Below, one piece after another: positions 1 to 64,000 of a stretch of DNA of 64,000 nucleotides. The notes beneath the pieces were generated by a model. The model saw nothing but the letters and a program-made list of their open reading frames with translations. It made no database searches and was not told the DNA's origin. A program made the translations under genes and the position numbers. The stretch's first letter is position 1; each line of letters opens with the position of its first letter. Source of the DNA: Alphaproteobacteria bacterium (lineage in GTDB: Bacteria > Pseudomonadota > Alphaproteobacteria > MPNO01 > UBA830); contig OZ251539.1 in NCBI GenBank assembly GCA_965243135.1, positions 3,296,001 through 3,360,000 on the forward strand. The letters are read 5' to 3'.

Positions 1-408
1 CAGAGAACGATCGACGGCAACAAGGCCGGCATCACCGTCTTCGTGCCGTTCAAATACCAGAGGATTGCCCGCTACGTGCTGGAGGCGCGCGAGTCGCTGA
101 TTTGCGCCGGCCGGTTCGTCAGCAAGACCTGGTTCGACAAGCTGCCGGGGAATCTTCGCAAGGGGATACTTGCCGAAGCGGCCGCGACGGATCCCGTGAA
201 CCAGGCCTGGTCGGTCAGGTTCGTGCAGCGCATGTACAAGCTCTGGACCGAGTCGGGCGGCCGACTCACCCGGTTGCCTCCCGAGGACCACGCCGAACTG
301 CGCAGGCGCCTGTCCACCGTAGGCGACGATATTCTCAAGGACCGGCCGGCGGTCCTCGAGATGTATCGGGTGCTGAAGCGGGCGGCCGCGCGGGCGCGGG
401 CCGGGTAA
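1..408 (+). CDS. TRAP transporter substrate-binding protein (DctP-like), C-terminal part; 5' truncated by window edge
   Basis: Frame 1 is open from base 1 (QRTIDGNKAGITVF...FVSKTWFDKLPGNLRKGILAEA). The IDG and 'SK.WFDKLP' pattern is typical of DctP C-termini. Confidence 0.65.
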   Translation, partial: QRTIDGNKAGITVFVPFKYQRIARYVLEARESLICAGRFVSKTWFDKLPGNLRKGILAEAAATDPVNQAWSVRFVQRMYKLWTESGGRLTRLPPEDHAELRRRLSTVGDDILKDRPAVLEMYRVLKRAAARARAG

Positions 409-416
409 GCCGCGCC

Positions 417-1517
417 ATGAAGGACGCGTTCTTCCCCGATCACCCGGAACTCTCGATTCAGACGATCCGGTTGATCGCCCAAGTGGCCTATGGAGGGGCC
501 GATTATTTCGACGCCGCGGCGGCGGCCGCGCGCATCGATCCCGAGGATCCGGAAAGCTGGCGGGCGGAGTGGAGAGATCTCGGAGCCCGCGTCGAGCGGC
601 GCGCGCAGGAGGCGCGCGCCGCCGGCCACGGGCAGGCGGCTCTGCGCCACTACCTGCATGCCGGGTCGTACTACCGCCAATCGGACTTCTTCCTTCCCGG
701 ACGCGACCCGCGCAAGAAGGAGCTGTTCCTCAAGGCCCGCGCATGTTTCCTCGAAGCGGCCCGGCTGTACGACCCGCCGGTCGAAACGATCGAGGTGCAG
801 TGCGGCGCAGAGCGTTATCGCGGCTATTTTCACGCGCCGTCGGCCGGGCCGCTGCCGGCGGTTCTCATGCTGGGAGGCGCGGATTCGCTCGCCGAAGAGC
901 TCTTCGTGCTCGCAGGTCCGGAACTCGCGCGGCGCAACGTCGCGCTGATGCTCGTCGACACGCCGGGGCGCGGCTCGACCTTGCGAGTCGACGGAATTCC
1001 GACCCGGCCCGACTACGAGGTGCCCGTCTCCGCGGCCATGGACGGCCTCGCCGCCCGGCCGGAAGTGGATCTGTCGCGCATCGGTCTGCTCGGCATCAGC
1101 CTGGGCGGTTACTACGCCCCGCGCGCCGCCGGGTTCGACGACCGTTTCCGGGCCATGGTTCTGTGGTGCGGGTGCTTCGACGTGCTCGCCGACCTTTATG
1201 ACTTCTACCCGCCGATCCAGTCCCAGATGCAGTGGATACTGGGCGTCGATTCCGACGCCGAGGCTCGCGACAGGCTCGCAGCCTTCAATCTGCGCGGAAT
1301 CGCCAGCCGTATCTCCTGCCCGACCCTTGTTTCCCATGCCGAGGGCGACGCGCTGATGGATCCCGCGGGCGCGAGGAAGCTGTACGAGGAGATAGCGTGC
1401 GCCGACAAGGAGCTCAGGCTGTGGCCGAAAGAGGCCGGCGGGGCCGTCCACTGCAACTGGGACAGCTTGTGCGTCGCGCTCCCTTACATGCTTGACTGGC
1501 TCGCCGACCGCCTGTAG
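417..1517 (+). CDS. Alpha/beta hydrolase (FrsA / 2,6-dihydroxypseudooxynicotine hydrolase-like)
   Basis: ATG at 417 (MKDAFFP), GGADS motif, nucleophile elbow GISLGG, C-terminal GGAVHC. Confidence 0.8.
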   Translation: MKDAFFPDHPELSIQTIRLIAQVAYGGADYFDAAAAAARIDPEDPESWRAEWRDLGARVERRAQEARAAGHGQAALRHYLHAGSYYRQSDFFLPGRDPRKKELFLKARACFLEAARLYDPPVETIEVQCGAERYRGYFHAPSAGPLPAVLMLGGADSLAEELFVLAGPELARRNVALMLVDTPGRGSTLRVDGIPTRPDYEVPVSAAMDGLAARPEVDLSRIGLLGISLGGYYAPRAAGFDDRFRAMVLWCGCFDVLADLYDFYPPIQSQMQWILGVDSDAEARDRLAAFNLRGIASRISCPTLVSHAEGDALMDPAGARKLYEEIACADKELRLWPKEAGGAVHCNWDSLCVALPYMLDWLADRL

Positions 1518-1530
1518 CCGCGTGCCGCCG

Positions 1531-2559
1531 CTAACGCGGAACCCTGGCGCCGGCCATCGCGGCAAGACGCATGAGCGCCCGTTCGCAGATCGCGTCGGCC
1601 GGCAGGTCGGTCGACTTGCATTCGATCTCGGCCCGGATCAGTTCGGCGCGGCCGCGCGCCAGCAGGTCGCTCCGCCAGCGGCGAAGCTGGCCGGCGAATG
1701 CCTGCTGCTGCTTGAAGAACACCGGCGGTCGCAGGTTCTTGATCGCCTGTTCGGGGCTCGAGCCGCGCGCCACCGCGGCGGCGGCGACCTCCAGCCGCGA
1801 CAGATGCCTGAGTCCGGCGCGGATCATTCGAACCGGCTCCACTCCTTCGTACCGCGCGCGCGCGAACGCCACCGCGAGCGCCCCGATATTGCCGCCGACC
1901 GAGGCTTCGACAACGTCGTCGACGGTAACCGCCGCCGAATCGCCGATTATCGCCCTGGCGTCCTCCATGGAAATCTCCGTCTTGCCGCTCGCGTAGAGAG
2001 CGAGCTTTTCCAGTTCCGACCGGGTGACCATCCGGTCCGAACCGAGATTGGCGGCGATCCAGTCGATCGCGTCGCGGCCCGCCGAGAACCCGGCCTTCTC
2101 GATGCTCTGCCGAATCAATTGCGCGAGGTCCGCTCCCTCGTCGAGAAAGCAGCCGACGGCGGCGGCGTCGCCGGCTTTTTCGAACAGGAGGCGAAGCTTC
2201 GACCGCGGACTCAGCTGTCCGGCCTCGACGATGACCAGCGCGTCCCAGGAAAGCGAAAGCGCGTTCTCCACGGCCGCCGCCGCGCCGTCGTCGGCGTTGC
2301 GGAGTCTGACGAGGCGCCGCCCGCCCGCGAGGGACATGGCCGCCGCCTCGTCGGCGAGACGCGCCGGATCGTCGCGCAGCGCATCGGCGCCGAATTCCAC
2401 GACCGAAAACGGATCCGAGAGGTCGGCCGCGACCGCCCGCGCCGAGTTGAGCGCCCGCTCCCTCACCATTCCCGAATCCGGCCCGTAGTAGAGGATCGCC
2501 CGCATATCCGCCGGAGGATTTCCGGAAAAGGCCTCCGCCCGCGCCGGCGGGATCTTCAT
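1531..2559 (-). CDS. holA: DNA polymerase III subunit delta
   Basis: [38 protein letters not shown]; downstream of lptE/leuS with an ATGA overlap. Confidence 0.92.
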   Translation of the reverse strand: MKIPPARAEAFSGNPPADMRAILYYGPDSGMVRERALNSARAVAADLSDPFSVVEFGADALRDDPARLADEAAAMSLAGGRRLVRLRNADDGAAAAVENALSLSWDALVIVEAGQLSPRSKLRLLFEKAGDAAAVGCFLDEGADLAQLIRQSIEKAGFSAGRDAIDWIAANLGSDRMVTRSELEKLALYASGKTEISMEDARAIIGDSAAVTVDDVVEASVGGNIGALAVAFARARYEGVEPVRMIRAGLRHLSRLEVAAAAVARGSSPEQAIKNLRPPVFFKQQQAFAGQLRRWRSDLLARGRAELIRAEIECKSTDLPADAICERALMRLAAMAGARVPR

Positions 2560-3125
2560 GACGCCCGCGCGCGGGCTTCGGCCGCCTTTCCGCCCGTCCG
2601 CACCAGCCAGATCGAGATCCGCTCCCTTATGTCGTCCGCGATCTCGCGGACGGCCCGTTCGCGAGCGTTCTTCCGGGCGATCAACGTCGCGTAATGAGAG
2701 CCGAGGATGTTGTAGCTGTTGACCGACTGCGCCGTTCCCCGGAACAGGACCTTGCCGTCCGCGCGCCCGGCGACCGCGTAGCGCGCGCGCAGGGTGAGGT
2801 TCGCGCGCGTCGCGGTCTCGTCGATCCGAATCCCCAGCTTCTTGATGCGTTCGCTTACCCTGACGTTCAGCGAAAACCGGTCCCCGCCCGGGATGCCGCG
2901 CGGCCGGAACCGCTGGAGCAGCTCGTTTCTGAGAAGCTGTCCGATCCGGTTCGGGATCAGTTCGACCTCGAATCCGTTCAGCGCGGTTTGCGAAGCGCGG
3001 GAACTCTCCCCGTGGATCGGCGCGAAGCCGCACCCGTGCAGACCCGGCGCGGCAGCGAGGACGAGGCAGACGAACGCCGGCCGCGCCGCGTTAGTGAATG
3101 ACGTTGATGACGCGGTTCGGAACAT
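2556..3125 (-). CDS. lptE: LPS assembly lipoprotein LptE
   Basis: Lipobox-like [17 protein letters not shown]; conserved leuS-lptE-holA order. Start is uncertain. Confidence 0.85.
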
Positions 3126-5643
3126 AGACGACCTTCCTGATCTCCCCGCCGCCGATGGCGGCCGCGACCGTCGGCAGGGAGAGCGCCAGTTCTTCCGCGG
3201 CCTTCTGGTCCGCGTCGCGCGCAAGTTCGACGGTTCCCCGAAGCTTGCCCCGCACCTGCACGGCGATCGTCACCGTGTCGTCCACCAGCAACCGGGCGTC
3301 CGCTTCCGGCCAGGGCGTTTCCGCCACGGGGGTCCGGTGTCCCATCATGCTCCAGAGTTCTTCCGCGAGATGCGGCATCATGGGTCCGATCATCAAGGCC
3401 ACGGTTTCCAGCGCCTCGCGCAGAACGGCGCCGTCCGCGGCGGCGCCCGCCTCCGAAATCGCATTGACGAGTTCGTGAACGCGGGCGACCGCCCGGTTGA
3501 AATGAAACGATTCGAGATCCTCGGTCACGCCGGCGACGGCGGCGTGCACGGCGCGGCGAAGCGGGTTTTCGGCGCCGCCGGACGGAACCGTTCCCGGAGC
3601 GGGCAGGCCGTCCGCCCGCCTGGCCACGAGTCGCCAGAGGCGGTTCACGAACCGCCATGCGCCGGCCACTCCCGCCTCCGTCCAGTCGAGGTCGCGGGCG
3701 GGCGGGCTGTCCGAGAGCATGAACCAGCGCGCGGTGTCGGCGCCGTAGGTCTCGATGATGTCCTCCGGGTCGATGACGTTCTTTTTCGACTTGGACATCT
3801 TCTCCGAACGGCCGGACTCGACGGGCCGTCCGGTTCCCGTCTGGCGCAGGGCGCCGCGCTCTCCGCGCTCGACCTCGGCCGGCTCCAGCCATTCGCCGCT
3901 TTCGGCGCGATAGGTCTCGTGGCGAATCATGCCTTGCGTGAAGAGGCCCGCGAAAGGCTCGTCGATATCCGCGTGGCCGGTCTTCCGCATGGCGCGCATG
4001 AAGAAGCGCGAATACAACAGGTGCAGGATCGCGTGTTCGATGCCGCCGATATACTGATCGACGGGCAGCCAGTAATCCGCCTCCGCGCGCGCGGTCGGCG
4101 CGTCGGCGCGGGGCGAGCAGAAGCGCGCGAAATACCACGAGGAATCCACGAACGTGTCGAAGGTGTCGGTCTCGCGCCGCGCCGCGCGCCCGCACCGGGG
4201 GCAATCGACGTCCTTCCAGGTCGGGTGCCGGTCGAGCGGATTTCCCGGCGCGTCGAACGAGACGTCGTCCGGCAGGGTCACGGGCAAATCCGACGCCGGA
4301 ACCGGGACGACGCCGCATTCGCCGCAGTGAACGACCGGTATCGGACAGCCCCAGTAGCGCTGGCGGGAGACGCCCCAGTCGCGCAGGCGGAAGTTCACCT
4401 CCCGCCGTCCGACCCCTTCCGCTTCGGCGCGGGCCGCGATCTCGGCCTTGGCCGCCTCCACGTCGAGCCCGTCGAGAAAGTCCGAATTGGCGAGCCGGCC
4501 CGGACCGACGTAAGCGACGTCGCCGATCTCGAAACCGTCCGCGTCCTCCGGCACCACCACCGGCAGGACCTCCAGCCCGTACTTGCGCGCGAAGTCGAGG
4601 TCGCGCTGGTCGTGCGCCGGGCACCCGAAAATGGCGCCGGTGCCGTATTCCATCAGAATGAAATTGGCGACGTAGACCGGCAGGGTTCGGCCTTCGACGA
4701 ACGGGTGCCTGACCCGCAATCCGGTGTCGCAGCCCAGTTTTTCGGCCTGCTCTATGGCCGCTTCCGACGTGCCGAGCCGCCGGCATTCCGCGACGAACTC
4801 CCGGAGTTCCCCGCGCTCCGGCGCGAGCGTTTCGATCAGCGGATGTTCCGGCGACACGGCGCAGAAGCTGGCGCCGAAAAGCGTGTCGTGGCGCGTCGTG
4901 TAGACCTCGAGGGGGGCGGTTCCCGGCGGCGCGCCGTCGAACTCGAACGCGACGCGGAGTCCTTCCGAGCGGCCGATCCAGTTGGCCTGCATCAAACGGA
5001 CCTTTTCCGGCCAGCGGTCGAGGCCGTCGAGCGCGTCCAGCAGCTCCTGCGAGCATTCCGTTATGCGGAAGAACCATTGCGAGAGAAGGCGCTTTTCGAC
5101 CGGCGCGCCGGACCGCCAACCGCGACCGTCGATGACCTGTTCGTTGGCGAGCACGGTCCCGTCGACCGGATCCCAGTTGACCCACGCCTCGCGCCGGTAG
5201 ACGAGCCCGGCTTCGAGGAAATCGAGGAACATCTTCTGTTCGTGGCGGTAATACTCCGGATGGCAGGTCGCGATCTCCCGGCTCCAGTCGATCGACAGCC
5301 CCATCATCTTCAGCTGGCGGCGCATGCCGTCGACGTTGTCGTACGTCCACCTGGCGGGATGGATCCCCTTTTCCATCGCGGCGTTTTCCGCCGGCATGCC
5401 GAACGCGTCCCATCCCATGGGGTGGAGCACGTTGAAGCCGCGCGCGCGCTTGTAGCGGGCGACGAGGTCGCCCATGGTGTAATTGCGCACGTGGCCCATG
5501 TGGATGCGGCCCGACGGGTAGGGAAACATTTCGAGGACGTAGTATTTGGGCCTGCCGGGATCGCGCGCCGCGGCGAACGCGCCGCGCCGTTCCCATTCGG
5601 CCTGCCAGCGCGCTTCCGCCGCCTTGAAGTCGTACGAGGTCAC
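3091..5643 (-). CDS. leuS: Leucine--tRNA ligase
   Basis: [13 protein letters not shown] (HIGH-like), KMSKS, editing domain [15 protein letters not shown]. Confidence 0.98.
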
Positions 5644-5721
5644 GACCGCCTCCCGCCCGGCGCGCGCGCCGCCGCGCTCGCTCTCATTCTCGCCGCCCTT
5701 TCCGGAAATCCGGTCGCTCGC

Positions 5722-6300
5722 CTAGCCGTCGCCGCTTTCCGCGAACCGGAGCTGCCGCGCGCGCGTCAGGATCCGGTCTTCCAGCTTGGTCGCCGTCTCG
5801 GGATCCACCGTCGCGTCCCGCCAGGCGACGGTCCCGTCGGCGTCTTTCACCCTGTTCTGGCGAAACACGGAAACGCGCACGCCGTCGGACCGGAGTTGCC
5901 GGGCCAGGATAAAGACGTTCACCTTGAGGCGTTCGTCCGGCGTCGACGGCGGCGAATACCAGTCGGTAATGATCACGCCGCCGAACGGATCCGCGGAGGC
6001 GAGCGGCACGAAGGACATGGTGTCGAGGGTTGCGCGCCACAGGTAGCCGTTCACGCCGATGCCGCCGCCGCCTTCGTCGCTCTTGCTTCCGCCGCCCAGC
6101 GCTCCGATGAGGTCGACGCCGTCCCCGCCGAACACGGTGCTCCTGTCGTCGCTGGGGTAATTCTTGCCCGCGCTTCCCGGGGGCGGCGTGGCCGGATCCT
6201 TGTGCGGCGGCACTCCGCCCTCGCAACCCGCGAGCGCCAGCGCGGACAGCGCCGCCAGCGCGGACAGCCCGCTCCCCCGCTTTACTGTTCGTATCGGCAT
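5722..6300 (-). CDS. DUF3576 family lipoprotein
   Basis: LAGC lipobox; GVNGYLWRATLDTMSFVPLASADPFGGVIITDWY; typical upstream neighbour of alphaproteobacterial leuS. Confidence 0.88.
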   Translation of the reverse strand: MPIRTVKRGSGLSALAALSALALAGCEGGVPPHKDPATPPPGSAGKNYPSDDRSTVFGGDGVDLIGALGGGSKSDEGGGGIGVNGYLWRATLDTMSFVPLASADPFGGVIITDWYSPPSTPDERLKVNVFILARQLRSDGVRVSVFRQNRVKDADGTVAWRDATVDPETATKLEDRILTRARQLRFAESGDG

Positions 6301-6847
6301 TTCTCCTCCAGACTGGCTCCTTATGCGCGGCCAAGATAATGCAGGAACGCAGCCGCGTCACATGGATTCTGGCGGCTGCGCCGCCGTCCGGGTCGAACGG
6401 TCCACAGGGCCGTCCGCCGCGGCAGGGCGACGATCCGGCGACAAGCCGCCTTCGGTCCGGCCGCGCCTCGCGACGCGTACCGCTACGACTTCAAACCGGC
6501 TTGCCGGCTCGCCATCGAGCGGCGCGGCTGCGCCGACGGGCGGTTCGGCGCATCGGGGCGCAGGGCTCGGCGGCGGGATCCCGCCGCGAGGTCGAACTGC
6601 CCGGGGTCGGCGCGGGCGCGCACGGCACGGCGTTCCTCGGCGACGGCTGCCGCCTGAACGCGCAAGCGACCTGGCGCGACGTCAAGCCGACCGCCGGCCA
6701 AGAGAATTCGACAGAAGATGCGGAAGAGGGTTCGGAAGGACGGCGTGAAAATTCGCGCCGCCGCCGAACGGACGGCAACCGACAGGAAAGTTGCGCGGCG
6801 CGAAGGTTTCGCATACGTTCGTCGTTCCGAATTCGCAGGGGCATCTT

Positions 6848-7363
6848 ATGGAACAGTTCTCTTCCGAACTCATCGCCATTCTCGGCGTCGGCGCCATCAT
6901 GCTTGGCGGCGGCATTGCCGTTATCAGGCTGGTTCTTCTGCAAGGCCGCCGGCTCGACCGCCGAATCGACGCACTTGCCCTGCGCATGGACGAACGGGAC
7001 CGGCGGACGGACGACCGGTTCGGGCAGGTCAACGAGCAATACCGGCAGCTGACCGATCAGACCAACGAACGGTTCCGGCAGCTGACCGATCAGATGAACG
7101 AACGGTTCCGGCAACAGAACGAGGAGACCAACGAACGGTTCCGGCAGCTGACCGATCAGATGAACGAACGGTTCCGGCAACAGAACGAGGAGACCAACGA
7201 ACGGTTCCGGCAGCTGACCGATCAGATGAACGAGCAATTCCGGCAGATGAACGAACAGTTCCGGACGTTGAGCGAGCGCGTGGCGCGCGTCGAGGGCAAG
7301 TTCGACCTGCTCGAGACTTTCGTCGAGCACCGGAAGGAGCCGCCGGCCGAGGCGGCGGAATAG
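6848..7363 (+). CDS. Membrane-anchored coiled-coil protein with 11-aa repeats
   Basis: N-terminal hydrophobic helix (LIAILGVGAIMLGGGIAVI), then NERFRQLTDQM/NERFRQQNEET repeats and RVARVEG. Confidence 0.75.
   Translation: MEQFSSELIAILGVGAIMLGGGIAVIRLVLLQGRRLDRRIDALALRMDERDRRTDDRFGQVNEQYRQLTDQTNERFRQLTDQMNERFRQQNEETNERFRQLTDQMNERFRQQNEETNERFRQLTDQMNEQFRQMNEQFRTLSERVARVEGKFDLLETFVEHRKEPPAEAAE
7031..7264 (+). repeat. Coding tandem repeat: six 33-bp units (alternating, 66-bp higher-order period) plus shorter units
   Basis: aacgaacggttccggcagctgaccgatcagatg alternates with aacgaacggttccggcaacagaacgaggagacc; no unique spacers. Confidence 0.9.
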
Positions 7364-7445
7364 CGGCGCGCCGCGGAAATTCGCACTGCCGCCTGCCGCC
7401 GGACGGACGGGCAGCCGCCGAAAACGCCTCTGTCCGAATCGGAAC

Positions 7446-7474
7446 TTGACATCGCTTGGGCGCCCGCGCAATCT
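7446..7474 (+). promoter_or_regulatory. Putative sigma70 promoter for island-1 operon
   Basis: TTGACA-17 nt-CAATCT about 135 bp upstream of the 7609 ATG. Confidence 0.4.
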
Positions 7475-7608
7475 GGCATCGTCAATCATGCTGATCGTTC
7501 ATTATCGCCTTTGATCGGCATCAACCATTGCGCGGATGGCATGGCGCACCGGAAAAACGGAACTATGGCGGGTCAATATCCGTCTACGAAATTTGGAGCG
7601 GCTTTCCA

Positions 7609-8433
7609 ATGATTGACGACGATTTGTTGAAAAGCGCCCGGGAAAAATCCCGGGATCTCGCCAAAGCTAAACGAGCTGTCGACGAATTCCTGAAAGTTAA
7701 GGACCACTCCGGCATAAATGCATTGCCGCTGTTCGAAAAAGCTGCAGGAGAATTGCATAAAGTATCCCACGAACGCCTTCTGGTCGAACGTTTGGAAGAA
7801 GAACGCAAGAAATTGGAGAAACGCACCGTCGAGGCTCTGCAACGAAGAAGGGAAGAGTTGCATAAATCCGCCGCGGAGGCCGGATGGACGGCGCGCAGAT
7901 TGCAAGATTTTGATTTTGTTGAATGTTTCCGTCTCGATTACCGCGGCGAACAAGTATCCGTGAAACTCGGAAGCGAAAGATGCGACAGCTTCAATGAAAC
8001 GGACGGAAAGAAGGTGTTCGTTCGCCTTCGACAAGAATTGTCGAAACTGCGAGACTTTCCCTTTTCCAGAGACAATTTTTTCCGGATGGTGAAAGAGGCG
8101 TTGCATATGGGAAGGGTTTTCGGATACGATAATGACGGCAAGGTGCCCATTCGCAGAGTTTACGCATTGTGCGCGTTGGCTCGGCAAACCGGGAACGAAA
8201 AATTCATGCGGAATCCGAATGGAAAGAATTTTCAGGATTACTCCATTTGCCAGTTCGTTTTCGACATGGCTCGTTTCGGACAATCCGGATGGCGCGACGG
8301 CCGGGGAGAAAGGCTATCCAGTCAAACGCCGAATATGGCTTCGGCCGTCGAGAAAAAAACGCTCACTCTGCCCTCGTTGGACGGCGCGGAAGCGGGCCCG
8401 CAACTTGCCGCCTTGTGGATCGAAAAGGCGTAG
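7609..8433 (+). CDS. Hypothetical protein (N-terminal coiled coil), first gene of ATPase-helicase operon
   Basis: Lower-GC ORF MIDDDLLKSAREK...FQDYSICQFVFDMARF; ends 5 nt before the next gene. Confidence 0.75.
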   Translation: MIDDDLLKSAREKSRDLAKAKRAVDEFLKVKDHSGINALPLFEKAAGELHKVSHERLLVERLEEERKKLEKRTVEALQRRREELHKSAAEAGWTARRLQDFDFVECFRLDYRGEQVSVKLGSERCDSFNETDGKKVFVRLRQELSKLRDFPFSRDNFFRMVKEALHMGRVFGYDNDGKVPIRRVYALCALARQTGNEKFMRNPNGKNFQDYSICQFVFDMARFGQSGWRDGRGERLSSQTPNMASAVEKKTLTLPSLDGAEAGPQLAALWIEKA

Positions 8434-8438
8434 ATCGC

Positions 8439-9614
8439 GTGCGGCCGGACGAGGCGTTGGCGACCCTTGCGGCGACCGGCGTCGCGCCGCCGGACGGAGA
8501 GACCGCCGCGCGCCTTTCCGTAGGCATCGGGACGACGCTGGAGCGCATCGTCGAGGAGACCTTCCCGTTCATCTCCGCCGGGGGCGGCGAGCTGAAATTC
8601 GTTCACGCGCCCTACGGCCGGGGCAAGACCCATTTTCTGCGGGCGCTGCAGAACGCCGCGCGCCGATATGGATTCGTGACCTCCTACGTGGATTGCAAGG
8701 ACTACGGCAGCCCCTTCCAGTCCCTTGTCGACACGTACCGGGCGATTTCGCGGAACATGCGTCCGCCGACGGACGACCCGGACGGCCGAACGGGCGCGGG
8801 ACCGGTGATCGAGGGCCGCTTCGACGAGGAACGCGTCGCGGCGAACAAGCTTTTGTCGCCGGAATATCGCAATCTGGTACGGTCGTATCATCAGGCGTCG
8901 GCGGACGACGAATGCGAAGATCTTCGCGGCCGCCTGGAGGCCCTTTTGAACTCCTATCCCGGAATCCGCGCGACGCCGGGAAAGTTGAGTTCGGCATATA
9001 GATGGCTGCCTCGACCGCTGGGGAAATTGGGATCCAGGAACGCAGGCTCGTGGCTGCGTTGCCTTCTGTCGCTGCCGCACGCTTTGGGGTATTCCGGGTT
9101 TCTGGTATTGTTCGACGAAACCGAAACCGTGCTCAATCGGGGCGCATCGCGGAGAATTCAGCAACGCCTGGCGCACATGCGGACCTTCGTGGATTACATG
9201 GCCATCGGCGGGATTCGCGGATGCGCGGTCTATTGCGCCGCGCTGGACGGTTTCGTAGACGACGCGCGCAGTTATCTCGAAGCGCTGTCCCAGCGGATCG
9301 AACGCTTGCGTTTGCCCGAGGCGGCCGGAGATGGCCAGCATGCGAACGGAACTCGAAACCCGCTCGCGACATGGGTGGACCTTGACGAATTGACGAATCC
9401 CGGTCCGAACGACGAGGAGTTCTTTTTCGGGATCGCGGACCGCATTGCCGACTTGGGAATGGAGGTGGGAATGTCCGAAGAAGGGAAGGCGAGAGCGTTG
9501 GAGAGAATGAAGCTGCAGGCGCCCGAATACACGGCAAACATCCAGCAAGGAAAGACGCGCGAATACGTCAAGTTCGCCGCGGCGTGCGTGGCCCAGGAAC
9601 TATACCGATCATGA
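8439..9614 (+). CDS. DUF2791/BrxD-like P-loop ATPase 1
   Basis: GTG start after the upstream stop; Walker A APYGRGKTHFL, Walker B FLVLFDETE, EALSQR. Confidence 0.75.
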   Translation: MRPDEALATLAATGVAPPDGETAARLSVGIGTTLERIVEETFPFISAGGGELKFVHAPYGRGKTHFLRALQNAARRYGFVTSYVDCKDYGSPFQSLVDTYRAISRNMRPPTDDPDGRTGAGPVIEGRFDEERVAANKLLSPEYRNLVRSYHQASADDECEDLRGRLEALLNSYPGIRATPGKLSSAYRWLPRPLGKLGSRNAGSWLRCLLSLPHALGYSGFLVLFDETETVLNRGASRRIQQRLAHMRTFVDYMAIGGIRGCAVYCAALDGFVDDARSYLEALSQRIERLRLPEAAGDGQHANGTRNPLATWVDLDELTNPGPNDEEFFFGIADRIADLGMEVGMSEEGKARALERMKLQAPEYTANIQQGKTREYVKFAAACVAQELYRS

Positions 9615-10894
9615 GCGTTGACGACGACGCCGCGGCGCGCCTGCGCGACTTGTGGGCGCGCCTCGCGGAAAGCGGCACGGTGCCTACCGATCTTGAGCTC
9701 GCCTCCCACAGCTTGCCGAATTACTCGGTCGCGGTCGAGCCTTGGATGGACCGGCTGGCGAAGCGCTATCTCCAGGACCTTTGCCGCAGAAACTCCCACT
9801 TCAAACTGGTTATCGCGCCTTACGGCGGCGGGAAGACCCATTTTTTGATTGAACTCGGAAATCGGGCGCGCAAGGAAGACTTCGCCGTTTCTTACGTTCC
9901 ATGCAGCGCGGATACGAATCTGGAAGACGGGTTGGAACTGTACAAGGAATCGGTGAAGAAACTGTGGCTTCCGGGCGAAACGGAATCAGGATTGCGACGT
10001 TTTCTCGGCGCGACGATCAAGAGAAAGCGCACTCAAATCTCCAGTCGCGAAGTCCCCGATGAAGCGTTGGCGTTCGACCGCTGGCTCCATACCGTGGAAC
10101 GGACGCAATACGAAGAGAACGCTTTCGGGCGCGTCATGGCGGCGGCGCTGCGGGGCGTGGACGAACCGTCGCAGCTTGGCGAAGCCGCTTTTCGGTGGTT
10201 GCAGGGCGATCCCGACACTCTCGGGCGAAGCGAACTGGAGGGGCTTGGTCTCGCGAGAATAAGCGCGAAGGACAAGAAGAAATTCGGAAGGAACATGCTT
10301 CTCTCGATGGCGAAATTTCTTCCGGAAGCAGGTCCTTACGGCTGGGTCTTGCTGATCGACGAGGTTGAAACCCTTTTCACCGCAAGAGGCAAGTCGTTGC
10401 TGCGCGTGCTCGCCGCGATGAGAATACTGGTGGACATTCAGGGAGTTCCTCTGCTGGGGACGTTCGCCGCCGTTCCCGACATCATGGAGCAAATCAGACT
10501 ATATGAAGCCCTTCGGGGCAGACTTTCGGTTATCGGCGCGGCCTTCGATCAAGGCAACGATCTTGCCGTCCAACTGCATCTGGACAAGATGGACAAACAA
10601 GAGAAGCTGCTCGCGGATATCGGACGTAGATTGATTCAAGTCGGAAGCCAGGCGAAAGGGGTTTCTTTCGACGCCGAATTGCAATCGTCCAACGCGGAGA
10701 ATCTGGCTCAAGTCGCGGCGGACCGGAATCTCGACGTGGATGCGCGACGGCTATACGTCAAGACATGGGTGAGCTTGCTCGAAGAACAGAGCGAGAAGGA
10801 ACAGCGGAGGTTCGAAAATCAGGAGCTATCGGAACGTTACCAAGGCGCTTTCGATTCGCTTCGCGCTTCCGAGAGCGACGATTTCGAACCATGA
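9611..10894 (+). CDS. DUF2791/BrxD-like P-loop ATPase 2
   Basis: ATGA overlap; Walker A APYGGGKTHFL, RWLQG, Walker B VLLIDEVE, YEALRGRL. Confidence 0.8.
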   Translation: MSVDDDAAARLRDLWARLAESGTVPTDLELASHSLPNYSVAVEPWMDRLAKRYLQDLCRRNSHFKLVIAPYGGGKTHFLIELGNRARKEDFAVSYVPCSADTNLEDGLELYKESVKKLWLPGETESGLRRFLGATIKRKRTQISSREVPDEALAFDRWLHTVERTQYEENAFGRVMAAALRGVDEPSQLGEAAFRWLQGDPDTLGRSELEGLGLARISAKDKKKFGRNMLLSMAKFLPEAGPYGWVLLIDEVETLFTARGKSLLRVLAAMRILVDIQGVPLLGTFAAVPDIMEQIRLYEALRGRLSVIGAAFDQGNDLAVQLHLDKMDKQEKLLADIGRRLIQVGSQAKGVSFDAELQSSNAENLAQVAADRNLDVDARRLYVKTWVSLLEEQSEKEQRRFENQELSERYQGAFDSLRASESDDFEP

Positions 10895-12258
10895 GGACCG
10901 GAGAAGAGATCTTCCATCCCGCTCTTGGTCGAGGAACCGTCGCCGAAATCGGCGCCCGAGGCGGGCGACCCGCTGCCCTCGTCGATTTCGGCTACGCGAA
11001 GAGCTGGGTGACCGCAGCTGAACTGGGAAAAGACATTGCGCCCGAGGCGTCCGAGCCGCCTTCGAGCGCGCCGCGCAGCTTGCCCGGCGACGTGGTGGAA
11101 GCGCGCCGCGGGGTGTTGGCGCTCAGACTCGGCCAGATTCTCGAAAGCGACGTGCGCGAATTGAGCGCCGGAACCGAGGACATCGAGGCCGAGATGGAAG
11201 CCCTCGTCTCGCGCGCGAGCCAGGGGCGGCCGGGATTTCTTCTTGTCGAAGGCGCTTGGGGCAGCGGCAAAACTCATTTGCTGACCATGCTCAACGCCAT
11301 CGCGGCGTCGAAGGAAATGGCGTCATGCGGCGTGATTCTCGATGGCGCAGGCCTGCGGCTTTCGGATCCGATGAAACTAATGGCGGCGCTGCTCGCTTCG
11401 CTGAAATACCCGGGCGAACCCGCCCCGCGAGGACTTCGCGACCGACTCGCTCTGTACCGTCAAGCCGGTCGCCGACCGGAAGCCCGCCTGACGTTGGTCG
11501 AACAAGCGGTACGCGCCTTGCCGGAGGTTCCGAAATCGGCGCTTGACGACGCCGAAGCGCTGGAAGTCCTCGAGGATTATTTTTGCCTCGCCTCCTCGGC
11601 GACCGCGGCGAGGGACAAGCTGACGTTTCTCGGCTATGGGCGCGTGCCTCTTCCTTCGATGGCCGCAAGAATGGTCGACGACCGTCCCATGCAATTTTAC
11701 CAACTCCTCCGGAGCTGGGTGGAGTTCGTCGTGACGACCGGAACGAAGGGGCTGGTGCTGACGTTCGACGAACTGGACGTAGAATATGCGAGCACGAAGG
11801 GATGGTCCCAGGCGCGGCGGAAAGAAAAGGATCGCCGCGCCGCGTTGTTGTCGGCTCTGGCGCGGTCGGTGGGCCGCGCCGTCAATTCCAGGGCGCCCCG
11901 GCTTCCGTTGATCGTCGCCTTCGGCAGCGCCCCGGGAAGCGGGGAAGGCGCAAGCGAGGACGATCCGGTTCGCGATCTGCAAAAGCATCTCGGCCCTGCC
12001 GGCCTGAAGGTCGTTTCGGCGCCGCGTCCCGACCTGCCGCAGGTGCGCTCGCTCGGGCGACGACTTCTCGAACTTTATGCGCGCGCCTACCCCGGCTGGA
12101 CCGCACGGGTCGCGCGGGACGAAATAGAGAAGCGGCTCGACGCATTGGCGCGAGAGCATCTCGACGGTCTCTCGCCCGTCACCAGAAACTTCGTGCGCCG
12201 GGCGCTGGAACTGCTGGACGTCGCCCCGGATCTTTGCGGCCGGCGGGCCAAAGCCTGA
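10891..12258 (+). CDS. DUF2791/BrxD-like P-loop ATPase 3 with small N-terminal beta (Tudor-like) domain
   Basis: ATGA overlap; FHPALGRGTV..VDFG N-terminus, ALRLG, Walker A GAWGSGKTHLL, Walker B GLVLTFDELD. Confidence 0.75.
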   Translation: MRTGEEIFHPALGRGTVAEIGARGGRPAALVDFGYAKSWVTAAELGKDIAPEASEPPSSAPRSLPGDVVEARRGVLALRLGQILESDVRELSAGTEDIEAEMEALVSRASQGRPGFLLVEGAWGSGKTHLLTMLNAIAASKEMASCGVILDGAGLRLSDPMKLMAALLASLKYPGEPAPRGLRDRLALYRQAGRRPEARLTLVEQAVRALPEVPKSALDDAEALEVLEDYFCLASSATAARDKLTFLGYGRVPLPSMAARMVDDRPMQFYQLLRSWVEFVVTTGTKGLVLTFDELDVEYASTKGWSQARRKEKDRRAALLSALARSVGRAVNSRAPRLPLIVAFGSAPGSGEGASEDDPVRDLQKHLGPAGLKVVSAPRPDLPQVRSLGRRLLELYARAYPGWTARVARDEIEKRLDALAREHLDGLSPVTRNFVRRALELLDVAPDLCGRRAKA

Positions 12259-12276
12259 GGCGAGTCCGTCTTACCG

Positions 12277-14490
12277 ATGGTAGCCGATGCAGAAATCGTC
12301 CGCCGGCTGGGAGCGGCGGGAGTCGCCTTTTTCGGCGGGTTCCAGCGACTGCAGGAGATTCAGCGGGAGGCGGCGGCGGAGATACTTGACGGGCGCGACA
12401 CGCTTGTCGTGTCCGCGACGGCTTCCGGAAAAACCGAAGCGGTGGCCGCGCCGCTGGTTGCGCGTCTCCTCGCCCGCGGCGGCGCGCGCAGGAACGCCGT
12501 CCGATTGCTCGTCGTGACGCCGACGAGAGCGTTGGTCAACGATCTGGCGTTGCGCCTCGCCGGGCCGTTGGCGCAAATGGGTTTGACCTGCGGGCGCCAA
12601 ACGAGCGACCGCAGGGACAAAGGCAGGCGTCCCTTCGCGTTGATCACGACCCCGGAATCGTTCGATTCGATGCTGGTGCGCGACGGGGCGTTCGATGGCG
12701 GCAGGCTTGTCGATCACTTGTTGGCGAAAACGGACGCGCTCTTCGTAGACGAAGCGCATCTGTTCGACGGAACGCCGCGGGGCGACCAGCTATGCTGGTT
12801 GTTGGGCCGTCTGCGGCGCGTTCGGCAAGTCGGCAGAGGCGGCGAAGCGCCCGGGCTTCATCTCTGCGCTGCAAGCGCCACGGTGCGCGACGCCGACGCC
12901 TTGGCGAAACGATTGCTCGGTCCCGCTGCCGGCGCCGTAAGGATCGAGGGGGCGCGCAAGATCGAGGTTTTAGGCCCTGCCGACGAACCGCGCTGGATTC
13001 CGCTCGGAGCGAACGACACCGTCCCGGACTTGCGGAAGCGCATCGAGGCGGTCCCGTCCGCGGAACTGAACGAGGGGGTCTCCTCCCGGCTCTGGAAGGC
13101 CATGGCGGAAGCGGACCCGCCGATGGCCCGCAAGATTCTCGTCTTCGTTCCGACCCGTCGGCTATGCGACACCCTGTCCGCGCATCTGCGGGAAACGCTG
13201 ACGCGCCGCCGCGAGGTTCAGGTGTTGGCGCATCACGGAAGCCTGCAACGGGATTCCCGCGAAAAGGCCGAACGGTTGTTCATGTCGTCTCGCGATGCGG
13301 TGCTGGTGGCGACGACAACGCTGGAGGTCGGCATCGATATTGGGGACGTCGACGTCGTCGCGCTCGTTGGCGCGCCGCCGAAGACGAGCGCATTGCTTCA
13401 ACGTATCGGGCGTGGGGGCCGGCGGGACGGACGAACTCGTGTGCTCGCGCTTCCGCGCGACGATACGGAGCGCGCCGCGTTCGCGTCGATGCTGTTGTCC
13501 GCGAGGGATGGAACCGTGGAACCCGAAAGCGCCGGCCGACGCTGGTCGGTGGTCGTTCAGCAAGCCGCTAGTTTCGTCGCGCAGGCAGGTCGGCGCGGTC
13601 GGCGGCGCAGCGACTTGCTGGAACTGGCGGACGACGTCTGGCCGGGAGGGCGGAACGCCGTCCGAGAGATATGCGGCGAACTGCTCGAAACGGGCCATCT
13701 CGAAGAAAATCGCGAGCGAATTTTTCTCGGAGAGCCGTGGGCGGACGCTTTCGAGGCAGGCGAGCGCGGCATGCACGGGAATCTCGGCTCGCCGACCGGC
13801 GGCGTCCCGGTCGTCGATTCCAGTACCGGCGAAACGATCGCCCACGTATCGCAGGCGCCCGAGACGGAAAAGGGCATCGCTTTGGGCGGTCAAATGTGGA
13901 ACGCACGTTTCGCCAATGGCGAGGTTTGGTTGACGGCGCGCGCAGGGGGGCGACGACAAGGGGAATTTCGCTACGCTGCGAGGCGCGGCCCGCTCGGCGC
14001 GGAATATGCGGCCCATGTTCGCCGCGGGCTCGGTTTCGATGAACGGGACGCGCCGGTCGCGCTGATCGAAGAAAATCCGGTATGGTTGCATTTCGGCGGC
14101 GGCGCTTACGAAGCCGTGCTTGCCTCCCTCTTGCCGTCGGTTCGAAAACTCGCAGGAATGAGCGGCCTGGCGATGGCGGGGCATCCAGGCGCAGAGGATC
14201 CAAAGCGGGCAGCAGGCGAAAAAAACGCATTGAGCGATCTGGTGGAAGAGCTGTACGAGGATCTTGAATTCTTTTTGGAGACCGGCCCTTTTCAACGATT
14301 TCTTCCGAAACCATGCCGCAAGCGCGTGACCGTGGATCTGTTCGATGCGCCGCGCTTCCGGCGTTGGCTGGCAAGCCGACGGGTTTGGGAACTCGGCGCA
14401 AGCGACCGCCGGTTGGGGGCCGTTCTAGCCGCGTTCGGAGGCGGCAAAAGCGGGAAAAATAGCCGGAAAAATATGCATTCCATTTCTTAG
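12277..14490 (+). CDS. Lhr-like DEAH-box SF2 helicase (BrxHI/SngC-like)
   Basis: SATASGKT, PTRALVND, TTPES, DEAH, SAT, HHGSL, ATTTLEVGIDIG, QRIGRGGR. Confidence 0.9.
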   Translation: MVADAEIVRRLGAAGVAFFGGFQRLQEIQREAAAEILDGRDTLVVSATASGKTEAVAAPLVARLLARGGARRNAVRLLVVTPTRALVNDLALRLAGPLAQMGLTCGRQTSDRRDKGRRPFALITTPESFDSMLVRDGAFDGGRLVDHLLAKTDALFVDEAHLFDGTPRGDQLCWLLGRLRRVRQVGRGGEAPGLHLCAASATVRDADALAKRLLGPAAGAVRIEGARKIEVLGPADEPRWIPLGANDTVPDLRKRIEAVPSAELNEGVSSRLWKAMAEADPPMARKILVFVPTRRLCDTLSAHLRETLTRRREVQVLAHHGSLQRDSREKAERLFMSSRDAVLVATTTLEVGIDIGDVDVVALVGAPPKTSALLQRIGRGGRRDGRTRVLALPRDDTERAAFASMLLSARDGTVEPESAGRRWSVVVQQAASFVAQAGRRGRRRSDLLELADDVWPGGRNAVREICGELLETGHLEENRERIFLGEPWADAFEAGERGMHGNLGSPTGGVPVVDSSTGETIAHVSQAPETEKGIALGGQMWNARFANGEVWLTARAGGRRQGEFRYAARRGPLGAEYAAHVRRGLGFDERDAPVALIEENPVWLHFGGGAYEAVLASLLPSVRKLAGMSGLAMAGHPGAEDPKRAAGEKNALSDLVEELYEDLEFFLETGPFQRFLPKPCRKRVTVDLFDAPRFRRWLASRRVWELGASDRRLGAVLAAFGGGKSGKNSRKNMHSIS

Positions 14491-14830
14491 TTCGTTTGCG
14501 GATCTTGAGCGTCTCCCGACAACTTTTCGGGTCTTCTTTTGCATATTCCCCCCACGCGAAGCGTATCGCTCAAATCGTCCGTCAATCCGCGAAAGAGCGG
14601 ATAAAATCAAATTCTCCTCGAGAATCGCGCAGCCTATCGTTCGGGTCGAATTTCACCAGAAAACGCAATGGAGGAAAATACAGCAATTCCCGCTAAGGCT
14701 CTAAACCTTGGAAAATATGGGGTTTCAGAAAAATTTTTCGTAGACTTTTCTGGGTAGTTCGGTGCGATTGGGTGCAGATCTATTTTTGCCAAACTCCTTG
14801 TTTTTATTTACGGAATCGGGATTTCCGCCG

Positions 14831-16145
14831 TCAGGCCGCGATGACGTTGAACGCCTGATTGTCGTTCGCAGCCCCGGTCATTGTCCGCCATGCCGACTCG
14901 AAGCGACCTGACCAACGCTCTGAGGGTGAGGACGTTCTGACCGCCTTCGACGCTCCAGCGCGCCCGTTTCATACGCTGGTTGACCAGCACCTTGTTGGCG
15001 GCCTCCACGACGCCCGACCCATAGCCGCTGGCTTTGAGGCTCGCGTAGCGCATGCGACGCCTGTGCTTGCGGAAAAACTTGAGCTCGCGTCCGAGAACCT
15101 TGAGCGCCGTTTCCGTCGTCGCTTTGTCGCGGAGGTCGCCCGGATGACCTTGTCGACGCCGTCGGCGTCGTCGCGCAGGACGGCGCGGTACTTTTCGTAC
15201 CAGTTGCTTGCGACGGTCGGAGACCTCGTTGAGATGTTCGCACGCATGGAAAAAATCAACCGCCCGCTCGTCGGGCCGGAGCTTGTCGAGAAACGTCCAG
15301 TTGTCGGGCGCGGCGTCGGCAACGGCGACCACCTTCAGGTCGGGTCGTACCTTGGTGGGCGACCTCTTCGGCGAGTTGCGCCTTCAGCGTCGCCTTGCCG
15401 GCCTCCGGCCCGAAACTGAGCGTTTTCAAGCGATTGCCTTCCGCGTCCTGGAAACTGACCGTCCCGCAGGACGCCTCGCGCCAGCACGCTTCCTCGTCTC
15501 CGTCCGGGCGAAGCGAAACCCCGTCAAGCGAAACGGCGCAGGAAACCGCCTCGCACCGTTTCCGCCTCGCGGATGCTTTCCATGGCTTCCTGCTCCTTTT
15601 CCTTCCAGAGGCTGCCCGTCGTCTCCAACAGACGCGTGGCTCGACGACGGGTTCATGCCCCCCAACTCTCCGAAGAGTTTGGCCGTTTCCTGCGGCGTGC
15701 AGTGCTCCAGAAGCAGGAGAGAAGCGGCCGGGTTCGTGAGATAGCCGTCAATCAGGCCCAAGTCGTTGTCGACCGGCGAGAACGACTCCTTTTCCGAGCG
15801 CGTCCGAAAATACCGGACCGGACCGAACAGCGTGTGGACGGTCTTCTGCGTCCGCGCAGCCCGATAGAAGACCTTGTCGTCCTTGCGAATCGGGCCTCCC
15901 CTCTCGTCCCGGTCCTCGTTGCAAATCACCGTCCGGCACAGCACAGCGACCTGCTTACCCAAGCTCGAAATCGGCGAACGCCTCGGGACCCTCCCCCTCC
16001 GACCTTTCCTTGAGGAAGGCCGCGAATTCCCCGAACGCCTTGGCGGTCGCGGCCCCTTTCTCGACGATGGACGCGAAAGCGCCCCGGCGGCCACCGGGGA
16101 GAGCTCGGAAAGGGACAAACCGTTCGAAGATTGCGAAACTGACAT
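14831..16145 (-). pseudogene. ISKra4/ISLre2-like DDE transposase, multiply frameshifted
   Basis: Fragments in different frames: TVHTLFGPVRYFR, DFFHACEHL, GSGVVEAANKVLVNQRMK, WSVEGGQNVLTLRAL. Confidence 0.8.
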
Positions 16146-16324
16146 GGGAATGCTCCTGATGTTGTGGTTTCGAGCCAACATTCTGCCGCGCGGCAGGAGC
16201 ATTCCTTTTTTTCGTCCTCCGACCCCCTGATCGTGTCAAAATCCGCGCCCGGAACGGCGTTTTGTCACGAAATCGCCGATTTCGTCCTTGAAGCGTCGCA
16301 GCTCGTACTCGAATAATTGTTGAA

Positions 16325-16337
16325 AATCAACAGGTTG
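16325..16337 (+). promoter_or_regulatory. Possible IHF-binding site
   Basis: AATCAACAGGTTG matches WATCAANNNNTTR, in an AT-rich stretch beside the IS remnant. Confidence 0.3.
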
Positions 16338-16953
16338 TGGATTTTTCCTTTTGGCAATATCAGACCTGCACCCGTGCGATTTGCCTTCGAATGAGGGATT
16401 TTCTTATGTCGCGGCGGCTTGTCCATTGGTAATTTCGCCTTCTCGGTGCACCTTCCGGACATGCGGCCGCCTTAGCGGGAATTGCTGAGGAAAATATAGA
16501 TCGTCGAGCTCGAACTTACTCGTTTCTATCGGGTCTTCTTGAATTTCCACGATATCCACCACCTCGACGAGGGATTTTTTCTCCGGTACGGATGCCGATG
16601 GCTTGGCCGTCAGCGATTGCGCGGCGCGACCGGCTCGAATTCTTGGTTATACGCTGCATGGACAACGCGGCCGTTCGACGGTTTGAGATCCATGCGACCT
16701 CCAAGAAAGTTCAGACGGACCTCCTCGCCCGTCATGAAAAAATTCGGATCGTCGTTCCCGCCGTCTCGCCTATCCGGGAAACCTGAAAGCGTCGATGCCT
16801 TCCACAGCCATCAATCTTCGACAGCCGCAATTTTTCGACAGCGATGCATCATTTCCTGGTTCGCTGCCGACAAGTTCCCCGCCCTCGACCGTCTGACGTT
16901 GGTTCTCGAAGCGCCGCCGCACGGACTGCCCTGAGAGCGGGTTCCCTGGCTTT

Positions 16954-18490
16954 TCAGACGGTTTCGAATTCGAACCCGACGATGTTGCGCTCCTCCCGGC
17001 CGAACTCAATGCCGATCAGGTGGACCGGCACGCCCGGACGCCGGTACTTGTCCGCGTAACCGCGCTCCCGAATCTGCGCCAGCGCGCGCCTTTCCGGCTT
17101 TCCGTCCGCGACCTTGAACTCGAACAGGTAGACGCCGCCATCGTACAGGACCGTAAGGTCCGAGCGGCCGCGCGCCGTGCTCTCTTCCGCGCGGACGTCC
17201 ATCCCCGCCGCCACGAAGTGCGAGTAGAACACGCTCGCATAGTGCGCTTCGTAGCCCGCCATGCCCGTGTTCGCGTACCACTCGTTCGGGATGCTCGCCA
17301 GGAACGCCCGGAACAGCCGCTCGAGGCCCGCGAAGTCGTTCGCGCGCATCAGGCGGCGCAACTCCCGGCTCTCCGCCGCGACCGCGACGTCCGGCGCCAT
17401 CGCCTCCAGAAGGAGCGCGTTCAAGCTGCGCTTCACCTCATGGTTCGGGTAGTCCAGTCGGTAAAGAAGCGCGTCCTCGTCCGGCTCTTCGCCGACGATG
17501 GTCAGGTAGCCGGTCTGGAACAGCAGCGCCTCGACGGGGATGCGGTCGACGTCGATGGCCGACAGCAGGTCGTCGTCCGCGATCATGCCCTCCAGGGCCG
17601 GCGCCGCGAACCGGCGCCGCGACAGAAGGTCGGCGAGGAAGGTCGGCGTGCCGGTCCGGAACCAGTGCGCCTCGAACTGGCGACGCCGGAAAAGCAGCAG
17701 GACATCGTACGGGTTGTATAGTTTCTCCGCGCCCCGCCAGTTGTAGCCGTTGTACCATCGGCGGACCTTGTCCCGGTCCAGGCCCTCGAGTTCCGGGACG
17801 AAGACCGCGTCCAGCTCCGCGTCCGTGTAGCCGCAGATGGACGAGAACTCCGGCTCCAGCGTGACGTCGATCAGGTTGTTCAGGCCCGAGAACAGGCCCG
17901 CATGCGAGAACTTGCTCACGCCGGTAAGGAAGGCGAACCGGATATGCGCGTCGCAGTCCTTGACGACGCTGTAGAAACCGCGCAGGAAGTCGCGGTTGGC
18001 CAGCGCCAGTTCCCGGTCGCCGAGCGCGTCCAGGATCGGCTTGTCGTATTCGTCGACCAGAACGACCACGCGCCGCCCGGCGCGCTCGTGCAGTTCGGAG
18101 ATGGTGAAGGCGGTCGGAGGCGTCCGGGTAGCCGCACTGGACGTCGGCGCGCTTTTCGGCGGCGTCGAGCTGCATCATCGCGTTCCTGTGCAGCCGGTCG
18201 GGGTCGCCGAGATTGCCGGAACCGAAACTGATCCGCACGACCGGATGGCGCGCCGACCAGTCCCACCCGTCGTGCACGGCGAGGCCCCGGAACAGTTCCT
18301 CGCTTCCCTCGAACAACTCCTTCAGCGTGTCCACGAACAGGCTCTTGCCGAAACGCCGCGGGCGCGACAGGAAATAGTGCTTGCCTTTCGCGGCCAACCG
18401 TTCAGCGTAGGCTGTCTTGTCGACATAGTAATGGCCTTCTTCGCGGATCTCGCGGAAGGTCTGGATGCCGATGGGCAGCTGGCGTTTCAT
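16954..18490 (-). pseudogene. AAA-ATPase-like + PD-(D/E)XK nuclease protein, copy 1 (frameshift ~18097)
   Basis: MKRQLPIGIQTF, RPRRFGKS, then a frame change before VVLVDEYDKP; C-terminal GRSDL..YLFEFK..ALAQI..GYADKY. Confidence 0.85.
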
Positions 18491-18601
18491 CGCGCCGCAA
18501 GTTAGTCCGCGGCGCGGCCGTTGTCGAACCGGGGCGCGCTCCGCCGCCAACGCTGCATCGGCGCGCTTGAAGGCGCGGTCGACTTCGCGCTATGCACGGC
18601 C

Positions 18602-20185
18602 ATGACAGAAACGCTTGCGGACGCCATCGCCGAAGCCTTCGCCGAACGCGGCGTCAAGCGCATGTTCGGCGTTCCCGGCGGCGGGTCGAGCCTCGATCTC
18701 ATCGACGCGGCCTCCCGTCGGCGAATCGAGTTCGTACTGTGCCGGACGGAGACGGCCGCGGCCCTGATGGCCGCGGTAACGGGCGAGTTGACAGGCGTTC
18801 CGGGCGTCGCGCTTACCGGCATCGGGCCGGGCGCGGCGAGCGCGACGAACGGCATCGCGTACGCCGCGCTGGAACGCGCGCCCGTCATCCACCTTGCGGA
18901 CGCGCCTGCGGAGGGGGCGACCGCGCCGCCGCATCAGATTTTCGACCAGCGGGCGTTGTTCGCTCCCATCACCAAAACCCAGGCTCGTCTCGACCCTGAA
19001 ACCGGCGCAACGACGATCCGTTCGCTTCTGGACCTCGCGTCCGCCGCCCCGGCGGGGCCGGTCCATGTTGACCTCTCGTCCCGCGACGCGGCGCGGAACG
19101 CGGCGGCTCCCGAACGTCCGCCGGCCGAGTCGAAACCGGCGCTGGATGCGAACGCGGTCGAACGAACCTTGTCGATGATCGCCGACCGCCGCCGCGCCGT
19201 GCTGATCGTCGGGCTGCAGGCGCGCAGCTGCGCCGCCGCGACCGTCCGGCTCGCCGAGGCTCTCGGCGCGCCCGTCATGCTCACCTACAAGGCGAAAGGA
19301 GTCGTCGCCGACGGCCATCCGTTGACGACCGGGCTCTTCACCGGCGCCAAACGCGACTCGGAAGTTCTGTCCGAAGCGGATCTCATCCTGTTCTGCGGCG
19401 TCGACCCCGTCGAAATGATCCCGGGCGAATGGACCTACGACGCTCCGGCCGTCGTCCTGTCGACGAGCGCCGAACTCGCCTGGCCGTTCGCGCCCGAAAC
19501 CCAAATCGTAGGCCCGCTCAAGCGATCCGTCGCGGCCCTGGCGGCTTCCGTCGACAGCGCAGCCTGGACAACAACGGAAATCGCCGCCCTTCGCCGCGCC
19601 TTGCGCTGCCCGCTGACCGGCGTCGGCCATACAGCCGAAAGCGCGATCGAGACGGTGGCGGCCGCGGCGCCCCAACGCCCGCGCCTTGCGGTCGACGCAG
19701 GCGCTCACATGTTTTCAATCATGGCGCGGTGGCCCGCCCGCCGCCCGCACGACGTGCTCAAATCGAACGGACTGTCCACCATGGGGTTCGCCGTGCCGGC
19801 CGCGCTTGCGGGATGGCTCGAGGAGCCCGATCGCCGGGCGATCGCGGTCACGGGAGACGGAGGCATGGCGATGTGCCTTGGCGAACTCTCGACCGCGGCG
19901 AGGCTCGGCGCCGGGCTGACCGTGATCGTGCTGAACGATGCAGCGCTTTCGCTTATCGACGTCAAGCAGCAGCGCCGCCAACATCCGCCGCTCGGCGTGC
20001 GTTATCCGAGGGTCGACTTCGCCGCCGCGGCCCGCGGCCTGGGATGCGCCGCGTGGACCGTAGGACGGCGCGAACCGCTCGAACCCGCCCTCGCCGAAGC
20101 TCTCGCGCATGACGGTCCGGGTCTGATCGATATCGACGTCGACCCGTCCGGATATCGGGATCAGCTCGCCGCGCTGCGCGGCTGA
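18602..20185 (+). CDS. Thiamine pyrophosphate-binding enzyme (acetolactate synthase-like)
   Basis: FGVPGGG, E..AA.MA, GPG, TMGFAVPAA, GDGG..(N)D TPP motif. Confidence 0.88.
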   Translation: MTETLADAIAEAFAERGVKRMFGVPGGGSSLDLIDAASRRRIEFVLCRTETAAALMAAVTGELTGVPGVALTGIGPGAASATNGIAYAALERAPVIHLADAPAEGATAPPHQIFDQRALFAPITKTQARLDPETGATTIRSLLDLASAAPAGPVHVDLSSRDAARNAAAPERPPAESKPALDANAVERTLSMIADRRRAVLIVGLQARSCAAATVRLAEALGAPVMLTYKAKGVVADGHPLTTGLFTGAKRDSEVLSEADLILFCGVDPVEMIPGEWTYDAPAVVLSTSAELAWPFAPETQIVGPLKRSVAALAASVDSAAWTTTEIAALRRALRCPLTGVGHTAESAIETVAAAAPQRPRLAVDAGAHMFSIMARWPARRPHDVLKSNGLSTMGFAVPAALAGWLEEPDRRAIAVTGDGGMAMCLGELSTAARLGAGLTVIVLNDAALSLIDVKQQRRQHPPLGVRYPRVDFAAAARGLGCAAWTVGRREPLEPALAEALAHDGPGLIDIDVDPSGYRDQLAALRG

Positions 20186-20269
20186 CGCCCGGCGAACAAA
20201 GGCGCCCGGGACCGTCCGGGCATCGTTCAGGTCCCGAACCCGCGGGCCGTTCGGGAACGCCGGAGGCGC

Positions 20270-21925
20270 TCAGCTCGCAGCCTTCGCGTAGGAATCGCGA
20301 AGACCGACGGTGCGGTTGAATACCGGGAACCCGGGAGTCGCGTCGGGATCGAGGCGGAAATACCCCATCCTTTCGAACTGAACCGTTTCGTCCGCCGCGA
20401 CCTTTCCGAGCGCCGGCTCCAGCTTGCAGCCCGTCAGGATCTCCAGAGAAGCGGGATTCGGCTCCTCGTCCGCGCCGGGATCTCTGGCGGCGAACAACGG
20501 CTCGTACAGCCGCACTTCCGCCTCCAGCGCCCGCGCCTTGGACACCCAGTGCAACGTTCCCTTCACCTTGCGCCCGTCGGAAGCGTTGCCGCCGCGCGTG
20601 GCGGGGTCGTACTTGCAGCGCAACCCGCTGACCCGCCCGTCGGCGTCCCGAACCACCCCTGTGCAAGTCACGAGATAGGCGCCTCGCAACCTGACCTCCC
20701 GATCCGGCGCGAGCCGAAAGAACTTCTTCGGCGGTTCTTCCATGAAATCGTCGCGTTCGATGTACAGTTCGCGCGAAAAGGCCACCTTGCGCGCGCCGGC
20801 CGACTCGTCGCGCGGATTGTTGGCGATTTCCAGTTCCTCCGTCCGGCCCTCGGGATAGTTTTCGATCACGACTTCCAGCGGCCGCAGCACCGCCATGCGC
20901 CGCAGCGCCGTCTCGTTCAGGCGGCTGCGTATGCAGTGCTCGAGCATGGCCGCTTCGACTGTTCCCTCGTTCCGGGAAATCGCCAGAAGACCGATGAAAT
21001 TCCTGATCGCGGCGGGCGGCACGCCGCGGCGGCGCAAGCCCGACAGGGTCGGCATGCGCGGATCGTCCCAGCCCGCCACGCGGCCGTCGGCGACGAGCCG
21101 GCCCAGCCGGCGCTTGGACAGCACCGTGTGGGTTATGTCCAGACCCGCGAACTCGTACTGGCGCGGCCGCGAGGGAACGGGCAGGCGTTCGATCAGCCAG
21201 TCGTAGAGCGGGCGATGGTCCTCGAATTCGAGCGTGCACAGGGAATGCGTCACGCCTTCGATCGCGTCGCTCTGCCCGTGCGCGAAATCGTAGGTCGGAT
21301 AGATGCGCCAGGTTTCGCCGGTGCGCGGGTGCGGCGCGCGGAGAATGCGGTAGAGCACCGGATCGCGCAGATTGACGTTGCCGGACGCCATGTCGATCTT
21401 CGCCCGCAATACGCGCGCGCCGTCGGCGAATTCGCCGGCCCGCATGCGGCGGAACAGGTCGAGGTTTTCCTCCGCGCTCCGGTCGCGGTACGGACTGTTC
21501 CGTCCGGGCTCCGTGAGAGTGCCCCGATGCGCGCGGATTTCCTCCGCCGAGAGATCGTCGACATAGGCGTCGCCTTCCCGGATCAGGTGCTCCGCCCAAT
21601 CGTAAAGCTGCGCGAAGTAATCCGACGCGTAACGGACCTCGCCCGACCATTCGAAACCCAGCCAGCGCACGTCCTCCCGGATGGCGTCGACGTACCTGCG
21701 GTCTTCCTTGATCGGATTGGTGTCGTCGAAGCGCAGGTTGCAGCGTCCGCCGAACTCCGCCGCGACGCCGAAGTTGAGGCAGATCGACTTGGCGTGGCCG
21801 ATATGCAGATACCCGTTCGGCTCGGGCGGAAAGCGCGTGACGATTTCGCCGTGCAGTCCCGCCGCCAGATCTTCCCGTATCCTGTCCCTGACGAAGTCGC
21901 GGACCGCGCCGGTCGTCTCGGTCAT
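20270..21925 (-). CDS. glnS: Glutamine--tRNA ligase
   Basis: [53 protein letters not shown]. Confidence 0.95.
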
Positions 21926-22269
21926 GTCGTGCTTCCTGCCGCTGCCGCGCGAGCGTATAGCATGACCCGGGCCGCCCGCTAACTCTCCGGCCGCCGCCCC
22001 CTGCGGCAGGCGCAGGCGGGCTCGCGTTCGGGACCGGAAGCGCCGTCGGCGTCTTCCGGACGGCCCGGCGCGGACGGCGTGGCGCGAGCCTTCCCGGCGG
22101 CCTTCCGGTCGACCGCGGCAGCGGCCGCGAAAATCGATACCCCGTTGCGCCGGACCCCGGATTCCGGCGCGCGCGGCTTCTTTATTTTTCGACGTCCGCT
22201 CGCTAGTTTGGGGCCCTTCCGGGATCTCGTCGTCACAAAAACGTCATCATCGACTGCCAGCATCGGGAT

Positions 22270-24453
22270 ATGAAAGACGTGGAAACCACTGTCGTCGCGG
22301 CCGACGGAGAGACCGCATCCGTCGGGGCCGAGGACGGCAAACGCGGCGGGCCGCTTCCGGGACCGCGATCGCCCAACCGCTTCATCAATCGCGAGCTGTC
22401 GTGGCTGGCGTTCAACGAGCGGGTGCTGGGAGAAGCGGAAAACCGGAATCATCCCTTGCTGGAGCGGGTTCGCTTCCTGTCGATTTCCGACAACAATCTG
22501 AACGAATTCTTCGCCGTCCGCATCGCCGGCCTCAAGGGACAGGTCCGCGCCGGCGTGACGGATCGCAGCGCCGACCGGCTGACGGCGGCGCAACAACTCC
22601 GGGCGGTCAACGAGCGCGCCGCCCGGCTCATGGAACAGCAACAGGCCGGCTGGGCGGAACTGCAGCGGCTGCTTCTCGGGAAGGGCATCGCCGTCGTCCA
22701 GCCCGACGAGTTGAACCGGACCGAGATGGAATGGCTCGAGTCGTATTTCATGGAGCAGGTTTTTTCGGTGTTGACCCCGGTCGCGGTCGACCCGGCCCAT
22801 CCATTTCCGTTCATTTCCAATTTCGGATTCTCGATCGTCCTGATGATGGAACGCCAGGACGAACGTCTCATCGGCCTGATCACGATTCCGCGCAGCCTTC
22901 CGAGATTTCTGCGCCTGCCGGGCGGCAAGATACGTTTCATCACGATCGAAAACGCGATTTCGCTTTTTCTCGACAAGCTGTTTCCGGGTTTCGCCTTTCT
23001 TTATCACGGCGTCTTCCAGATCATTCGCGACAGCGACATCGAGGTCGAGGAAGAGGCGGAAGATCTCGTTCGGCTGTACGAATCCGCGATCCGGGAACGC
23101 CGCCGCGGCTCGGTGATCCGGCTCGCGATCGAGGCCGGCCTGCCGGAGGAGATGAAGGAGTTCCTGCTCGCGCATCTCCGCGTGGACCACGAGGACGTCT
23201 TCACCGTTTCGGGCCTCCTCTCTCTGGTCGACGTCAGCGAAGTCATTCCCGACGACAGGCCCGATCTGCTCTTCAAGCGTTTCCGCACCCGTTTCCCGGA
23301 GCGGATTCGAGACCACAGCGGAGACTGCTTCGCCGCCATCAGCCAAAAGGACATCCTCGTTCATCATCCCTACGAGAGCTTCGACGTCGTCGTCCAGTTC
23401 GTCCGGCAAGCGGCGGCGGATCCCGACGTGGTCGCGATCAAGCAAACTCTCTACAGAACGAGCGAGGAATCGCCGATCGTGGCGGCGCTGATCGCGGCGG
23501 CGGAGTCGGGGAAGTCCGTAACCGCGCTGGTGGAGCTCAAGGCCCGCTTCGACGAGGAGCGCAACATCCGCTGGGCGCGGGATCTCGAACGCGCGGGCGT
23601 CCAGGTGGTCTACGGGTTCGTCCGGCTGAAGACCCACGCCAAGGTTTCCCTGGTCGTTCGCCAGGAGCGGCACGGCCTGCGATCCTACGTTCATTACGGA
23701 ACCGGCAACTACCATCCGATCACCGCGAAAATCTACACCGACCTGTCGCTGTTCACCTGCGATCCGGCGCTGTGCCGCGACGCCGCGGCATTGTTCAACT
23801 ACATGACCGGAACGGCGGCCCCGGAACGGCTGGAGAAGATTTCCATCTCGCCGCTCAACCTGAGGGACAAGATCGCGTCGCTCATCGACGGCGAGGTCGA
23901 AAACGCGCGGGCCGGGCAGCCGTCGGGCATTACGGTCAAGCTCAACTCCCTGGTCGATCCCGGCGTGATCGACCATCTCTACCGCGCCTCGCAGGCCGGA
24001 GTTCCGATCGACCTTATCGTGCGCGGCATCTGCTGCCTGCGCCCGGGCGTGCCGGGGCTTTCGGAAAACATCCGCGTGCACAGCATCGTCGGCCGCTTCC
24101 TCGAGCACAGCCGCATCGTCTGTTTCGCCGCCGGCCATGCGCTTCCGTCGAGATTGGCGAAGGTGTTCATTTCGTCCGCCGACTGGATGCCCCGCAATCT
24201 GGACCGCCGGGTGGAAACCCTGGTGCCGATAGAAAATCCTACGGTGCACCGACAGATCCTCGACCGGATCATCGGCGCCAATCTGAAGGACGACATGCAG
24301 ACATGGACGCTCGGACCGGACGGGGCATACACCCGCCTGCCTTCGGCAAAGAAGCCGTTTTCGGCGCACGACTACTTCATGACCAATCCGAGCCTGTCGG
24401 GACGCGGAAGCGCGCTCAAAAAGGAACGGAAGAAGCCGGCCCGGACCCCATAG
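22270..24453 (+). CDS. ppk1: Polyphosphate kinase 1
   Basis: [51 protein letters not shown]. Confidence 0.97.
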
Positions 24454-24482
24454 GCCACCGCCGCGAGAGTTCGGAGACCGAC

Positions 24483-25976
24483 ATGCCGGCGCGGCCCGGC
24501 TCCTTCGCGGTGATCGATATCGGATCGAACTCGATCCGCCTGGTGATCTTCGATGTCTCGGCAGGGTATCCGCATCCGCGCTACAACGAGCGCGTGTTCT
24601 GCGCGCTCGGCTCCGACGTCGGGACGGCGGGAAGGCTGCCGCGGGACTCCATCGACGCCGCGCTCTCCTCCATCGTGCGGTTCGTCGAAGTCGTCAACCG
24701 ATCGGGGACCGACCGCCTCAAGGCGTTCGCCACGTCGGCGGTCCGCGACGCCGAAAACGGCCGCGCGCTCGTCTCGGCCGTCCGGGAGCGGACCGGATGC
24801 GAGGTCGACGTGGTCGAGGGCGACGACGAAGCGCGGCTTTCGGCGAAAGGCGTTCTGCACGGGCTTCACGCCCGCGACGGCATCGTCGCGGATTTGGGAG
24901 GCGGCAGCCTCGAGCTCGCCCGACTGCGCGACGGCGATATTTGCGAAGCGGTCTCGATCCCCATCGGCACCATGCGGCTCATGGCGAAATCCATGGGCGA
25001 TCTGGGCAGCATGGCGCGGGAAGTGGCGTTTCGCCTGGACAAACTGCATTGGCTCGAAAGCTGTCCGAAGCGAACGCTTTATCCGATCGGGGGCGCCTGG
25101 CGCGCGTTCGCCAGGCTTCGAATCGCGGAAAGCGGGTACCCGCTCAAGATCATCCACGGATATACGGTGCCCGCCCCCGCCGCTCGCGAAATGGCGCAGC
25201 TTCTCGCTGGCCTGGGCGAGCGCTCCCTCGCGCGAATGACCGATATCGCGGCCAAGCGGCGGCCCACGATGCCGTTGACGGGACTGATCATGCGGGAACT
25301 GATCGACCGCATGCGACCAGGCGAGGTGACGTTTTCGGCGACGGGAATTCGCGAAGGCTACACGTACGCCTGCCTCCCCGAGGACGCCGTGGCCCGGGAT
25401 CCGCTGATCGCGGGCGCCGACGCTCTCGCGGCAAGGGAGAATCACTCGGGCGACGCGACGAGCGCCCTGATGGCGTGGATGGCTCCGTTGCTGCCGCCGG
25501 AAAAACCGGCTCGCGAGCGACTCCAGCGCGCAGTCTGCGCATTATCCAACATGGCTTGGCGCGAACACCCGGACTACCGCGCTGCCTACGCTTTCGAGCG
25601 TTCGATCCAGCATCCGTTTCTCGGCATCGCCCATGGAGACCGGGCGTTCATCGGCGTGTCTCTCTATCTCCGGTACGGGGGAAAGCTCGAAGACGCCCGG
25701 ATCGCGCCGTATCTGGAATTGCTGTCGAAACGGGCGGTTCGGCGCGCCGCCGTTCTGGGCCATGCGCTGCGTCTCGGCTACCTCATTTCCGGGGGAAGTC
25801 CGGAATTGCTTCGACAGGCCGGGCTGGAGGTGCACAAAGGCAAGATCTCGATGCAGCTGCCGGGCAACGGCGCCGCGCCCGACCCGGGCAGGGTCGAGCG
25901 CGAATTCGAGCGGCTGTGCGCGGCTCATCGTCACCGCGTCGGCGCGGTGACGATCGAGGACTGCGGCTTGTCCTGA
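24483..25976 (+). CDS. ppx: Ppx/GppA exopolyphosphatase
   Basis: IDIGSNSIRL, ATSAVRDAEN, DLGGGSLEL, GIREG; follows ppk1. Confidence 0.93.
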   Translation: MPARPGSFAVIDIGSNSIRLVIFDVSAGYPHPRYNERVFCALGSDVGTAGRLPRDSIDAALSSIVRFVEVVNRSGTDRLKAFATSAVRDAENGRALVSAVRERTGCEVDVVEGDDEARLSAKGVLHGLHARDGIVADLGGGSLELARLRDGDICEAVSIPIGTMRLMAKSMGDLGSMAREVAFRLDKLHWLESCPKRTLYPIGGAWRAFARLRIAESGYPLKIIHGYTVPAPAAREMAQLLAGLGERSLARMTDIAAKRRPTMPLTGLIMRELIDRMRPGEVTFSATGIREGYTYACLPEDAVARDPLIAGADALAARENHSGDATSALMAWMAPLLPPEKPARERLQRAVCALSNMAWREHPDYRAAYAFERSIQHPFLGIAHGDRAFIGVSLYLRYGGKLEDARIAPYLELLSKRAVRRAAVLGHALRLGYLISGGSPELLRQAGLEVHKGKISMQLPGNGAAPDPGRVEREFERLCAAHRHRVGAVTIEDCGLS

Positions 25977-26269
25977 CGCCCGGAGACGCGCCGTAGCCCG
26001 CCCGAGGGGCCGGCAGGTTCGCGAACGCAACGGCTTGCCGGCTCGCCGTCCGCGACGGAAATCCCGAACCGCGAGCACGGCGACCGCAGCGAGAACCGAG
26101 GCGTGGTCGATCGGCCCGGAGGCAGTCTCGCGCGCGTTTTCCGGAACTCGCGAGCTTGTCCCGTTTTCAAGGACGTTCGACGACGCAAGCCGACTTGGCG
26201 GACAAACTGCCGCTCGGCCGGCTATCGCGCGCGAGTCCTGGCTGCCCGACGTTCGGGACAAGCCGCCGG

Positions 26270-27757
26270 TTACATGCCCCAGATCTCGACGTTCGATTCC
26301 GTGCGGCGGAAAATCTTCTCGCTCCAGAGCTTCTTCTCGTCGCGGTCGAAGATCACAAGGTGGCCCGTCTCCGCCGCGCAGCGGTCCATGTAGCCCGCAA
26401 CCTGCTCCAGCCCCGCGGCGACCGTCGCCTCCAGGCTCCCGCGCAGCATCTTGCACTCGACCACGAACTTCTGCTCGCCGCCGCCCTTCGGCCAGACGAT
26501 CAGCAGGTCGACGCGCCCCCGGCCCAGCCCGAACTCCCGCCCGCCCGCCGCCGTTGAGCACCCGTTGCAGAAACGCCTGCAACAGAAGCTGAGGCCAGGC
26601 CTCCGGGTACGCGAAGCGGTTCTTCCAGTGCTCCGAGTTCTCTCGGAAGAACGTCTGGAACGCCGCCCTTCGCCGCGTCGAGGCCGCCGCCTGCGCCAAC
26701 GTACCAGGCCCTGCCTGAGCGCCGCCTGCGCCTTCCAGGACAGTTCGCGCGGAATCACCTCGGCATAGACCGGATTGGCGATGCGGAGCGGTCCGTCCTT
26801 CGCGAGCAGGCCCAGATCCCGCGCGTATTCGATGTCCCGGTCGGCGACGGCGCTCTCGTCTCCGCCGGCGAGGGTCGGCTCGATCACCTGCCGGACGCGC
26901 TCCTCCTCCAGCCTGTACGCCAACTGGTCCAGGTGAGTCGCCCGGCTCAGGATGAGCCGCTCCCGCGCGTCGGCGATGTCGCCGCCCGTCACGGCGCGCG
27001 AGCGGTCGCGCCCGGCCGCGCTCTCGAAGCAGGCTTCCTGCGCCAACGCGTTCACCAGCCACGGCTGGCCAAGGGTCTGCTCCCACACCGTCTCCTGCGC
27101 CTCCGCCGTGAACGCCTGCCCCGTCTCGGCGGTATGCTGGCCGAGCAGCGCCAGCGTTTCCTCCCGGCTGAAGTCGCCCAGACGCAGCGACTTCGCGACG
27201 ATGTTGAAGGGACTGCCCGTCGAGTCCATGCGGTAGTCGCGCACGTCCCGCATCCCGCACAGCACGACGCTCTGCGGAAACGCCTCCAGACGCTTGGGGT
27301 AGCCCGCGCGCAACTGCCGGAGCACGGAAAGCAACGATCCGCCCTGCAATGCGTCGATCTCGTCGATCAGCAGCACCAGCGGCTTCGGCGACGCCGCGTC
27401 GGGTCCGGATTCCGCGAGAACGCCGGGCCAGACTTCGGCCAGCAACGGATCGCCGAGCTCGTCCCGTGCCGCGTTAGCCAGCCTGGCGAGCACCGTCCGC
27501 ATCGTTTTCTCCGCGCCTTTCTCCGAGGCGCCCGCCCCCTCGACGGTGGCGTACAGGCAATGGTAGCCCTGCCGGCTCAGCAGATCCCGCAGGGCGAGCA
27601 GAACGGACGTCTTGCCCGTCTGCCTCGGGGCGCGAAGCACGAAATACTTTTCGTCCCGAACGAGCCGGAGCGCCTCGTCCATATCCAGACGCTCCAGCGC
27701 CGGGATGCAATAGTGCTTTTCGGGCTTGACCGGGCCAGCCGTGTTGAAGAAACGCAT
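26270..27757 (-). pseudogene. AAA ATPase (MRFFNTAGP family) with C-terminal PD-(D/E)XK-like domain; three compensating frameshifts
   Basis: APRQTGKTS, LLIDEID, GRVDLLI..FVVECK. The family-like segments AWYVG..GLD and AAFQTFFRENSEHW..LLQAFLQRVLNGGG lie in other frames between ~26545 and 26715. Confidence 0.75.
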
Positions 27758-28011
27758 GGTCGAAACGGCTTTCGCTACGCTGCCGCGCGATCATAACCCG
27801 AAAAGCCGCCGCGCGCACGATGCCGGAAGCGCGACAATCGGGGCGAACGCGCCGCCAGGGACCGTACCGGGGTCGTCGGAGCCAGCCGCCTGCGCGCCAC
27901 AGCGGCCGGATATTCGTTTTGGATCTTGCCTGGCGCATCGTCTATGCAAAATGATTGACACGGAACAACATATTTTCTATCGAGCGTCTTGGACTACGGA
28001 AAGGCGCTTCC

Positions 28012-28550
28012 ATGCCCAAGAAGTACATCGTCCGGCTGACGGCCGAGGAACGCAACATCTGCCACGAAACGATCCGCAGGCTGAAAGGGAGCGGCGAGAG
28101 GGCTCAACGCGCCCGGATTCTGTTGAAGGCGGACGCCGACGGGCCGGCATGGACGGATCGGAAGATCGCGGAAGCGTTCTCGTGCCCGAGGCAAACGATC
28201 GAGAAAATCCGCCGGAGGTTCGTCGAGGGCGGTTTCGAGCGGGCGCTGAAGCGGAAGCGGCGGAAGCTTCCGCCGAGGCCGAAGATTCTGGACGGCGAGG
28301 CGGGAGCCAAGGTCATCTCCCTGTACCAGGGGCAGCCCCCGGAGGGGTACGCCAACTGGTCGTTGCGGTTGCTGGCCGGAAAGGCGGTGGAACTGGGGAT
28401 CGTGGACTCCATAAGCCACGAAACGGTGAGACAGACGCTAAAAAGAAACGGCTTCTCCTGCAAGAGGGAACCCCGGGCGATTCCGCCCGAAGGCGGAGTT
28501 CGCAGCGCGCCAAGCGCTTGAGATCCATCGCCCTTTCAAGTTTGAAGCGC
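28012..28550 (+). mobile_element. IS630-family transposase remnant (HTH part only; DDE domain deleted)
   Basis: MPKKYIVRLTAEER, RARILLKAD, PPEGYANWSLRLLA, SISHETVRQTLK, then loss of similarity. Confidence 0.8.
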
Positions 28551-29202
28551 AACACGCGTGGCGGCTGACCGACCGTTTGCATGTTGCGGAGAGGTCAGGC
28601 TGGCGAGTTCAAAACCGGAGGCCAACGCCTGCCATCACCGTTTTCACTTTCGCGAGCCGCTTCGGCTGACGGCTTCGAACGAGCCCATGGTTTTCGGCGG
28701 CGGAAGTCCGCTCGCTCGACCGGACGACGCTCTCGTTCGACGGAACCGTTGCCTGGCGTTTCGCCGCTTGCGGCGCATGTTGTCGCGCGCCTCCGGCGGC
28801 GAACCAACTGCAGGTGCGAGGCCTGCCGCGACGATCATCGTCGGAAGCGCGCGGCTTTCCCTGGCGAGGGCGCTTGCCGTCGCGTCGCGCCGGCCCTGGT
28901 TTCCGCGGCGAGGGCATCGACCTTGCCGTCGAGGCTCGCGAAACCGGCGTCGTTGTCGCCGCGCGTCGCCTTTGGCGGCGGCGCCTTCCGTCGGCGTTCG
29001 CTTCCGCCTGACGGCCTCCTGGCCGTGCGTTGAGCGTGTCGAACGTGCTTGCAACCATGGTCGCCTACTGCGGGCGGGGCAGGATTTCCCGGAGCGACAG
29101 GTTCGCTCGCCTCCGCGCTTTTCCCCGCCGGCGGCCCGTGCCGCCGCGGAAACTGCCGGCTGCTTGCCGCACGACGCAAACAGGCCTGCCGCCGCCGACT
29201 TC

Positions 29203-29231
29203 TTGACGGCTCCGGCGCCGCGGCCTACTCT
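29203..29231 (+). promoter_or_regulatory. Putative leaderless sigma70 promoter of AAA/PD-(D/E)XK copy 2
   Basis: TTGACG-17 nt-TACTCT-6 nt-ATG; near-identical upstream of copy 3. Confidence 0.55.
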
Positions 29232-29237
29232 CTTCGA

Positions 29238-30773
29238 ATGACGCAACGCATGCTCCCGATCGGCTTTTCCTCCCTCCGGGAGATCCGGGGGATGGACTGC
29301 TACTACGTCGACAAGACGGACCATGTCCGCCGCCTCGTCGAGAGGGGCAAGTACTATTTCCTGTCGCGTCCGCGCCGGTTCGGCAAGACCCTCCTGGTGG
29401 ACACGCTGCAGAAGCTGTTCGAGGGAAGCGAAGAGCTGTTTCGGGGCCTCGCCGTGCACGACAAGTGGGACTGGTCAACACGCCATCCTGTCGTGCGGAT
29501 CAGCTTCGGCGGGGGCAATTTCGACTCCCCGGACCTAATTCGGGGAAACGTGGAAGACCAGTTGGAGGAAACGGAGCGGCTGGCCGGCCTCGAACCGGGT
29601 CCCGCCGAGGCGGCGGTCCGTTTCCGGCGCCTGATAAGGACGCTGCACGAGCGCGCCGGGCAGCGGGCGGTCGTTCTGGTGGACGAATACGACAAGCCGA
29701 TTCTGGACGCGCTCGGCGACCGGGAACTGGCGACGGCCAATCGCGACTTCCTGCGCGGCTTCTACGCGATGATCAAGGAGTGTGACGAGCAGCTCCGTTT
29801 CGTTTTCCTGACGGGGGTGAGCAAGTTCTCGAAGTCCGGCCTGTTCTCGGGCCTGAACAACCTGCGCGACATCACGCTGGCGCCGGAGTTCTCGGACATC
29901 TGCGGCTGCACGGACGCGGAACTGGACGCGGTCTTCGCCCCGGAACTCGAGGGCCTGGACCGGGACGAAATCCGCCGCTGGTACAACGGCTACAACTGGT
30001 GCGGGCCGGAGAAGCTCTACAATCCGTTCGGCCTCCTGCTGCTGTTCGCCGAGCGCAGGTTCGGCAACTACTGGTTCCAGAGCGGCACGCCGACCTTCCT
30101 GGTCGAGACGCTGACGCGCCGCAACCTGCCCACTCCCCGCCTGGACGGCATGATCGGCAGCGAGAGCCTGCTCTCGACCTTCGACGTGGACAGGATCGCG
30201 ATCGAAGCGCTTCTGTTCCAGACCGGTTACCTCACCATCGCCGGCGAGAAGGACGGGCGCTACAGGCTGGACTACCCGAACCTCGAGGTGCGCCAGAGCC
30301 TGGGCGAGGCCCTGCTGGGAGAGCTGCTCCCGGCCGAGGCCCGCGAGGAGGCAGAGAACCTGCGGCTGGGCGAACTGCTGGAGGCGAACAACTTCGAGCG
30401 TCTCGAAACCCTGTTCCGCGGCATTTTTGCCGCCATCCCGCACCAGTGGTACATGAACAGCCCGGTCGCGAAGTACGAGGCCCACTACGCGAGCGTCATC
30501 CACAGCTGCTTCCTGATGGAAGGCCTCGAGCCGGTGGCCGAGGACAGTGGCAGCCGGGGGCGCGCCGACATGGCGATTCGCGCCGGCGGGCGCGTCTACC
30601 TGTTCGAGTTCAAGGTGGTGGAGCGCGGGCGGGAGGGAACCGCGCTCGCGCAGTTGCGGGAAAAGGGCTACGCGGACAAGTACCGCCATCTCGGGCGTTC
30701 GGTCCACCTGATCGGGGTGGAGTTCAGCCGCGAGGAGCGCAACGTCGTAGGCTTCGATTGCGAAGCCGCCTGA
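29238..30773 (+). CDS. AAA-ATPase-like + PD-(D/E)XK nuclease protein, copy 2 (intact)
   Basis: YYVDKT, RPRRFGKT, LVDEYDKP, LTGVSKF, GRADM..YLFEFK, GYADKY. Confidence 0.9.
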   Translation: MTQRMLPIGFSSLREIRGMDCYYVDKTDHVRRLVERGKYYFLSRPRRFGKTLLVDTLQKLFEGSEELFRGLAVHDKWDWSTRHPVVRISFGGGNFDSPDLIRGNVEDQLEETERLAGLEPGPAEAAVRFRRLIRTLHERAGQRAVVLVDEYDKPILDALGDRELATANRDFLRGFYAMIKECDEQLRFVFLTGVSKFSKSGLFSGLNNLRDITLAPEFSDICGCTDAELDAVFAPELEGLDRDEIRRWYNGYNWCGPEKLYNPFGLLLLFAERRFGNYWFQSGTPTFLVETLTRRNLPTPRLDGMIGSESLLSTFDVDRIAIEALLFQTGYLTIAGEKDGRYRLDYPNLEVRQSLGEALLGELLPAEAREEAENLRLGELLEANNFERLETLFRGIFAAIPHQWYMNSPVAKYEAHYASVIHSCFLMEGLEPVAEDSGSRGRADMAIRAGGRVYLFEFKVVERGREGTALAQLREKGYADKYRHLGRSVHLIGVEFSREERNVVGFDCEAA

Positions 30774-31160
30774 ACGGCTTCCCGTCACGGCCGCCTCCGC
30801 GAAAGACCGCCACGCCGGAGCGCCTGCCCGCGCCCCAACGCGAAGATCATCCGCCCTCGGGGACGAACCCGGCATCGCAGTGCGCTCCCTCAAACCGGAT
30901 CGCATTCACGACCCCGCACGCGGTCTACGTCAATCGTCCCGGCGCGCGTTGTCGGCGCATAGCAGTTCCGGAACCAGCTCTCCGAGCGCCGCCCCAACTC
31001 CGATCTCTTTCGCGAGGGTTCATCGTCGTCCGGAGACGGACCGACCTCTGAAGGGAGGCGGCCCGCTCCAACAGGTCCAGCGAGAGTCGACGACAGGTAT
31101 CCAGCCGGGTTCGCTCCAACGACGGCGCGCGGCAGCCGCGGATCGCCGACGACGCCCCGT

Positions 31161-31856
31161 TCACAGCGACAGTCGGGTGACGCCGCCGTGATTGCCCGAC
31201 CAGGCGAGCGGATCCTCCAAGAACGCTTCGACTTCGGCGAGGGTCACCCGGTCGAAATACTCATTCTCCTTGCTGACGTTGAGCACGTCCCACCAAGTCG
31301 CAAGGTAATGCAGCCGCAGATCGTGCTCGATCAGCTTCTCCCGGGTCTGCGGGAATATGTCGTAGTAGAAGATCACGAGGGTGTCGGTGACCACGGCGCC
31401 GGCGCGGCGCAGCGCCTCGCAGAAATTGATCTTGCTTCCGCCGTCGGTGGTCAGATCCTCGACCAGCAGCACGCGCTGGCCCTCTTCGAGATCGCCCTCG
31501 ATCTGCGCGTCGCGGCCGAACCCCTTGGGCTTCTTCCGCACGTACTGCATCGGCAGGCTGAGCTTCTCCGCGAGAAACGCCGCGAAGGGAATGCCCGCCG
31601 TTTCGCCGCCCGCCACCGCGTCGAACTTCTCGAAACCGATTTCGCGCAACACGATCGACGCCGCGAAATCCATCAACGTCGCCCGGATCCGCGGATACGA
31701 AATCAGCTTGCGGCAGTCGATGTAGACGGGACTCGCCAGCCCGGAGGTGAACACGTAAGGCTTGTCCGCCCGGAAGCGGACCGCCTGGATCTCGATCAGC
31801 ATTCCAGCGGTCATTTCCGCTATCAGCTTCCTGTCCGGAAACGTGTTCGAAAACAT
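31161..31856 (-). CDS. pyrE: Orotate phosphoribosyltransferase
   Basis: [33 protein letters not shown] motif [13 protein letters not shown]. Confidence 0.93.
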
Positions 31857-31952
31857 CGCCGATCTCCCCAACGTTTCCGGCCTCTTCGGACGCGGCCTCG
31901 TGTATAGACGGAATCGGTTTCGGTTGGAACGCTGCCGCGGGCGGCGCGGAAT

Positions 31953-33218
31953 TCAGCCGCAGTCGCGCACGAAGCGGCGCAGCACCGCGTAACCGGCCAT
32001 GAAGTCCTCGATCGCCATCGCTTCCTCCGGGTTGTGCGACCCGTTCTCGTTGCGCACGAAGATCATGCCGGTCGGCACGCCGGCGTTGGCGAAGACCGCC
32101 GCATCGTGGCCGGCCCCGCTCGGCACCGTTTCGTCCGCGAAGCCCTCGGCCCGGCAGGCGGCCCGCAACCCGTCCACGACGTCGCGGTCGCATCGCGCCG
32201 GCGCCGAGCGAATCACCGGATCGAACTCGAACCTGACCTTCCGGTCGCGCGTCACCGCGTCGCACTCCTCCGCCAGAAGCGCCAGCATTCCGTCGAGGGT
32301 CTCCTCGGATTCGCTGCGCGCCTCGAAACTGAAATCCGCCTCGCCGGGCACGCGCGACATGGCGTCATGATCGGGATCCGTGTGCAAGGTGCCCACCGTG
32401 AGCACGAGGTCGCCGCCGAGTTGCTGGATGGTCCGCCAATGCTCGTCGAGACGCATGACGAGGTCGGAAACGGCGAAGACGGCGTCGCGCCGCAACCAGC
32501 GGGGAACGGCCCCGGAGTGTCCGCTTTCCCCAAGACAGCGGATTCTCCGATGGCGGACATTGCCCCGAATCCCGGTGACCGCCGCCGCGCGCAGGTTGCG
32601 GTCGACGAGGACCGGACCCTGCTCGATGTGAAGCTCAAGGAACAACCGTATTCTCCGCAAGTCGAGAAGAGGCTCGCCTCTCATGATGGCCCGGGTGTCG
32701 GCGCCGACGGCCTTCATGCAGGTCTCGAGGGCGCGGCCGGTATCGCGATGCGCCGCTTTCAGATCTTCGGGCGGGAGCTCGCCGACGAGCGCCCGCGAAC
32801 CCATGCAAGCGCGACCGAACCATGCGCTTTCCTCTCCTCTCAGAGCGATCGCGCGGACGGGCGTTCGCGGGCGCCGCCCGCTCCTCTTGATCTCGGCCAG
32901 CAACAGCAGGCCGGCGATTACGCCCGCCAACCCGTCGAAATTGCCGCCGTGAGGCACCGAGTCCACGTGCGAGCCGACAAGGGCGAACCGTTCGGGCTCG
33001 TCTTCCTCCAGCTGGAAGACCGCGTTGGCGGCCCGGTCGCGCCGGAAAACCAGGCCCTCCCGCGCCGCGAAATCCTCCAGCACGGCAATCGTGTCGGTCT
33101 CGACCTCGCCGTAGGACGGGCGCGACACGCCGGGGCCGTCCGCCGAAACCGCGGCGACCCTGTCGAAGAGCTCCTCCGCGGCCTGGCCGATCGCGCCGTC
33201 GCTGGCGAGGGAAATCAT
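31953..33218 (-). CDS. Zn-dependent amidase, hydantoinase/N-carbamoylase (M20) family
   Basis: GSHVDSVPHGGNFDG, RGEES, ELHIEQGP, SGAGHDA, GSHNPEE. Confidence 0.9.
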   Translation of the reverse strand: MISLASDGAIGQAAEELFDRVAAVSADGPGVSRPSYGEVETDTIAVLEDFAAREGLVFRRDRAANAVFQLEEDEPERFALVGSHVDSVPHGGNFDGLAGVIAGLLLLAEIKRSGRRPRTPVRAIALRGEESAWFGRACMGSRALVGELPPEDLKAAHRDTGRALETCMKAVGADTRAIMRGEPLLDLRRIRLFLELHIEQGPVLVDRNLRAAAVTGIRGNVRHRRIRCLGESGHSGAVPRWLRRDAVFAVSDLVMRLDEHWRTIQQLGGDLVLTVGTLHTDPDHDAMSRVPGEADFSFEARSESEETLDGMLALLAEECDAVTRDRKVRFEFDPVIRSAPARCDRDVVDGLRAACRAEGFADETVPSGAGHDAAVFANAGVPTGMIFVRNENGSHNPEEAMAIEDFMAGYAVLRRFVRDCG

Positions 33219-33232
33219 TGCCGGCCCGCGTC

Positions 33233-34186
33233 TCACGGCGCGAAATCCGCAAGGCCGCCGGCCGCTTCGTCGTCGCGCACCGACCCGACGAGATCGCGCA
33301 CCTTCCCGATCCCCTCCGCGGCGCAATACGCCGCCAGATCGTCGACAAGCTCCACCATGGTCGTTGGCCGAATGAAGGTCGCGGTTCCGACTTGCACCGC
33401 GGTAGAACCCGCGACCAGGTACTCGACCACGTCTTCGACCGTCGCGATTCCGCCGCAACCCACGACCGGGATGCCGGTCGCCCGAGCGCACTGATAGGCC
33501 ATCCTCAAGGTGACGGGCTTGAGCGCAGGGCCGGACAGCCCTCCCATGAGGCTTCCCAGCATGGGCTTGCGGGTCCGGATGTCGATGGCCATCGCGAGCG
33601 CCGTGTTGGCGACGACGAGAGCGTCCGCTCCCGCTTCCTCCGCGGCGCGCGCGACTTCCGGCGTTTCGCCGGTGTTGGGACTGAGCTTGGCCCAGATCGG
33701 GAGGTTCGTGGCTTCGCGCATCCGGCGTATCACGTCGCGGGTCGAGCGCGGCCGCATGGCGAAGGCTTTTCCATCTTCGTCGATGTTGGGGCAAGAGATG
33801 TTCGCCTCGATGACGGCGACTCCCGGGACGTCGAGGTCTTCGCAGATCCTGCCGAACTCGTCCGCGGTGGACGCCGATACGCTCACCACCAGCGGTGCCT
33901 CGAACCGGGCGTAAAACGGCAGCGTTTCCGCCTTGAAACGCTCCACTCCCTTGGTGGGAAGGCCGATGGAATTGAGCATGGACCCTTCCACCTCGCAAAC
34001 GCGGGGCGTCGGATTCCCTTCTCGCGCGCGCGGCATGACGGTCTTCGTCACGTGCGCGCCGAGCGCGTCGAGGTCGAAGACCCTTGCGAGGTCCTCCGAA
34101 AACGTGCCCGACGCGGGCATGATCGGGTTCTTCAGGGTGAGTCCGCCGACCTCGACGGAGAGGTCCACCGCCGCCCGGCCTACCAT
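33233..34186 (-). CDS. pyrD: Dihydroorotate dehydrogenase family 1B, catalytic subunit
   Basis: LKNPIMPASGTF, GNPTPR, NSIGL, NISCPN, KLSPN, GGLSGPALKP. Start is 34186 or GTG 34168. Confidence 0.9.
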   Translation of the reverse strand: MVGRAAVDLSVEVGGLTLKNPIMPASGTFSEDLARVFDLDALGAHVTKTVMPRAREGNPTPRVCEVEGSMLNSIGLPTKGVERFKAETLPFYARFEAPLVVSVSASTADEFGRICEDLDVPGVAVIEANISCPNIDEDGKAFAMRPRSTRDVIRRMREATNLPIWAKLSPNTGETPEVARAAEEAGADALVVANTALAMAIDIRTRKPMLGSLMGGLSGPALKPVTLRMAYQCARATGIPVVGCGGIATVEDVVEYLVAGSTAVQVGTATFIRPTTMVELVDDLAAYCAAEGIGKVRDLVGSVRDDEAAGGLADFAP

Positions 34187-34983
34187 CCGAGAGCCTCCTG
34201 CAGGTCGAAAACGGGACCTTCCCTGCACACCCTCCTGTGCACGACCGCGCCGTTCGACCGGAACGCCCGCACGCAGCACTGGCACATGCCGAGCCCGCAC
34301 GCCATTTGCTGTTCGAGAGCGACCTGACCGGGAAGCCCGTATTTTTTTCCCAGCGACTGAAGCAGCCTCAGGATGCGGTCGGACCCGCACGTGTAGAGCG
34401 CATCGACCGTCTCCGCCCGTTCCTCGATCAGACGGCCAAGGTTGTCCATGCCCGACGTGCCGTCGGAATCGGTGACCGTGACAACTTCGGCGCCGAGGCC
34501 GCGGAAAAAATCCACCGACATGAGCAGGGAAGGCGTCCGCGCCGAGCAAATCGCCGTCAACGCGCGGCCGAGACGCTTCGCTTCCAGCGCGAGAGGCGCG
34601 AGCGTCGCGAGACCGACGCCGCGGGCGACCAGCATCAGCCTCCGCCAGTCGGGCCGAACCTCGAAGCCGCGGCCAAGCGGTCCCATCAAGGTAAACGGTT
34701 CGCCCGGCCCGAGCTCGGCCATCGCCGCCGTTCCCGCGCCGGTTACCTTGTAGAGAAAATGAAGCTCGCCCGTCTCCGGAAAATAGCCGTAGACGCTCAT
34801 CGGCCGCCGCAGATAGGGCCGCAGCCCGTTCCGCACGGGGCAGAGAAGATGAAAGAACTGGCCCGGCCGACAGTTCAGGATCTCTTGCGGCGCGTCGAGA
34901 ACCAGCAGGCGGTATTCGCCGGCAACCGGGTCGTTGCGCTTTACAGAGCAGGTCCTTTCGAAGACGCGTTCGGACGCCGACAT
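34180..34983 (-). CDS. pyrK: Dihydroorotate dehydrogenase electron transfer subunit
   Basis: PGQFF, LRRPMS, GPLGRGF, 2Fe-2S motif MACGLGMCQCC..VCREGPVF. Confidence 0.9.
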   Translation of the reverse strand: MSASERVFERTCSVKRNDPVAGEYRLLVLDAPQEILNCRPGQFFHLLCPVRNGLRPYLRRPMSVYGYFPETGELHFLYKVTGAGTAAMAELGPGEPFTLMGPLGRGFEVRPDWRRLMLVARGVGLATLAPLALEAKRLGRALTAICSARTPSLLMSVDFFRGLGAEVVTVTDSDGTSGMDNLGRLIEERAETVDALYTCGSDRILRLLQSLGKKYGLPGQVALEQQMACGLGMCQCCVRAFRSNGAVVHRRVCREGPVFDLQEALGW

Positions 34984-35062
34984 TTCTTGTGTTCCGCTTC
35001 GCGAACCGGACGCGTGCCGCCCGGAAAGGACGCAGTTTGGGAGCCTGTGGATATCTTGTCAA

Positions 35063-35111
35063 GAAAATTCTTTGTATAGAGAATTTTCGGATTGAATTCT
35101 CATTATTGAGA
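35063..35111. promoter_or_regulatory. Palindromic operator candidates in the divergent pyrK / XRE promoter region
   Basis: GAAAATTCT-8 nt-AGAATTTTC (35063-35088) and TCTCA-ttat-TGAGA (35098-35111) in an AT-rich gap. Confidence 0.5.
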
Positions 35112-35162
35112 CAAATGCGGAGGAATGATAGTCTTGCGCCCGAAGCGACGACAGGGTGCCGC

Positions 35163-36104
35163 ATGGACGTTTCCATCGAAGAAGTCGGGCGACGGCTGAA
35201 AGCCTTTCGAATGGGGCTGGGGTTGACCCCGGAAGATCTCGCCCGCAACGCGGGCGTTTCGCGCGCCGCCATCTATCGATACGAGGCCGGGCACCCGCCG
35301 AAGATCGAGTCGCTCGTCAGGATCGCCGAAGGGCTCGGCGTCTCGCTGGCCAACCTGCTCGGAGTGGGTGTGGAATACTTCGCTTCCGCCCTCGGCTTTT
35401 TCGAGCGGATGCGCCAGCTCGAGGAGGACGTCGACCAGATCCGGGTCCTGTTCGGGCCGGTATCCTATTTGCTGACGACGGACGGATACGACGACGTTCT
35501 GCCGCGCATGCTGGAGGAAAGCGTGCCGCCCGACGTGCCGGACCGGGAACGGGCGCTGAAGAACATCGAAGCGCTGGTGGCCGTCCTGCGGCAACGCAAG
35601 GAACGCTACCGGCGGCGCCGGCCCGCCGTTCTGAGCCTCGTTTCCGCCGCCGAGCTTCAGCAAATGCTGAGGTTGGGACTCGTCGGTGCCCACCGCCCGC
35701 CCAAAGCGGATCCGGAAGAACGGCGCGAGGCGGCGCGCGCCGAGGTGAAGAACATCGCGCGGCTCCTGCGCGCGCCTCCGATCGGCGTGCAGATCGGCGT
35801 GCTGATCGATTCCATGCCGGGAGCGAGCTTCCAGATATTCCGCCGCGCGTCGGGCGCCGAAGCGACCGAAACGAGGGTCGCGGTCAGTCCCTTTCGCCTC
35901 GGCGCGTTCTCGAACGTGCGGCTCGGCGTCGCGACCGTCACGGCCGCGCCGGAAGCGGCGCGCCTCTACGACGAAATGACCGACGCGCTCTGGTCGCGCA
36001 GCCTCAAGGGCGACCGGGCCGCCGATTACATCGAGTCGGAGGTCTGCGGACCGCGGCGACCAGGGCGTCTCGCCGGCGCCGCGCCCGATTCAAGCGACTC
36101 GTGA
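35163..36104 (+). CDS. XRE-family transcriptional regulator with C-terminal sensor domain
   Basis: VGRRLKAFRMGLGLTPEDLARNAGVSRAAIYRYEAG HTH; divergent from the pyrK operon. Confidence 0.85.
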   Translation: MDVSIEEVGRRLKAFRMGLGLTPEDLARNAGVSRAAIYRYEAGHPPKIESLVRIAEGLGVSLANLLGVGVEYFASALGFFERMRQLEEDVDQIRVLFGPVSYLLTTDGYDDVLPRMLEESVPPDVPDRERALKNIEALVAVLRQRKERYRRRRPAVLSLVSAAELQQMLRLGLVGAHRPPKADPEERREAARAEVKNIARLLRAPPIGVQIGVLIDSMPGASFQIFRRASGAEATETRVAVSPFRLGAFSNVRLGVATVTAAPEAARLYDEMTDALWSRSLKGDRAADYIESEVCGPRRPGRLAGAAPDSSDS

Positions 36105-36355
36105 TCGCTTCGCATGACGCCGCCGCGATCGAACGATATCCGGCGGCCCGGACGCCTCGACAATTCGGCGGGAAGGTCGGAAAGGAGCGGAGGAACGACC
36201 GCGCGACTGGGATGCGGCCTCGAGAGCGAGCGTCGAGCGGCGGCTTCGCGCCGCGGATCGACGCGGCCGCCGACGGCCCGTTCTCGGGAAGACCGCCCGC
36301 CCGACGCGCCCGGCGGCGGCTTGGCGACTCGTTCTCGCCGGCGAGATCCGTCAGG

Positions 36356-37261
36356 TCAGGGCGACGCCGCTCGCGCTGCGTCGTCGCGAAATCCGTCGAC
36401 GATCTTGTCCGTCATCTGACGAAGCTCGGCGAATTCCAGAACGCCGAGTTCGCGCGAACCGCCGATAAAGCACATCGACTGACAGACGTCCCGGACGAAA
36501 TCCTTCGACGGAGGCCGCTCCTCGGGCGATTGCGGAAGCAGCCGCGCCAGGCTGGCGGCGACCGCGTTCTGGACGACGCTCATTCCGAACACCGGATTCT
36601 TCGACACCATCGCCGAAACGAACCATTCCCAATGCCCTTTCGATTCCCGGAGCATTTTCCCGATCCGGGTTTTCTCTATCCCGGAGCTTTCCTCGGCCTG
36701 GCGAAGCAGGCGTTCCCGCCACCACGCGCGCGCGAACGGGCAGTCCACGAAAACGCTTCTGTTTCCCCGGACATGCGGCAGACCGCCCATCTGCCGGAGG
36801 ATCGAGCGCACGCAGTCGTCCATCCGGACTTCAGGTTTCGGGTCGTTCCTCGACAACGCCCGGTCGATGCGCTCCGCCCCCGTCTGGGAAGAAACGCCGT
36901 TGCTCGCAAGATAGCTCGGCTCGACGAGGCGGGAACGCACGTGCTCCACAGTGAAGTTCGTCCAGAACGACGTGCGCGACGCGACCGCGGGCGGAAGTTC
37001 CTTCCAAAGATCGTACATGCGGGCCTCGGTATCGCACGGCGGATTCTTGAACTGCGCTTCGCTGAGGCGCGACGGGTACAAGTCCGGATTCCTGTCGCCG
37101 ATCACCGATATCCGATCCATCTCGCGAACGAAGGCATCGCCGTCCCTCACCGCTTCGAGGAACCTCTGCTGACCGCGACCGCCTTTTTCGCGCAGCAGTT
37201 TGGCGCGGTAATTCGACCACTTCTCGTCATCGAGCTGCTTCCAGTCCGACCAGTCAGTCAT
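36356..37261 (-). CDS. Hypothetical protein, paralog of 41845-42726
   Basis: MTDWSDWKQLDDEKW..LSEAQFKNPPC..SFWTN..GNRSVFVDCPFARAWWRER, colinear with the 41845 gene. Confidence 0.8.
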   Translation of the reverse strand: MTDWSDWKQLDDEKWSNYRAKLLREKGGRGQQRFLEAVRDGDAFVREMDRISVIGDRNPDLYPSRLSEAQFKNPPCDTEARMYDLWKELPPAVASRTSFWTNFTVEHVRSRLVEPSYLASNGVSSQTGAERIDRALSRNDPKPEVRMDDCVRSILRQMGGLPHVRGNRSVFVDCPFARAWWRERLLRQAEESSGIEKTRIGKMLRESKGHWEWFVSAMVSKNPVFGMSVVQNAVAASLARLLPQSPEERPPSKDFVRDVCQSMCFIGGSRELGVLEFAELRQMTDKIVDGFRDDAARAASP

Positions 37262-38120
37262 CTTCTTCCTTCGTCGGCAAAGCCATTTCATGGGGGTAGA
37301 GCAATGTCGCGGCTTCTTCGGGCCTGAACTCCGTGTCGCTCCAGTCGCAGTAGTTCTCGTCGGCAAGCCTGTCCGCGAGCGTTTCGAGGGACTTGTACGC
37401 GCGCCAGCCTTCCTCCCCTTCGTCCTCGGGAGGATATTCCCGCTGAAGGGCGGCGAAACAGGACGTAACAACGTGAATCATCACGTCGGCGCGCTGCGTC
37501 CGTCGCCCCTTTTTTCCCTGAAGCAGGGCGTGGAGTTCCGGGTTGCAACGCACCTCGAAGCGGAACGCGTCGCCGGCGACCACGTCGGTGCGAAACCGGC
37601 CGGAACCGAGCGCGTCGTCCAGACGGATCGAGATGAGACTCTCCATACCCGACGACTTGAGTTGAAGCACGGGCCCCAGCGCCAGCCATGCGCCCTTCGG
37701 AAACGCCGCCTCGACGCCGTCCCAGGCCGGATGGACCTGGTCCTTGCCGGAATCGAGAACGCAGCGGACGTCCTCGACGCACAGGATCATCGGAGTGAAA
37801 TACGGCGGCTCGCCGAAATTCTTCGGATCCCATTCGATCTTCTGCGTCGCGCCGCAGGACCGCAGTATTTCCCGATAAGCCGAGCGGGGAGCCGAAATGG
37901 CGCAGGCGAAAACGGCTTTCTTCTCCGCCAACAGCCTTTCCACCAGCCGCGCTCCCTCGACCGCGTGCCGCATGACGAAGCGCGACGGGTGGGATCCGTC
38001 GGCTTCGGTATCGATCATGTAATTTCCGTCGGGAAACGAATCGTTCCCCCCTTCGATCACTGGATAAACGCGAGCAGGGAGGGCATTCGTCGACGCGCTG
38101 TCCTTCGCGAGAATTTTCAT
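37254..38120 (-). CDS. Hypothetical protein, paralog of 42719-43588
   Basis: YPVIEGGNDSFPDGNY, APRSAYRE, PPYFTPMI, FPKGAWLALGPVL, VTSCFAALQR are shared with the 42719 gene. Confidence 0.8.
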   Translation of the reverse strand: MKILAKDSASTNALPARVYPVIEGGNDSFPDGNYMIDTEADGSHPSRFVMRHAVEGARLVERLLAEKKAVFACAISAPRSAYREILRSCGATQKIEWDPKNFGEPPYFTPMILCVEDVRCVLDSGKDQVHPAWDGVEAAFPKGAWLALGPVLQLKSSGMESLISIRLDDALGSGRFRTDVVAGDAFRFEVRCNPELHALLQGKKGRRTQRADVMIHVVTSCFAALQREYPPEDEGEEGWRAYKSLETLADRLADENYCDWSDTEFRPEEAATLLYPHEMALPTKEEDD

Positions 38121-38617
38121 TCCGAGGGATCTCCAGCGGAGTGATCCTGTCCGGGCGCGCTGATCTGCACGCGCAGGCCCGCGTCCGGGCGCACCATTCT
38201 CGCGGACGCGGAAACCTACGGCCCGCACCTCGCGGGCGGCGACCTCGTCTCCTGGACGGTCCGGGAGGTCGAAGAGGTTCACGAACGCGACGACGCGATC
38301 CGGAAACCGCTCTGGCCGAACGACGCCTCGCGGCTCGAGTCGCCGGGCGCGGAACTCGCGGAGGCGGCCGTCGCGGGTCCCGCCGATCTCGCGCGCGGCG
38401 ACGTTCTTCGGTGGACGGAGACGGTCGAGGCCGGGCCGTGGGCGGCGTCGCCGGAAGAACGGACGATCGAGGCCGTCGTCGAGGATATCGCGGCCGACGG
38501 CGAGGACGCCGGGAAGGACGGGATCGGCCTCCTGGTCCGGCAGGCCGGGGGCGCGCCTTGCAGGAGAAGGAAGCCGGGCGGCGAGCCGGCCGCCGCGAGC
38601 TGTCTCAGGCGTAGCCG

Positions 38618-39538
38618 CTACGGGACGACGATCTCGCAGGCGGACCGCTTGCCGGCGGCGCGCGCCCGGAGGACGCAGTCGGCGATTTCCGCGCCGTAGC
38701 GGTTCCAGACGAGGTCGCGCCAGCCGTTGGTGGGGTCCGGCGCCGGAAGGATCGCAAACTGCGCATGAAGGAGCAGGCCGAGGGCGAGCAGGCACGGCGC
38801 TCCGACGGCGGCGACGGCGGCCGCCAGCCGCCGGCTACGGGTCCGGTTGACCGACTGCCAGCGCTGGAAATCGGCGGCGCGGGTGCGGACCTGCTTTTCC
38901 AGTTTGGCCGCGGCGGCCGCGACGCTCGCGGGGGAGCCGACCTGTCCGGCTGGTTCGACATCCGCGACGGGCGGAACGACGTCCGCGGTCGCGGCTTCGG
39001 AAGCCTGGACGACCGTTTGCCCGGCGTCTTCGGGAGCGGCGGCCGCTTCGGGCGCCGCCCCGGCTTCCGGGGAGTTGGCCGCGAACTTGTCCGCCGCCGT
39101 TTCGAGTCGGCCGGTGCGCATCTCGATGAATTTGGCGAGGTTGGTTTCGGTCTCGGCGGACTGCGCCGAGATCCGCTCCAGAAGGTTCGGAACGGCCTCC
39201 GGCGGCGCGTTGCGGCGCGGCGGGGCGGTCAGGCGCCTTTCGATCGCGGCCGGCAGTTCCGCCAGCCGCTCGTCGATGTGCTTTCTGATGTTCGTTTCCG
39301 CTTCCGGGATCCGCCCGAGAATCTTTCCGAGCAACCTGTCTCCGGTTTCGTTCGCCGCGCCGGCGGCTTCCGCCACCAGTTCCGCAGGACGGGTCGCGGA
39401 CAACGAAGCCGACGGGGGCGGCAGAGCCGTCAAGCCTGCAGATCGCCGGTCCGGAACGACAGGTTCAGGCTCCGGCGCGATCGCGGCAATCCCGGGCGGC
39501 GCCGCTGCAGGTTCCGTCCCCTTCTGGAGGTCCGTCAT
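38618..39538 (-). CDS. Hypothetical Ala/Pro-rich protein with C-terminal TM segment (possibly mobile-element associated)
   Basis: Long ORF with GC-typical codons, AGGA upstream, TM-like AAAVAAVGAPCLLALGLLL, then DPTNGWRDLVWNRYG..C..C. Confidence 0.55.
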   Translation of the reverse strand: MTDLQKGTEPAAAPPGIAAIAPEPEPVVPDRRSAGLTALPPPSASLSATRPAELVAEAAGAANETGDRLLGKILGRIPEAETNIRKHIDERLAELPAAIERRLTAPPRRNAPPEAVPNLLERISAQSAETETNLAKFIEMRTGRLETAADKFAANSPEAGAAPEAAAAPEDAGQTVVQASEAATADVVPPVADVEPAGQVGSPASVAAAAAKLEKQVRTRAADFQRWQSVNRTRSRRLAAAVAAVGAPCLLALGLLLHAQFAILPAPDPTNGWRDLVWNRYGAEIADCVLRARAAGKRSACEIVVP

Positions 39539-39943
39539 GCCATTTTTCCTTCTTGAGCCGCTCGGCAAGTTGCCCGATCGAAACTCCGAATAACAGGGCT
39601 ACGGGGGCGCAATCGCCGACAGGGCGACATTGTCCATGGCTGCCTTCCGGCTTTCGGCATCGCGTCTGGAGGCGTATGCCAATTCACGGGGCCTCTTCAC
39701 GGATCAAGAGGTCTCTTCTCATGACGAACTCAGTTAGAACTGCGCGTCGGGGCGCTCGGACTGCGCCGGTTCGCGGCGCAGGACAAACGGCGAGCGTCGG
39801 CCCGCCCCCGGGAAGGGGATTTTTTCGCTGCGGCGGCACCTTGACTCACCGGCCAACCCATCCCCATACTACCTTGGCGACAGGGATTGCCGACCGTCGG
39901 TATTGCACTTCGGAGTTGATAGCGGGCATTCATAAATGAAATC

Positions 39944-41812
39944 TCAATCGAATCTGGATAGTGTTTTAATTTTTTCTACGACCAGATCTGCTCGCCTACG
40001 GATGAATTTGTTATATCTTTGCTCGACGTTGCCGTCAGCTCGCATTGCATCGTAAGGAACGAGATGCGCTTCGACTCGGCGCTTTATTTCTTGCTCTCCT
40101 ATGTTTTGTTCAGTGAGAATCTCGTTTAGATATTCATTCGGATCCCTCTTCGAAAATTTCCGATTTGTGCGGCTGTCTAGCAATACTCCGTTCAGCCCGT
40201 GCTGAATTCGTTTTTTGTCGTTTATACCACTGCGTTTGAGAAAATCCATAGGAAAAACATGATGCCGATCAAGTGCACGACTGTCTTCGAGTTCTCGAAT
40301 TTTGGCAGCATCTAATCCATTTCCGATTATCCAACCAGGCGGTGAATCGGAAAGAACCGCTGTCAAAATTGCCCGTCCCAATCGCCCTTTGGCACCAATC
40401 CATGGTACCTCCTTTCCAAGATCTCCAGCCTCCGGCAACGGGTATTCTGCGTCGCGAAATACCTCTGGCATTCGGGTAGGGTTTCCACGCTCCGCTATTT
40501 CTCGCAAACAGACCAATAGTTGCTGATAGTCTTCCAGAACTCGGTCGTTCGCTTGCATTTCGTGTCTATTTGTAAACAAACATCGCCAGTAATAGGCATC
40601 TAGAAGTCTGTGGGCGGTGCCTTGTCGTGCCGGATCTGTGATCTGAACAGTGGCCTCTCGTAACGCGGCGAGGACGTGCAGCGGTGGCCAGCTCGGCAAT
40701 GTTCCTATTGTTGGCGCACCATGTCTCGACGCAAATTCCAAGGCGTGCTTGAGGTCCTCAAATACGCTGCTTAGATTGGCGAGACCCTGCGGGGTTCCCG
40801 TTGGCGCCAGCGACTCCAGCGCGTATTCGTAGTTCGATTCCTTTGGAGGTTTCATTGCCTTCAGGCATGCGACCTTTAACATCCATACCCCGATATCCGG
40901 TATCCAATCGTCTTCATTGCGCCCGAAATAGTACTGGAAAATCTCGTTTTCATTATATGCGGCTCGTATACGATCCCGAAGGCTTTCATCGTAAGTACCT
41001 CGGGCGATTGCCACAACGATGTCGAATCGTTTAATTGGGGCCGACGAACTGTTTGTCTCGATGAAAATATCAACGGCAACATCGATGGTGGTTTGCTCCG
41101 GCAGACTGCAATACCAAAGATTTGTTTTGAACAGGAGCGGTTCTCGCAACTGTGCGTTTATCGCCTTATCTAAAAGCGATACCGGTGCCGCATCTCCGTC
41201 ACCAAATGCTTCATGGCACCAGTTCCATATTTTTCCGAGATCCTCAGGATCTTTTTCTGCATCCCATAGAATATCCGTCGGCAAATAGTTATCGGAAAAA
41301 GCGTTTTGGGGAATCGCCAATCGCTTGCCTTTTGCAGTATTTTGTCGAACCGGCTCGACTTCCTGTACAGCGAGATTTCGATTTTGAAAGTCGTCTACTT
41401 TAATGTAGAAACGATAGTCACTATCATCGGGAAATTTTAGGAGTGCGTGCCAAAGCGAAGTAAGGCGTTGCTGGCCATCAAGCACGAGTTCCGTAACTTG
41501 TCTAGGTCTCCGATTCATACCGCTGAACATTCGGGAATCAAACTGTGGTTCCTCCGCGCTACGTAGGATCAGCATTATTCCCGTTGGCCTGGTTTGCAGT
41601 AAAGCCAACAGATAGTTTGCTGTTTTTTGAGGCGACCAGGTCCAGCTACGCTGAAATTCCGGCAACGCCAGTCGGCCTTCTTCTGCCATTTTTAGCCATG
41701 TCTCAATGTTTCGATGTTCGTACCGAACAACATCATCTGTTGTCACGTTAATCCTCCTGAATTCTTCCTGAGATTTCTGCGACACGGTACCGTAGTTGAT
41801 TCCACGCCACAC
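39944..41812 (-). CDS. DUF262 (GmrS/SspE-like) domain protein with C-terminal HNH/DUF1524-like motif
   Basis: LPEFQRSWTW, VLDGQQRLTSL, IFIETN; C-terminal DRHHVFP..NGVLL..TNR; visibly low GC. Confidence 0.85.
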   Translation of the reverse strand: MWRGINYGTVSQKSQEEFRRINVTTDDVVRYEHRNIETWLKMAEEGRLALPEFQRSWTWSPQKTANYLLALLQTRPTGIMLILRSAEEPQFDSRMFSGMNRRPRQVTELVLDGQQRLTSLWHALLKFPDDSDYRFYIKVDDFQNRNLAVQEVEPVRQNTAKGKRLAIPQNAFSDNYLPTDILWDAEKDPEDLGKIWNWCHEAFGDGDAAPVSLLDKAINAQLREPLLFKTNLWYCSLPEQTTIDVAVDIFIETNSSSAPIKRFDIVVAIARGTYDESLRDRIRAAYNENEIFQYYFGRNEDDWIPDIGVWMLKVACLKAMKPPKESNYEYALESLAPTGTPQGLANLSSVFEDLKHALEFASRHGAPTIGTLPSWPPLHVLAALREATVQITDPARQGTAHRLLDAYYWRCLFTNRHEMQANDRVLEDYQQLLVCLREIAERGNPTRMPEVFRDAEYPLPEAGDLGKEVPWIGAKGRLGRAILTAVLSDSPPGWIIGNGLDAAKIRELEDSRALDRHHVFPMDFLKRSGINDKKRIQHGLNGVLLDSRTNRKFSKRDPNEYLNEILTEQNIGEQEIKRRVEAHLVPYDAMRADGNVEQRYNKFIRRRADLVVEKIKTLSRFD

Positions 41813-41844
41813 GAGGTGTTGAGACTACTTCCAATGGTAAGAAT

Positions 41845-42726
41845 TTATGGATCAGTATCGAGAATGGAATCGATAATCTTCTCCGTCATTTGGCGCACCT
41901 CCACAAAATCAAGAACACCGAGTTCTCGGGAACCTCCGACGAAACACAGTGCATGACAGACGTCTTGGACTAGTCTTGACGGTGGTGGCTTTTCGTCCGG
42001 TGATTGCGGAAGCAGACGCATCAAACCCACGGCTGCTGCGTCTTGGACAAGGCTAGTTCCGAAAACCGGACTTCTCGAAACCATTACCGAAACGAATTCT
42101 ACCCAGTGATTCTTCGATTGCCGGAGCAATTCGCCAATTTGGGCTTTGGGTAGACCGGACCTTTGTTCGGCGCTGCGGAGCACCCGCTCCCGCCACCATG
42201 CTCGCGCAAACGGGCAGTCGGCGAGAACGCTTCTATTGCCCCTCTGCGGTAAACCACCCAGTTGCCGAATGACCGAGCGGACACATTTGTCCATTTGTAT
42301 CTCCGCATTAGTCCCGGTTTTCCTCATCAACACCCGGTCGATGCGTTCCGCTCCTGTCTGGGATGAAATGCCGTTGCTCGCGAGATAGGTTGGCTCTATG
42401 CGGCCGGACCGTACATGTTCCATGGTAGCGTTCGTCCAGAACGACGTGCTTGACGCAACCTTTGGTGGAAGATTCTTCCACAATTCGTACATCTTGACCT
42501 CGGTAGAGCACGGTGGACTCTTGAATTGCGCTTCGCTGAGCCGAACTGGGTAAAGCTCCATGGCGGTATCGCCTACCACAGGTATCCGGTCGATTTCGGC
42601 GATGAAGCCATCGCCGTCCTTCAGCGCCCTCAGGAATTTTTCCTGCTCGGCACCGCCCTTAACGCTCAGGATGTCTTCGCGGAAGGATGACCACTCCGCG
42701 TCGTCCAACCGCTTCCAGTCAGTCAT
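41845..42726 (-). CDS. Hypothetical protein (weakly DUF6339-like), island-2 operon gene 5
   Basis: Overlaps the upstream gene; LPPKVAS..FWT..H and FARAWW resemble the 'W..L.H / SRLWW' pattern from memory. Confidence 0.75.
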   Translation of the reverse strand: MTDWKRLDDAEWSSFREDILSVKGGAEQEKFLRALKDGDGFIAEIDRIPVVGDTAMELYPVRLSEAQFKSPPCSTEVKMYELWKNLPPKVASSTSFWTNATMEHVRSGRIEPTYLASNGISSQTGAERIDRVLMRKTGTNAEIQMDKCVRSVIRQLGGLPQRGNRSVLADCPFARAWWRERVLRSAEQRSGLPKAQIGELLRQSKNHWVEFVSVMVSRSPVFGTSLVQDAAAVGLMRLLPQSPDEKPPPSRLVQDVCHALCFVGGSRELGVLDFVEVRQMTEKIIDSILDTDP

Positions 42727-43588
42727 CTTCTTCTATAGCGATCGCAGGCAAAACATGAGGGTGGAGCAGAGTTGCAGCTCTTTCGGGATTGAACTCCTCT
42801 CCGGCACTCCAGTCGCAGCAGCCCTCGGCGGCAAGAATGGACGCGAGCGTTTCGAGTTCCTTGTACGCACGCCAGCCATCATCTCCGTCGTCTACTGGAT
42901 ATTTCCGTTGAAGTGCGGCGAAACAGGATGTCACGACGTGCGTCATTATATCGGCGCGGCGTGCCCGATGCTCGCCCCGCCCCTGAAGCAAGCTGTGAAG
43001 ATCGGGGTGACAGCGCACATCGAAGCGGAACGTGGGGTCGCCGTCGATGGCTTTCGTGTAAAACTGGCCGACGACAAGCGTGTCGTCGGCACGGATATAA
43101 ATCAGACTTTGAATGCCGGAGGCACCGAGCCGTAGCACGGGTCCCAGTGCTAGCCAGGCACCTTTCGGAAACGTCGCCTCGATACGATCCCAATCTGGAT
43201 GAACATCATCCTCTTCGGACTTTAGGATATGATGTACATCTTCTATGCAAACGATCATCGGAGTGAAATACGGCGGATCGCCAAAATTCGCTCGATCCCA
43301 CGCAACCTCCTGGGTCGCATTGTCGGAGCGTAGTACTTCTCGATAAGCGGAACGGGGGGCGGCGAGCGCACAGGCATAGACGGCTTTCTTTCCCAAGATC
43401 AGATTTTCTACCAAACGCGCCCGTTCTACCTTGTGACGCAATTTGAATCGCGAGGTGTCGGAGCCAGCGTGTTCAGTTTCGATCAGATAGTCTCCATCCG
43501 GGAAAGAATCGTTGCCCTCCTCGATTACCGGATAATCGCGAGCAACAATGGCATTCGCCGGAACACCGCCCTTGGCTCGTATTATCAT
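42719..43588 (-). CDS. Hypothetical protein, island-2 operon gene 4
   Basis: ATGA overlap with the GHKL gene; N-terminal YPVIEEGNDSFPDGDY. Confidence 0.78.
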   Translation of the reverse strand: MIIRAKGGVPANAIVARDYPVIEEGNDSFPDGDYLIETEHAGSDTSRFKLRHKVERARLVENLILGKKAVYACALAAPRSAYREVLRSDNATQEVAWDRANFGDPPYFTPMIVCIEDVHHILKSEEDDVHPDWDRIEATFPKGAWLALGPVLRLGASGIQSLIYIRADDTLVVGQFYTKAIDGDPTFRFDVRCHPDLHSLLQGRGEHRARRADIMTHVVTSCFAALQRKYPVDDGDDGWRAYKELETLASILAAEGCCDWSAGEEFNPERAATLLHPHVLPAIAIEEDD

Positions 43589-45534
43589 TCCGACTGTTCT
43601 CCGCCTTCGGCATTCAGCCGATATGCGCCGATCTCAATGCGCAGACTGGCATCCGGCAGAACCGGGACGGCGTCGCCATCAAGAGCGTATTCCACCATGA
43701 CCTCGGTCGTCGTTCCTTTCTCAAGACGTCCGAGTCGAATGGCGGGGTATGGTGTGATTACGACCCTTTCCGGCGGAACCGGTACGCCGCTGATTTTGGC
43801 GCTCCTTATGCCGGCCAGTCTGTCGGGCCAAATTCGATCGGTCGTGACATCTGTCCGATCATCTACGATCAGCCGGAGCTCCAGGTCATCGCAGGTCTCG
43901 GTGCAGCGAATCTTGATTCGTTTGCTATCCTGGCCAGCAGGCGTGACGACCGCTGTGAAGTTCGAAGGCAACGCTGGCCTTCGTGCGGATTGATCGCGTT
44001 GGCCGTTCTTGCCGGATCCGCCGCTTGCCTCGCCGTTGCCGCCGGAACGTCCAGCGCCGGGATTGGTGCCGACAGAGCGTTGCATGGAAATGCGCCGATG
44101 TATGGGGGTAACGATTCCGCGATAGTCCCAGCCGTATCTCGGGCCAGAGGGGTTTTCGGTGCTGTCGGTAAAAGCCAAGAAATCGGAGGGATTGTAAGGC
44201 TCGTCGGAAAATATCGGTATTTCGTTCCGAAAAAATTCGATGACGTCATCGAATGCCTTGTTGAGCTGCTTTCGATCTTCGGGCGTCAGGTGTTTGGGTT
44301 CGAGCCCGTTGTGCGACGGTCCCTCGGCCTTCCTTATCAGGTCGTGAAACTCGGGAGCCGTCTCCGCGGCGACCAGAATCAACGCCTCGAAGGCTTCATG
44401 ATTCGAAAGGGTGGCATGAAGGCGTGGAATGCCGCCACGGTCGCTTGTAACCCACATGCCGTTTCGGAAAAGGTTGACACGCATTGTTCCCGAACTGGCG
44501 GGATGCTGAACGACGATTTTCACTGTTCCGTCCAGTACGTCCACATCGCGGCAGGTGCCGCGCACAAGAGCGTTGTATGAAAAATACGCTTTCTCGCCGG
44601 AAATATAGCCTCCACGGACTCGTTTGCGTTGCTTGCAGCGGCCGAGCGCTTCGTCCAGACTCCCGCGGTTGAGGGTCCATGACGTATCGCCGTCGTCCAC
44701 GATGACTTCGAGCCGTTCTTCCTCGACCGCAGGAAAGAAGCTGCAGACGGCCGCTTCCGATACGGCGTCCTTCAAGCAAATCTTTTCCTTGAACCGGTTG
44801 AATGCGGGTACGATGACGGCCGTTCCATGCTCGTAACTGCATTCGATTTCGGACAGAGCTTTTCTAATCAATGGCGGCAATTCATCCTTATCAAGATAAA
44901 GGTGTTCCCGACCATCGTTCCCGGCCAGATAGTATCCGTTAGCGCTGCGTCCAATTTTATCTCTTTGATCCTCATCGTGAGACGCCAAAATCGCATGCCC
45001 GCTTCCAATCCACTGCTTATTGCATATCCCGCCGTACAGGACGTATCTGAGATCGGAAAGCGGCAGGACCGACAAATGACCGACGCCGAACGCGCCGACG
45101 GCATGCTTTCCTTTATTTGCGGCGCCGTCCGCAAGAAGAGCGTTCATCCGTTCCTCGTCGAGACCGACGCCATTGTCGGTGACGACCAGTACATCCTGTA
45201 GATCTCGCTCGAGGGCCTTGCTGATCGCGTCGACAACCATCTTTTCCTGGTCGCTGAGGCCCGTTTTGGCCTCCCGTCTCTTTTTGGCCTTCTTGAAGGC
45301 GGATCTATAGCTGCTGATCCCGGGTATAGCTTTGGTCTTCACCTGCGTCGTTGAAAATCGAACGACGGCTTTGGAGACTTGAGCCTCTTGGGCGGCGTCG
45401 AGCGAATTCTGGATCAGTTCCCTTACGATTACATTGGCGCCTGTATCCCGGAAGCTGGAGATACCCGCAGCGACAAATCCAACCGCTTCGGCTGAAGTCA
45501 GAAACGTCAACCTCGGGTGCGGATACTTGTTCAT
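43585..45534 (-). CDS. GHKL (HATPase_c / MutL-MORC-like) ATPase domain protein
   Basis: Bergerat-fold motifs RELIQNSLDA, VTDNGVGL, GAFGVG, GTAV; Gly-rich linker before the C-terminal domain. Confidence 0.82.
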   Translation of the reverse strand: MNKYPHPRLTFLTSAEAVGFVAAGISSFRDTGANVIVRELIQNSLDAAQEAQVSKAVVRFSTTQVKTKAIPGISSYRSAFKKAKKRREAKTGLSDQEKMVVDAISKALERDLQDVLVVTDNGVGLDEERMNALLADGAANKGKHAVGAFGVGHLSVLPLSDLRYVLYGGICNKQWIGSGHAILASHDEDQRDKIGRSANGYYLAGNDGREHLYLDKDELPPLIRKALSEIECSYEHGTAVIVPAFNRFKEKICLKDAVSEAAVCSFFPAVEEERLEVIVDDGDTSWTLNRGSLDEALGRCKQRKRVRGGYISGEKAYFSYNALVRGTCRDVDVLDGTVKIVVQHPASSGTMRVNLFRNGMWVTSDRGGIPRLHATLSNHEAFEALILVAAETAPEFHDLIRKAEGPSHNGLEPKHLTPEDRKQLNKAFDDVIEFFRNEIPIFSDEPYNPSDFLAFTDSTENPSGPRYGWDYRGIVTPIHRRISMQRSVGTNPGAGRSGGNGEASGGSGKNGQRDQSARRPALPSNFTAVVTPAGQDSKRIKIRCTETCDDLELRLIVDDRTDVTTDRIWPDRLAGIRSAKISGVPVPPERVVITPYPAIRLGRLEKGTTTEVMVEYALDGDAVPVLPDASLRIEIGAYRLNAEGGEQSE

Positions 45535-46673
45535 ACGCCCTCTCCAAGTCTCCGAAACGCTTTTGCCGCTGCCGAGACGTCATCCTCGGTCGTGAAACGC
45601 CCCAAACTGATGCGCACCCCTTGCAGAGCTTCAGTCGGAGAATATCCAAGGGCGGAAAGCACATGAGAAGGAGAGGCGCCTTGGGAGGAACAGGCCGAAC
45701 CGGTCGATACCGCCACGCTTTCCCGCAGCCGTTCCGCCACGGCGTCGCCCGACAGGTCGGGGAACGAGACGTTGAGATTTCCCGGAACGCGCAACCGTTC
45801 GTGACCGTTGAGGCGAATCCCCGGCACGGCTTCGGATAACGAACACCAGAGGATTCCGGTCAGTTCCCGAATCCTCGCCGAATTGGTCTCCATCTCTTCG
45901 ACCGCGATTTCGCAGGCCTTTCCGAAGCCCATGGCGAGATGCACCGGGACCGTGCCGGAACGAAGGCCCCGTTCCTGTCCGCCGCCGGCGACCATCGGCG
46001 CAAGCCGTTCGAACGCCTCCTCCCGAACGTAGAGCGCGCCGATTCCCATCGGGCCGTACATCTTGTGGGACGACAGCGACAACAGGTCCACGCCGAGCGC
46101 GTCAACATCGACCGCCATGCGGCCTGCCGCCTGCGTGGCGTCCGTGTGCATCAACGCGCCGTTGTCATGGGCTATCGCGGCGACTTCGGAAACCGGCTGA
46201 ACGACTCCGATCTCGTTGTTGACCAGCATGACGGAAACCACTGCCGTCCGGCCGGACACCGCCCGCCGCAGTTCGGCGAGATCCACGATGCCGTCGGGGC
46301 CGACCCCGACGATGCGAGTTCGACCGCCCCCGTCGGCAATGGCGCGAACGGATTCCAGGACGGCCGGGTGTTCGGTCGCCAGCGTAACGATTTCGTCCCG
46401 GTCCCCGCCGGGTCCGACCGCGCCCCTTACCGCAATATTGCAGGACTCCGTCGCGCCGGAGGTCAGAATCACTTCGTCGTCGCCTGCGCCGAGAAGGGAC
46501 GCGATCTTCGCGCGGGCGGACGTCACCGCCCTCGCGGCGGACCAACCGTACGCATGATGGACGGAGTGAGGATTCCCGAACCGCTCGCCCAGATACGGCG
46601 CCATCTCTTCCCGAACGCGGGAATCGAGCGGAGTCGTCGCCTGATAGTCCATGTATACCGGAGCGGACGTCAT
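45531..46673 (-). CDS. Cysteine desulfurase (IscS/DndA/SspA-like, group I)
   Basis: MDYQATTP, TSGATES, EHPAV, NNEIG, HTDATQ, SSHKMYGP (PLP Lys), STGSACSS (catalytic Cys); TGATG overlap with the upstream gene. Confidence 0.93.
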   Translation of the reverse strand: MTSAPVYMDYQATTPLDSRVREEMAPYLGERFGNPHSVHHAYGWSAARAVTSARAKIASLLGAGDDEVILTSGATESCNIAVRGAVGPGGDRDEIVTLATEHPAVLESVRAIADGGGRTRIVGVGPDGIVDLAELRRAVSGRTAVVSVMLVNNEIGVVQPVSEVAAIAHDNGALMHTDATQAAGRMAVDVDALGVDLLSLSSHKMYGPMGIGALYVREEAFERLAPMVAGGGQERGLRSGTVPVHLAMGFGKACEIAVEEMETNSARIRELTGILWCSLSEAVPGIRLNGHERLRVPGNLNVSFPDLSGDAVAERLRESVAVSTGSACSSQGASPSHVLSALGYSPTEALQGVRISLGRFTTEDDVSAAAKAFRRLGEGV

Positions 46674-48085
46674 CAGTCCGTGCAGTCGCACGGCAACGTC
46701 GCCGCAGCCTCCCTGAACGCTTTGGCTCCCCGTTCGGCAATTCTCCGATAGGTCAGGCCCTTGCTGTCCCGACCGAAAAATCCGACGAAGCCCTCGGCGC
46801 CGCGGCCTTCCGCGTCGAGATCGCGCGTGTACTCCTTCTCGATGCGCGCCCACCAGTCGATGTCCATCGGCGTGTCGCGCTCGTCTTCCCGCTCGCCGGA
46901 CATGCGATCCTCGCAAATGCTCTTGTAGATGCCCGCGAGGTTCGACGTCCCCTTGAGAAAGCAGTACACGCAGTTGGAGAGGTGCCCGGACGCCGGAAGC
47001 CGGAGTTCCATGCCGGGATTGAGCTCCCAGAACGCGTTGACGTCGGCCCTCTCCACGCGCATGTCCGACAGCGGCATGTAGACGTGTTCGCCCTCGTATC
47101 CCTGCGCTTCCGGACCGCCCGCCCTTCTCGCCTCGACGCGCTGCACCCTGTTCTGTTCGTCGTACCTCAGCCCGATGAACGCGACGTATTCGACGCCGCC
47201 GGATCCGAATGCGGCGTTTCCGCCGTACGCATTCCCGGAAAGCGAGGGGTTGTCCGCCTTCAGAGGAGCGGCCGAGTAATCCTCGTAGCGCTGCTCCGGC
47301 CGGTGCACTGGACGAGACAGAACGAACGCCTTCTTTCGCAGAAAGATATCCTTCGGAACCTTGCCCCTGTTTCGCCTGTGGCGCCGGTACAGGGCTTCGC
47401 CTTCCACCTGCGGCATCTCCTCCCAGTGGCCCAGATGCGGGATTCCTTCCTTGCAGGCCAGCCAATCGCGAAGAAACATGCGGGTGACTTCAAGCTTGAG
47501 CGCCTTCGTGCATATCCTGCGAAACTGATTGGGGACGTAGCCGGACCACGACAGCAGTTCCTCGAAAGGTTCGCCACGGCAGCTGTATCCGTTCGGATTT
47601 GCCCCGGACCGCGGTTCGGCATTGACCAGACGGTAGGAGCCGAGGCGCGTCCATTCCCCGTTCCGCGCGTCTTCGTAGGTCTGGTACTCGACCAAAAAGA
47701 ACGGGATGCCATAGCGCGACTCGGCCAGACGCTTGCACTTGGCGACGAACTCGTAGGTCGCGGGATGCTCGGCGGCGGTATTGTTGAAAAGGACGACGTC
47801 GCCCCGGCGCGCATCCAGAATGCCGTTCTCCAAAAGGGTGAACAGGAGCATTCCGCTTGACCGCCCGCCGGAGAACTTCACGACATGCGGGAGGTCCCGA
47901 TGCTGCTTGCTACGATATCGGAAGCTCAGCCCGCACGGGGGGGGGGGGGGGGGGGAATTCCGAGAAACCAGAAGCTTCGGCGCGCCGACCACGGCTTCCG
48001 GCAGGTCGTCGACAACGGGCAGCGATGTTTCCGGACGGATCCCGCCCCGCGTCGCACGGTCGCGAAGATGCAGGTTCAGCGTCAT
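46673..48085 (-). CDS. PP-loop / PAPS-reductase-like protein (DndC/SspD-related fold) with Cys clusters
   Basis: VVKFSGGRSSG PP-loop, NTAAEH..TYEF, RICTKALK, IGLRYDE..R, SNCVYCFLKG, C-terminal PCDCTD. Confidence 0.85.
   Translation of the reverse strand: MTLNLHLRDRATRGGIRPETSLPVVDDLPEAVVGAPKLLVSRNSPPPPPPCGLSFRYRSKQHRDLPHVVKFSGGRSSGMLLFTLLENGILDARRGDVVLFNNTAAEHPATYEFVAKCKRLAESRYGIPFFLVEYQTYEDARNGEWTRLGSYRLVNAEPRSGANPNGYSCRGEPFEELLSWSGYVPNQFRRICTKALKLEVTRMFLRDWLACKEGIPHLGHWEEMPQVEGEALYRRHRRNRGKVPKDIFLRKKAFVLSRPVHRPEQRYEDYSAAPLKADNPSLSGNAYGGNAAFGSGGVEYVAFIGLRYDEQNRVQRVEARRAGGPEAQGYEGEHVYMPLSDMRVERADVNAFWELNPGMELRLPASGHLSNCVYCFLKGTSNLAGIYKSICEDRMSGEREDERDTPMDIDWWARIEKEYTRDLDAEGRGAEGFVGFFGRDSKGLTYRRIAERGAKAFREAAATLPCDCTD
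47937..47955 (-). repeat. Homopolymer G19 (C19 on the coding strand) in the 5' part of the PP-loop gene
   Basis: ccgcac-G19-aattc; encodes SPPPPPP and is currently in frame. Confidence 0.9.
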
Positions 48086-48091
48086 GGTGCC

Positions 48092-48120
48092 ATATTAGCC
48101 GCCATCGATCCGTTTGTCAA
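48092..48120 (-). promoter_or_regulatory. Near-consensus sigma70 promoter, leaderless, for the island-2 operon
   Basis: Minus strand reads TTGACA-17 nt-TAATAT-6 nt-ATG(48085). Confidence 0.7.
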
Positions 48121-48338
48121 TAGGGCGCGCGAGAAATAACGTCGCGAGCCGCCATTGGGCGAAAGCGTTCTCGCGCAACGGCGGCGGAAAGGTGCGTCCC
48201 GACGGCCGCTGACAGAGTTTCGGGCCGGCGTCCGGGCGCTCGCCAAACCTGTCGATTCCACCGCCCTTCGAAACCGGGCAGAGCCGCTGCCTCTCATCTC
48301 AACCGCGCTACGCTCCGTCAACCGGCTCGACACGCCGT

Positions 48339-49247
48339 CTACATGACTCGTCCCGACAGGTCGATTTCGGGAGGCCGGAACACATGCTTCGCATGCCACG
48401 CGACGAACTTCGGCTTCGGGGCGGCCTCCGCCGTTGCGGGCATCAGTATTCTTCCGCCGTCCAGCGGACTAAGCCGTCGGACGGCGTCGCCCTGGTCGCC
48501 CACCGTCCTCGACACCATCACGCTGAAACCCTCCGCCTCTGGCCTCAGACCGAACGCGCCACGGTCGAACGCGGCATGATGCAGGACGCAAAGCGCCAAC
48601 CCGTTCGAGACGAAGTCGGGGCCCTTCTGCACGCGCCATTGAATATGCGCGGCGTCGAGGCCGATGGTTTCGTCGCGCATGCGAAGCCCGTAGCCGCAGA
48701 CCGCGCAGCGATGCCCGTAGGCTTCGAGAACCTCTCCGCGAAAATCGTCGTTCGCCGGCTTGTCGAGAAGGCTATCGACGGAAACGAGGGTCGCTCTCAG
48801 AATGTCCTCGTGTAGCGACGGCGGAAAGTGCCTGTCGAGAAGCAGCCTCGCCGCCTGCCATGCGAGGCCGGGCTTCATCTGCAACAGCTGGAATATGTGC
48901 TTCGGGAAACCGCCTCGCACGCCTCGTTCAATCAGCGCGTTCCGATTGAGAGTTCCCCAGCTTCCGGCAGGAAGTCCTTTGCCATCCGGTATTTCCCAGA
49001 GTTCGTCCTTGCGCAGGAAGCCGAACGGAGCTTCGGGATATTGTGTCTCGGCAGGCCGACCGAAACGATCAAGCAAACCGGCAAGCGGGCCTTGTAGTTC
49101 CTTGAACGTCGCAAGACGAGGGTATCCCGCAAGGACCCGTCCGAAAGCCAGCAACAGCAGCAGAGGCTTGTGGGGCGCACGATAACCGTTCGTGACCCGA
49201 ACCTTGATCCCTTCGACCTGCTTGAGAAAATGTTCGTCGTCGTTCAT
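48339..49247 (-). CDS. HNH endonuclease with N-terminal SBD-like (phosphorothioate-binding type) domain
   Basis: RAPHKPLLLL..PEAPFGFL..DELW N-domain; CAVCG..DAAHI..GPD..SNGLALCVLHHAAFDRG HNH domain. Confidence 0.8.
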   Translation of the reverse strand: MNDDEHFLKQVEGIKVRVTNGYRAPHKPLLLLLAFGRVLAGYPRLATFKELQGPLAGLLDRFGRPAETQYPEAPFGFLRKDELWEIPDGKGLPAGSWGTLNRNALIERGVRGGFPKHIFQLLQMKPGLAWQAARLLLDRHFPPSLHEDILRATLVSVDSLLDKPANDDFRGEVLEAYGHRCAVCGYGLRMRDETIGLDAAHIQWRVQKGPDFVSNGLALCVLHHAAFDRGAFGLRPEAEGFSVMVSRTVGDQGDAVRRLSPLDGGRILMPATAEAAPKPKFVAWHAKHVFRPPEIDLSGRVM

Positions 49248-49253
49248 GAGCGG

Positions 49254-49281
49254 AAACGAACTCCTGCAAACGAACTCCTGC
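49254..49281 (-). repeat. Perfect 14-bp tandem duplication containing the Shine-Dalgarno of the HNH gene
   Basis: Minus strand: gcAGGAGttcgttt twice, then ccgctc ATG. Confidence 0.7.
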
Positions 49282-49786
49282 GCACCGGAATCCGTTGCAG
49301 CATACAGGTCATTGCGGGCTTCCGGTATAGGCACCCGGCGTGCGGCCGACCGGATTTTGGAACGAGCGAAAAATAACCCCGCCGAATAACCCGCGACGAT
49401 ATCCGCAACCGCTTCGTCCGGTTGGAGCGGCGGACGACCTCCCCGGAACCCCGCAGCATGAGGCGCCGCGACTTCTCCCGGGCCGGCCAAGCGCAAGAGC
49501 AGGGAACCCTCCGCCGACGGCGTGGTTCGGCGGTTGCGAGAGCGGTTGCCGGACTTCGGCGAGCGCTTCGGTTACGACAACAAGCCGTGGATAGCCACTC
49601 GACGGGGGAGACCGGCAAAACTCTCGACGAAGGCGAAGCCATGGTTCGGGCTGCAAGCGGATCCAGGAATTCCGGCGTGCTTCGGCGTGACCCGCGCCTC
49701 CCCTCGGCGGCGCGTCCCGTCGAGCCGCCGGCGCGCAAGGCGGCGCCTGCCGAAATGTTCGAACGGGACGTCGACGGCTCCCGGCT

Positions 49787-51316
49787 TCAGACGGTCTCGA
49801 ACTTGAACCCGACGATGTTGCGCTCCTCCCGGCCGAACTCCACCCCGATCAGGTGGACCTGTACGCCCGGACGCCGGTACTTGTCCGCGTAGCCGCGCTC
49901 CCGAATCTGCGCCAGCGCTCGCCCTTCCGGCTTCCCGTCCACGACCTTGAACTCGAACAGGTAGACGCCGCCGTACAGTACCGTCAGGTCCGAGCGGCCT
50001 CGCGCCGTGCTCTCCTCGGCGCGGACATCCATCCCCGCCGCCACGAAGTGCGAGTAGAACACGCTCGCGTAGTGCGCCTCGTAGCCCGCCATGCCCGTGT
50101 TCGCGTACCACTCGTTGCTCGCCAGGAACGCCCGGAACCGCCGCTCGAGGCCCGCGAAGTCGTTCGTCCGCATCAGGCGGCGCAACTCCCGGCTCTCCGC
50201 CGCGACCGCGACATCCGGCGCCATCGTCCGCAGCAGGAGCGCGTTCAGGCTGCGCTTCACCTCCTGGTTCGGGTAGTCCAGCCGGTAGAGGCGCAAGTCT
50301 TCGTCCCGCTCCTCGCCGGCGATGGTCAGGTAGCCGGTCTGGAACAGCAGCGTCTCGACAGGGATGCGATCGACATCGATGGCCGACAGCAGATCGTCGT
50401 TCGCGACCAGCTCCTCCAGGGCCGGCGGCGCGAACCGGCGCCGCGACAGAAGGTCGGCGAGGAAAGTCGGCGTGCCGGTCCGGAACCAGTGCGCCTCGAA
50501 CTCGCGCGTCTCGAAGAGCAGAAGAATGTCGAACGGATTGTAGACTTTGTCCGAGCCGCGCCAGTTGTAGCCGTTGTACCAGCGGCGGACTTCCTTCCGG
50601 TCCAGGCCCTCGAATTCCGGGGCGAAGACCGCGTCCAGCTCCGCATCCGTGTAGCCGCAGATGGCGCCGAAACGCGGATCGAGGGTGATGTCGCGCAGGT
50701 TGTTCAGGCCCGAGAACAGGCCCGCCAACTTGCTCACCCCCGTCAGGAAAACGAAACGGAGATGCCTGTCGCAGGCCTTGATCACCCCGTACAGGCTGCG
50801 CAGGAAGTCCCGGTTGGCCAGCGCCAGTTCCCGGTCGCCGAGCGCGTCCAGGATCGGCTTGTCGTATTCGTCTACCAGAACGACCGCCCGCTGCCCGGTG
50901 CGTTCGTGCAGGTCCGCGATCAGTTCCCGGAAGCGGATCGAAACTCTGGCGCTGCCTCGCTCGATGCCGGCCAGCCTCTCCGCCGCCTTCAGTTGCGATT
51001 CCGTTTCTTCCCGAACTCCGTCCGGGTCGCCGAAATCGCCCCCGCCGAAATCCAGCCGCACGACCGGATGGCGCGCCGACCAGTCCCACCCGTCGTGTAT
51101 GGCGAGACCACGAAACAACTCCTCGCTTCCCTCGAACAGCTCCTGCAGCGTGTCCACCAGCAGGCTCTTGCCGAACCGGCGCGGACGCGACAGGAAATAG
51201 TACCTGCCTCCCTCGACGAGGCGGCGCACATAGTCCGTCTTGTCGACGTAGTAGCAGTCCAGCTCCCGGATCGTCCGGAGGGAGGTCATGCCGGTCGGAA
51301 GCATGCGTTTCGTCAT
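49787..51316 (-). CDS. AAA-ATPase-like + PD-(D/E)XK nuclease protein, copy 3 (small in-frame deletions)
   Basis: Same motifs as copies 1 and 2; 5' end resembles copy 2, 3' half is near-identical to copy 1. Confidence 0.88.
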   Translation of the reverse strand: MTKRMLPTGMTSLRTIRELDCYYVDKTDYVRRLVEGGRYYFLSRPRRFGKSLLVDTLQELFEGSEELFRGLAIHDGWDWSARHPVVRLDFGGGDFGDPDGVREETESQLKAAERLAGIERGSARVSIRFRELIADLHERTGQRAVVLVDEYDKPILDALGDRELALANRDFLRSLYGVIKACDRHLRFVFLTGVSKLAGLFSGLNNLRDITLDPRFGAICGYTDAELDAVFAPEFEGLDRKEVRRWYNGYNWRGSDKVYNPFDILLLFETREFEAHWFRTGTPTFLADLLSRRRFAPPALEELVANDDLLSAIDVDRIPVETLLFQTGYLTIAGEERDEDLRLYRLDYPNQEVKRSLNALLLRTMAPDVAVAAESRELRRLMRTNDFAGLERRFRAFLASNEWYANTGMAGYEAHYASVFYSHFVAAGMDVRAEESTARGRSDLTVLYGGVYLFEFKVVDGKPEGRALAQIRERGYADKYRRPGVQVHLIGVEFGREERNIVGFKFETV

Positions 51317-51322
51317 CCGAAA

Positions 51323-51351
51323 AGGGTAGGCCGCCATGCCGGAGCCGTCAA
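51323..51351 (-). promoter_or_regulatory. Putative leaderless sigma70 promoter of copy 3
   Basis: TTGACG-17 nt-TACCCT-6 nt-ATG. Confidence 0.55.
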
Positions 51352-51928
51352 GGAAGAGGCGGAATCCGCCCACGGCGGATCTTTTCTTCTAGTAAAAGCC
51401 CTTTATTAACGCGATCTTAGACGCCAGATCCGGTCTACCTTCTTGGTCGTCAGAAAACCACGGGCTGTCGTCGAGCTTGCGAGGAACGCTTTCAACACGC
51501 AAGCCCGGCGCGTTGCCGAAGATCGGCGAGACGCTGTGATGCGTAGCGCGACGAGCGGGAGCTTTTCCTTTCCGGCGCGCCGTGCGCGGGATGCCCGGTT
51601 GGGATTTCCGGCGGCTGCGCCTGGCGACCCGAACTGGCCGCCTACCTCGGCGAGCGGGGAGATTTCTACGTCTTTACCGTCAAGGGAAACCAACCTGCTG
51701 ACCGAACTTCTCTTCAAACAGAGGCGAACCCGACTTCCGGGAAAATGTCGATCTACGGAACCTTCTTCGTCGCCTCGCCCGTGGCCACGAGGCGATGAAG
51801 CGCTGCCGGGCGACTGGCTCGCGGAGCGACGGCAGCATGAACCCGGATCCTCGACGGCGAACGGCGAGGCTGTCCGACCTCGCCGCCAATCTCCTCCGGC
51901 GCGTCGACCGCGCTCGGCGCCTCCGCCG

Positions 51929-52912
51929 TCATTCCCCGCTCGTCCCCTGCAGATCCCGAAGAAAGCCGATCGCCGCGTCGCGCTCCGGCCCGTCGCCCTG
52001 GATCATCAGCACGGGTTCGTCGACCCCGCTCCGCGCGAACGCCTCCAGGCGATCGCGGCACGCGGCGGGCGTTCCGGCGACGCTGAACGCTTCGACTGCA
52101 TCGTCGGAGACCAGCCGCGCCGCCTCGTCCAGGTCGCGGCGCGAAACGGCATCCATGATCCGCTCCTGATCGACGGGAATTCCGGTCATCTCGACGTTTT
52201 CCCGCAACGCCCGGTTGCGCAGCAGAAAAGCGAGCTTCGCGCGCGCGGTCTCCACCGCCGTCCTGCCGTCGTCCGATACCGCGAATATCAGATAAGCGGC
52301 GCGCCTGACGCGGCCGCGCCCCGCCGCGGCGGCGGCCACCCGTTCGAGGGAAGATGCGCAATAGGCGGGCGAAAGCCCGGCGGACAGAACCACGCCGTCC
52401 GCGACGCGGCCCGCCAACGCGAGCATTCGAGGCCCGATCGCGGCGACGTAGACGACGAGCGGATGCGGCGGCGAAAATCCCATGCGGGCACCGTCGAGGG
52501 CGAAAAACTCCCCGTCGTGGCGAACCGGCTCGCCGCTCCATGCGGCGCGAAGGCATGCGACGAACTCGCGAACCGCCCGGACGGGCTTGATCGCCTCCTT
52601 GCCGCACTCCCTCAGAAACATGGGATTCCCCGTCCCGACGGCGATGCCGACCGGCGCTTCGCCGACCTCGGCAAGGGTCGCAAGCGCCATCGCAGTCGGA
52701 AACGGATGCCAGAGATAGGGGCTGACCGCCGTGGGCACCACGAAGGCCGACGGATCGTTCATCCGGAAGCCCATGGCCGTGACCATCGCCTCCCGGTAGC
52801 CCATGTGCTCCGCCATCCAGACGGATCGCGCGCCCGCCGCCGCCGCCTCGCGCGCGGTCGCCAGCGTCGCGGCGGTGCTGCCGAATCCATCGAAACTGAT
52901 TCCGGCGTTCAT
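51929..52912 (-). CDS. LLM-class flavin/F420-dependent oxidoreductase
   Basis: VWMAEH, HP..AMALATL, GTG, VAAIGPRMLALAGRVADGV, GTP..CRDRL. Confidence 0.85.
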   Translation of the reverse strand: MNAGISFDGFGSTAATLATAREAAAAGARSVWMAEHMGYREAMVTAMGFRMNDPSAFVVPTAVSPYLWHPFPTAMALATLAEVGEAPVGIAVGTGNPMFLRECGKEAIKPVRAVREFVACLRAAWSGEPVRHDGEFFALDGARMGFSPPHPLVVYVAAIGPRMLALAGRVADGVVLSAGLSPAYCASSLERVAAAAAGRGRVRRAAYLIFAVSDDGRTAVETARAKLAFLLRNRALRENVEMTGIPVDQERIMDAVSRRDLDEAARLVSDDAVEAFSVAGTPAACRDRLEAFARSGVDEPVLMIQGDGPERDAAIGFLRDLQGTSGE

Positions 52913-54039
52913 GGCCGATCCCCTCCTCCGGCCCGGTCCGGGCGGTCCCCCGTCTCGACGTAACGGCGGAGTTCGCCCGGCGTCATTCCTTCCAGTCCCA
53001 TCTTCGCGAGCGTCAGCCCGTCCCGGACGTAATCGATTCCGGTCGCGAGCGAAGCCAGATGGACGAGGCTGTCGATCGTCGGCGTCGCCACTCCCGCCAA
53101 CCGCCCGAAAGCCGCCAACGGCGCCAGCCCGTACCCGACGTCCTCGTGCACGTACCGGTGATCGAGCGATGGCGGCGACTTGAGGGTCGCGTTGGGCGCG
53201 CTCTCCTCGCAGGCCCGCGAGATCGAACCGCTGTCCCTCGCAGCCGCGGTGGTCAGCCCGGCGTCGTGAAACGCGTCGAGAAACGGTCGCGCCGGAATGT
53301 CCAGCGCCCTCGCGATCGCGAGCCGCTCGTCGTCGACGCCTTTGGTCACGGCCCCTACACCGGCGGTGATTCCCTCCTTGTAGAAAAGGAAATCACCGCG
53401 CGTCCGCTCGATCCAGCCGAGATTGAGAATCGTTCCCGGCGGATGAAAGGTCGCGTTGATGTTGGAAAGCGCCGTCTCGAGCACGCTCGAGGCCGCGACC
53501 GTCTCCGGATAGATGTCGTGGACGACGTCGAACAGTTCGTCCGTGCGGCGACCCGGCAGGGCGGCGAAGCCGAGCTTGCGGGTGAGCGAGTAAATCCCGA
53601 CCTCGGCCTCTCCCTCCATCCGGGCGATATAGGTCAGGGTCACGGTCTCGCAGGCGGTCAACGCGCGTCCGTGCCGCCTCAGCTCGGCGGCCAAATGAAG
53701 GCTGCCGCCGGTGTGCCCCGGATTGAGGAAGACCGGAACGGAGCCGTCGACAAGCGGAGCCAGCTCGCGAGCGTAATGGCCGTGGGCGACGGACGGCACG
53801 ACCAGCATGATCAGGTCCGCTCCGGCGACGGCTTCGGCAACGCCGGTCGTCATCTTCGCCACCGGAAAGAGTCCGTTCCGAACGCCGCGCGCCCTGATCC
53901 CTCCTTGCCGCCGCAGGGGCCGAAGCCGTTCTTCCCGGCGCGCGTGCAGTTGCACGTCGTAACCGCGCGCGGTCAGATCGGCGGCGGCCGCGCAACCGCC
54001 GTGACCGGCGCCGAGCACCGCTATCGTCCGGACGGTCAT
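52909..54039 (-). CDS. NAD/NADP-dependent octopine/nopaline (opine) dehydrogenase family protein
   Basis: AVLGAGHGG Rossmann motif, NPGHTGG, LSNINATFHP, HRYVHEDVGYGL. Confidence 0.88.
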   Translation of the reverse strand: MTVRTIAVLGAGHGGCAAAADLTARGYDVQLHARREERLRPLRRQGGIRARGVRNGLFPVAKMTTGVAEAVAGADLIMLVVPSVAHGHYARELAPLVDGSVPVFLNPGHTGGSLHLAAELRRHGRALTACETVTLTYIARMEGEAEVGIYSLTRKLGFAALPGRRTDELFDVVHDIYPETVAASSVLETALSNINATFHPPGTILNLGWIERTRGDFLFYKEGITAGVGAVTKGVDDERLAIARALDIPARPFLDAFHDAGLTTAAARDSGSISRACEESAPNATLKSPPSLDHRYVHEDVGYGLAPLAAFGRLAGVATPTIDSLVHLASLATGIDYVRDGLTLAKMGLEGMTPGELRRYVETGDRPDRAGGGDRP

Positions 54040-55184
54040 GCCTCCGCGCTTCGCCCGACCCTCCGCAGGCGATCCGTGTCCGCATGGTCCGACAGGAGCT
54101 CGCACCCGGTTTCCGTGACCAGGATCATGTCCTTGTTCTGCATCCCGTACCCGTGTCCCGTACGGTAGCACAACGGCTCGACGCCCAGCACCATTCCGGC
54201 TTCCAGCCGCGCGTCGTCCTTCGAACCGATCGCGGGGGTTTCTCCGATATAGGGATCCTCATGGAGAAAGAGCCCGATCCCGTGGCCGGCGAAGGAGATC
54301 GGCGGAAGGTTCTTCGCGACCAGCCTGGCGGCGAACTCCCGGTAGATTTCCCGGCAGCTGGCGCCCGGGCGGATCCGGTCGAGCAGCAGGCGTTTGCAGT
54401 CCGTCAGGACCTCCCAGATGTCCTCCGCGCGCGGCGGCGGCGCGCCCACGACCGCCGTGCGGCACACGCCCGCGTGATAGCCGTCGATCATCGGGAAGAT
54501 CTCGACGCGGCAGACGTCGCCGTCCTCGAGGCGGCGACCGCTGGGTCCCGCGTTGGGAAGCTGGCTGCGTTCGCCGGTGGCGACGATCAGCAGCCTGAAT
54601 TCCTGCGCGCCGAGTTCGTAGACGAGGCGCGTGAGATGGCCGGCGATATCCATTTCGGTGTCGCCGCGGCCGACGCGCTCGAGAGCCCCGGCGATCGCCC
54701 GGTCGGCAATCCGCGAGAGCCGGCGCAGAAGGGCGATTTCCTCCGGGGTCTTGATTTGCCGGAGCCGCGCGAGGAGGCGGTCGCCGGAAACGAAGGCGGC
54801 GCCGGGCAGACGCTCCTGCAACCTGTCGAAATCGGCCTTGGGAAGGTAGCCGGTTTCCAAGCCGATGCGGGCGCTCGCGAGTCCGAGATCCGCCAACAGG
54901 GATCCCAGCGCAGCCATGGCGTCGCCGCCGAACTCCTCCCACACCGCGAGCGGAACTTCGGGCGCCCTCTCCCGAATGGTCGACGCCTCCATGTCGACGC
55001 CGAGAAAGGCCATGCCGCCGTCGGCCGCGACCACCGCCGCCGCGTGCCGATGGCGCAGCAGGGGCTGGGACGGAACGACGAACCCGCTCGCATAGGCGAA
55101 GTTCTCGGGCGAGCAGAGCACCAGCGCGTCGAGACCCTCGCGCCGCGCCGCCTGAACCAGCCGATCCCTGACCTCTCCCCGCAA
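54036..55184 (-). CDS. M24 (Xaa-Pro peptidase/creatinase/ectoine hydrolase-like) protein
   Basis: N..YASG, RQIKTPEEI, CRT, GHGIGL..HEDP, LEAGMVLGVEP. Confidence 0.85.
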   Translation of the reverse strand: MRGEVRDRLVQAARREGLDALVLCSPENFAYASGFVVPSQPLLRHRHAAAVVAADGGMAFLGVDMEASTIRERAPEVPLAVWEEFGGDAMAALGSLLADLGLASARIGLETGYLPKADFDRLQERLPGAAFVSGDRLLARLRQIKTPEEIALLRRLSRIADRAIAGALERVGRGDTEMDIAGHLTRLVYELGAQEFRLLIVATGERSQLPNAGPSGRRLEDGDVCRVEIFPMIDGYHAGVCRTAVVGAPPPRAEDIWEVLTDCKRLLLDRIRPGASCREIYREFAARLVAKNLPPISFAGHGIGLFLHEDPYIGETPAIGSKDDARLEAGMVLGVEPLCYRTGHGYGMQNKDMILVTETGCELLSDHADTDRLRRVGRSAEA

Positions 55185-55194
55185 GGCCGCCTCC

Positions 55195-56352
55195 CTATCG
55201 AACCCGGTATTTCTCGATCTTTTCCCCGTCGATTTCGATTCCCATGCCGACGCCGTCCGGCAACTCGATGGCGCCGTCGACGAGGCGCATGGGTTCGGCG
55301 ATCAGATCGTCCAGATAGTAGATGCCGGCGAGCTGGCCGCCCTGCGCCTCCGCCGGCGTCGAAACCGGTATCACGCAGGAAAGCGCGACCGAAGGCGCGG
55401 CGGCGGCGAGCTGAAGATTGGCGAGGTTCCCGACGCCCGTCTCGACCGACCCGTTCACGTTGCAGACGATGCCGGCGGCGCGGCAGACCGCGGCGACTTC
55501 CATCGCCTTCAGCAAGCCGCCCGGCTTGGTGGTGTAGAGAGACACGATATCGGCGGCCCCGATCTCCGCGATGCGAAGCGCGTCGCGAGCCGTCCATGCC
55601 GACTCGTCGAGCATCACGGGCGGATCGATGGCGCGGGCGACCTCGGCCGCCCGCTCGATTCCCGTGACCGGCTGCTCGACGTAAATCAGGTCGTACGGCT
55701 CCATCTTGCGGACGATCCGAACGGCTTCGCCGGGAGTGCGATAGCCTTCGTTCGCGTCGACGCAAAGAGCGATCCCCGGTCCGACGGCCTGCCTGACGCG
55801 GCGGACGATTTCGACGTCGCGGTCCGGATCCACGCCCACCTTGATCTTGATCGTCCGGATTCCTTCCGAAACGACCTGGGCGCATTCCCGTTCCGCTTCC
55901 GCGATGTCGATCAGTCCGATCGAATGCGTCACCGGAATGCGGTTCCTGACGCGCCCGCCGAGCAGCATGTGCACCGGCTGCCCGTTGCGGCGCGCGGCGA
56001 GGTCGAACAGCGCCATTTCGACGGCCGCCTTCGCGTAGGGATAGCCCTTGACGGCGCCGTCCATGCGCGCGTGCGCCTCGACGACGTTGCCGACCTCGAC
56101 TCCGGTCACGGCGGGCGAGAGATAGTTGTCGATCACCGCCTCGGCGATCAGCGGCGATTCCCCGTAATAGCGACCGAACTCGCCGCCCCAGTCCTTGAGC
56201 GCCGGCGCCTCGCCCCAGCCCGAGAGGCCGTCGTCGGAAACCGCGCGGACGAGAACGTAGCGGCCGATAGGCTCGCTCAGCCCCGCCCACTTGTGCTCGC
56301 GCCGCGTCGGCAACTGCACGAGCACGGTTTCGATGGAAGCGATGGCGGACAG
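55195..56352 (-). CDS. Mandelate racemase/muconate lactonizing enzyme (enolase superfamily)
   Basis: GWGEA, AKAAVEMALFDL, KIKVG, DANEG, EQP, DES. Likely CTG start at 56352 after GGAGG; alternative GTG at 56325. Confidence 0.88.
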   Translation of the reverse strand: MSAIASIETVLVQLPTRREHKWAGLSEPIGRYVLVRAVSDDGLSGWGEAPALKDWGGEFGRYYGESPLIAEAVIDNYLSPAVTGVEVGNVVEAHARMDGAVKGYPYAKAAVEMALFDLAARRNGQPVHMLLGGRVRNRIPVTHSIGLIDIAEAERECAQVVSEGIRTIKIKVGVDPDRDVEIVRRVRQAVGPGIALCVDANEGYRTPGEAVRIVRKMEPYDLIYVEQPVTGIERAAEVARAIDPPVMLDESAWTARDALRIAEIGAADIVSLYTTKPGGLLKAMEVAAVCRAAGIVCNVNGSVETGVGNLANLQLAAAAPSVALSCVIPVSTPAEAQGGQLAGIYYLDDLIAEPMRLVDGAIELPDGVGMGIEIDGEKIEKYRVR

Positions 56353-56576
56353 AACGACCTCCCCTGCAGGCGTCGAGATCCTACAGGATTCGCGGCCGCC
56401 GCGGAACCGGCGGCGCGCGGCCCTTCAGGAAATCCGGCGTTGTCGCGGTCGTCGCCGACGTTCGACCGCTTTCCGGCGTCGCAGGCAGCCGCCCGTCGCG
56501 ACTTCGCCCTCCCGACGAAGGCGGCAGCAGCCGCCGGAAGCGGCGTTCCGGGCGTAATTCCCGCCCCGACGGCGAA

Positions 56577-56651
56577 TGGTGGGCGCGGCTGGGATTGAAC
56601 CAGCGACCCCTACGATGTCAACGTAGTGCTCTCCCGCTGAGCTACGCGCCC
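56577..56651 (-). tRNA. tRNA-Val(GAC)
   Basis: GGGCGCGTAGCTCAGCGGGAGAGCACTACGTTGACATCGTAGGGGTCGCTGGTTCAATCCCAGCCGCGCCCACCA; cloverleaf, GAC anticodon, encoded CCA. Confidence 0.97.
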
Positions 56652-56781
56652 GTCGGCGCTGTTTATCGCTTCCGGGCGGCGATTGCAACGGATTGATCCC
56701 GCCGGACAATTGATCTAAAGCACCGTCTGTCTCCGTCGCCGCCCGGCATCGGGGACTGCGGAGCGAAAGAGGCCCCCGTAA

Positions 56782-57702
56782 ATGCCCGCAGCCGACAAAT
56801 CGCGCCGGAAGCCGGCTGCGTCCGCCAGGTCCGCGGCCGGAATATCCCGCTCCTACGAAGTCCTCCGCCCCAGGCGCGTCTCTGCGCCGATCGTCCTCGC
56901 CTCGCCCCACAGCGGCCGCGACTACCCTCCGGAATTCGTCGCCCGCTCGCGACTGAATCCGCTTGCGTTGCGCAAATCCGAGGACGGCTTCGTCGACGAG
57001 CTGTTCGCGGGCGCGCGCGGTTGCGGCGTGCCCCTGATCCGCGCTCTCTTCCCGCGCGCGTTCGTCGACGTCAACCGCGAACCTTTCGAACTCGACCAAG
57101 ACATGTTCTCCGACCCGCTGCCGAATCACGTCAACACGCAATCCGTCCGCGTCGCCGCCGGCCTCGGAACCGTCCCGAGGACGATCTCCGGCGGACAGGA
57201 CATCTATTCGCAAAAGCTCGGCTTCGCCGAAGCCGCCGCCCGCATCGACCGGCACTACCATCCCTATCACCGGGCGCTTCAGCGCCTGATTCGCAAGGCC
57301 CGAAAAGATTTCGGCTACTGCATCCTGATCGACTGCCATTCCATGCCCTCGTTCGGCGAGCCGACGGATCCGGACCCCGGGCACGGACGGACGGATTTCG
57401 TGGTCGGCGACTGCTTCGGCGAGGCGTGCGCGCCCTACGTCACGGACGAGATAGAAGGAACAATAGCCGGGTTCGGCTACACGGTCGTCCGCAACAGGCC
57501 GTTCGCCGGCGGTTACACCACCAGGCATTACGGCGATCCGCGCAAGGGCGTGCACGCGGTTCAGCTCGAGATCAACCGCCTGCTGTACATGGACGAGGCC
57601 AGAATGCGAAAAACCGAGGGCTTCGCCGAACTCGCCGCCAGAATGACGGAACTGGTTTCGGCGCTGGTCCGCCTGACGGCGCTGAACCAGGCCGCGGAAT
57701 GA
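56782..57702 (+). CDS. N-formylglutamate amidohydrolase
   Basis: ASPHSGRDYP, SED.FVD, FVDVNR, PYH, IDCHSMPS, PFAGGYTT..YG, QLEINR.LY. Confidence 0.92.
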   Translation: MPAADKSRRKPAASARSAAGISRSYEVLRPRRVSAPIVLASPHSGRDYPPEFVARSRLNPLALRKSEDGFVDELFAGARGCGVPLIRALFPRAFVDVNREPFELDQDMFSDPLPNHVNTQSVRVAAGLGTVPRTISGGQDIYSQKLGFAEAAARIDRHYHPYHRALQRLIRKARKDFGYCILIDCHSMPSFGEPTDPDPGHGRTDFVVGDCFGEACAPYVTDEIEGTIAGFGYTVVRNRPFAGGYTTRHYGDPRKGVHAVQLEINRLLYMDEARMRKTEGFAELAARMTELVSALVRLTALNQAAE

Positions 57703-57920
57703 CTCGCCGGTCCGCCGCCGGCCGGCTTCTTCGCGTCGAGCCGCCCGCGGGCCGTTGACGCAGGCCGGTCCGTCCGTACACTGGCGCGGAGATCGCCGTG
57801 CCGCGCCTTCGGCCGGGCCGGCGAAACCGCGACGCTCGGAAAGCCTTCCCGCGGGCCGCCTTGCAAGCGTCGTCGCGGGCGTAACGTAGCCGGCGGACGA
57901 AACAATCGGGAGCGAGCGTC

Positions 57921-59168
57921 ATGTTGCAGGCGCAGAGCGCGCTGGGTCTGGTCGTTCTTCTATTTCTGGCGCAGGTTCTGGGCGAACGGCGCAGCTTTCG
58001 CGCGTGGCGCGTCGCCGTCGTCGGGGCCGCGCTGCAAATCGCGCTCGCCGCGGCGATGCTCTATCTGCCCGGGATCACGGACGCGATCGCCACGGTCAAT
58101 CGGCTGGTCTCCGCGCTCGACGCCGCGAGCGCGGCCGGCACGAGCCTCGTGTTCGGCTATCTGGGCGGCGGACCGCTGCCCTTCAAGGAAAGCTTTCCGG
58201 GCGCCGCCTTCGTCCTCGCCTTCCGGGCGCTGCCGATCATTCTCGTGGTGAGCGCGCTGGCGGCGGTCCTGACCCACTGGCGCATTCTGCCTCTGGTCGT
58301 CAGGGGTTTCGGCCTGCTCCTGGAACGCAGCTTCAGGATAGGCGGACCGACGGGGCTGGCGAGCGCGGCCAACGTCCTCGTCGGAATGATCGAAGCGCCG
58401 CTGCTGGTGCGTCCGTACCTGTCCCGCATGTCCCGCTCGGAACTCTTCGTGCTGATGACCGTGGGCATGGCGACCATCGCCGGCACGGTATACGTGCTCT
58501 ATTCGATAATCCTGACGCCCACGATGCCGGACGCCGCTTCCCAGCTTCTGATCGCCTCGGTCATCAGCGCGCCCGCGGCGGTGACGGTCGCCCTCTTGAT
58601 GGTGCCTCAGGAAGGGCCCCCGACGGAGGGCAGGCTGGAAATTCCCCGCGAAAGCGCCAGCGCGATGGACGCCGTCGTGCGCGGCGCCGAACAGGGCGTA
58701 AGGGTGCTCGTCGCCGTCGTCGCCCTGCTGATCGTGTTCGTGGCGCTGGTTCATCTCGTCAACGCCGGGCTGGCGTTGCTGCCCGATCTCGCGGGCGGGC
58801 CGATCACCCTGCAGCGGATCCTTTCCTGGCCCTTGATTCCGGTCGCCTGGCTAATGGGAATCCCTTGGGAGGAAGCGTCCGCGGCGGCGCGGCTGTTGGC
58901 GTCGAAGGTCGTGCTCAACGAGCTCGTGGCCTATCTCGAACTCGCCAAACTGCCGGAAGAAACGTTCTCGGCTCGAAGCCGGCTGATCGTCGTCTACGCG
59001 CTGTGCGGCTTCGCCAACCTCGGCAGTCTCGGCATCATGATCGGCGGCCTGTCGACCCTCGTCCCGGACCGGAGATCCGAAATCGTGGCGCTCGGCGCCA
59101 AAAGCGTCGTCGCCGGCTTTCTGGCCACTTGCCTCACCGGAGCGGTCATCGGCGTTCTGACGCCCTGA
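57921..59168 (+). CDS. Concentrative nucleoside transporter (NupC/CNT family)
   Basis: Polytopic membrane protein; EAPLLVRPYL, MATIAGT, KVVLNELVAY, YALCGFANLGS. Confidence 0.92.
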   Translation: MLQAQSALGLVVLLFLAQVLGERRSFRAWRVAVVGAALQIALAAAMLYLPGITDAIATVNRLVSALDAASAAGTSLVFGYLGGGPLPFKESFPGAAFVLAFRALPIILVVSALAAVLTHWRILPLVVRGFGLLLERSFRIGGPTGLASAANVLVGMIEAPLLVRPYLSRMSRSELFVLMTVGMATIAGTVYVLYSIILTPTMPDAASQLLIASVISAPAAVTVALLMVPQEGPPTEGRLEIPRESASAMDAVVRGAEQGVRVLVAVVALLIVFVALVHLVNAGLALLPDLAGGPITLQRILSWPLIPVAWLMGIPWEEASAAARLLASKVVLNELVAYLELAKLPEETFSARSRLIVVYALCGFANLGSLGIMIGGLSTLVPDRRSEIVALGAKSVVAGFLATCLTGAVIGVLTP

Positions 59169-59483
59169 ACGAAGAACCGGAAAACCGGCCCCGCAAGGGC
59201 CGGCCGGAAGCGAGGGGCCCGTGAGCGCGCGCCCGCCGCGCCGTCCCGGGCGTTTCGCCGGCCGTCGCGTTTTCCGAAGACGACGGAAAGAAGATCTGCG
59301 AAATCGCCGTCGGTTCGAGTAAACTGAACCCGTTGTCTTCGGGCGCTCCCCGCGGCAGAGAATGCAATGCGCGCTCGGGTCGGGCGAGGCGCTCCGCGCA
59401 AGGGGAGTCCCGGAAGAAGAGAACTCACGCCGGAAGGTCGGATGCCGCTCGCGCAGGCAATTACAGCAAAGCCGGACAGGCGC

Positions 59484-60674
59484 ATGAGCGCGCATTCGGA
59501 CGCGGAACTCGCCGCATTGCTGCGCGGCGGAGAATCTCATCTCGCGGAACGAAAGCGCAGCGCCGAGGACCGTAGCGGCATCCGCCGAAACATCTGCGCC
59601 TTCGCCAACGACATTGCGGGCGCCGGCAGGCCGGGAGTGATATTCGTCGGAGTCGAGGACGACGGGACGTGCGCCAATATCCAAGTGGACGATTCCCTGA
59701 TGCGCAATCTGGCGCAGACGGGCTCCGACGGGAACATCCTGCCGCTGCCCGACATGACCGTCGAAAGAAAAATCTTCGAAGGGTGCGAGGTGGCGGTCGT
59801 TCAGGTTGCGCCCGAACGGCGGCCGCCGGTTCGCTACCGGGGAAGGGTCTGGGTCAAGGCCGGCCCGACGGCGCAGCTGGCGAGTCCGGAGCAGGAGCGG
59901 CGCTTGAGCGAAAGACGGCGCGCCGCGGAATTGCCGTTCGACATGCGCCCGGTGGAAGAGGCGACGCTCGACGCGCTGGATCTGGATTATGCGCGAAATC
60001 GTTACCTGCCGTCCGCCGTCGCGTCCGACGTGCTGGAAAGCAACCGGAGATCCCTGGACGAACAATTGCGCTCGTTGCGCCTGATCGTCGATGATTCTCC
60101 GACCTGGGGGGCGTTGCTGTGTCTCGGGCGCAGCCCTCAACGCTGGCTTCCCGGCGCATATGCGCAATTTCTGCGCATCGACGGTCTCGCCATCACCGAT
60201 CCCATCCTCGACCAGAAAGCCCTGACCGGCAATCTGGAGGATATGCTCAGGGGACTGGACGCGCTTCTGAAATCGAACGTGACGATCTGCACCGAGGTGG
60301 CGCGGACCGCCGAAGAGCGAAGACGGCCCGACTATCCGATCGCGGCGATCCGGCAACTCGCATGGAACGCCTTCATGCACCGGAATTACGAGGGCACGAA
60401 CGCCCCCGTGCGCGTCTACTGGTACGCCGACCGCCTGGAAATCAGGAGCCCCGGCGGCCTGTACGGACAGGTGACGGAAGAAAATTTCGGGAACGGCGCG
60501 ACCGACTACCGGAATCCCCTCCTGGCGGAGGCGATGCACAATCTGGGCTTCGCCCAACGATTCGGGCCGGGCATTCCCCTCGCCCGCCGGACCATGGCCG
60601 AGAACGGCAATCCGCCGCCCGAATTCGCGTTGCGACCGACGGAAATCGTCGTCACCGCGAGGCCGCCGCCATGA
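59484..60674 (+). CDS. AlbA_2 (Schlafen-like) domain + HATPase_c_4/RecG-C-like protein
   Basis: ESHLAERK, ICAFAND, IFVGVEDDG; NAFMHRNY, DRLEIRSPGG, YRNPLLA, RFGPGI. Confidence 0.85.
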   Translation: MSAHSDAELAALLRGGESHLAERKRSAEDRSGIRRNICAFANDIAGAGRPGVIFVGVEDDGTCANIQVDDSLMRNLAQTGSDGNILPLPDMTVERKIFEGCEVAVVQVAPERRPPVRYRGRVWVKAGPTAQLASPEQERRLSERRRAAELPFDMRPVEEATLDALDLDYARNRYLPSAVASDVLESNRRSLDEQLRSLRLIVDDSPTWGALLCLGRSPQRWLPGAYAQFLRIDGLAITDPILDQKALTGNLEDMLRGLDALLKSNVTICTEVARTAEERRRPDYPIAAIRQLAWNAFMHRNYEGTNAPVRVYWYADRLEIRSPGGLYGQVTEENFGNGATDYRNPLLAEAMHNLGFAQRFGPGIPLARRTMAENGNPPPEFALRPTEIVVTARPPP

Positions 60675-61609
60675 AGATCCTCGCCTTCATCAACAACCGG
60701 CAGGAGATCGACAGAACCTCGCTCGTATATCACCTCGCCTGGATGTACGAGGATCTCGGCCTGAACGTGATCGCGGCCGACCTCGACCCTCAGGCGGCTC
60801 TGACCGGCATGTTTCTCCCGGAGAGCGAACTGAACGCCCTGTGGAACGGAACCGGCCCCCGACGAACCGCGTTCGGCGCGCTCGGCCCGCTTCTGGACGG
60901 CGACGTCGGACCGCCGCACGTCGAGGAAATTTCGCCGGGCATCGGCCTCCTCGCGGGCGACGCTTCGCTTTCGGCCGGCGCGTTCGCCGACCTAGGGAAG
61001 GACGACGCCTCCCGCATTGCCGCCGGTCTGCGACGAGTCCTGCATCTGGCTGCCGAAACGAACGCGGCGACCCTGGTCCTCGCGGACATGGGGCCGAACG
61101 CGAATCTGCTCAACCGGGCGGGCCTGGCGGCGGCCGACCATGTCGTCGTTCCTCTCGCGCCCGACCTCAGGTCTCTCGAAAGCCTCCGAATTCTCGGCCC
61201 GACGCTGCGGCGCCGGCAACGGGACGAGCCCCCGAACCTCCGGGTTCCCGTCCCCCGCCCGTCCGGGAACCCGCTGGCGGGCTATGTCGTCACGCGGCAA
61301 CTCGTTCGCCTCTACCTGCCGCTCGGGGGGCGCTGGATCGACCTGATGCCGGACGCTTATCGCGAAGCGGTCGCCGGAGAGAAAGCCCCGCCCGGCACGA
61401 AGGTCGGAGAGGATCCCTGTTGCCTGGGGACGCTCTCGCCGTTCCAGCTTCTCATGCCGATGGCGGAAGAGGCCCGCAAGCCCATGTTCTTTCTCAAGCC
61501 CGCGGACGGCGCAGTGGGCGGCCACGCGCCTGCGGTCGCGGAATGCTACCGCGAATACCGCGTCCTCGCCCGCGCGTTGGCCGAACGTTGCGAAATCCCG
61601 ATGCCGTGA
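60671..61609 (+). CDS. ParA-family protein with degenerate Walker A
   Basis: Starts 4 nt before the upstream stop; NNRQEIDRTSLVYHLAW in place of NNKGGVGKT; DLDPQ, D.GPN, PLAPD. Confidence 0.75.
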   Translation: MKILAFINNRQEIDRTSLVYHLAWMYEDLGLNVIAADLDPQAALTGMFLPESELNALWNGTGPRRTAFGALGPLLDGDVGPPHVEEISPGIGLLAGDASLSAGAFADLGKDDASRIAAGLRRVLHLAAETNAATLVLADMGPNANLLNRAGLAAADHVVVPLAPDLRSLESLRILGPTLRRRQRDEPPNLRVPVPRPSGNPLAGYVVTRQLVRLYLPLGGRWIDLMPDAYREAVAGEKAPPGTKVGEDPCCLGTLSPFQLLMPMAEEARKPMFFLKPADGAVGGHAPAVAECYREYRVLARALAERCEIPMP

Positions 61610-61752
61610 GCGTTCCCGGGTTCCTGTCCTGAGCCATGACGGCGGCAGAGCGTCCGCCCGCGCTGCAATGTCCGACCATCCGCACGGGTCACCACCGCTT
61701 CAACCTGGAGATTTCCTCCGCGCGCGCCGGTTCGCGAAGCCCCCGCGTCCGC

Positions 61753-61778
61753 AAAAAAGGGCCGCCCGAAGGCGGCCC
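61753..61778 (-). terminator. Rho-independent terminator of the sRNA
   Basis: GGGCCGCC-ttcg-GGCGGCCC followed by T6. Confidence 0.85.
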
Positions 61779-61846
61779 AGTTGGATAGGGAGGAAACGTC
61801 CAAGAAAACGATGAAACACAGGCCGCTTGGACAACCAACCCGTGTG
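61753..61846 (-). ncRNA. SuhB/MmgR-like alphaproteobacterial sRNA
   Basis: Minus strand: ..cttggacgTTTCCTCCCTatccaact followed by a terminator; tccaag/cttgga stem; TATATT -10 with overlapping TGC-N3-GCA; near the N-formylglutamate amidohydrolase gene. Confidence 0.7.
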
Positions 61847-62045
61847 CGATGCAATATATCGTTCGTTCACGAACGAATCAAGGGAATGGACTGAATCGGG
61901 TGAAAAATTTTTTCGCCTCTCCCGAAAACCGTCCCGATCCCGGAAAAATGGTGCATTGCACAATCGCTTCCGGGCCCCGCGGGCGGCGGTTGAACTTCCC
62001 GACGGAAGGCCCTATGGTCCTCGCCATGCAGATCGGGAAGCTGCG

Positions 62046-63422
62046 GTGAGCCGACTCGTCGTCGTATCGAACCGGGTCGCCCCCGTAGGCGAAGGAGAAA
62101 CCGTCATCGGCGGCCTTGCGGTCGCCGTGCTCGCCGCGCTCAGGGAGACCGGCGGCATCTGGTTCGGCTGGAGCGGGGAAACGGCGGAACGGCGCCCGGC
62201 CGGGCCCGCGCTCAACGTTCAGGACAACCTGACGATCGCGACGGTCGACCTGACCGAAAGGGACGTCGACGAGTACTACAACGGCTTCTCCAACGGCGCC
62301 CTGTGGCCGCTGCTGCACTATCGGCTGGACCTGTCGCGCTTCCATCGCCACGACTATCTCGGCTACATGCGGGTCAACGACTGGCTGGCGCGCAAGCTGC
62401 TGGAGCTGCTCGAACCCGGCGACACGATCTGGGTTCACGACTACCATCTGATCCCGCTCGCAAGAATCCTCCGCCAGATGGGCAGCGCCAACCGCATCGG
62501 CTTCTTTTCGCACACCCCGTTCCCGCCGACCGATCTCTTCGTCGCGCTGCCGTGGCATGAGGCGTTGCTGGAAGCGTTGTGCGACTACGACCTGATCGGC
62601 TTTCAGACGGCGCACGATCTCGCCGCGTTCCACGACTGCGTGCGGACCGCCGGCGGCGGCAACGTCGCGGACGACGACACCGTCGAGGCGTTCGGACGCA
62701 GAGCGCGGGCGGGCGTCTTTCCCATCGGGCTGGATACGGACAACGTCCGCAAGTTGGCCGCGAAGCACAATCGCTCGCGGATCTACCGGCGGCTGAAGGA
62801 AGTGCTGCACGAACGCAGCATGATCGTCGGCGTCGACCGGCTCGACTACAGCAAGGGTCTCGTCGACCGTTTCCAAGCCTACGGCAAATTGCTGGAACTG
62901 TACGGCAACCTGCGCGGCAAGGTCACGCTGATGCAGGTCGCGCCGCCCTCGCGCACCGACGTCTACGGTTACGACGAGATCCGAACCGAGCTCGAAAACC
63001 TGACCGGCCACATCAACGGCCGGTTCGCGGACTTCGACTGGGTGCCCGTGCGCTACCTCAACCGCAGCTTCGCACGGGACATGCTCACCTGCTTCTATCG
63101 CGGAGCGGCGGTCGGACTGGTGACGCCGCTGCGCGACGGGATGAATCTCGTGGCCAAGGAATACGTGGCGTCGCAGAACCCGGAGCGTCCGGGCGTGCTG
63201 GTGCTGTCGCGGTTCGCCGGCGCGGCCGAGGACATGAAGGAAGCGCTGATCGTCAACCCCTACGACCACGACGAGGTCGCCAACGCGCTGTATCGCTCGC
63301 TTCACATGCCGCTGGGCGAGCGCCGCAGGCGCTGGCGCGCCTTGATGGACGGACTCGTCGACCGGGACGTTCACGCCTGGCGCCGCCGTTTCCTCGAAGA
63401 ACTGGAGAGAACCAGCGGATAA
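62046..63422 (+). CDS. otsA: Trehalose-6-phosphate synthase
   Basis: [46 protein letters not shown]. Confidence 0.96.
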
Positions 63423-63504
63423 CGGCCGCCTTTCCCCTTCGTGAAGGTCGCCTATACTGAGGACGATGCCGGGCGCAGCCCGTTGCAACAGGGGAGAGAA
63501 ACAA

Positions 63505-64000
63505 ATGAAGACGCTACTGTCCGCGGCCGCGGCCGCCGTCGCTCTGTGCTCCTTGTCCGCGCACTCCGCGACCCTGACGATTTCGATATGGGGCGGCGGT
63601 TACGGCGCGATGTGGAAGAAGCACGCCGCCGAGCCCTTCGAAAAGAAGACCGGGCACAAGGTCGTCGTCGACGGCGGCCGTTCGAGCGAACGCCTGTCGA
63701 AGCTGATCGCCACCAAGGGCAGAGGCACGGATCTGATATTCCTGACCGACTACCAGATGGCCATCGCGAGGGAGAAAGGCCTCCTCGCGCCCGTCGACGC
63801 CGCCAACGTCGGATCGATGGGCGAGCTCTACGACTTCGCGAAGGATCCGCTGGGCGGCGGGTTGTGTCCCGCGATAACCGTGATCGGCGCCGGCCTCGCC
63901 TACAACAAGACCCATTTCGCGGCGCCGCCCGATTCCTGGAACGACCTGTTCCGCGCGGACCTCAAGGCGCGGCCCGGCTATCCCAACATCTCTCAATCCT
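63505..64000 (+). CDS. ABC transporter substrate-binding protein (PotD/PotF-like), 3' truncated
   Basis: Purine-rich upstream region, signal peptide MKTLLSAAAAAVALCSL, WGGGY..PFEKKTG, P.SW.DL; open to the window end. Confidence 0.8.
   Translation, partial: MKTLLSAAAAAVALCSLSAHSATLTISIWGGGYGAMWKKHAAEPFEKKTGHKVVVDGGRSSERLSKLIATKGRGTDLIFLTDYQMAIAREKGLLAPVDAANVGSMGELYDFAKDPLGGGLCPAITVIGAGLAYNKTHFAAPPDSWNDLFRADLKARPGYPNISQS

What the first reader, a model, noticed from the sequence alone, without database searches (positions are those of the whole stretch)
39944..48120. Candidate new DNA sulfur-modification/defence operon: PP-loop enzyme + cysteine desulfurase + GHKL ATPase + 2 unknowns + DUF262-HNH
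Seen: six co-oriented genes behind one near-consensus promoter. The first five are joined by TGATG/ATGA-type overlaps, the sixth follows after 32 bp, and GC falls visibly toward the 3' end. Known: Dnd (DndA+DndC) and Ssp (SspA+SspD) phosphorothioation pair a desulfurase with a PAPS-reductase-fold protein, and SspE is a DUF262-DUF1524 effector. Here there is no recognisable DndB/D/E, SspB/C or TdpA/B gene. Instead there is a GHKL ATPase with two unknown proteins, and the PP-loop protein (FSGGRSS..NCxxCFLKG..CxC) is not a canonical DndC. No isc/suf or sulfate-assimilation genes are nearby. Inference: a non-canonical pathway that installs sulfur on DNA (backbone or base), with a cognate restriction arm.
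Basis: partly seen in the sequence, partly recalled or inferred. Interest (0 to 1): 0.92.

Follow-up and report, generated by a model that had tools for sequence, protein, structure and literature searches.

The report
New sulfur-based DNA-marking defence operon
This gene cluster most likely puts sulfur on the cell's own DNA as a self-mark and uses it to fend off foreign DNA, with a set of proteins that matches none of the four known systems of this kind.

Summary
Six co-oriented minus-strand genes (39944-48085) are joined by overlapping stops and starts, and GC falls from 0.63 to 0.48 along them.

- **Core.** Five genes form a unit: a PP-loop enzyme of PAPS-reductase fold (g1), a DndA/SspA-like cysteine desulfurase (g2), a GHKL ATPase (g3), and g4 and g5. 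All were found in 61 of 71 related loci, which are MAGs from many phyla. Their distance matrices correlate (r 0.86-0.94).
- **Link to phosphorothioate (PT) DNA.** The related loci carry either a DUF262-HNH nuclease like g6 (20 of 71) or PbeA-like genes (16 of 71), never both. DndB-like genes occur in 11. In the window, a homologue of the ScoMcrA sulfur-binding domain fused to HNH lies directly upstream.
- **The trio g3-g5.** It matches PADLOC candidate PDC-M33 plus DUF6339. In other genomes it sits beside C5 or N6 DNA methylases where g1/g2 stand here. BREX type 4 replaces a methylase with BrxP in the same way.
- **Not a known system.** No DndB/D/E, SspB/C or BrxC/Z/L is present. TdpABC could not be tested.
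- **Extras.** A 19-base poly-C tract in g1 varies in length (17-19), and a second g4'-g5' pair lies downstream.

No chemistry or defence activity has been shown.

The parts
48092..48120 (-). Promoter-like site TTGACA-17 nt-TAATAT. The -10 hexamer ends 6 nt before the g1 ATG, so the transcript may be leaderless.
   Evidence: 10 of 12 matches. The number of such sites in the region does not exceed its shuffles.
46673..48085 (-). g1: PP-loop ATP pyrophosphatase of PAPS-reductase fold, 470 aa. Invariant SGGxSS and six invariant Cys (C117, C192, C372xxC375, C466xC468). Proposed sulfur-inserting enzyme.
   Evidence: Alignment A4 of 49 sequences. AF2 model pLDDT 81, pTM 0.86. VIA-align: CysD 1zun Z 10.2, PAPS reductase 7rge Z 10.1, NcsA 6scy Z 9.3. 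PADLOC SspD in 49 of 49 and BrxP in 48 of 49 members, all weak and partial. No Pfam hit and no significant NCBIfam hit.
47937..47955 (-). Homopolymer of 19 C on the coding strand, inside the 5' part of g1 (encodes S-P6). Candidate slipped-strand on/off switch.
   Evidence: It is the only homopolymer of 9 or more bases in the 64-kb window. Public contigs show 18 (run X1) and 17 (run X3) at this place. The nearest relative P0001 (92% identical) is called as 392 aa, that is, 5'-truncated.
45531..46673 (-). g2: class V PLP cysteine desulfurase, DndA/SspA/IscS-like, 380 aa.
   Evidence: Pfam Aminotran_5 9e-79. PADLOC SspA 1.6e-136 and DndA 9e-136. It scores below the NCBIfam cut-offs for IscS, DndA and NifS. 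The genome holds further paralogues at 42-44% identity.
43585..45534 (-). g3: GHKL (Bergerat-fold) ATPase, 649 aa, with a Gly-rich linker and a conserved C-terminal domain (invariant D558, D562).
   Evidence: PADLOC PDC-M33A 1e-31. NCBIfam sacsin-N/HSP90-like, weak. Invariant E39, N43, D46, D120xGxG124, G147 and G150 in 41 sequences.
42719..43588 (-). g4: partner protein of unknown fold, 289 aa (PDC-M33B family).
   Evidence: PADLOC PDC-M33B 2e-9. hhalign against the methylase-linked homologue of L083 gives probability 96.5%. Protein-atlas look-alikes are unnamed clusters in several phyla.
41845..42726 (-). g5: all-alpha protein, a divergent DUF6339, 293 aa. Predicted to bind g4.
   Evidence: 31 of 48 family members match PF19866, best 1.5e-9. 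AF2 pLDDT 90. No PDB match (Foldseek none at E<=0.001; best VIA Z 6.4). A natural g4-g5 fusion exists at L054:8142-9965. Complex score 0.66 against best control 0.00.
39944..41812 (-). g6: DUF262 (ParB-like NTPase; FQR and DGQQR motifs) plus a C-terminal His-Me/HNH nuclease. Same architecture as SspE/GmrSD. Exchangeable accessory.
   Evidence: Pfam GmrSD_N 8e-15. Invariant F53-Q-R55, D112-GQQ-R116, H517, N541, N550 and H583 in 18 sequences. Weak match to BrxU 7p9k. Present in 20 of 71 loci.
48339..49496 (-). Upstream neighbour: homologue of the ScoMcrA sulfur-binding domain (residues about 77-231) fused to an HNH nuclease (about 250-375). Candidate reader of PT DNA.
   Evidence: phmmer against PDB: 5zmm McrA 5e-8; SBD-only chains 7ccj, 7ccd, 7cc9 and 5zmo at 1e-7 to 2e-7; TagI HNH 4e-4. 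Pfam HNH_2 6e-10. PADLOC HNH 4e-14. Homologues lie within 10 kb in 3 of 71 loci.
37254..38120 (-). g4': second intact copy of g4 (63% identical), with no GHKL gene in front of it.
   Evidence: tblastn 3e-119. Profile A1 2e-97, and no A3 or A4 profile hit in 33000-40000. Translation. GC3 0.76 against 0.56 for g4.
36356..37261 (-). g5': second intact copy of g5 (64% identical). It overlaps g4' by the same 8-nt ATGACTGA junction.
   Evidence: tblastn 3e-130. Profile A2 2e-110. Sequence and translation.
39834..39927 (.). About 90-bp dispersed repeat immediately after the g6 stop. Possibly the edge of the inserted block.
   Evidence: 40 matches in the organism's own genome. Many-fold excess contig depth and loose ends at 39834 and 39926.

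Best explanation
g1-g5 form one mobile, self-contained system that marks the host's DNA with sulfur and uses the mark for defence. The mark is most likely a phosphorothioate (PT) in the backbone.

Proposed steps (all inferred unless marked otherwise):
1. The desulfurase g2 takes sulfur from cysteine as a persulfide. This rests on family membership.
2. g1 is a PAPS-reductase-fold PP-loop enzyme, probably with an Fe-S cluster held by its invariant cysteines. It would use ATP to adenylate an oxygen on DNA and replace it with that sulfur, as DndC, SspD and BrxP are thought to do.
3. The GHKL ATPase g3 and the g4-g5 pair form the ATP-driven DNA-engaging part. In other genomes the same trio sits beside C5 or N6 DNA methylases in place of g1/g2. 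It is therefore a chassis that works with whichever self-mark is supplied, and g1/g2 occupy the place of the modification enzyme.
4. It is open whether the trio targets the mark, acts against unmarked DNA, or does both as in BREX. My split is about 45% both, 30% restriction only and 25% targeting only.
5. g6 (DUF262-HNH, built like SspE) and the upstream SBD-HNH protein are add-on nucleases that read PT. In relatives g6 is replaced by PbeABCD-like genes.
6. The poly-C tract in g1 probably switches the system on and off.
For: **Recurrence.** 71 related loci were found, all MAGs, with labels from many phyla. In one search, g1 was found in 71, g3 in 69, g2 in 67 and g4/g5 in 64, and all of them in 61 of 71. 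They lie in the same order.

**Co-inheritance.** In the 43 loci with all five genes at full length, the pairwise distance matrices correlate at r 0.86-0.94. None of 999 permutations reached the observed value.

**g1.** The PP-loop and six Cys are invariant. The fold matches CysD, PAPS reductase, APS reductase, NcsA and TtuA at Z 8-10. PADLOC SspD matched 49 of 49 members and BrxP 48 of 49. hhalign to the genome's own DndC aligns the PP-loop through the CTxxLK motif (E 9e-4).

**g2.** SspA/DndA at about 1e-136.

**Accessory genes known from PT systems.**
- PbeA 1.7e-148 and PbeC 5e-38 (PADLOC); DndB 1e-32 (Pfam).
- DUF262 in 20 loci, PbeA-like in 16, and no locus with both.
- The SBD-HNH neighbour matches ScoMcrA at 5e-8.

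**Enzyme swap.**
- L083: C5 methylase, then M33A, then M33B, then DUF6339 (3e-40).
- L086: the trio followed by a C5 methylase.
- L073: an N6 methylase and S subunit, then the trio annotated with 'DUF6339 family protein'.
- L085: g1 followed by the trio, with no desulfurase beside it.

**g4-g5 partnership.** A natural fusion exists. The complex score is 0.66 against a best control of 0.00; that mark was reached by 58 of 80 solved complexes and 2 of 110 mismatched pairs. The runs agree in at least 74% of contacts and the partner's pLDDT is at least 87.

**Published precedent.** PMC12914056 (passages and section 6 read) reports that a methylase is replaced by a PAPS-reductase protein in BREX type 4, and that an McrA gene sits inside such a cluster.
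Against: - No experiment of any kind supports this: there is no PT chemistry and no phage assay.
- g1 fails every curated PT model. There was no NCBIfam DndC hit. The PADLOC SspD and BrxP hits are weak and partial (best 5e-11). hhalign probability to DndC is only 22%.
- Fold matches at Z 9-10 do not separate PT enzymes from tRNA-thiolating enzymes (NcsA, TtuA) or sulfate-assimilation enzymes.
- The trio has no recognisable nuclease, so its role as an effector is a guess.
- PMC12914056 reports that PT synthesis needs a P-loop NTPase. Here the ATPase is GHKL, for which there is no precedent.
- The 71 loci are close relatives found with patterns taken from this one protein, all are MAGs, and kin are not independent.
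- One g1 paralogue (G063, L114) stands without the trio or a desulfurase, beside a topoisomerase III gene.
- The differences in homopolymer length come from assembled contigs and could be assembly errors.
- An SBD-HNH enzyme of the ScoMcrA kind cuts PT DNA. Having one beside a PT writer needs an extra assumption, such as a different sequence context.
Confidence: 0.65

Rival explanations
1. The sulfur goes somewhere other than the DNA backbone. g1/g2 would make a thio-nucleobase in DNA, or thiolate tRNA or another RNA, and the rest of the locus would respond to that.
For: The g1 model matches tRNA thiolases almost as well as PAPS reductases: NcsA Z 9.3 and TtuA Z 7.8 against Z 10.1-10.2. g1 belongs to none of the curated PT families.
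Against: The accessory genes in relatives are those known from PT systems (PbeA, PbeC, DndB, SspE-like). The neighbour carries a homologue of a domain solved in complex with PT DNA. The best sequence matches of g1 are to the PT enzymes SspD and BrxP. The trio elsewhere pairs with DNA methylases, not RNA methylases.
Confidence: 0.15
2. This is a chance neighbourhood in a defence island. It would hold two or three independent systems that do not work together: a minimal g1+g2 sulfur module, the PDC-M33 trio, and the DUF262 nuclease.
For: The trio exists without g1/g2. One g1 paralogue exists without the trio. Accessory modules are inserted between g2 and g3 in some loci, which marks a seam between two units. 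The same genome has DndA-DndC-DUF262 without a trio.
Against: All core genes occur together in 61 of 71 loci across many phyla, in a fixed order and with overlapping stops and starts. The distance matrices of g1/g2 and g3/g4/g5 correlate at r 0.86-0.92. In the contexts examined, the trio-only loci L073, L083 and L086 have a DNA-modifying enzyme at or next to the place that g1/g2 hold here.
Confidence: 0.08
3. It is an epigenetic switch rather than a defence system. A phase-variable DNA sulfur mark would change gene expression (a 'phasevarion'), and the nearby nucleases would be incidental.
For: The poly-C tract in g1 varies in length. Long G/C tracts lie in or beside system genes in several relatives. 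27 of 71 loci have none of the three accessory gene classes (DUF262-HNH, PbeA-like or DndB-like) within the fetched flanks.
Against: Phase variation is also common in true restriction-modification systems (established knowledge). The PbeA-like, DUF262-HNH and SBD-HNH partners are nucleases or restriction components. The low GC and the spread across phyla fit a mobile defence cassette.
Confidence: 0.07
4. It is an already described system that my tools could not recognise, for example TdpABC (2025) or a system named after PADLOC 2.0.0.
For: TdpC could not be compared. It has no model in the libraries, and the paper is not in the held library. g3 and g4 already carry a PADLOC candidate label.
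Against: By the passage in PMC12914056, Tdp is a three-gene cluster in which tdpC alone makes PT. Here there are five core genes. Full-text searches found no paper with these term sets:
- phosphorothioate + GHKL + cysteine desulfurase
- PAPS reductase + GHKL + defense
- DUF6339 or PDC-M33

PMC10853773 holds none of GHKL, MORC, HSP90, sacsin or DUF262. PMC2292703 holds none of PAPS, desulfurase or Dnd. All 120 listed g1 relatives are unnamed or 'hypothetical', with no Pfam domain.
Confidence: 0.05

Closest known systems
SspABCD-SspE (single-strand PT modification with a PT-sensing DUF262-DUF1524 nickase)
   Same: - A desulfurase of the SspA kind (1.6e-136).
- A PAPS-reductase-type PP-loop enzyme whose best sequence match is SspD.
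- A DUF262 + His-Me nuclease built like SspE.
   Different: - No SspB (DUF4007) or SspC was detected in the six proteins.
- The ATPase is GHKL rather than P-loop.
- g1 is 470 aa and matches the 277-position SspD profile only in part.
- g6 matches the PADLOC HEC-05 models rather than the SspE models.
- Two extra proteins are present (g4 and g5/DUF6339).
BREX type 4 (brxPCZL). PMC12914056 reports that it makes PT and that BrxP takes the place of the PglX methylase.
   Same: - The logic is the same: a multi-protein ATPase chassis that elsewhere works with a DNA methylase carries a PAPS-reductase-type enzyme here.
- An McrA-type gene lies beside the writer.
- g1 gives weak BrxP matches in 48 of 49 members.
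   Different: - No BrxC, BrxZ/PglZ or BrxL is present.
- The chassis is GHKL + PDC-M33B + DUF6339.
- The desulfurase is encoded inside the operon.
DndABCDE with DndFGH or PbeABCD
   Same: - A DndA-like desulfurase.
- A PP-loop enzyme with conserved cysteines.
- Relatives carry PbeA/PbeC-like and DndB-like genes.
   Different: - g1 is not DndC: there was no TIGR03183 hit, and only 4 of 49 members touch a PADLOC DndC model.
- No DndD or DndE.
- The same genome has a true DndC elsewhere (337.8 bits, above the cut-off).
PADLOC candidate PDC-M33 (GHKL ATPase + partner; untested candidate)
   Same: g3 matches M33A (1e-31) and g4 matches M33B (2e-9). The DUF6339 third gene is also present in the methylase-linked examples L073 and L083.
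   Different: In the examples I examined the trio sits with C5 or N6 DNA methylases, or with Z1 + DUF4420 genes. Here and in the 71 loci it sits with g1, and in 67 of the 71 also with g2. I could not see how PADLOC defines the system. That the PDC-M series comes from the Millman et al. candidates is recalled, not checked.
ScoMcrA / SprMcrA (SBD-HNH type IV enzymes that cut PT DNA)
   Same: The upstream protein matches the solved sulfur-binding domain and ends in an HNH nuclease.
   Different: - It has no SRA domain and is shorter (385 aa against 561).
- In the printed alignment the H-R-P motif of the pocket reads H-K-P and the Y-P-F stretch reads A-P-F. The identification of these as pocket residues is recalled.
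- Sulfur binding is therefore not assured.

Membership tests
DndC (TIGR03183) / Dnd modification module | Protein scores above the curated DndC model cut-off | tested here: not met
   NCBIfam scan of g1 gave no DndC hit at E<=0.01. Only 4 of 49 family members touch a PADLOC DndC model, best 0.0038. The genome's own DndC elsewhere scores 337.8 bits.
DndC (TIGR03183) / Dnd modification module | DndD (SMC-like ATPase) and DndE encoded alongside | tested here: not met
   PADLOC and NCBIfam scans of all six proteins gave no DndD, DndE or DndB hit.
PAPS-reductase-like PP-loop ATP pyrophosphatase superfamily | SGGxDS-type PP-loop and the alpha/beta adenine-nucleotide hydrolase fold | tested here: met
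   S72-G-G-x-S76-S77 is invariant in 49 sequences. The model matches CysD, PAPS reductase, APS reductase and FAD synthase PAPS domain at Z 9-10 with 158-194 aligned residues.
PAPS-reductase-like PP-loop ATP pyrophosphatase superfamily | Cysteine ligands for an Fe-S cluster, as in DndC, APS reductase and TtuA | tested here: inconclusive
   Six invariant Cys are present, including CxxC and CxC. Their geometry was not examined, and the C-terminal CxC lies in a stretch with pLDDT below 50.
SspABCD | SspB (DUF4007 nickase) and SspC ATPase present | tested here: not met
   None of the six proteins hit a PADLOC SspB or SspC model.
SspABCD | SspA-type desulfurase and SspD-type enzyme | tested here: inconclusive
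   g2 matches SspA at 1.6e-136. g1 matches SspD only weakly and in part, although in 49 of 49 members (best 5e-11).
BREX type 4 (brxPCZL) | BrxC, BrxZ/PglZ and BrxL beside BrxP | tested here: not met
   There were no such PADLOC hits in the six proteins or in the flanking ORFs that I scanned. g1 matches BrxP weakly (2.8e-4).
TdpABC | Sequence relation of g1 to TdpC and of its neighbours to TdpA/TdpB | not testable with these tools
   PADLOC 2.0.0, NCBIfam and Pfam as used here returned no model under that name. The paper is not in the held library. The only information is one passage in PMC12914056.
PADLOC candidate PDC-M33 | M33A (GHKL ATPase) followed by M33B | tested here: met
   g3 matches M33A at 1e-31 and g4 matches M33B at 2e-9. 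hhalign of the g4 family against the L083 partner gives 96.5%.
DUF6339 (PF19866) | Match to the Pfam model at the gathering score | tested here: inconclusive
   The window's g5 scores 18.9 bits against a cut-off of 23.2. 31 of 48 family members match at E<=0.01, best 1.5e-9. hhalign to a single DUF6339 protein was not significant. A gene in the same position in L073 and L083 is a clear DUF6339.
GHKL ATPases | Bergerat motifs I (ExxxNxxD), II (DxGxG) and III (Gly-rich) | tested here: met
   E39, N43, D46, D120, G122, G124, G147 and G150 are invariant in 41 sequences.
GmrSD/SspE-type DUF262 + His-Me nucleases | QR and DGQQR motifs in the N-terminal domain, and H...N...N/H His-Me residues at the C terminus | tested here: met
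   Pfam GmrSD_N 8e-15. Invariant F53-Q-R55, DGQQR 112-116, H517, N541, N550 and H583. Pfam DUF1524 itself was not hit.
ScoMcrA-type SBD-HNH enzymes (upstream gene) | Sulfur-binding domain homologous to the solved SBD, plus an HNH domain | tested here: met
   phmmer: 5e-8 to 5zmm and 1e-7 to 2e-7 to the SBD-only chains; HNH_2 6e-10. Conservation of the sulfur pocket itself was not established.

The most novel reading that the evidence does not exclude
This is a fifth kind of DNA phosphorothioation system, and the first that runs on a GHKL ATPase instead of a P-loop NTPase. It would be built by plugging a new PAPS-reductase-like family plus a desulfurase into a chassis (GHKL + PDC-M33B + DUF6339) that elsewhere works with DNA methylases. 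That would make 'methyl or sulfur' an interchangeable self-mark on one machine. The system would be phase-variable through a poly-C tract in the writer gene, and would move as a cassette between many phyla of uncultured bacteria, apparently often sponge-associated. A bolder branch is that the chemistry is not PT at all but a new thio-modification of DNA.
Probability: 0.55. Interest if true: 0.88.

Novelty: new variant of a known kind. Interest (0 to 1): 0.8.

Why it matters
PMC12914056 counts only four systems that write PT into DNA: dnd, ssp, tdp and brxPCZL.

A fifth system with a different ATPase class would widen the rules for how sulfur is put into DNA. Its writer family has at least 1758 sequence clusters, all unnamed. 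The screen described in that paper asked for a P-loop NTPase and BLAST similarity to DndC or SspD, so it would probably miss this family.

It would also give a function to an untested PADLOC candidate (PDC-M33) and to DUF6339. It would be a second case, after BREX, where methylation and sulfuration are swapped on one defence chassis.

The five-gene cassette is compact enough to clone and test directly.

Tried and rejected
- **PDB sequence and profile searches.** Profiles of g1, g3, g4 and g5 gave nothing significant. g6 gave only a weak BrxU match.
- **Fold searches.** Foldseek of the g1 model gave no match at E<=0.001, with APS reductase on top at 0.028. VIA-align was needed. The g5 model has no convincing PDB counterpart: Foldseek found none, and the best VIA Z of 6.4 is below the noise level the tool states for helical proteins. 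This does not show that the fold is new.
- **Protein atlas.** It gave unnamed look-alikes for g4, and only weak leads below 0.9 for g5.
- **g4 and g5 as paralogues.** This idea arose because they fell into one cluster. It was rejected: BLASTP gives E 0.53, and the link is the fusion ORF in L054.
- **g4' upstream extension.** The open frame upstream of g4' (38121-38795) was rejected as coding on codon-position GC. The 316-aa ORF at 38618-39568 is Ala/Pro-rich, has no family hit and was left unexplained.
- **Plasmid search with g1.** It gave only partial, weak hits in Alteromonas and Pseudomonas megaplasmids. In the Alteromonas record examined they lie beside exosortase and polysaccharide genes. 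This was not pursued.
- **RNA runs.** No RNA holder was listed, so nothing can be said about expression. Runs X4 and X5 have no contig across the poly-C tract.
- **Literature.** The searches with no relevant hit are. Searches gave nothing on this gene set. The Tdp paper was not found.
- **Not done for lack of jobs.** Folds of g3, g4 and g6; the search of protein representatives; viral and metagenome scans.

Full report
**What is in the window**

Six ORFs lie head to tail on the minus strand:
- g1, 46673-48085
- g2, 45531-46673
- g3, 43585-45534
- g4, 42719-43588
- g5, 41845-42726
- g6, 39944-41812

The first five are linked by 1-, 4-, 4- and 8-nt overlaps of stop and start. g6 follows after 32 nt. 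GC falls from 0.63-0.65 (g1, g2) through 0.55-0.56 (g3-g5) to 0.48 (g6), in a genome region of about 0.65-0.70. This fits acquired DNA.

A TTGACA-17-TAATAT site lies at 48120-48092. The region has no excess of such sites over its shuffles, and the -10 hexamer ends 6 nt before the ATG. The promoter is therefore plausible but unproven.

**What the proteins are**

- **g2** is a class V cysteine desulfurase: Aminotran_5 at 9e-79, and PADLOC SspA/DndA at about 1e-136. It scores below the NCBIfam cut-offs for IscS, DndA and NifS.
- **g1** has no Pfam domain. It gives only weak, partial hits to SspD and BrxP.
  - In an alignment of 49 homologues, the PP-loop S72-GG-x-SS77 and six cysteines (C117, C192, C372xxC375, C466xC468) are invariant.
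  - An AlphaFold2 model (pLDDT 81, pTM 0.86) matches ATP sulfurylase CysD (Z 10.2), PAPS reductase (10.1), APS reductase (9.4) and the Fe-S tRNA thiolase NcsA (9.3).
  - All 49 members match PADLOC SspD, 48 match BrxP and 4 match DndC.
  - hhalign against the genome's own DndC aligns the PP-loop to the CTxxLK motif, with E 9e-4 but probability only 22%.
  - g1 is therefore a new family inside the superfamily that holds the known PT enzymes.
- **g3** is a GHKL ATPase with invariant Bergerat motifs. It matches PADLOC candidate PDC-M33A at 1e-31.
- **g4** matches PDC-M33B at 2e-9.
- **g5** is a divergent DUF6339: 31 of 48 members match the model. Its confident all-alpha model (pLDDT 90) has no convincing PDB counterpart.
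- **g6** has DUF262 with FQR and DGQQR motifs, plus a C-terminal His-Me nuclease with invariant H517, N541, N550 and H583. This is the architecture of SspE and GmrSD.

**Recurrence**

A scan of one genome per species found 71 loci that encode close g1 relatives, at 42-68% identity. All are MAGs. Their labels span:
- Gamma- and Alphaproteobacteria
- Verrucomicrobiae
- Spirochaetia
- Longimicrobiales
- several acidobacterial orders
- Dehalococcoidia
- Latescibacterota
- Binatia
- Nitrospirales
- others

Clustering of all ORFs in the loci found g1 in 71, g3 in 69, g2 in 67 and g4/g5 in 64. All four classes occur in 61 of 71, in the same order as in the window.

For the 43 loci with all five genes at full length, the pairwise distance matrices of any two genes correlate at r 0.86-0.94, and none of 999 permutations reached the observed value. 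The five genes therefore travel and diverge as one block. The trio diverges faster (mean distance 0.53-0.58) than g1 and g2 (0.40-0.42).

This sample is biased to close relatives, and kin are not independent. In an even sample of the organism's own phylum, full-length g1 was found in 2 of 401 genomes.

**The link to phosphorothioate systems**

Beyond the core, the loci carry exchangeable modules:

| Module | Loci (of 71) |
|---|---|
| g6-like DUF262 nuclease, after g5 or between g2 and g3 | 20 |
| PbeA-like genes | 16 |
| both of the above | 0 |
| DndB-domain protein with a small partner, mostly just upstream of g1 | 11 |
| none of these in the fetched flanks | 27 |

- The PbeA-like gene matches PADLOC PbeA at 1.7e-148. 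It has neighbours that include a PbeC/DndD-like SMC ATPase (5e-38).
- The DndB-domain protein matches the Pfam DndB domain at 1e-32.

PbeABCD, DndB and SspE are all components described for PT systems (abstracts of PMC9239217 and PMC9646914, seen in the listing).

In the window itself, the gene 253 bp upstream (48339-49496, same strand) matches the solved sulfur-binding domain of ScoMcrA and its relatives (5e-8 to 2e-7). It ends in an HNH domain. PMC12914056 (passages) reports an mcrA gene inside a BREX type 4 PT cluster, so such a neighbour has precedent.

**The trio is a chassis used with other marks**

The PDC-M33A model hits 8 of 401 genomes of the phylum sample. The contexts are:
- L083: C5 DNA methylase, then M33A, then M33B-like, then DUF6339 (3e-40)
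- L086: the trio followed by a C5 methylase
- L087, L088 and L089: Z1 + DUF4420 (PD-(D/E)XK) in front of a GHKL gene and two genes of about 300 and 260 aa
- L084: the trio beside a reverse transcriptase
- L085: g1 (41% identical) directly in front of the trio, with no desulfurase beside it

A Ligilactobacillus salivarius plasmid carries an S subunit and an N6 methylase, then the trio with an annotated 'DUF6339 family protein', then further methylase, helicase and nuclease genes.

In three of these loci (L073, L083, L086) a DNA methylase stands beside the trio, upstream of it in L073 and L083 as g1/g2 are here. This is the same kind of swap that PMC12914056 describes for BREX, where BrxP replaces PglX.

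L054 holds one g1 with three trio copies and a 607-aa natural fusion of g4 and g5. A complex prediction for g4+g5 scored 0.66 against a best control of 0.00. That mark was reached by 58 of 80 solved complexes and 2 of 110 mismatched pairs. The runs agree in at least 74% of contacts and the partner's pLDDT is at least 87. The counts hold only roughly because my own alignments were used.

**What I think it does**

- g2 supplies persulfide sulfur.
- g1 uses ATP to activate an oxygen on DNA and exchange it for sulfur, most likely at the backbone.
- g3-g5 are the ATP-driven DNA-handling part.
- g6 and the SBD-HNH protein are add-on readers and nucleases.

Only the family assignments and the gene linkage are shown. 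Every mechanistic step is inferred. Three points remain open:

1. **The role of the trio.** Four-gene methylase + trio systems suggest it is the defence side, because such methylases normally work alone (established knowledge). PMC12914056 states that PT synthesis needs an NTPase beside the PAPS-reductase protein, which would make g3 part of the writer. The same paper states that tdpC alone suffices in Tdp. The trio has no recognisable nuclease.
2. **Backbone or base.** The fold alone cannot decide this.
3. **Why a ScoMcrA-like enzyme, which cuts PT DNA, sits beside a PT writer.**

**Extra features**

- **Poly-C tract.** g1 holds a run of 19 C (47937-47955), the only homopolymer of 9 or more bases in the window. 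Public contigs of two runs show 18 and 17 there, and one assembly breaks at the tract. Either length would break the frame.
  - The closest relative in the protein collection (92% identical) is called as a 5'-truncated 392-aa protein.
  - Long G/C tracts also lie at the 5' end of g1 in L060 (31 C), between g1 and g2 in L057 (24 C), at the g4/g5 junction in L054 (19 G), and where g2 breaks off in L029 (10 G).
  - This suggests on/off switching. Contigs cannot exclude homopolymer errors.
  - An off-switch in the writer would be safe if the nucleases need PT to act, as the abstract of PMC9646914 states for SspE.
- **Second g4'-g5' pair.** An intact pair (63-64% identical, with the same 8-nt overlap and higher GC3) lies at 36356-38120 with no GHKL gene in front of it.
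- **Dispersed repeat.** A repeat of about 90 bp, with 40 matches in the genome, abuts the g6 stop.
- **Other clusters in the genome.** The genome also holds DndA-DndC-DUF262 near 390 kb, and a partial DndD match beside split desulfurase matches near 323 kb.
- **Habitat hint.** Two loci carry the label Candidatus Poriferihabitaceae. This is only a hint.

**Comparison with known systems, and novelty**

The locus fails the membership tests for Dnd (no DndC-level match, no DndD/E), for Ssp (no SspB/C) and for BREX type 4 (no BrxC/Z/L). Tdp could not be tested.

Full-text searches found no paper that combines these elements. Three relevant papers do not mention them: PMC10853773, PMC2292703 and PMC12914056 (section 6). 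The screen in the last paper required a P-loop NTPase and BLAST similarity to DndC or SspD, which this system would probably not meet. Supplements were closed.

I rate this a new variant of a known kind, namely sulfur-mark defence. My confidence is about 0.65 that it is a coherent DNA-sulfuration defence system distinct from the four established ones.

Noticed in passing
window 36356-38120 (-): A second, intact g4'-g5' pair, 63-64% identical to g4 and g5, with the same 8-nt ATGACTGA overlap and higher GC3. No GHKL or g1 gene precedes it. It could be a spare specificity pair or the remnant of an older copy.
   Followed up: partly
window 47937-47955: A 19-base G/C homopolymer inside g1. Contigs of two public runs show 18 and 17 bases. 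Long G/C tracts also lie in or beside system genes in L060, L057, L054, L029, L015 and L003.
   Followed up: partly
window 39834-39927: A dispersed repeat of about 90 bp directly after the g6 stop, with 40 matches across the organism's own genome and many-fold excess contig depth. It looks like a REP or MITE element.
   Followed up: partly
own genome G000:C1 about 390-394 kb (L104:5942-10382): A separate three-gene cluster: DndA/SspA-like desulfurase, true DndC (PADLOC 3e-112; TIGR03183 337.8 bits) and a DUF262 protein matching PADLOC HEC-06/Orf5. No DndD match was found there. An SNF2/DpdE-like helicase lies nearby.
   Followed up: partly
own genome G000:C1 about 323-325 kb (L095, L096, L100): Two adjacent partial desulfurase matches and a DndD match covering only profile positions 415-650 (227 bits, below the cut-off). 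This may be a decayed dnd cluster.
   Followed up: no
L054:3860-19226: One g1 with three tandem GHKL-g4-g5 trios and a 607-aa g4-g5 fusion ORF (8142-9965). No desulfurase was found in the locus.
   Followed up: partly
L087:6778-14035, L088:6968-14105, L089:6742-13921: A Z1-domain protein and a DUF4420 PD-(D/E)XK protein precede a weakly M33A-like GHKL gene and two genes of about 300 and 260 aa. This is a further context of a trio-like module.
   Followed up: no
L114:9751-13313 (G063): A second g1 paralogue (37% identical) with no trio or desulfurase within 10 kb. It lies directly behind a topoisomerase III gene (1.5e-123 to solved Topo III).
   Followed up: partly
L069:10001-16042 and L029:11245-11958: Broken copies. 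In L069, g1 is split by about 3 kb that carries opposite-strand ORFs, and g3 is truncated. In L029, g2 ends at a 10-G tract.
   Followed up: no
window 38618-39568 (-): A 316-aa Ala/Pro-rich ORF with coding-like GC3 (0.82) and a hydrophobic stretch near its C terminus. It has no family hit and lies between g6 and g4'.
   Followed up: no

Follow-up and report, generated by a model that had tools for sequence, protein, structure and literature searches.

The C19 homopolymer (G19 on the plus strand) lies within the first gene of a cassette on the minus strand of the window, by which we mean the whole 64,000-base stretch of DNA that was analysed; the host genome is a single contig of 6.10 Mb with 65% GC. 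The genes and features to which we refer are the following:

48339..49496, minus strand: phosphorothioated-DNA-binding HNH restriction endonuclease of the ScoMcrA type (NCBIfam NF045808, 3.2e-75, 252.9 bits against a cut-off of 180)
48092..48120, minus strand: sigma-70-like promoter TTGACA-17-TAATAT, predicted from sequence (10/12 match)
46673..48085, minus strand: PP-loop gene P0001, cassette gene 1, encoding a divergent PAPS-reductase-like protein of 470 aa
47963..47980, minus strand: conserved motif PKLLVS (residues 36-41), upstream of the tract
47937..47955, minus strand: C19 tract, codons 44-50 of the PP-loop gene, the proposed slippage switch
47855..47872, minus strand: P-loop motif SGGRSS (residues 72-77), downstream of the tract
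45531..46673, minus strand: cysteine desulfurase, SspA/DndA/IscS-like (PADLOC SspA 8.3e-136, DndA 4.6e-135; Pfam Aminotran_5 4.8e-78)
43585..45534, minus strand: 649-aa ATPase of the sacsin/HSP90 (GHKL) type, PDC-M33A-like (PADLOC PDC-M33A 1.1e-31; NCBIfam sacsin P-loop domain 4.3e-8)
42719..43588, minus strand: 289-aa PDC-M33B-like protein (PADLOC 2.3e-9)
41845..42726, minus strand: 293-aa DUF6339-like protein, cassette gene 5 (a weak Pfam match, 1.3e-3, below the cut-off)
39944..41812, minus strand: 622-aa protein with a GmrSD/DUF262 N-terminal domain, a candidate nuclease partner (Pfam GmrSD_N 8.4e-15)

All genes of the cassette are intact in the window, and the first five run into one another: the PP-loop stop and the desulfurase ATG share one base (TGATG), the desulfurase/ATPase and ATPase/PDC-M33B-like junctions both read ATGA, and the PDC-M33B-like and DUF6339-like genes overlap by 8 nt. 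The HNH gene, also intact, is located 253 nt upstream of the PP-loop gene on the same strand and lies outside the conserved cassette. The five-gene core was found in 71 loci from species-representative genomes, some of them cut by locus ends, with the PP-loop gene in 71, the desulfurase in 67, the ATPase in 67, the PDC-M33B-like gene in 62 and the DUF6339-like gene in 58. These loci span many phyla and come nearly all from metagenome-assembled genomes (MAGs), some with sponge-type names. A GmrSD-like gene is present in 18/71 loci, within the flanks covered, and a homologue of the HNH nuclease lies nearby in 2/71 other loci.

The gene content resembles that of the SspABCD-SspE and DndABCDE systems in several respects: a putative DndA/SspA-type desulfurase is the neighbour of a PP-loop protein that is PAPS-reductase-like and has conserved cysteines, the operon ends with a DUF262-type protein, akin to the DUF262-type nuclease SspE, and a phosphorothioate-dependent nuclease adjoins the cassette. 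In contrast to Dnd and Ssp, however, the cassette has by PADLOC no DndD/SspC-type ATPase, no DndE and no SspB, and carries instead a GHKL/sacsin-type ATPase and two unknown proteins, a PDC-M33-like trio; the PDC-M33A and PDC-M33B matches fall on adjacent genes, as they do in the PADLOC candidate system PDC-M33. Among the seven proteins searched with PADLOC, no Dnd model except DndA was matched (no DndC, DndD or DndE), nor were SspB, SspC or SspE, the last gene showing only the GmrSD_N/DUF262 domain. The desulfurase itself scores 371.9 bits against TIGR03235 (DndA), below the cut-off of 480, and IscS and NifS models score similarly. By its predicted gene content the cassette belongs to neither the Dnd nor the Ssp systems; of its putative functions, sulfur marking of DNA is the most plausible.

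The PP-loop protein was assigned to its class by its motif and, tentatively, by fold. Its homologues number 1758 at E<=0.001 among 8000 candidates scored, with a typical length of 450-480 aa. In an alignment of 27 of them, S72, G74, S76 and S77 of VVKFSGGRSS are invariant (27/27), a motif of the SGGxDS type following a beta-strand, and cysteines 192, 372, 375, 466 and 468 are invariant as well. Pfam gave no match at E<=0.01, PDB sequences none by protein or profile search, and Foldseek none at E<=0.001, while the PADLOC matches are weak (SspD 1.3e-5, residues 178-211; BrxP 2.8e-4). The AlphaFold model has a mean pLDDT of 66.9 and a pTM of 0.71; compared by VIA-align, it gives as its 12 best rows only enzymes of the PP-loop/PAPS-reductase type (Z 8.0-8.8 over 148-194 residues), at that model confidence, the best structural alignments being with PAPS/APS reductases, CysD, GMP synthetase and NcsA. 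The language-model look-alikes of the protein are PAPS_reduct clusters, at 0.94.

Reading frame and length of the C19 tract

On the minus strand the sequence reads ...CGGAATT-C19-GTGCGGG..., with the C run extending from 47955 to 47937 in the 470-codon ORF, so that codons 44-50 are TCC, five CCC and CCG (S PPPPPP). The SGGRSS motif starts 21 codons downstream. This is where the preliminary description had placed the tract, about 44 codons into the gene and upstream of SGGRSS. It is the sole G/C run longer than 6 in the window, the next longest being 6 and the longest A/T runs 7; under an independent-base model, 4.6e-5 runs of at least 19 are expected in 64 kb. The length of the repeat is thus far beyond what composition predicts, as in contingency loci.

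The tract is flanked on both sides by conserved coding sequence. Upstream of the tract position, PKL(V/L)VS is conserved in the same frame as ATG 48085, with P36 invariant in 27/27 aligned homologues, and downstream the alignment of 27 shows a conserved FRYR(S/A)K.H..LPHVVKFSGGRSS. The two motifs (PKLVVS and FRYR..H..LPHVVKFSGGRSS) share one frame in 27/27 aligned homologues and are separated by a linker that is variable in length and often Pro-rich; in P0001 this linker is the Pro run. Because the PKLLVS motif is encoded upstream, the reading frame begins before the tract. GC by codon position upstream of the tract is 0.77/0.47/0.72, and the open frame extends just three codons 5' of ATG 48085. 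The preliminary description had argued that a leaderless promoter fixes this ATG and hence that the tract is coding. Its conclusion is borne out: translation starts upstream of the tract. As to its argument, we did find one promoter-like site, against 0.1 expected from shuffles, ending 6 nt before ATG 48085 in a leaderless-type arrangement, but the proof of coding rests instead on homology, that is on PKL(V/L)VS in frame, which gives better grounds.

Two other roles for this region were considered and rejected. The sole start codon (ATG/GTG/TTG) in frame after the tract and before M79 is the GTG of V68; it was rejected as the normal start because only three residues would be left before the P-loop and no Shine-Dalgarno-like sequence was seen. 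A role of C19 as a promoter spacer was rejected because the tract lies 130 nt within the ORF.

To follow the consequences of a change in length, we rebuilt the gene in silico with tract lengths of 14-23. Lengths 16, 19 and 22 give the full protein of 469-471 aa, while the other 7 of the 10 lengths lead to a stop after 51-59 aa, before the P-loop and 1 to 6 codons past the tract. The tract is therefore placed, in the 5' coding region, such that a change in its length alters the product. In the AlphaFold model, short strands at residues 38-40 and 53-55 enclose the tract, which forms a lower-confidence loop (pLDDT 56); this modelled location would explain tolerance of five to seven prolines.

Contigs from public runs, aligned to positions 46600-49600 of the window, suggest that the length may vary. 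These are de Bruijn contigs of unknown library type, not reads. Runs X1-X9, with metagenome and sponge-metagenome labels and shares of 0.07-0.38, do not enter into this comparison, and no conclusion on habitat or strain is based on them. A search for RNA runs that contain the stretch returned none. A contig of run X10 (record 1, 4101 nt) spans all 3 kb with 0 substitutions and has a tract of 18, and a 964-nt contig of run X12 (record 12), again with 0 substitutions, has a tract of 17; a further X12 contig breaks off within the tract, and contigs of X13 and X14 stop at or beside it. The same DNA thus occurs with 19 (assembly), 18 (X10) and 17 (X12), the latter two being OFF frames, although at the level of contigs homopolymer error could account for plus or minus 1-2. 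Taken as contig calls, these lengths are suggestive of a tract that differs among populations of the same DNA. The preliminary description had also read the tract as in frame, and hence ON. The gene is indeed in frame as assembled, but the ON state is not secure, because homopolymer error is possible in the contigs or in the assembly itself.

Long G/C tracts across genomes and orthologous cassettes

The earlier statement that C19 is the longest homopolymer in the window is true, though misleading: the genome has 55 G/C tracts of at least 10 nt. Run counts drop about 7-fold per added base between lengths 4 and 8, and extrapolation from these lengths gives 0.35 G/C runs of 10-21 nt where 55 are found; the distribution is bimodal, and 6/55 tracts are 19-21 nt long. 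No A/T run exceeds 10 in the genome. The occurrence of 55 long G/C tracts without an A/T counterpart points to a process at the nucleotide level. MutS and MutL are both present, so there is no general mutator background.

We examined the ORFs at 28 tracts for domain families. At least seven of the tracts lie in restriction-modification or defence genes:

Mrr_cat+ResIII protein: G17
two Type ISP enzymes: G11 and C17
N6_N4 methylase: G18
two MmeI/Eco57I-like (Type IIG) methylases: C14 and C16
DUF1156 antiphage protein: G15

One further tract-bearing gene encodes a family-2 glycosyltransferase. At least 13 tracts are located at or just before the starts of ORFs longer than 850 codons with GC3 of 0.80-0.95; for 12 of these giant ORFs the first 800 residues gave no Pfam match, and the 3 that were also compared with NCBIfam gave none there either, while one further giant ORF matches He_PIG and Calx-beta. 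Many tracts are non-coding or lie in promoter spacers, for example TTGACC-g-C18-gcg-TATGGT. This repertoire of tract-bearing genes is that of classic contingency loci.

Long tracts also occur in relatives of the host. Tracts of at least 12 nt are present in 25 of 60 such genomes, and in a few complete genomes they number 23-91. In some fragmented assemblies (G043, G057) the tracts are found at contig ends only and look like artefacts; poly-G at contig ends is a known product of two-colour chemistry. The same cut-off of 12 nt gives one tract or more in 62 of the 71 genomes that carry the cassette, and 20 or more in 23 of them. Within the cassette loci themselves we observed the following:

L067 (Bryobacterales MAG): PP-loop gene with C31 in its N-terminal linker, which puts the gene out of frame with its ATG
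L064 (Parvibaculaceae MAG): desulfurase gene with C24 starting at codon 2, likewise out of frame
L061: PDC-M33B-like gene with G19 at its extreme 3' end; the ATG of the next (DUF6339-like) gene follows 6 nt later
L036: G10, which shifts the frame of the desulfurase within its conserved GGGQE motif
L022: C10, intergenic
L010: C12, about 280 nt upstream of the start

Thus 3/71 loci carry tracts of 19-31 nt, and one of these, the C31 of L067, is in the same N-terminal linker as C19, so that comparison of orthologues, to which the preliminary description had looked for tracts at this site, yields one among 71 loci. The 3'-end tract of L061 would not switch its gene off. Over the 71 genomes, the cassette holds 4 tracts of at least 12 nt where random placement predicts 1.9-2.5, an enrichment that is not significant (P 0.13-0.24): tracts do hit the cassette, but not with a demonstrable preference.

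In the search for closer relatives of P0001, the 60 related genomes yielded only distant PAPS-reductase-like paralogues of 310-360 aa, and a scan of JGI metagenome contigs returned 12 loci at 52-59% identity, none of them close. The 90% cluster of P0001, however, holds six other proteins from six contigs, all of 392 aa and all called from M79, past the P-loop. These six (91-92% identity) have 31-34 substitutions each, with 0 at 119 family-invariant columns, and their frames are intact to the same C-terminus. Judged from these substitution patterns, the gene behind the repeat is kept functional in the six relatives and its 5' end disturbed. The 392-aa calls would fit a tract that is out of frame, or an assembly that breaks at a tract.

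The proposed switch and its alternatives

We conclude that C19 is probably a slippage ON/OFF contingency switch on the first gene of the cassette. A phase-variable switch had been proposed in the preliminary description, and it is supported here by the frame consequences and by the lengths of 17, 18 and 19 across three assemblies, at the contig level. In the mechanism that we propose, slipped-strand mispairing during replication would change the length of a hypermutable tract. Lengths that keep the frame (16, 19, 22) would yield the full PP-loop enzyme with a loop of five to seven prolines; at other lengths translation would terminate after 51-59 residues, before the ATP-binding P-loop, and the enzyme would be OFF. 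The early stop would also lower expression of the next four genes, through lost translational coupling and exposed untranslated mRNA; such polarity on the downstream genes is plausible because the first five genes overlap stop to start. The whole cassette, most plausibly a sulfur-based DNA-marking defence module, would then toggle. The rate and reversibility of switching, its polarity and the function of the cassette are parts of this picture that we infer. The gene proposed to be switched is not a DNA methyltransferase, so the locus is not a phasevarion, and the cassette contains no methyltransferase family match.

Could the tract be real but effectively fixed, a proline-rich linker for which 17, 18 and 19 simply reflect homopolymer errors in sequencing or assembly? 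The length calls do come from contigs only, homologues are Pro-rich at the same place, and MutS and MutL are present. We nevertheless consider a fixed linker unlikely, for reasons that begin with codon usage: a selected proline linker would be encoded by the preferred codon CCG (85/175 Pro codons in the seven genes) instead of an unbroken run of C, yet the six prolines are encoded by five CCC and one CCG, with CCC making up 34/169 Pro codons elsewhere in these genes. Five consecutive CCC codons thus indicate a nucleotide repeat, and the proline run fits such a repeat rather than a selected protein motif. A fixed linker is further opposed by the nucleotide-level process to which the 55 long G/C tracts, lacking an A/T counterpart, point, by the out-of-frame tracts of 24 and 31 nt in orthologous cassettes, and by the absence of a callable 5' end in 6/6 close relatives.

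It is rather more doubtful that the tract tunes the operon with no frameshift at all, whether by stalling ribosomes at the six prolines (EF-P dependence) or by forming a G-quadruplex or i-motif on the template strand. Six prolines can stall ribosomes, and the ON allele does encode PPPPPP; likewise, folding of the G19 on the template strand is possible in principle. Such tuning, however, leaves unexplained the out-of-frame tracts of L064 and L067 and the 17- and 18-nt contigs, and many tracts in the genome are non-coding or in promoter spacers. Tuning without a frameshift and slippage switching are not mutually exclusive.

We give very little weight to the view that the cassette is being lost, with the tract as a mutational hot spot and pseudogenisation in place of a maintained reversible switch. 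The gene calls of all six close relatives lack the N-terminus and P-loop, the tracts of L064 and L067 put their genes out of frame, and the G10 tract of L036 shifts the frame of its desulfurase; but in the six relatives the 392-codon frame is intact as far as the same C-terminus and none of the 119 invariant columns is changed, and in the window the cassette genes are all intact and the assembly is in frame. Finally, an assembly or sequencing artefact, in an organism that has no long tract, is extremely improbable: poly-G is confined to contig ends in short-read assemblies of some relatives (G043, G057), but here the tract is internal and in frame, has conserved coding sequence on both flanks, and is spanned by contigs of two other runs.

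Known systems and biological meaning

As a probable slippage switch, C19 resembles those of the Type III mod and Type IIG genes of Helicobacter, Campylobacter, Neisseria and Haemophilus. There, too, an extended G/C run lies early in the coding sequence of a DNA-modification or defence gene, ON/OFF expression is frame-dependent, and there are many loci per genome. It differs from these restriction-modification switches of pathogens in that the gene encodes a PP-loop enzyme of sulfur type, not a methyltransferase, and that MutS and MutL are present. The tracts are also much longer: those of pathogens are typically 8-13 nt, whereas here they reach 21 nt (31 nt in L067). The host, too, is of another kind: a bacterium of 65% GC, most of whose relatives are known as MAGs from uncultivated organisms, in part with sponge-type names. 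Phase variation of restriction-modification genes through homopolymer tracts is a general mechanism, as set out in the accessible parts of several sources (PMC12707154, PMC6435447, PMC8355987, PMC5084427). Homopolymer switching itself is well known from pathogens; for a sulfur-type cassette we found no report of it in the literature covered.

Two high-GC bacteria offer further comparisons. In the Pgl system (BREX type 2) of Streptomyces coelicolor, pglX reportedly undergoes poly-G phase variation (Bedford 1995; Sumby & Smith are also said to have described it; both are cited in PMC12839542); there, as here, an anti-phage DNA-modification system in a high-GC bacterium is toggled by a G run, but the modification is methylation, not sulfur, and the tract is a single locus, not one of a genome-wide family. 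In Bordetella, C/G tracts occur in both promoter spacers and ORFs, as in the present genome, and the fim genes have poly-C promoter tracts; the gene classes concerned are different, however, and there is no link to a DNA-modification cassette. The accessible text of one Bordetella source describes dozens of C/G tracts in this high-GC proteobacterium (PMC1891110).

In the openly accessible article texts covered, we found neither a phosphorothioation-type system described as switched by a repeat nor an account of G/C tracts across the genomes of sponge symbionts. That switching is undescribed for phosphorothioate-type systems, as had been suggested at the outset, agrees with a 2018 review, which in its accessible portion states that dnd genes and promoters contain no simple sequence repeats (PMC6435447); a 2025 review of restriction-modification, again in its accessible portion, treats phase variation for methyltransferases only (PMC12707154).

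A wider reading, which we advance only tentatively, is that the DNA-sulfur (phosphorothioate-like) mark is itself phase-variable. Slippage might then split the population into marked and unmarked cells, and the adjacent phosphorothioate-dependent HNH nuclease might let each state restrict DNA or phage from the other; the locus would then exemplify a strategy reached convergently by uncultivated bacteria from many phyla, probably associated with sponges, in which defence and surface genes bear very long G/C tracts by the dozen. Phosphorothioate marks are partial and heterogeneous.

Long G/C tracts break short-read assemblies and shift frames, and defence-system gene calls in metagenome-assembled genomes are therefore distorted; 6/6 close relatives of P0001, called without the catalytic N-terminus, are an example. 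If C19 does act as a slippage switch and the cassette is of sulfur type, it would be the first genetic ON/OFF mechanism for sulfur-type DNA marks, and contingency loci, a hallmark of host-adapted pathogens, would extend to high-GC environmental symbionts.

Poly-G/C tracts in the source genome

The whole source genome (6.1 Mb, 65% GC), in which the window spans C1:3296001-3360000, holds 55 poly-G/C tracts of 10-21 nt. Their lengths follow a bimodal distribution, and no long A/T tracts were found genome-wide. Restriction-modification or defence genes make up 7 of the 28 tract-associated ORFs scanned.

Some C tracts lie within promoter-like spacers, at these positions on contig C1:
2208758
3781408
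3154251
230426
3806182

One such spacer reads TTAACT-t-C14-ggc-TATACT, with C13 in its paralogue, and another reads TTGACC-g-C18-gcg-TATGGT; small NHase_alpha-like ORFs lie downstream of two of the spacer tracts. These spacer tracts look like transcriptional rather than translational switches.

A repeated element is present in six copies, each holding a poly-G tract (12-18 nt) between identical flanks (C1 tract positions):
419006
448899
477004
5407825
5425744
5759341

In the single copy examined (L119:121-1083), an ISKra4-like transposase gene (NF033572, below cut-off at 1.2e-13) has the tract as its codons 3-7, and its expression may depend on tract length.

Tracts in orthologous cassettes and their genomes

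Orthologous cassettes of unrelated MAGs carry long G/C tracts placed at gene starts or junctions:
L067:5964-5994, C31 tract, out of frame as assembled
L064:7378-7401, C24 tract, out of frame as assembled
L061:10241-10259, G19 tract

In a further orthologous locus, from a short-read MAG, the cysteine desulfurase gene is frameshifted: the G run encoding its conserved GGGQE motif reads G10, not G9 (L036:7929-7938).

At the genome level, G/C tracts at least 12 nt long occur in 62 of the 71 cassette-bearing genomes (the source genome included), and 23 of the 71 hold 20 or more such tracts, with a maximum of 82 in 3.6 Mb. These genomes are spread over many phyla; literature searches found no printed description of this. 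Three relatives of the source genome with fragmented assemblies (G043, G057, G059) show many poly-C/G matches that lie about 100 nt or less from contig ends or are tightly clustered; these look like sequencing artefacts and are best left out of tract counts.

An HNH nuclease beside the operon

Directly upstream of the candidate sulfur operon lies an intact nuclease gene:
48339-49496, minus strand, phosphorothioated-DNA-binding HNH restriction endonuclease

Of the 71 other loci, only 2 have a homologue nearby. The operon beside this nuclease may write sulfur onto DNA; the pair is potentially a self-targeting conflict, or the nuclease a potential partner of the ON/OFF states.
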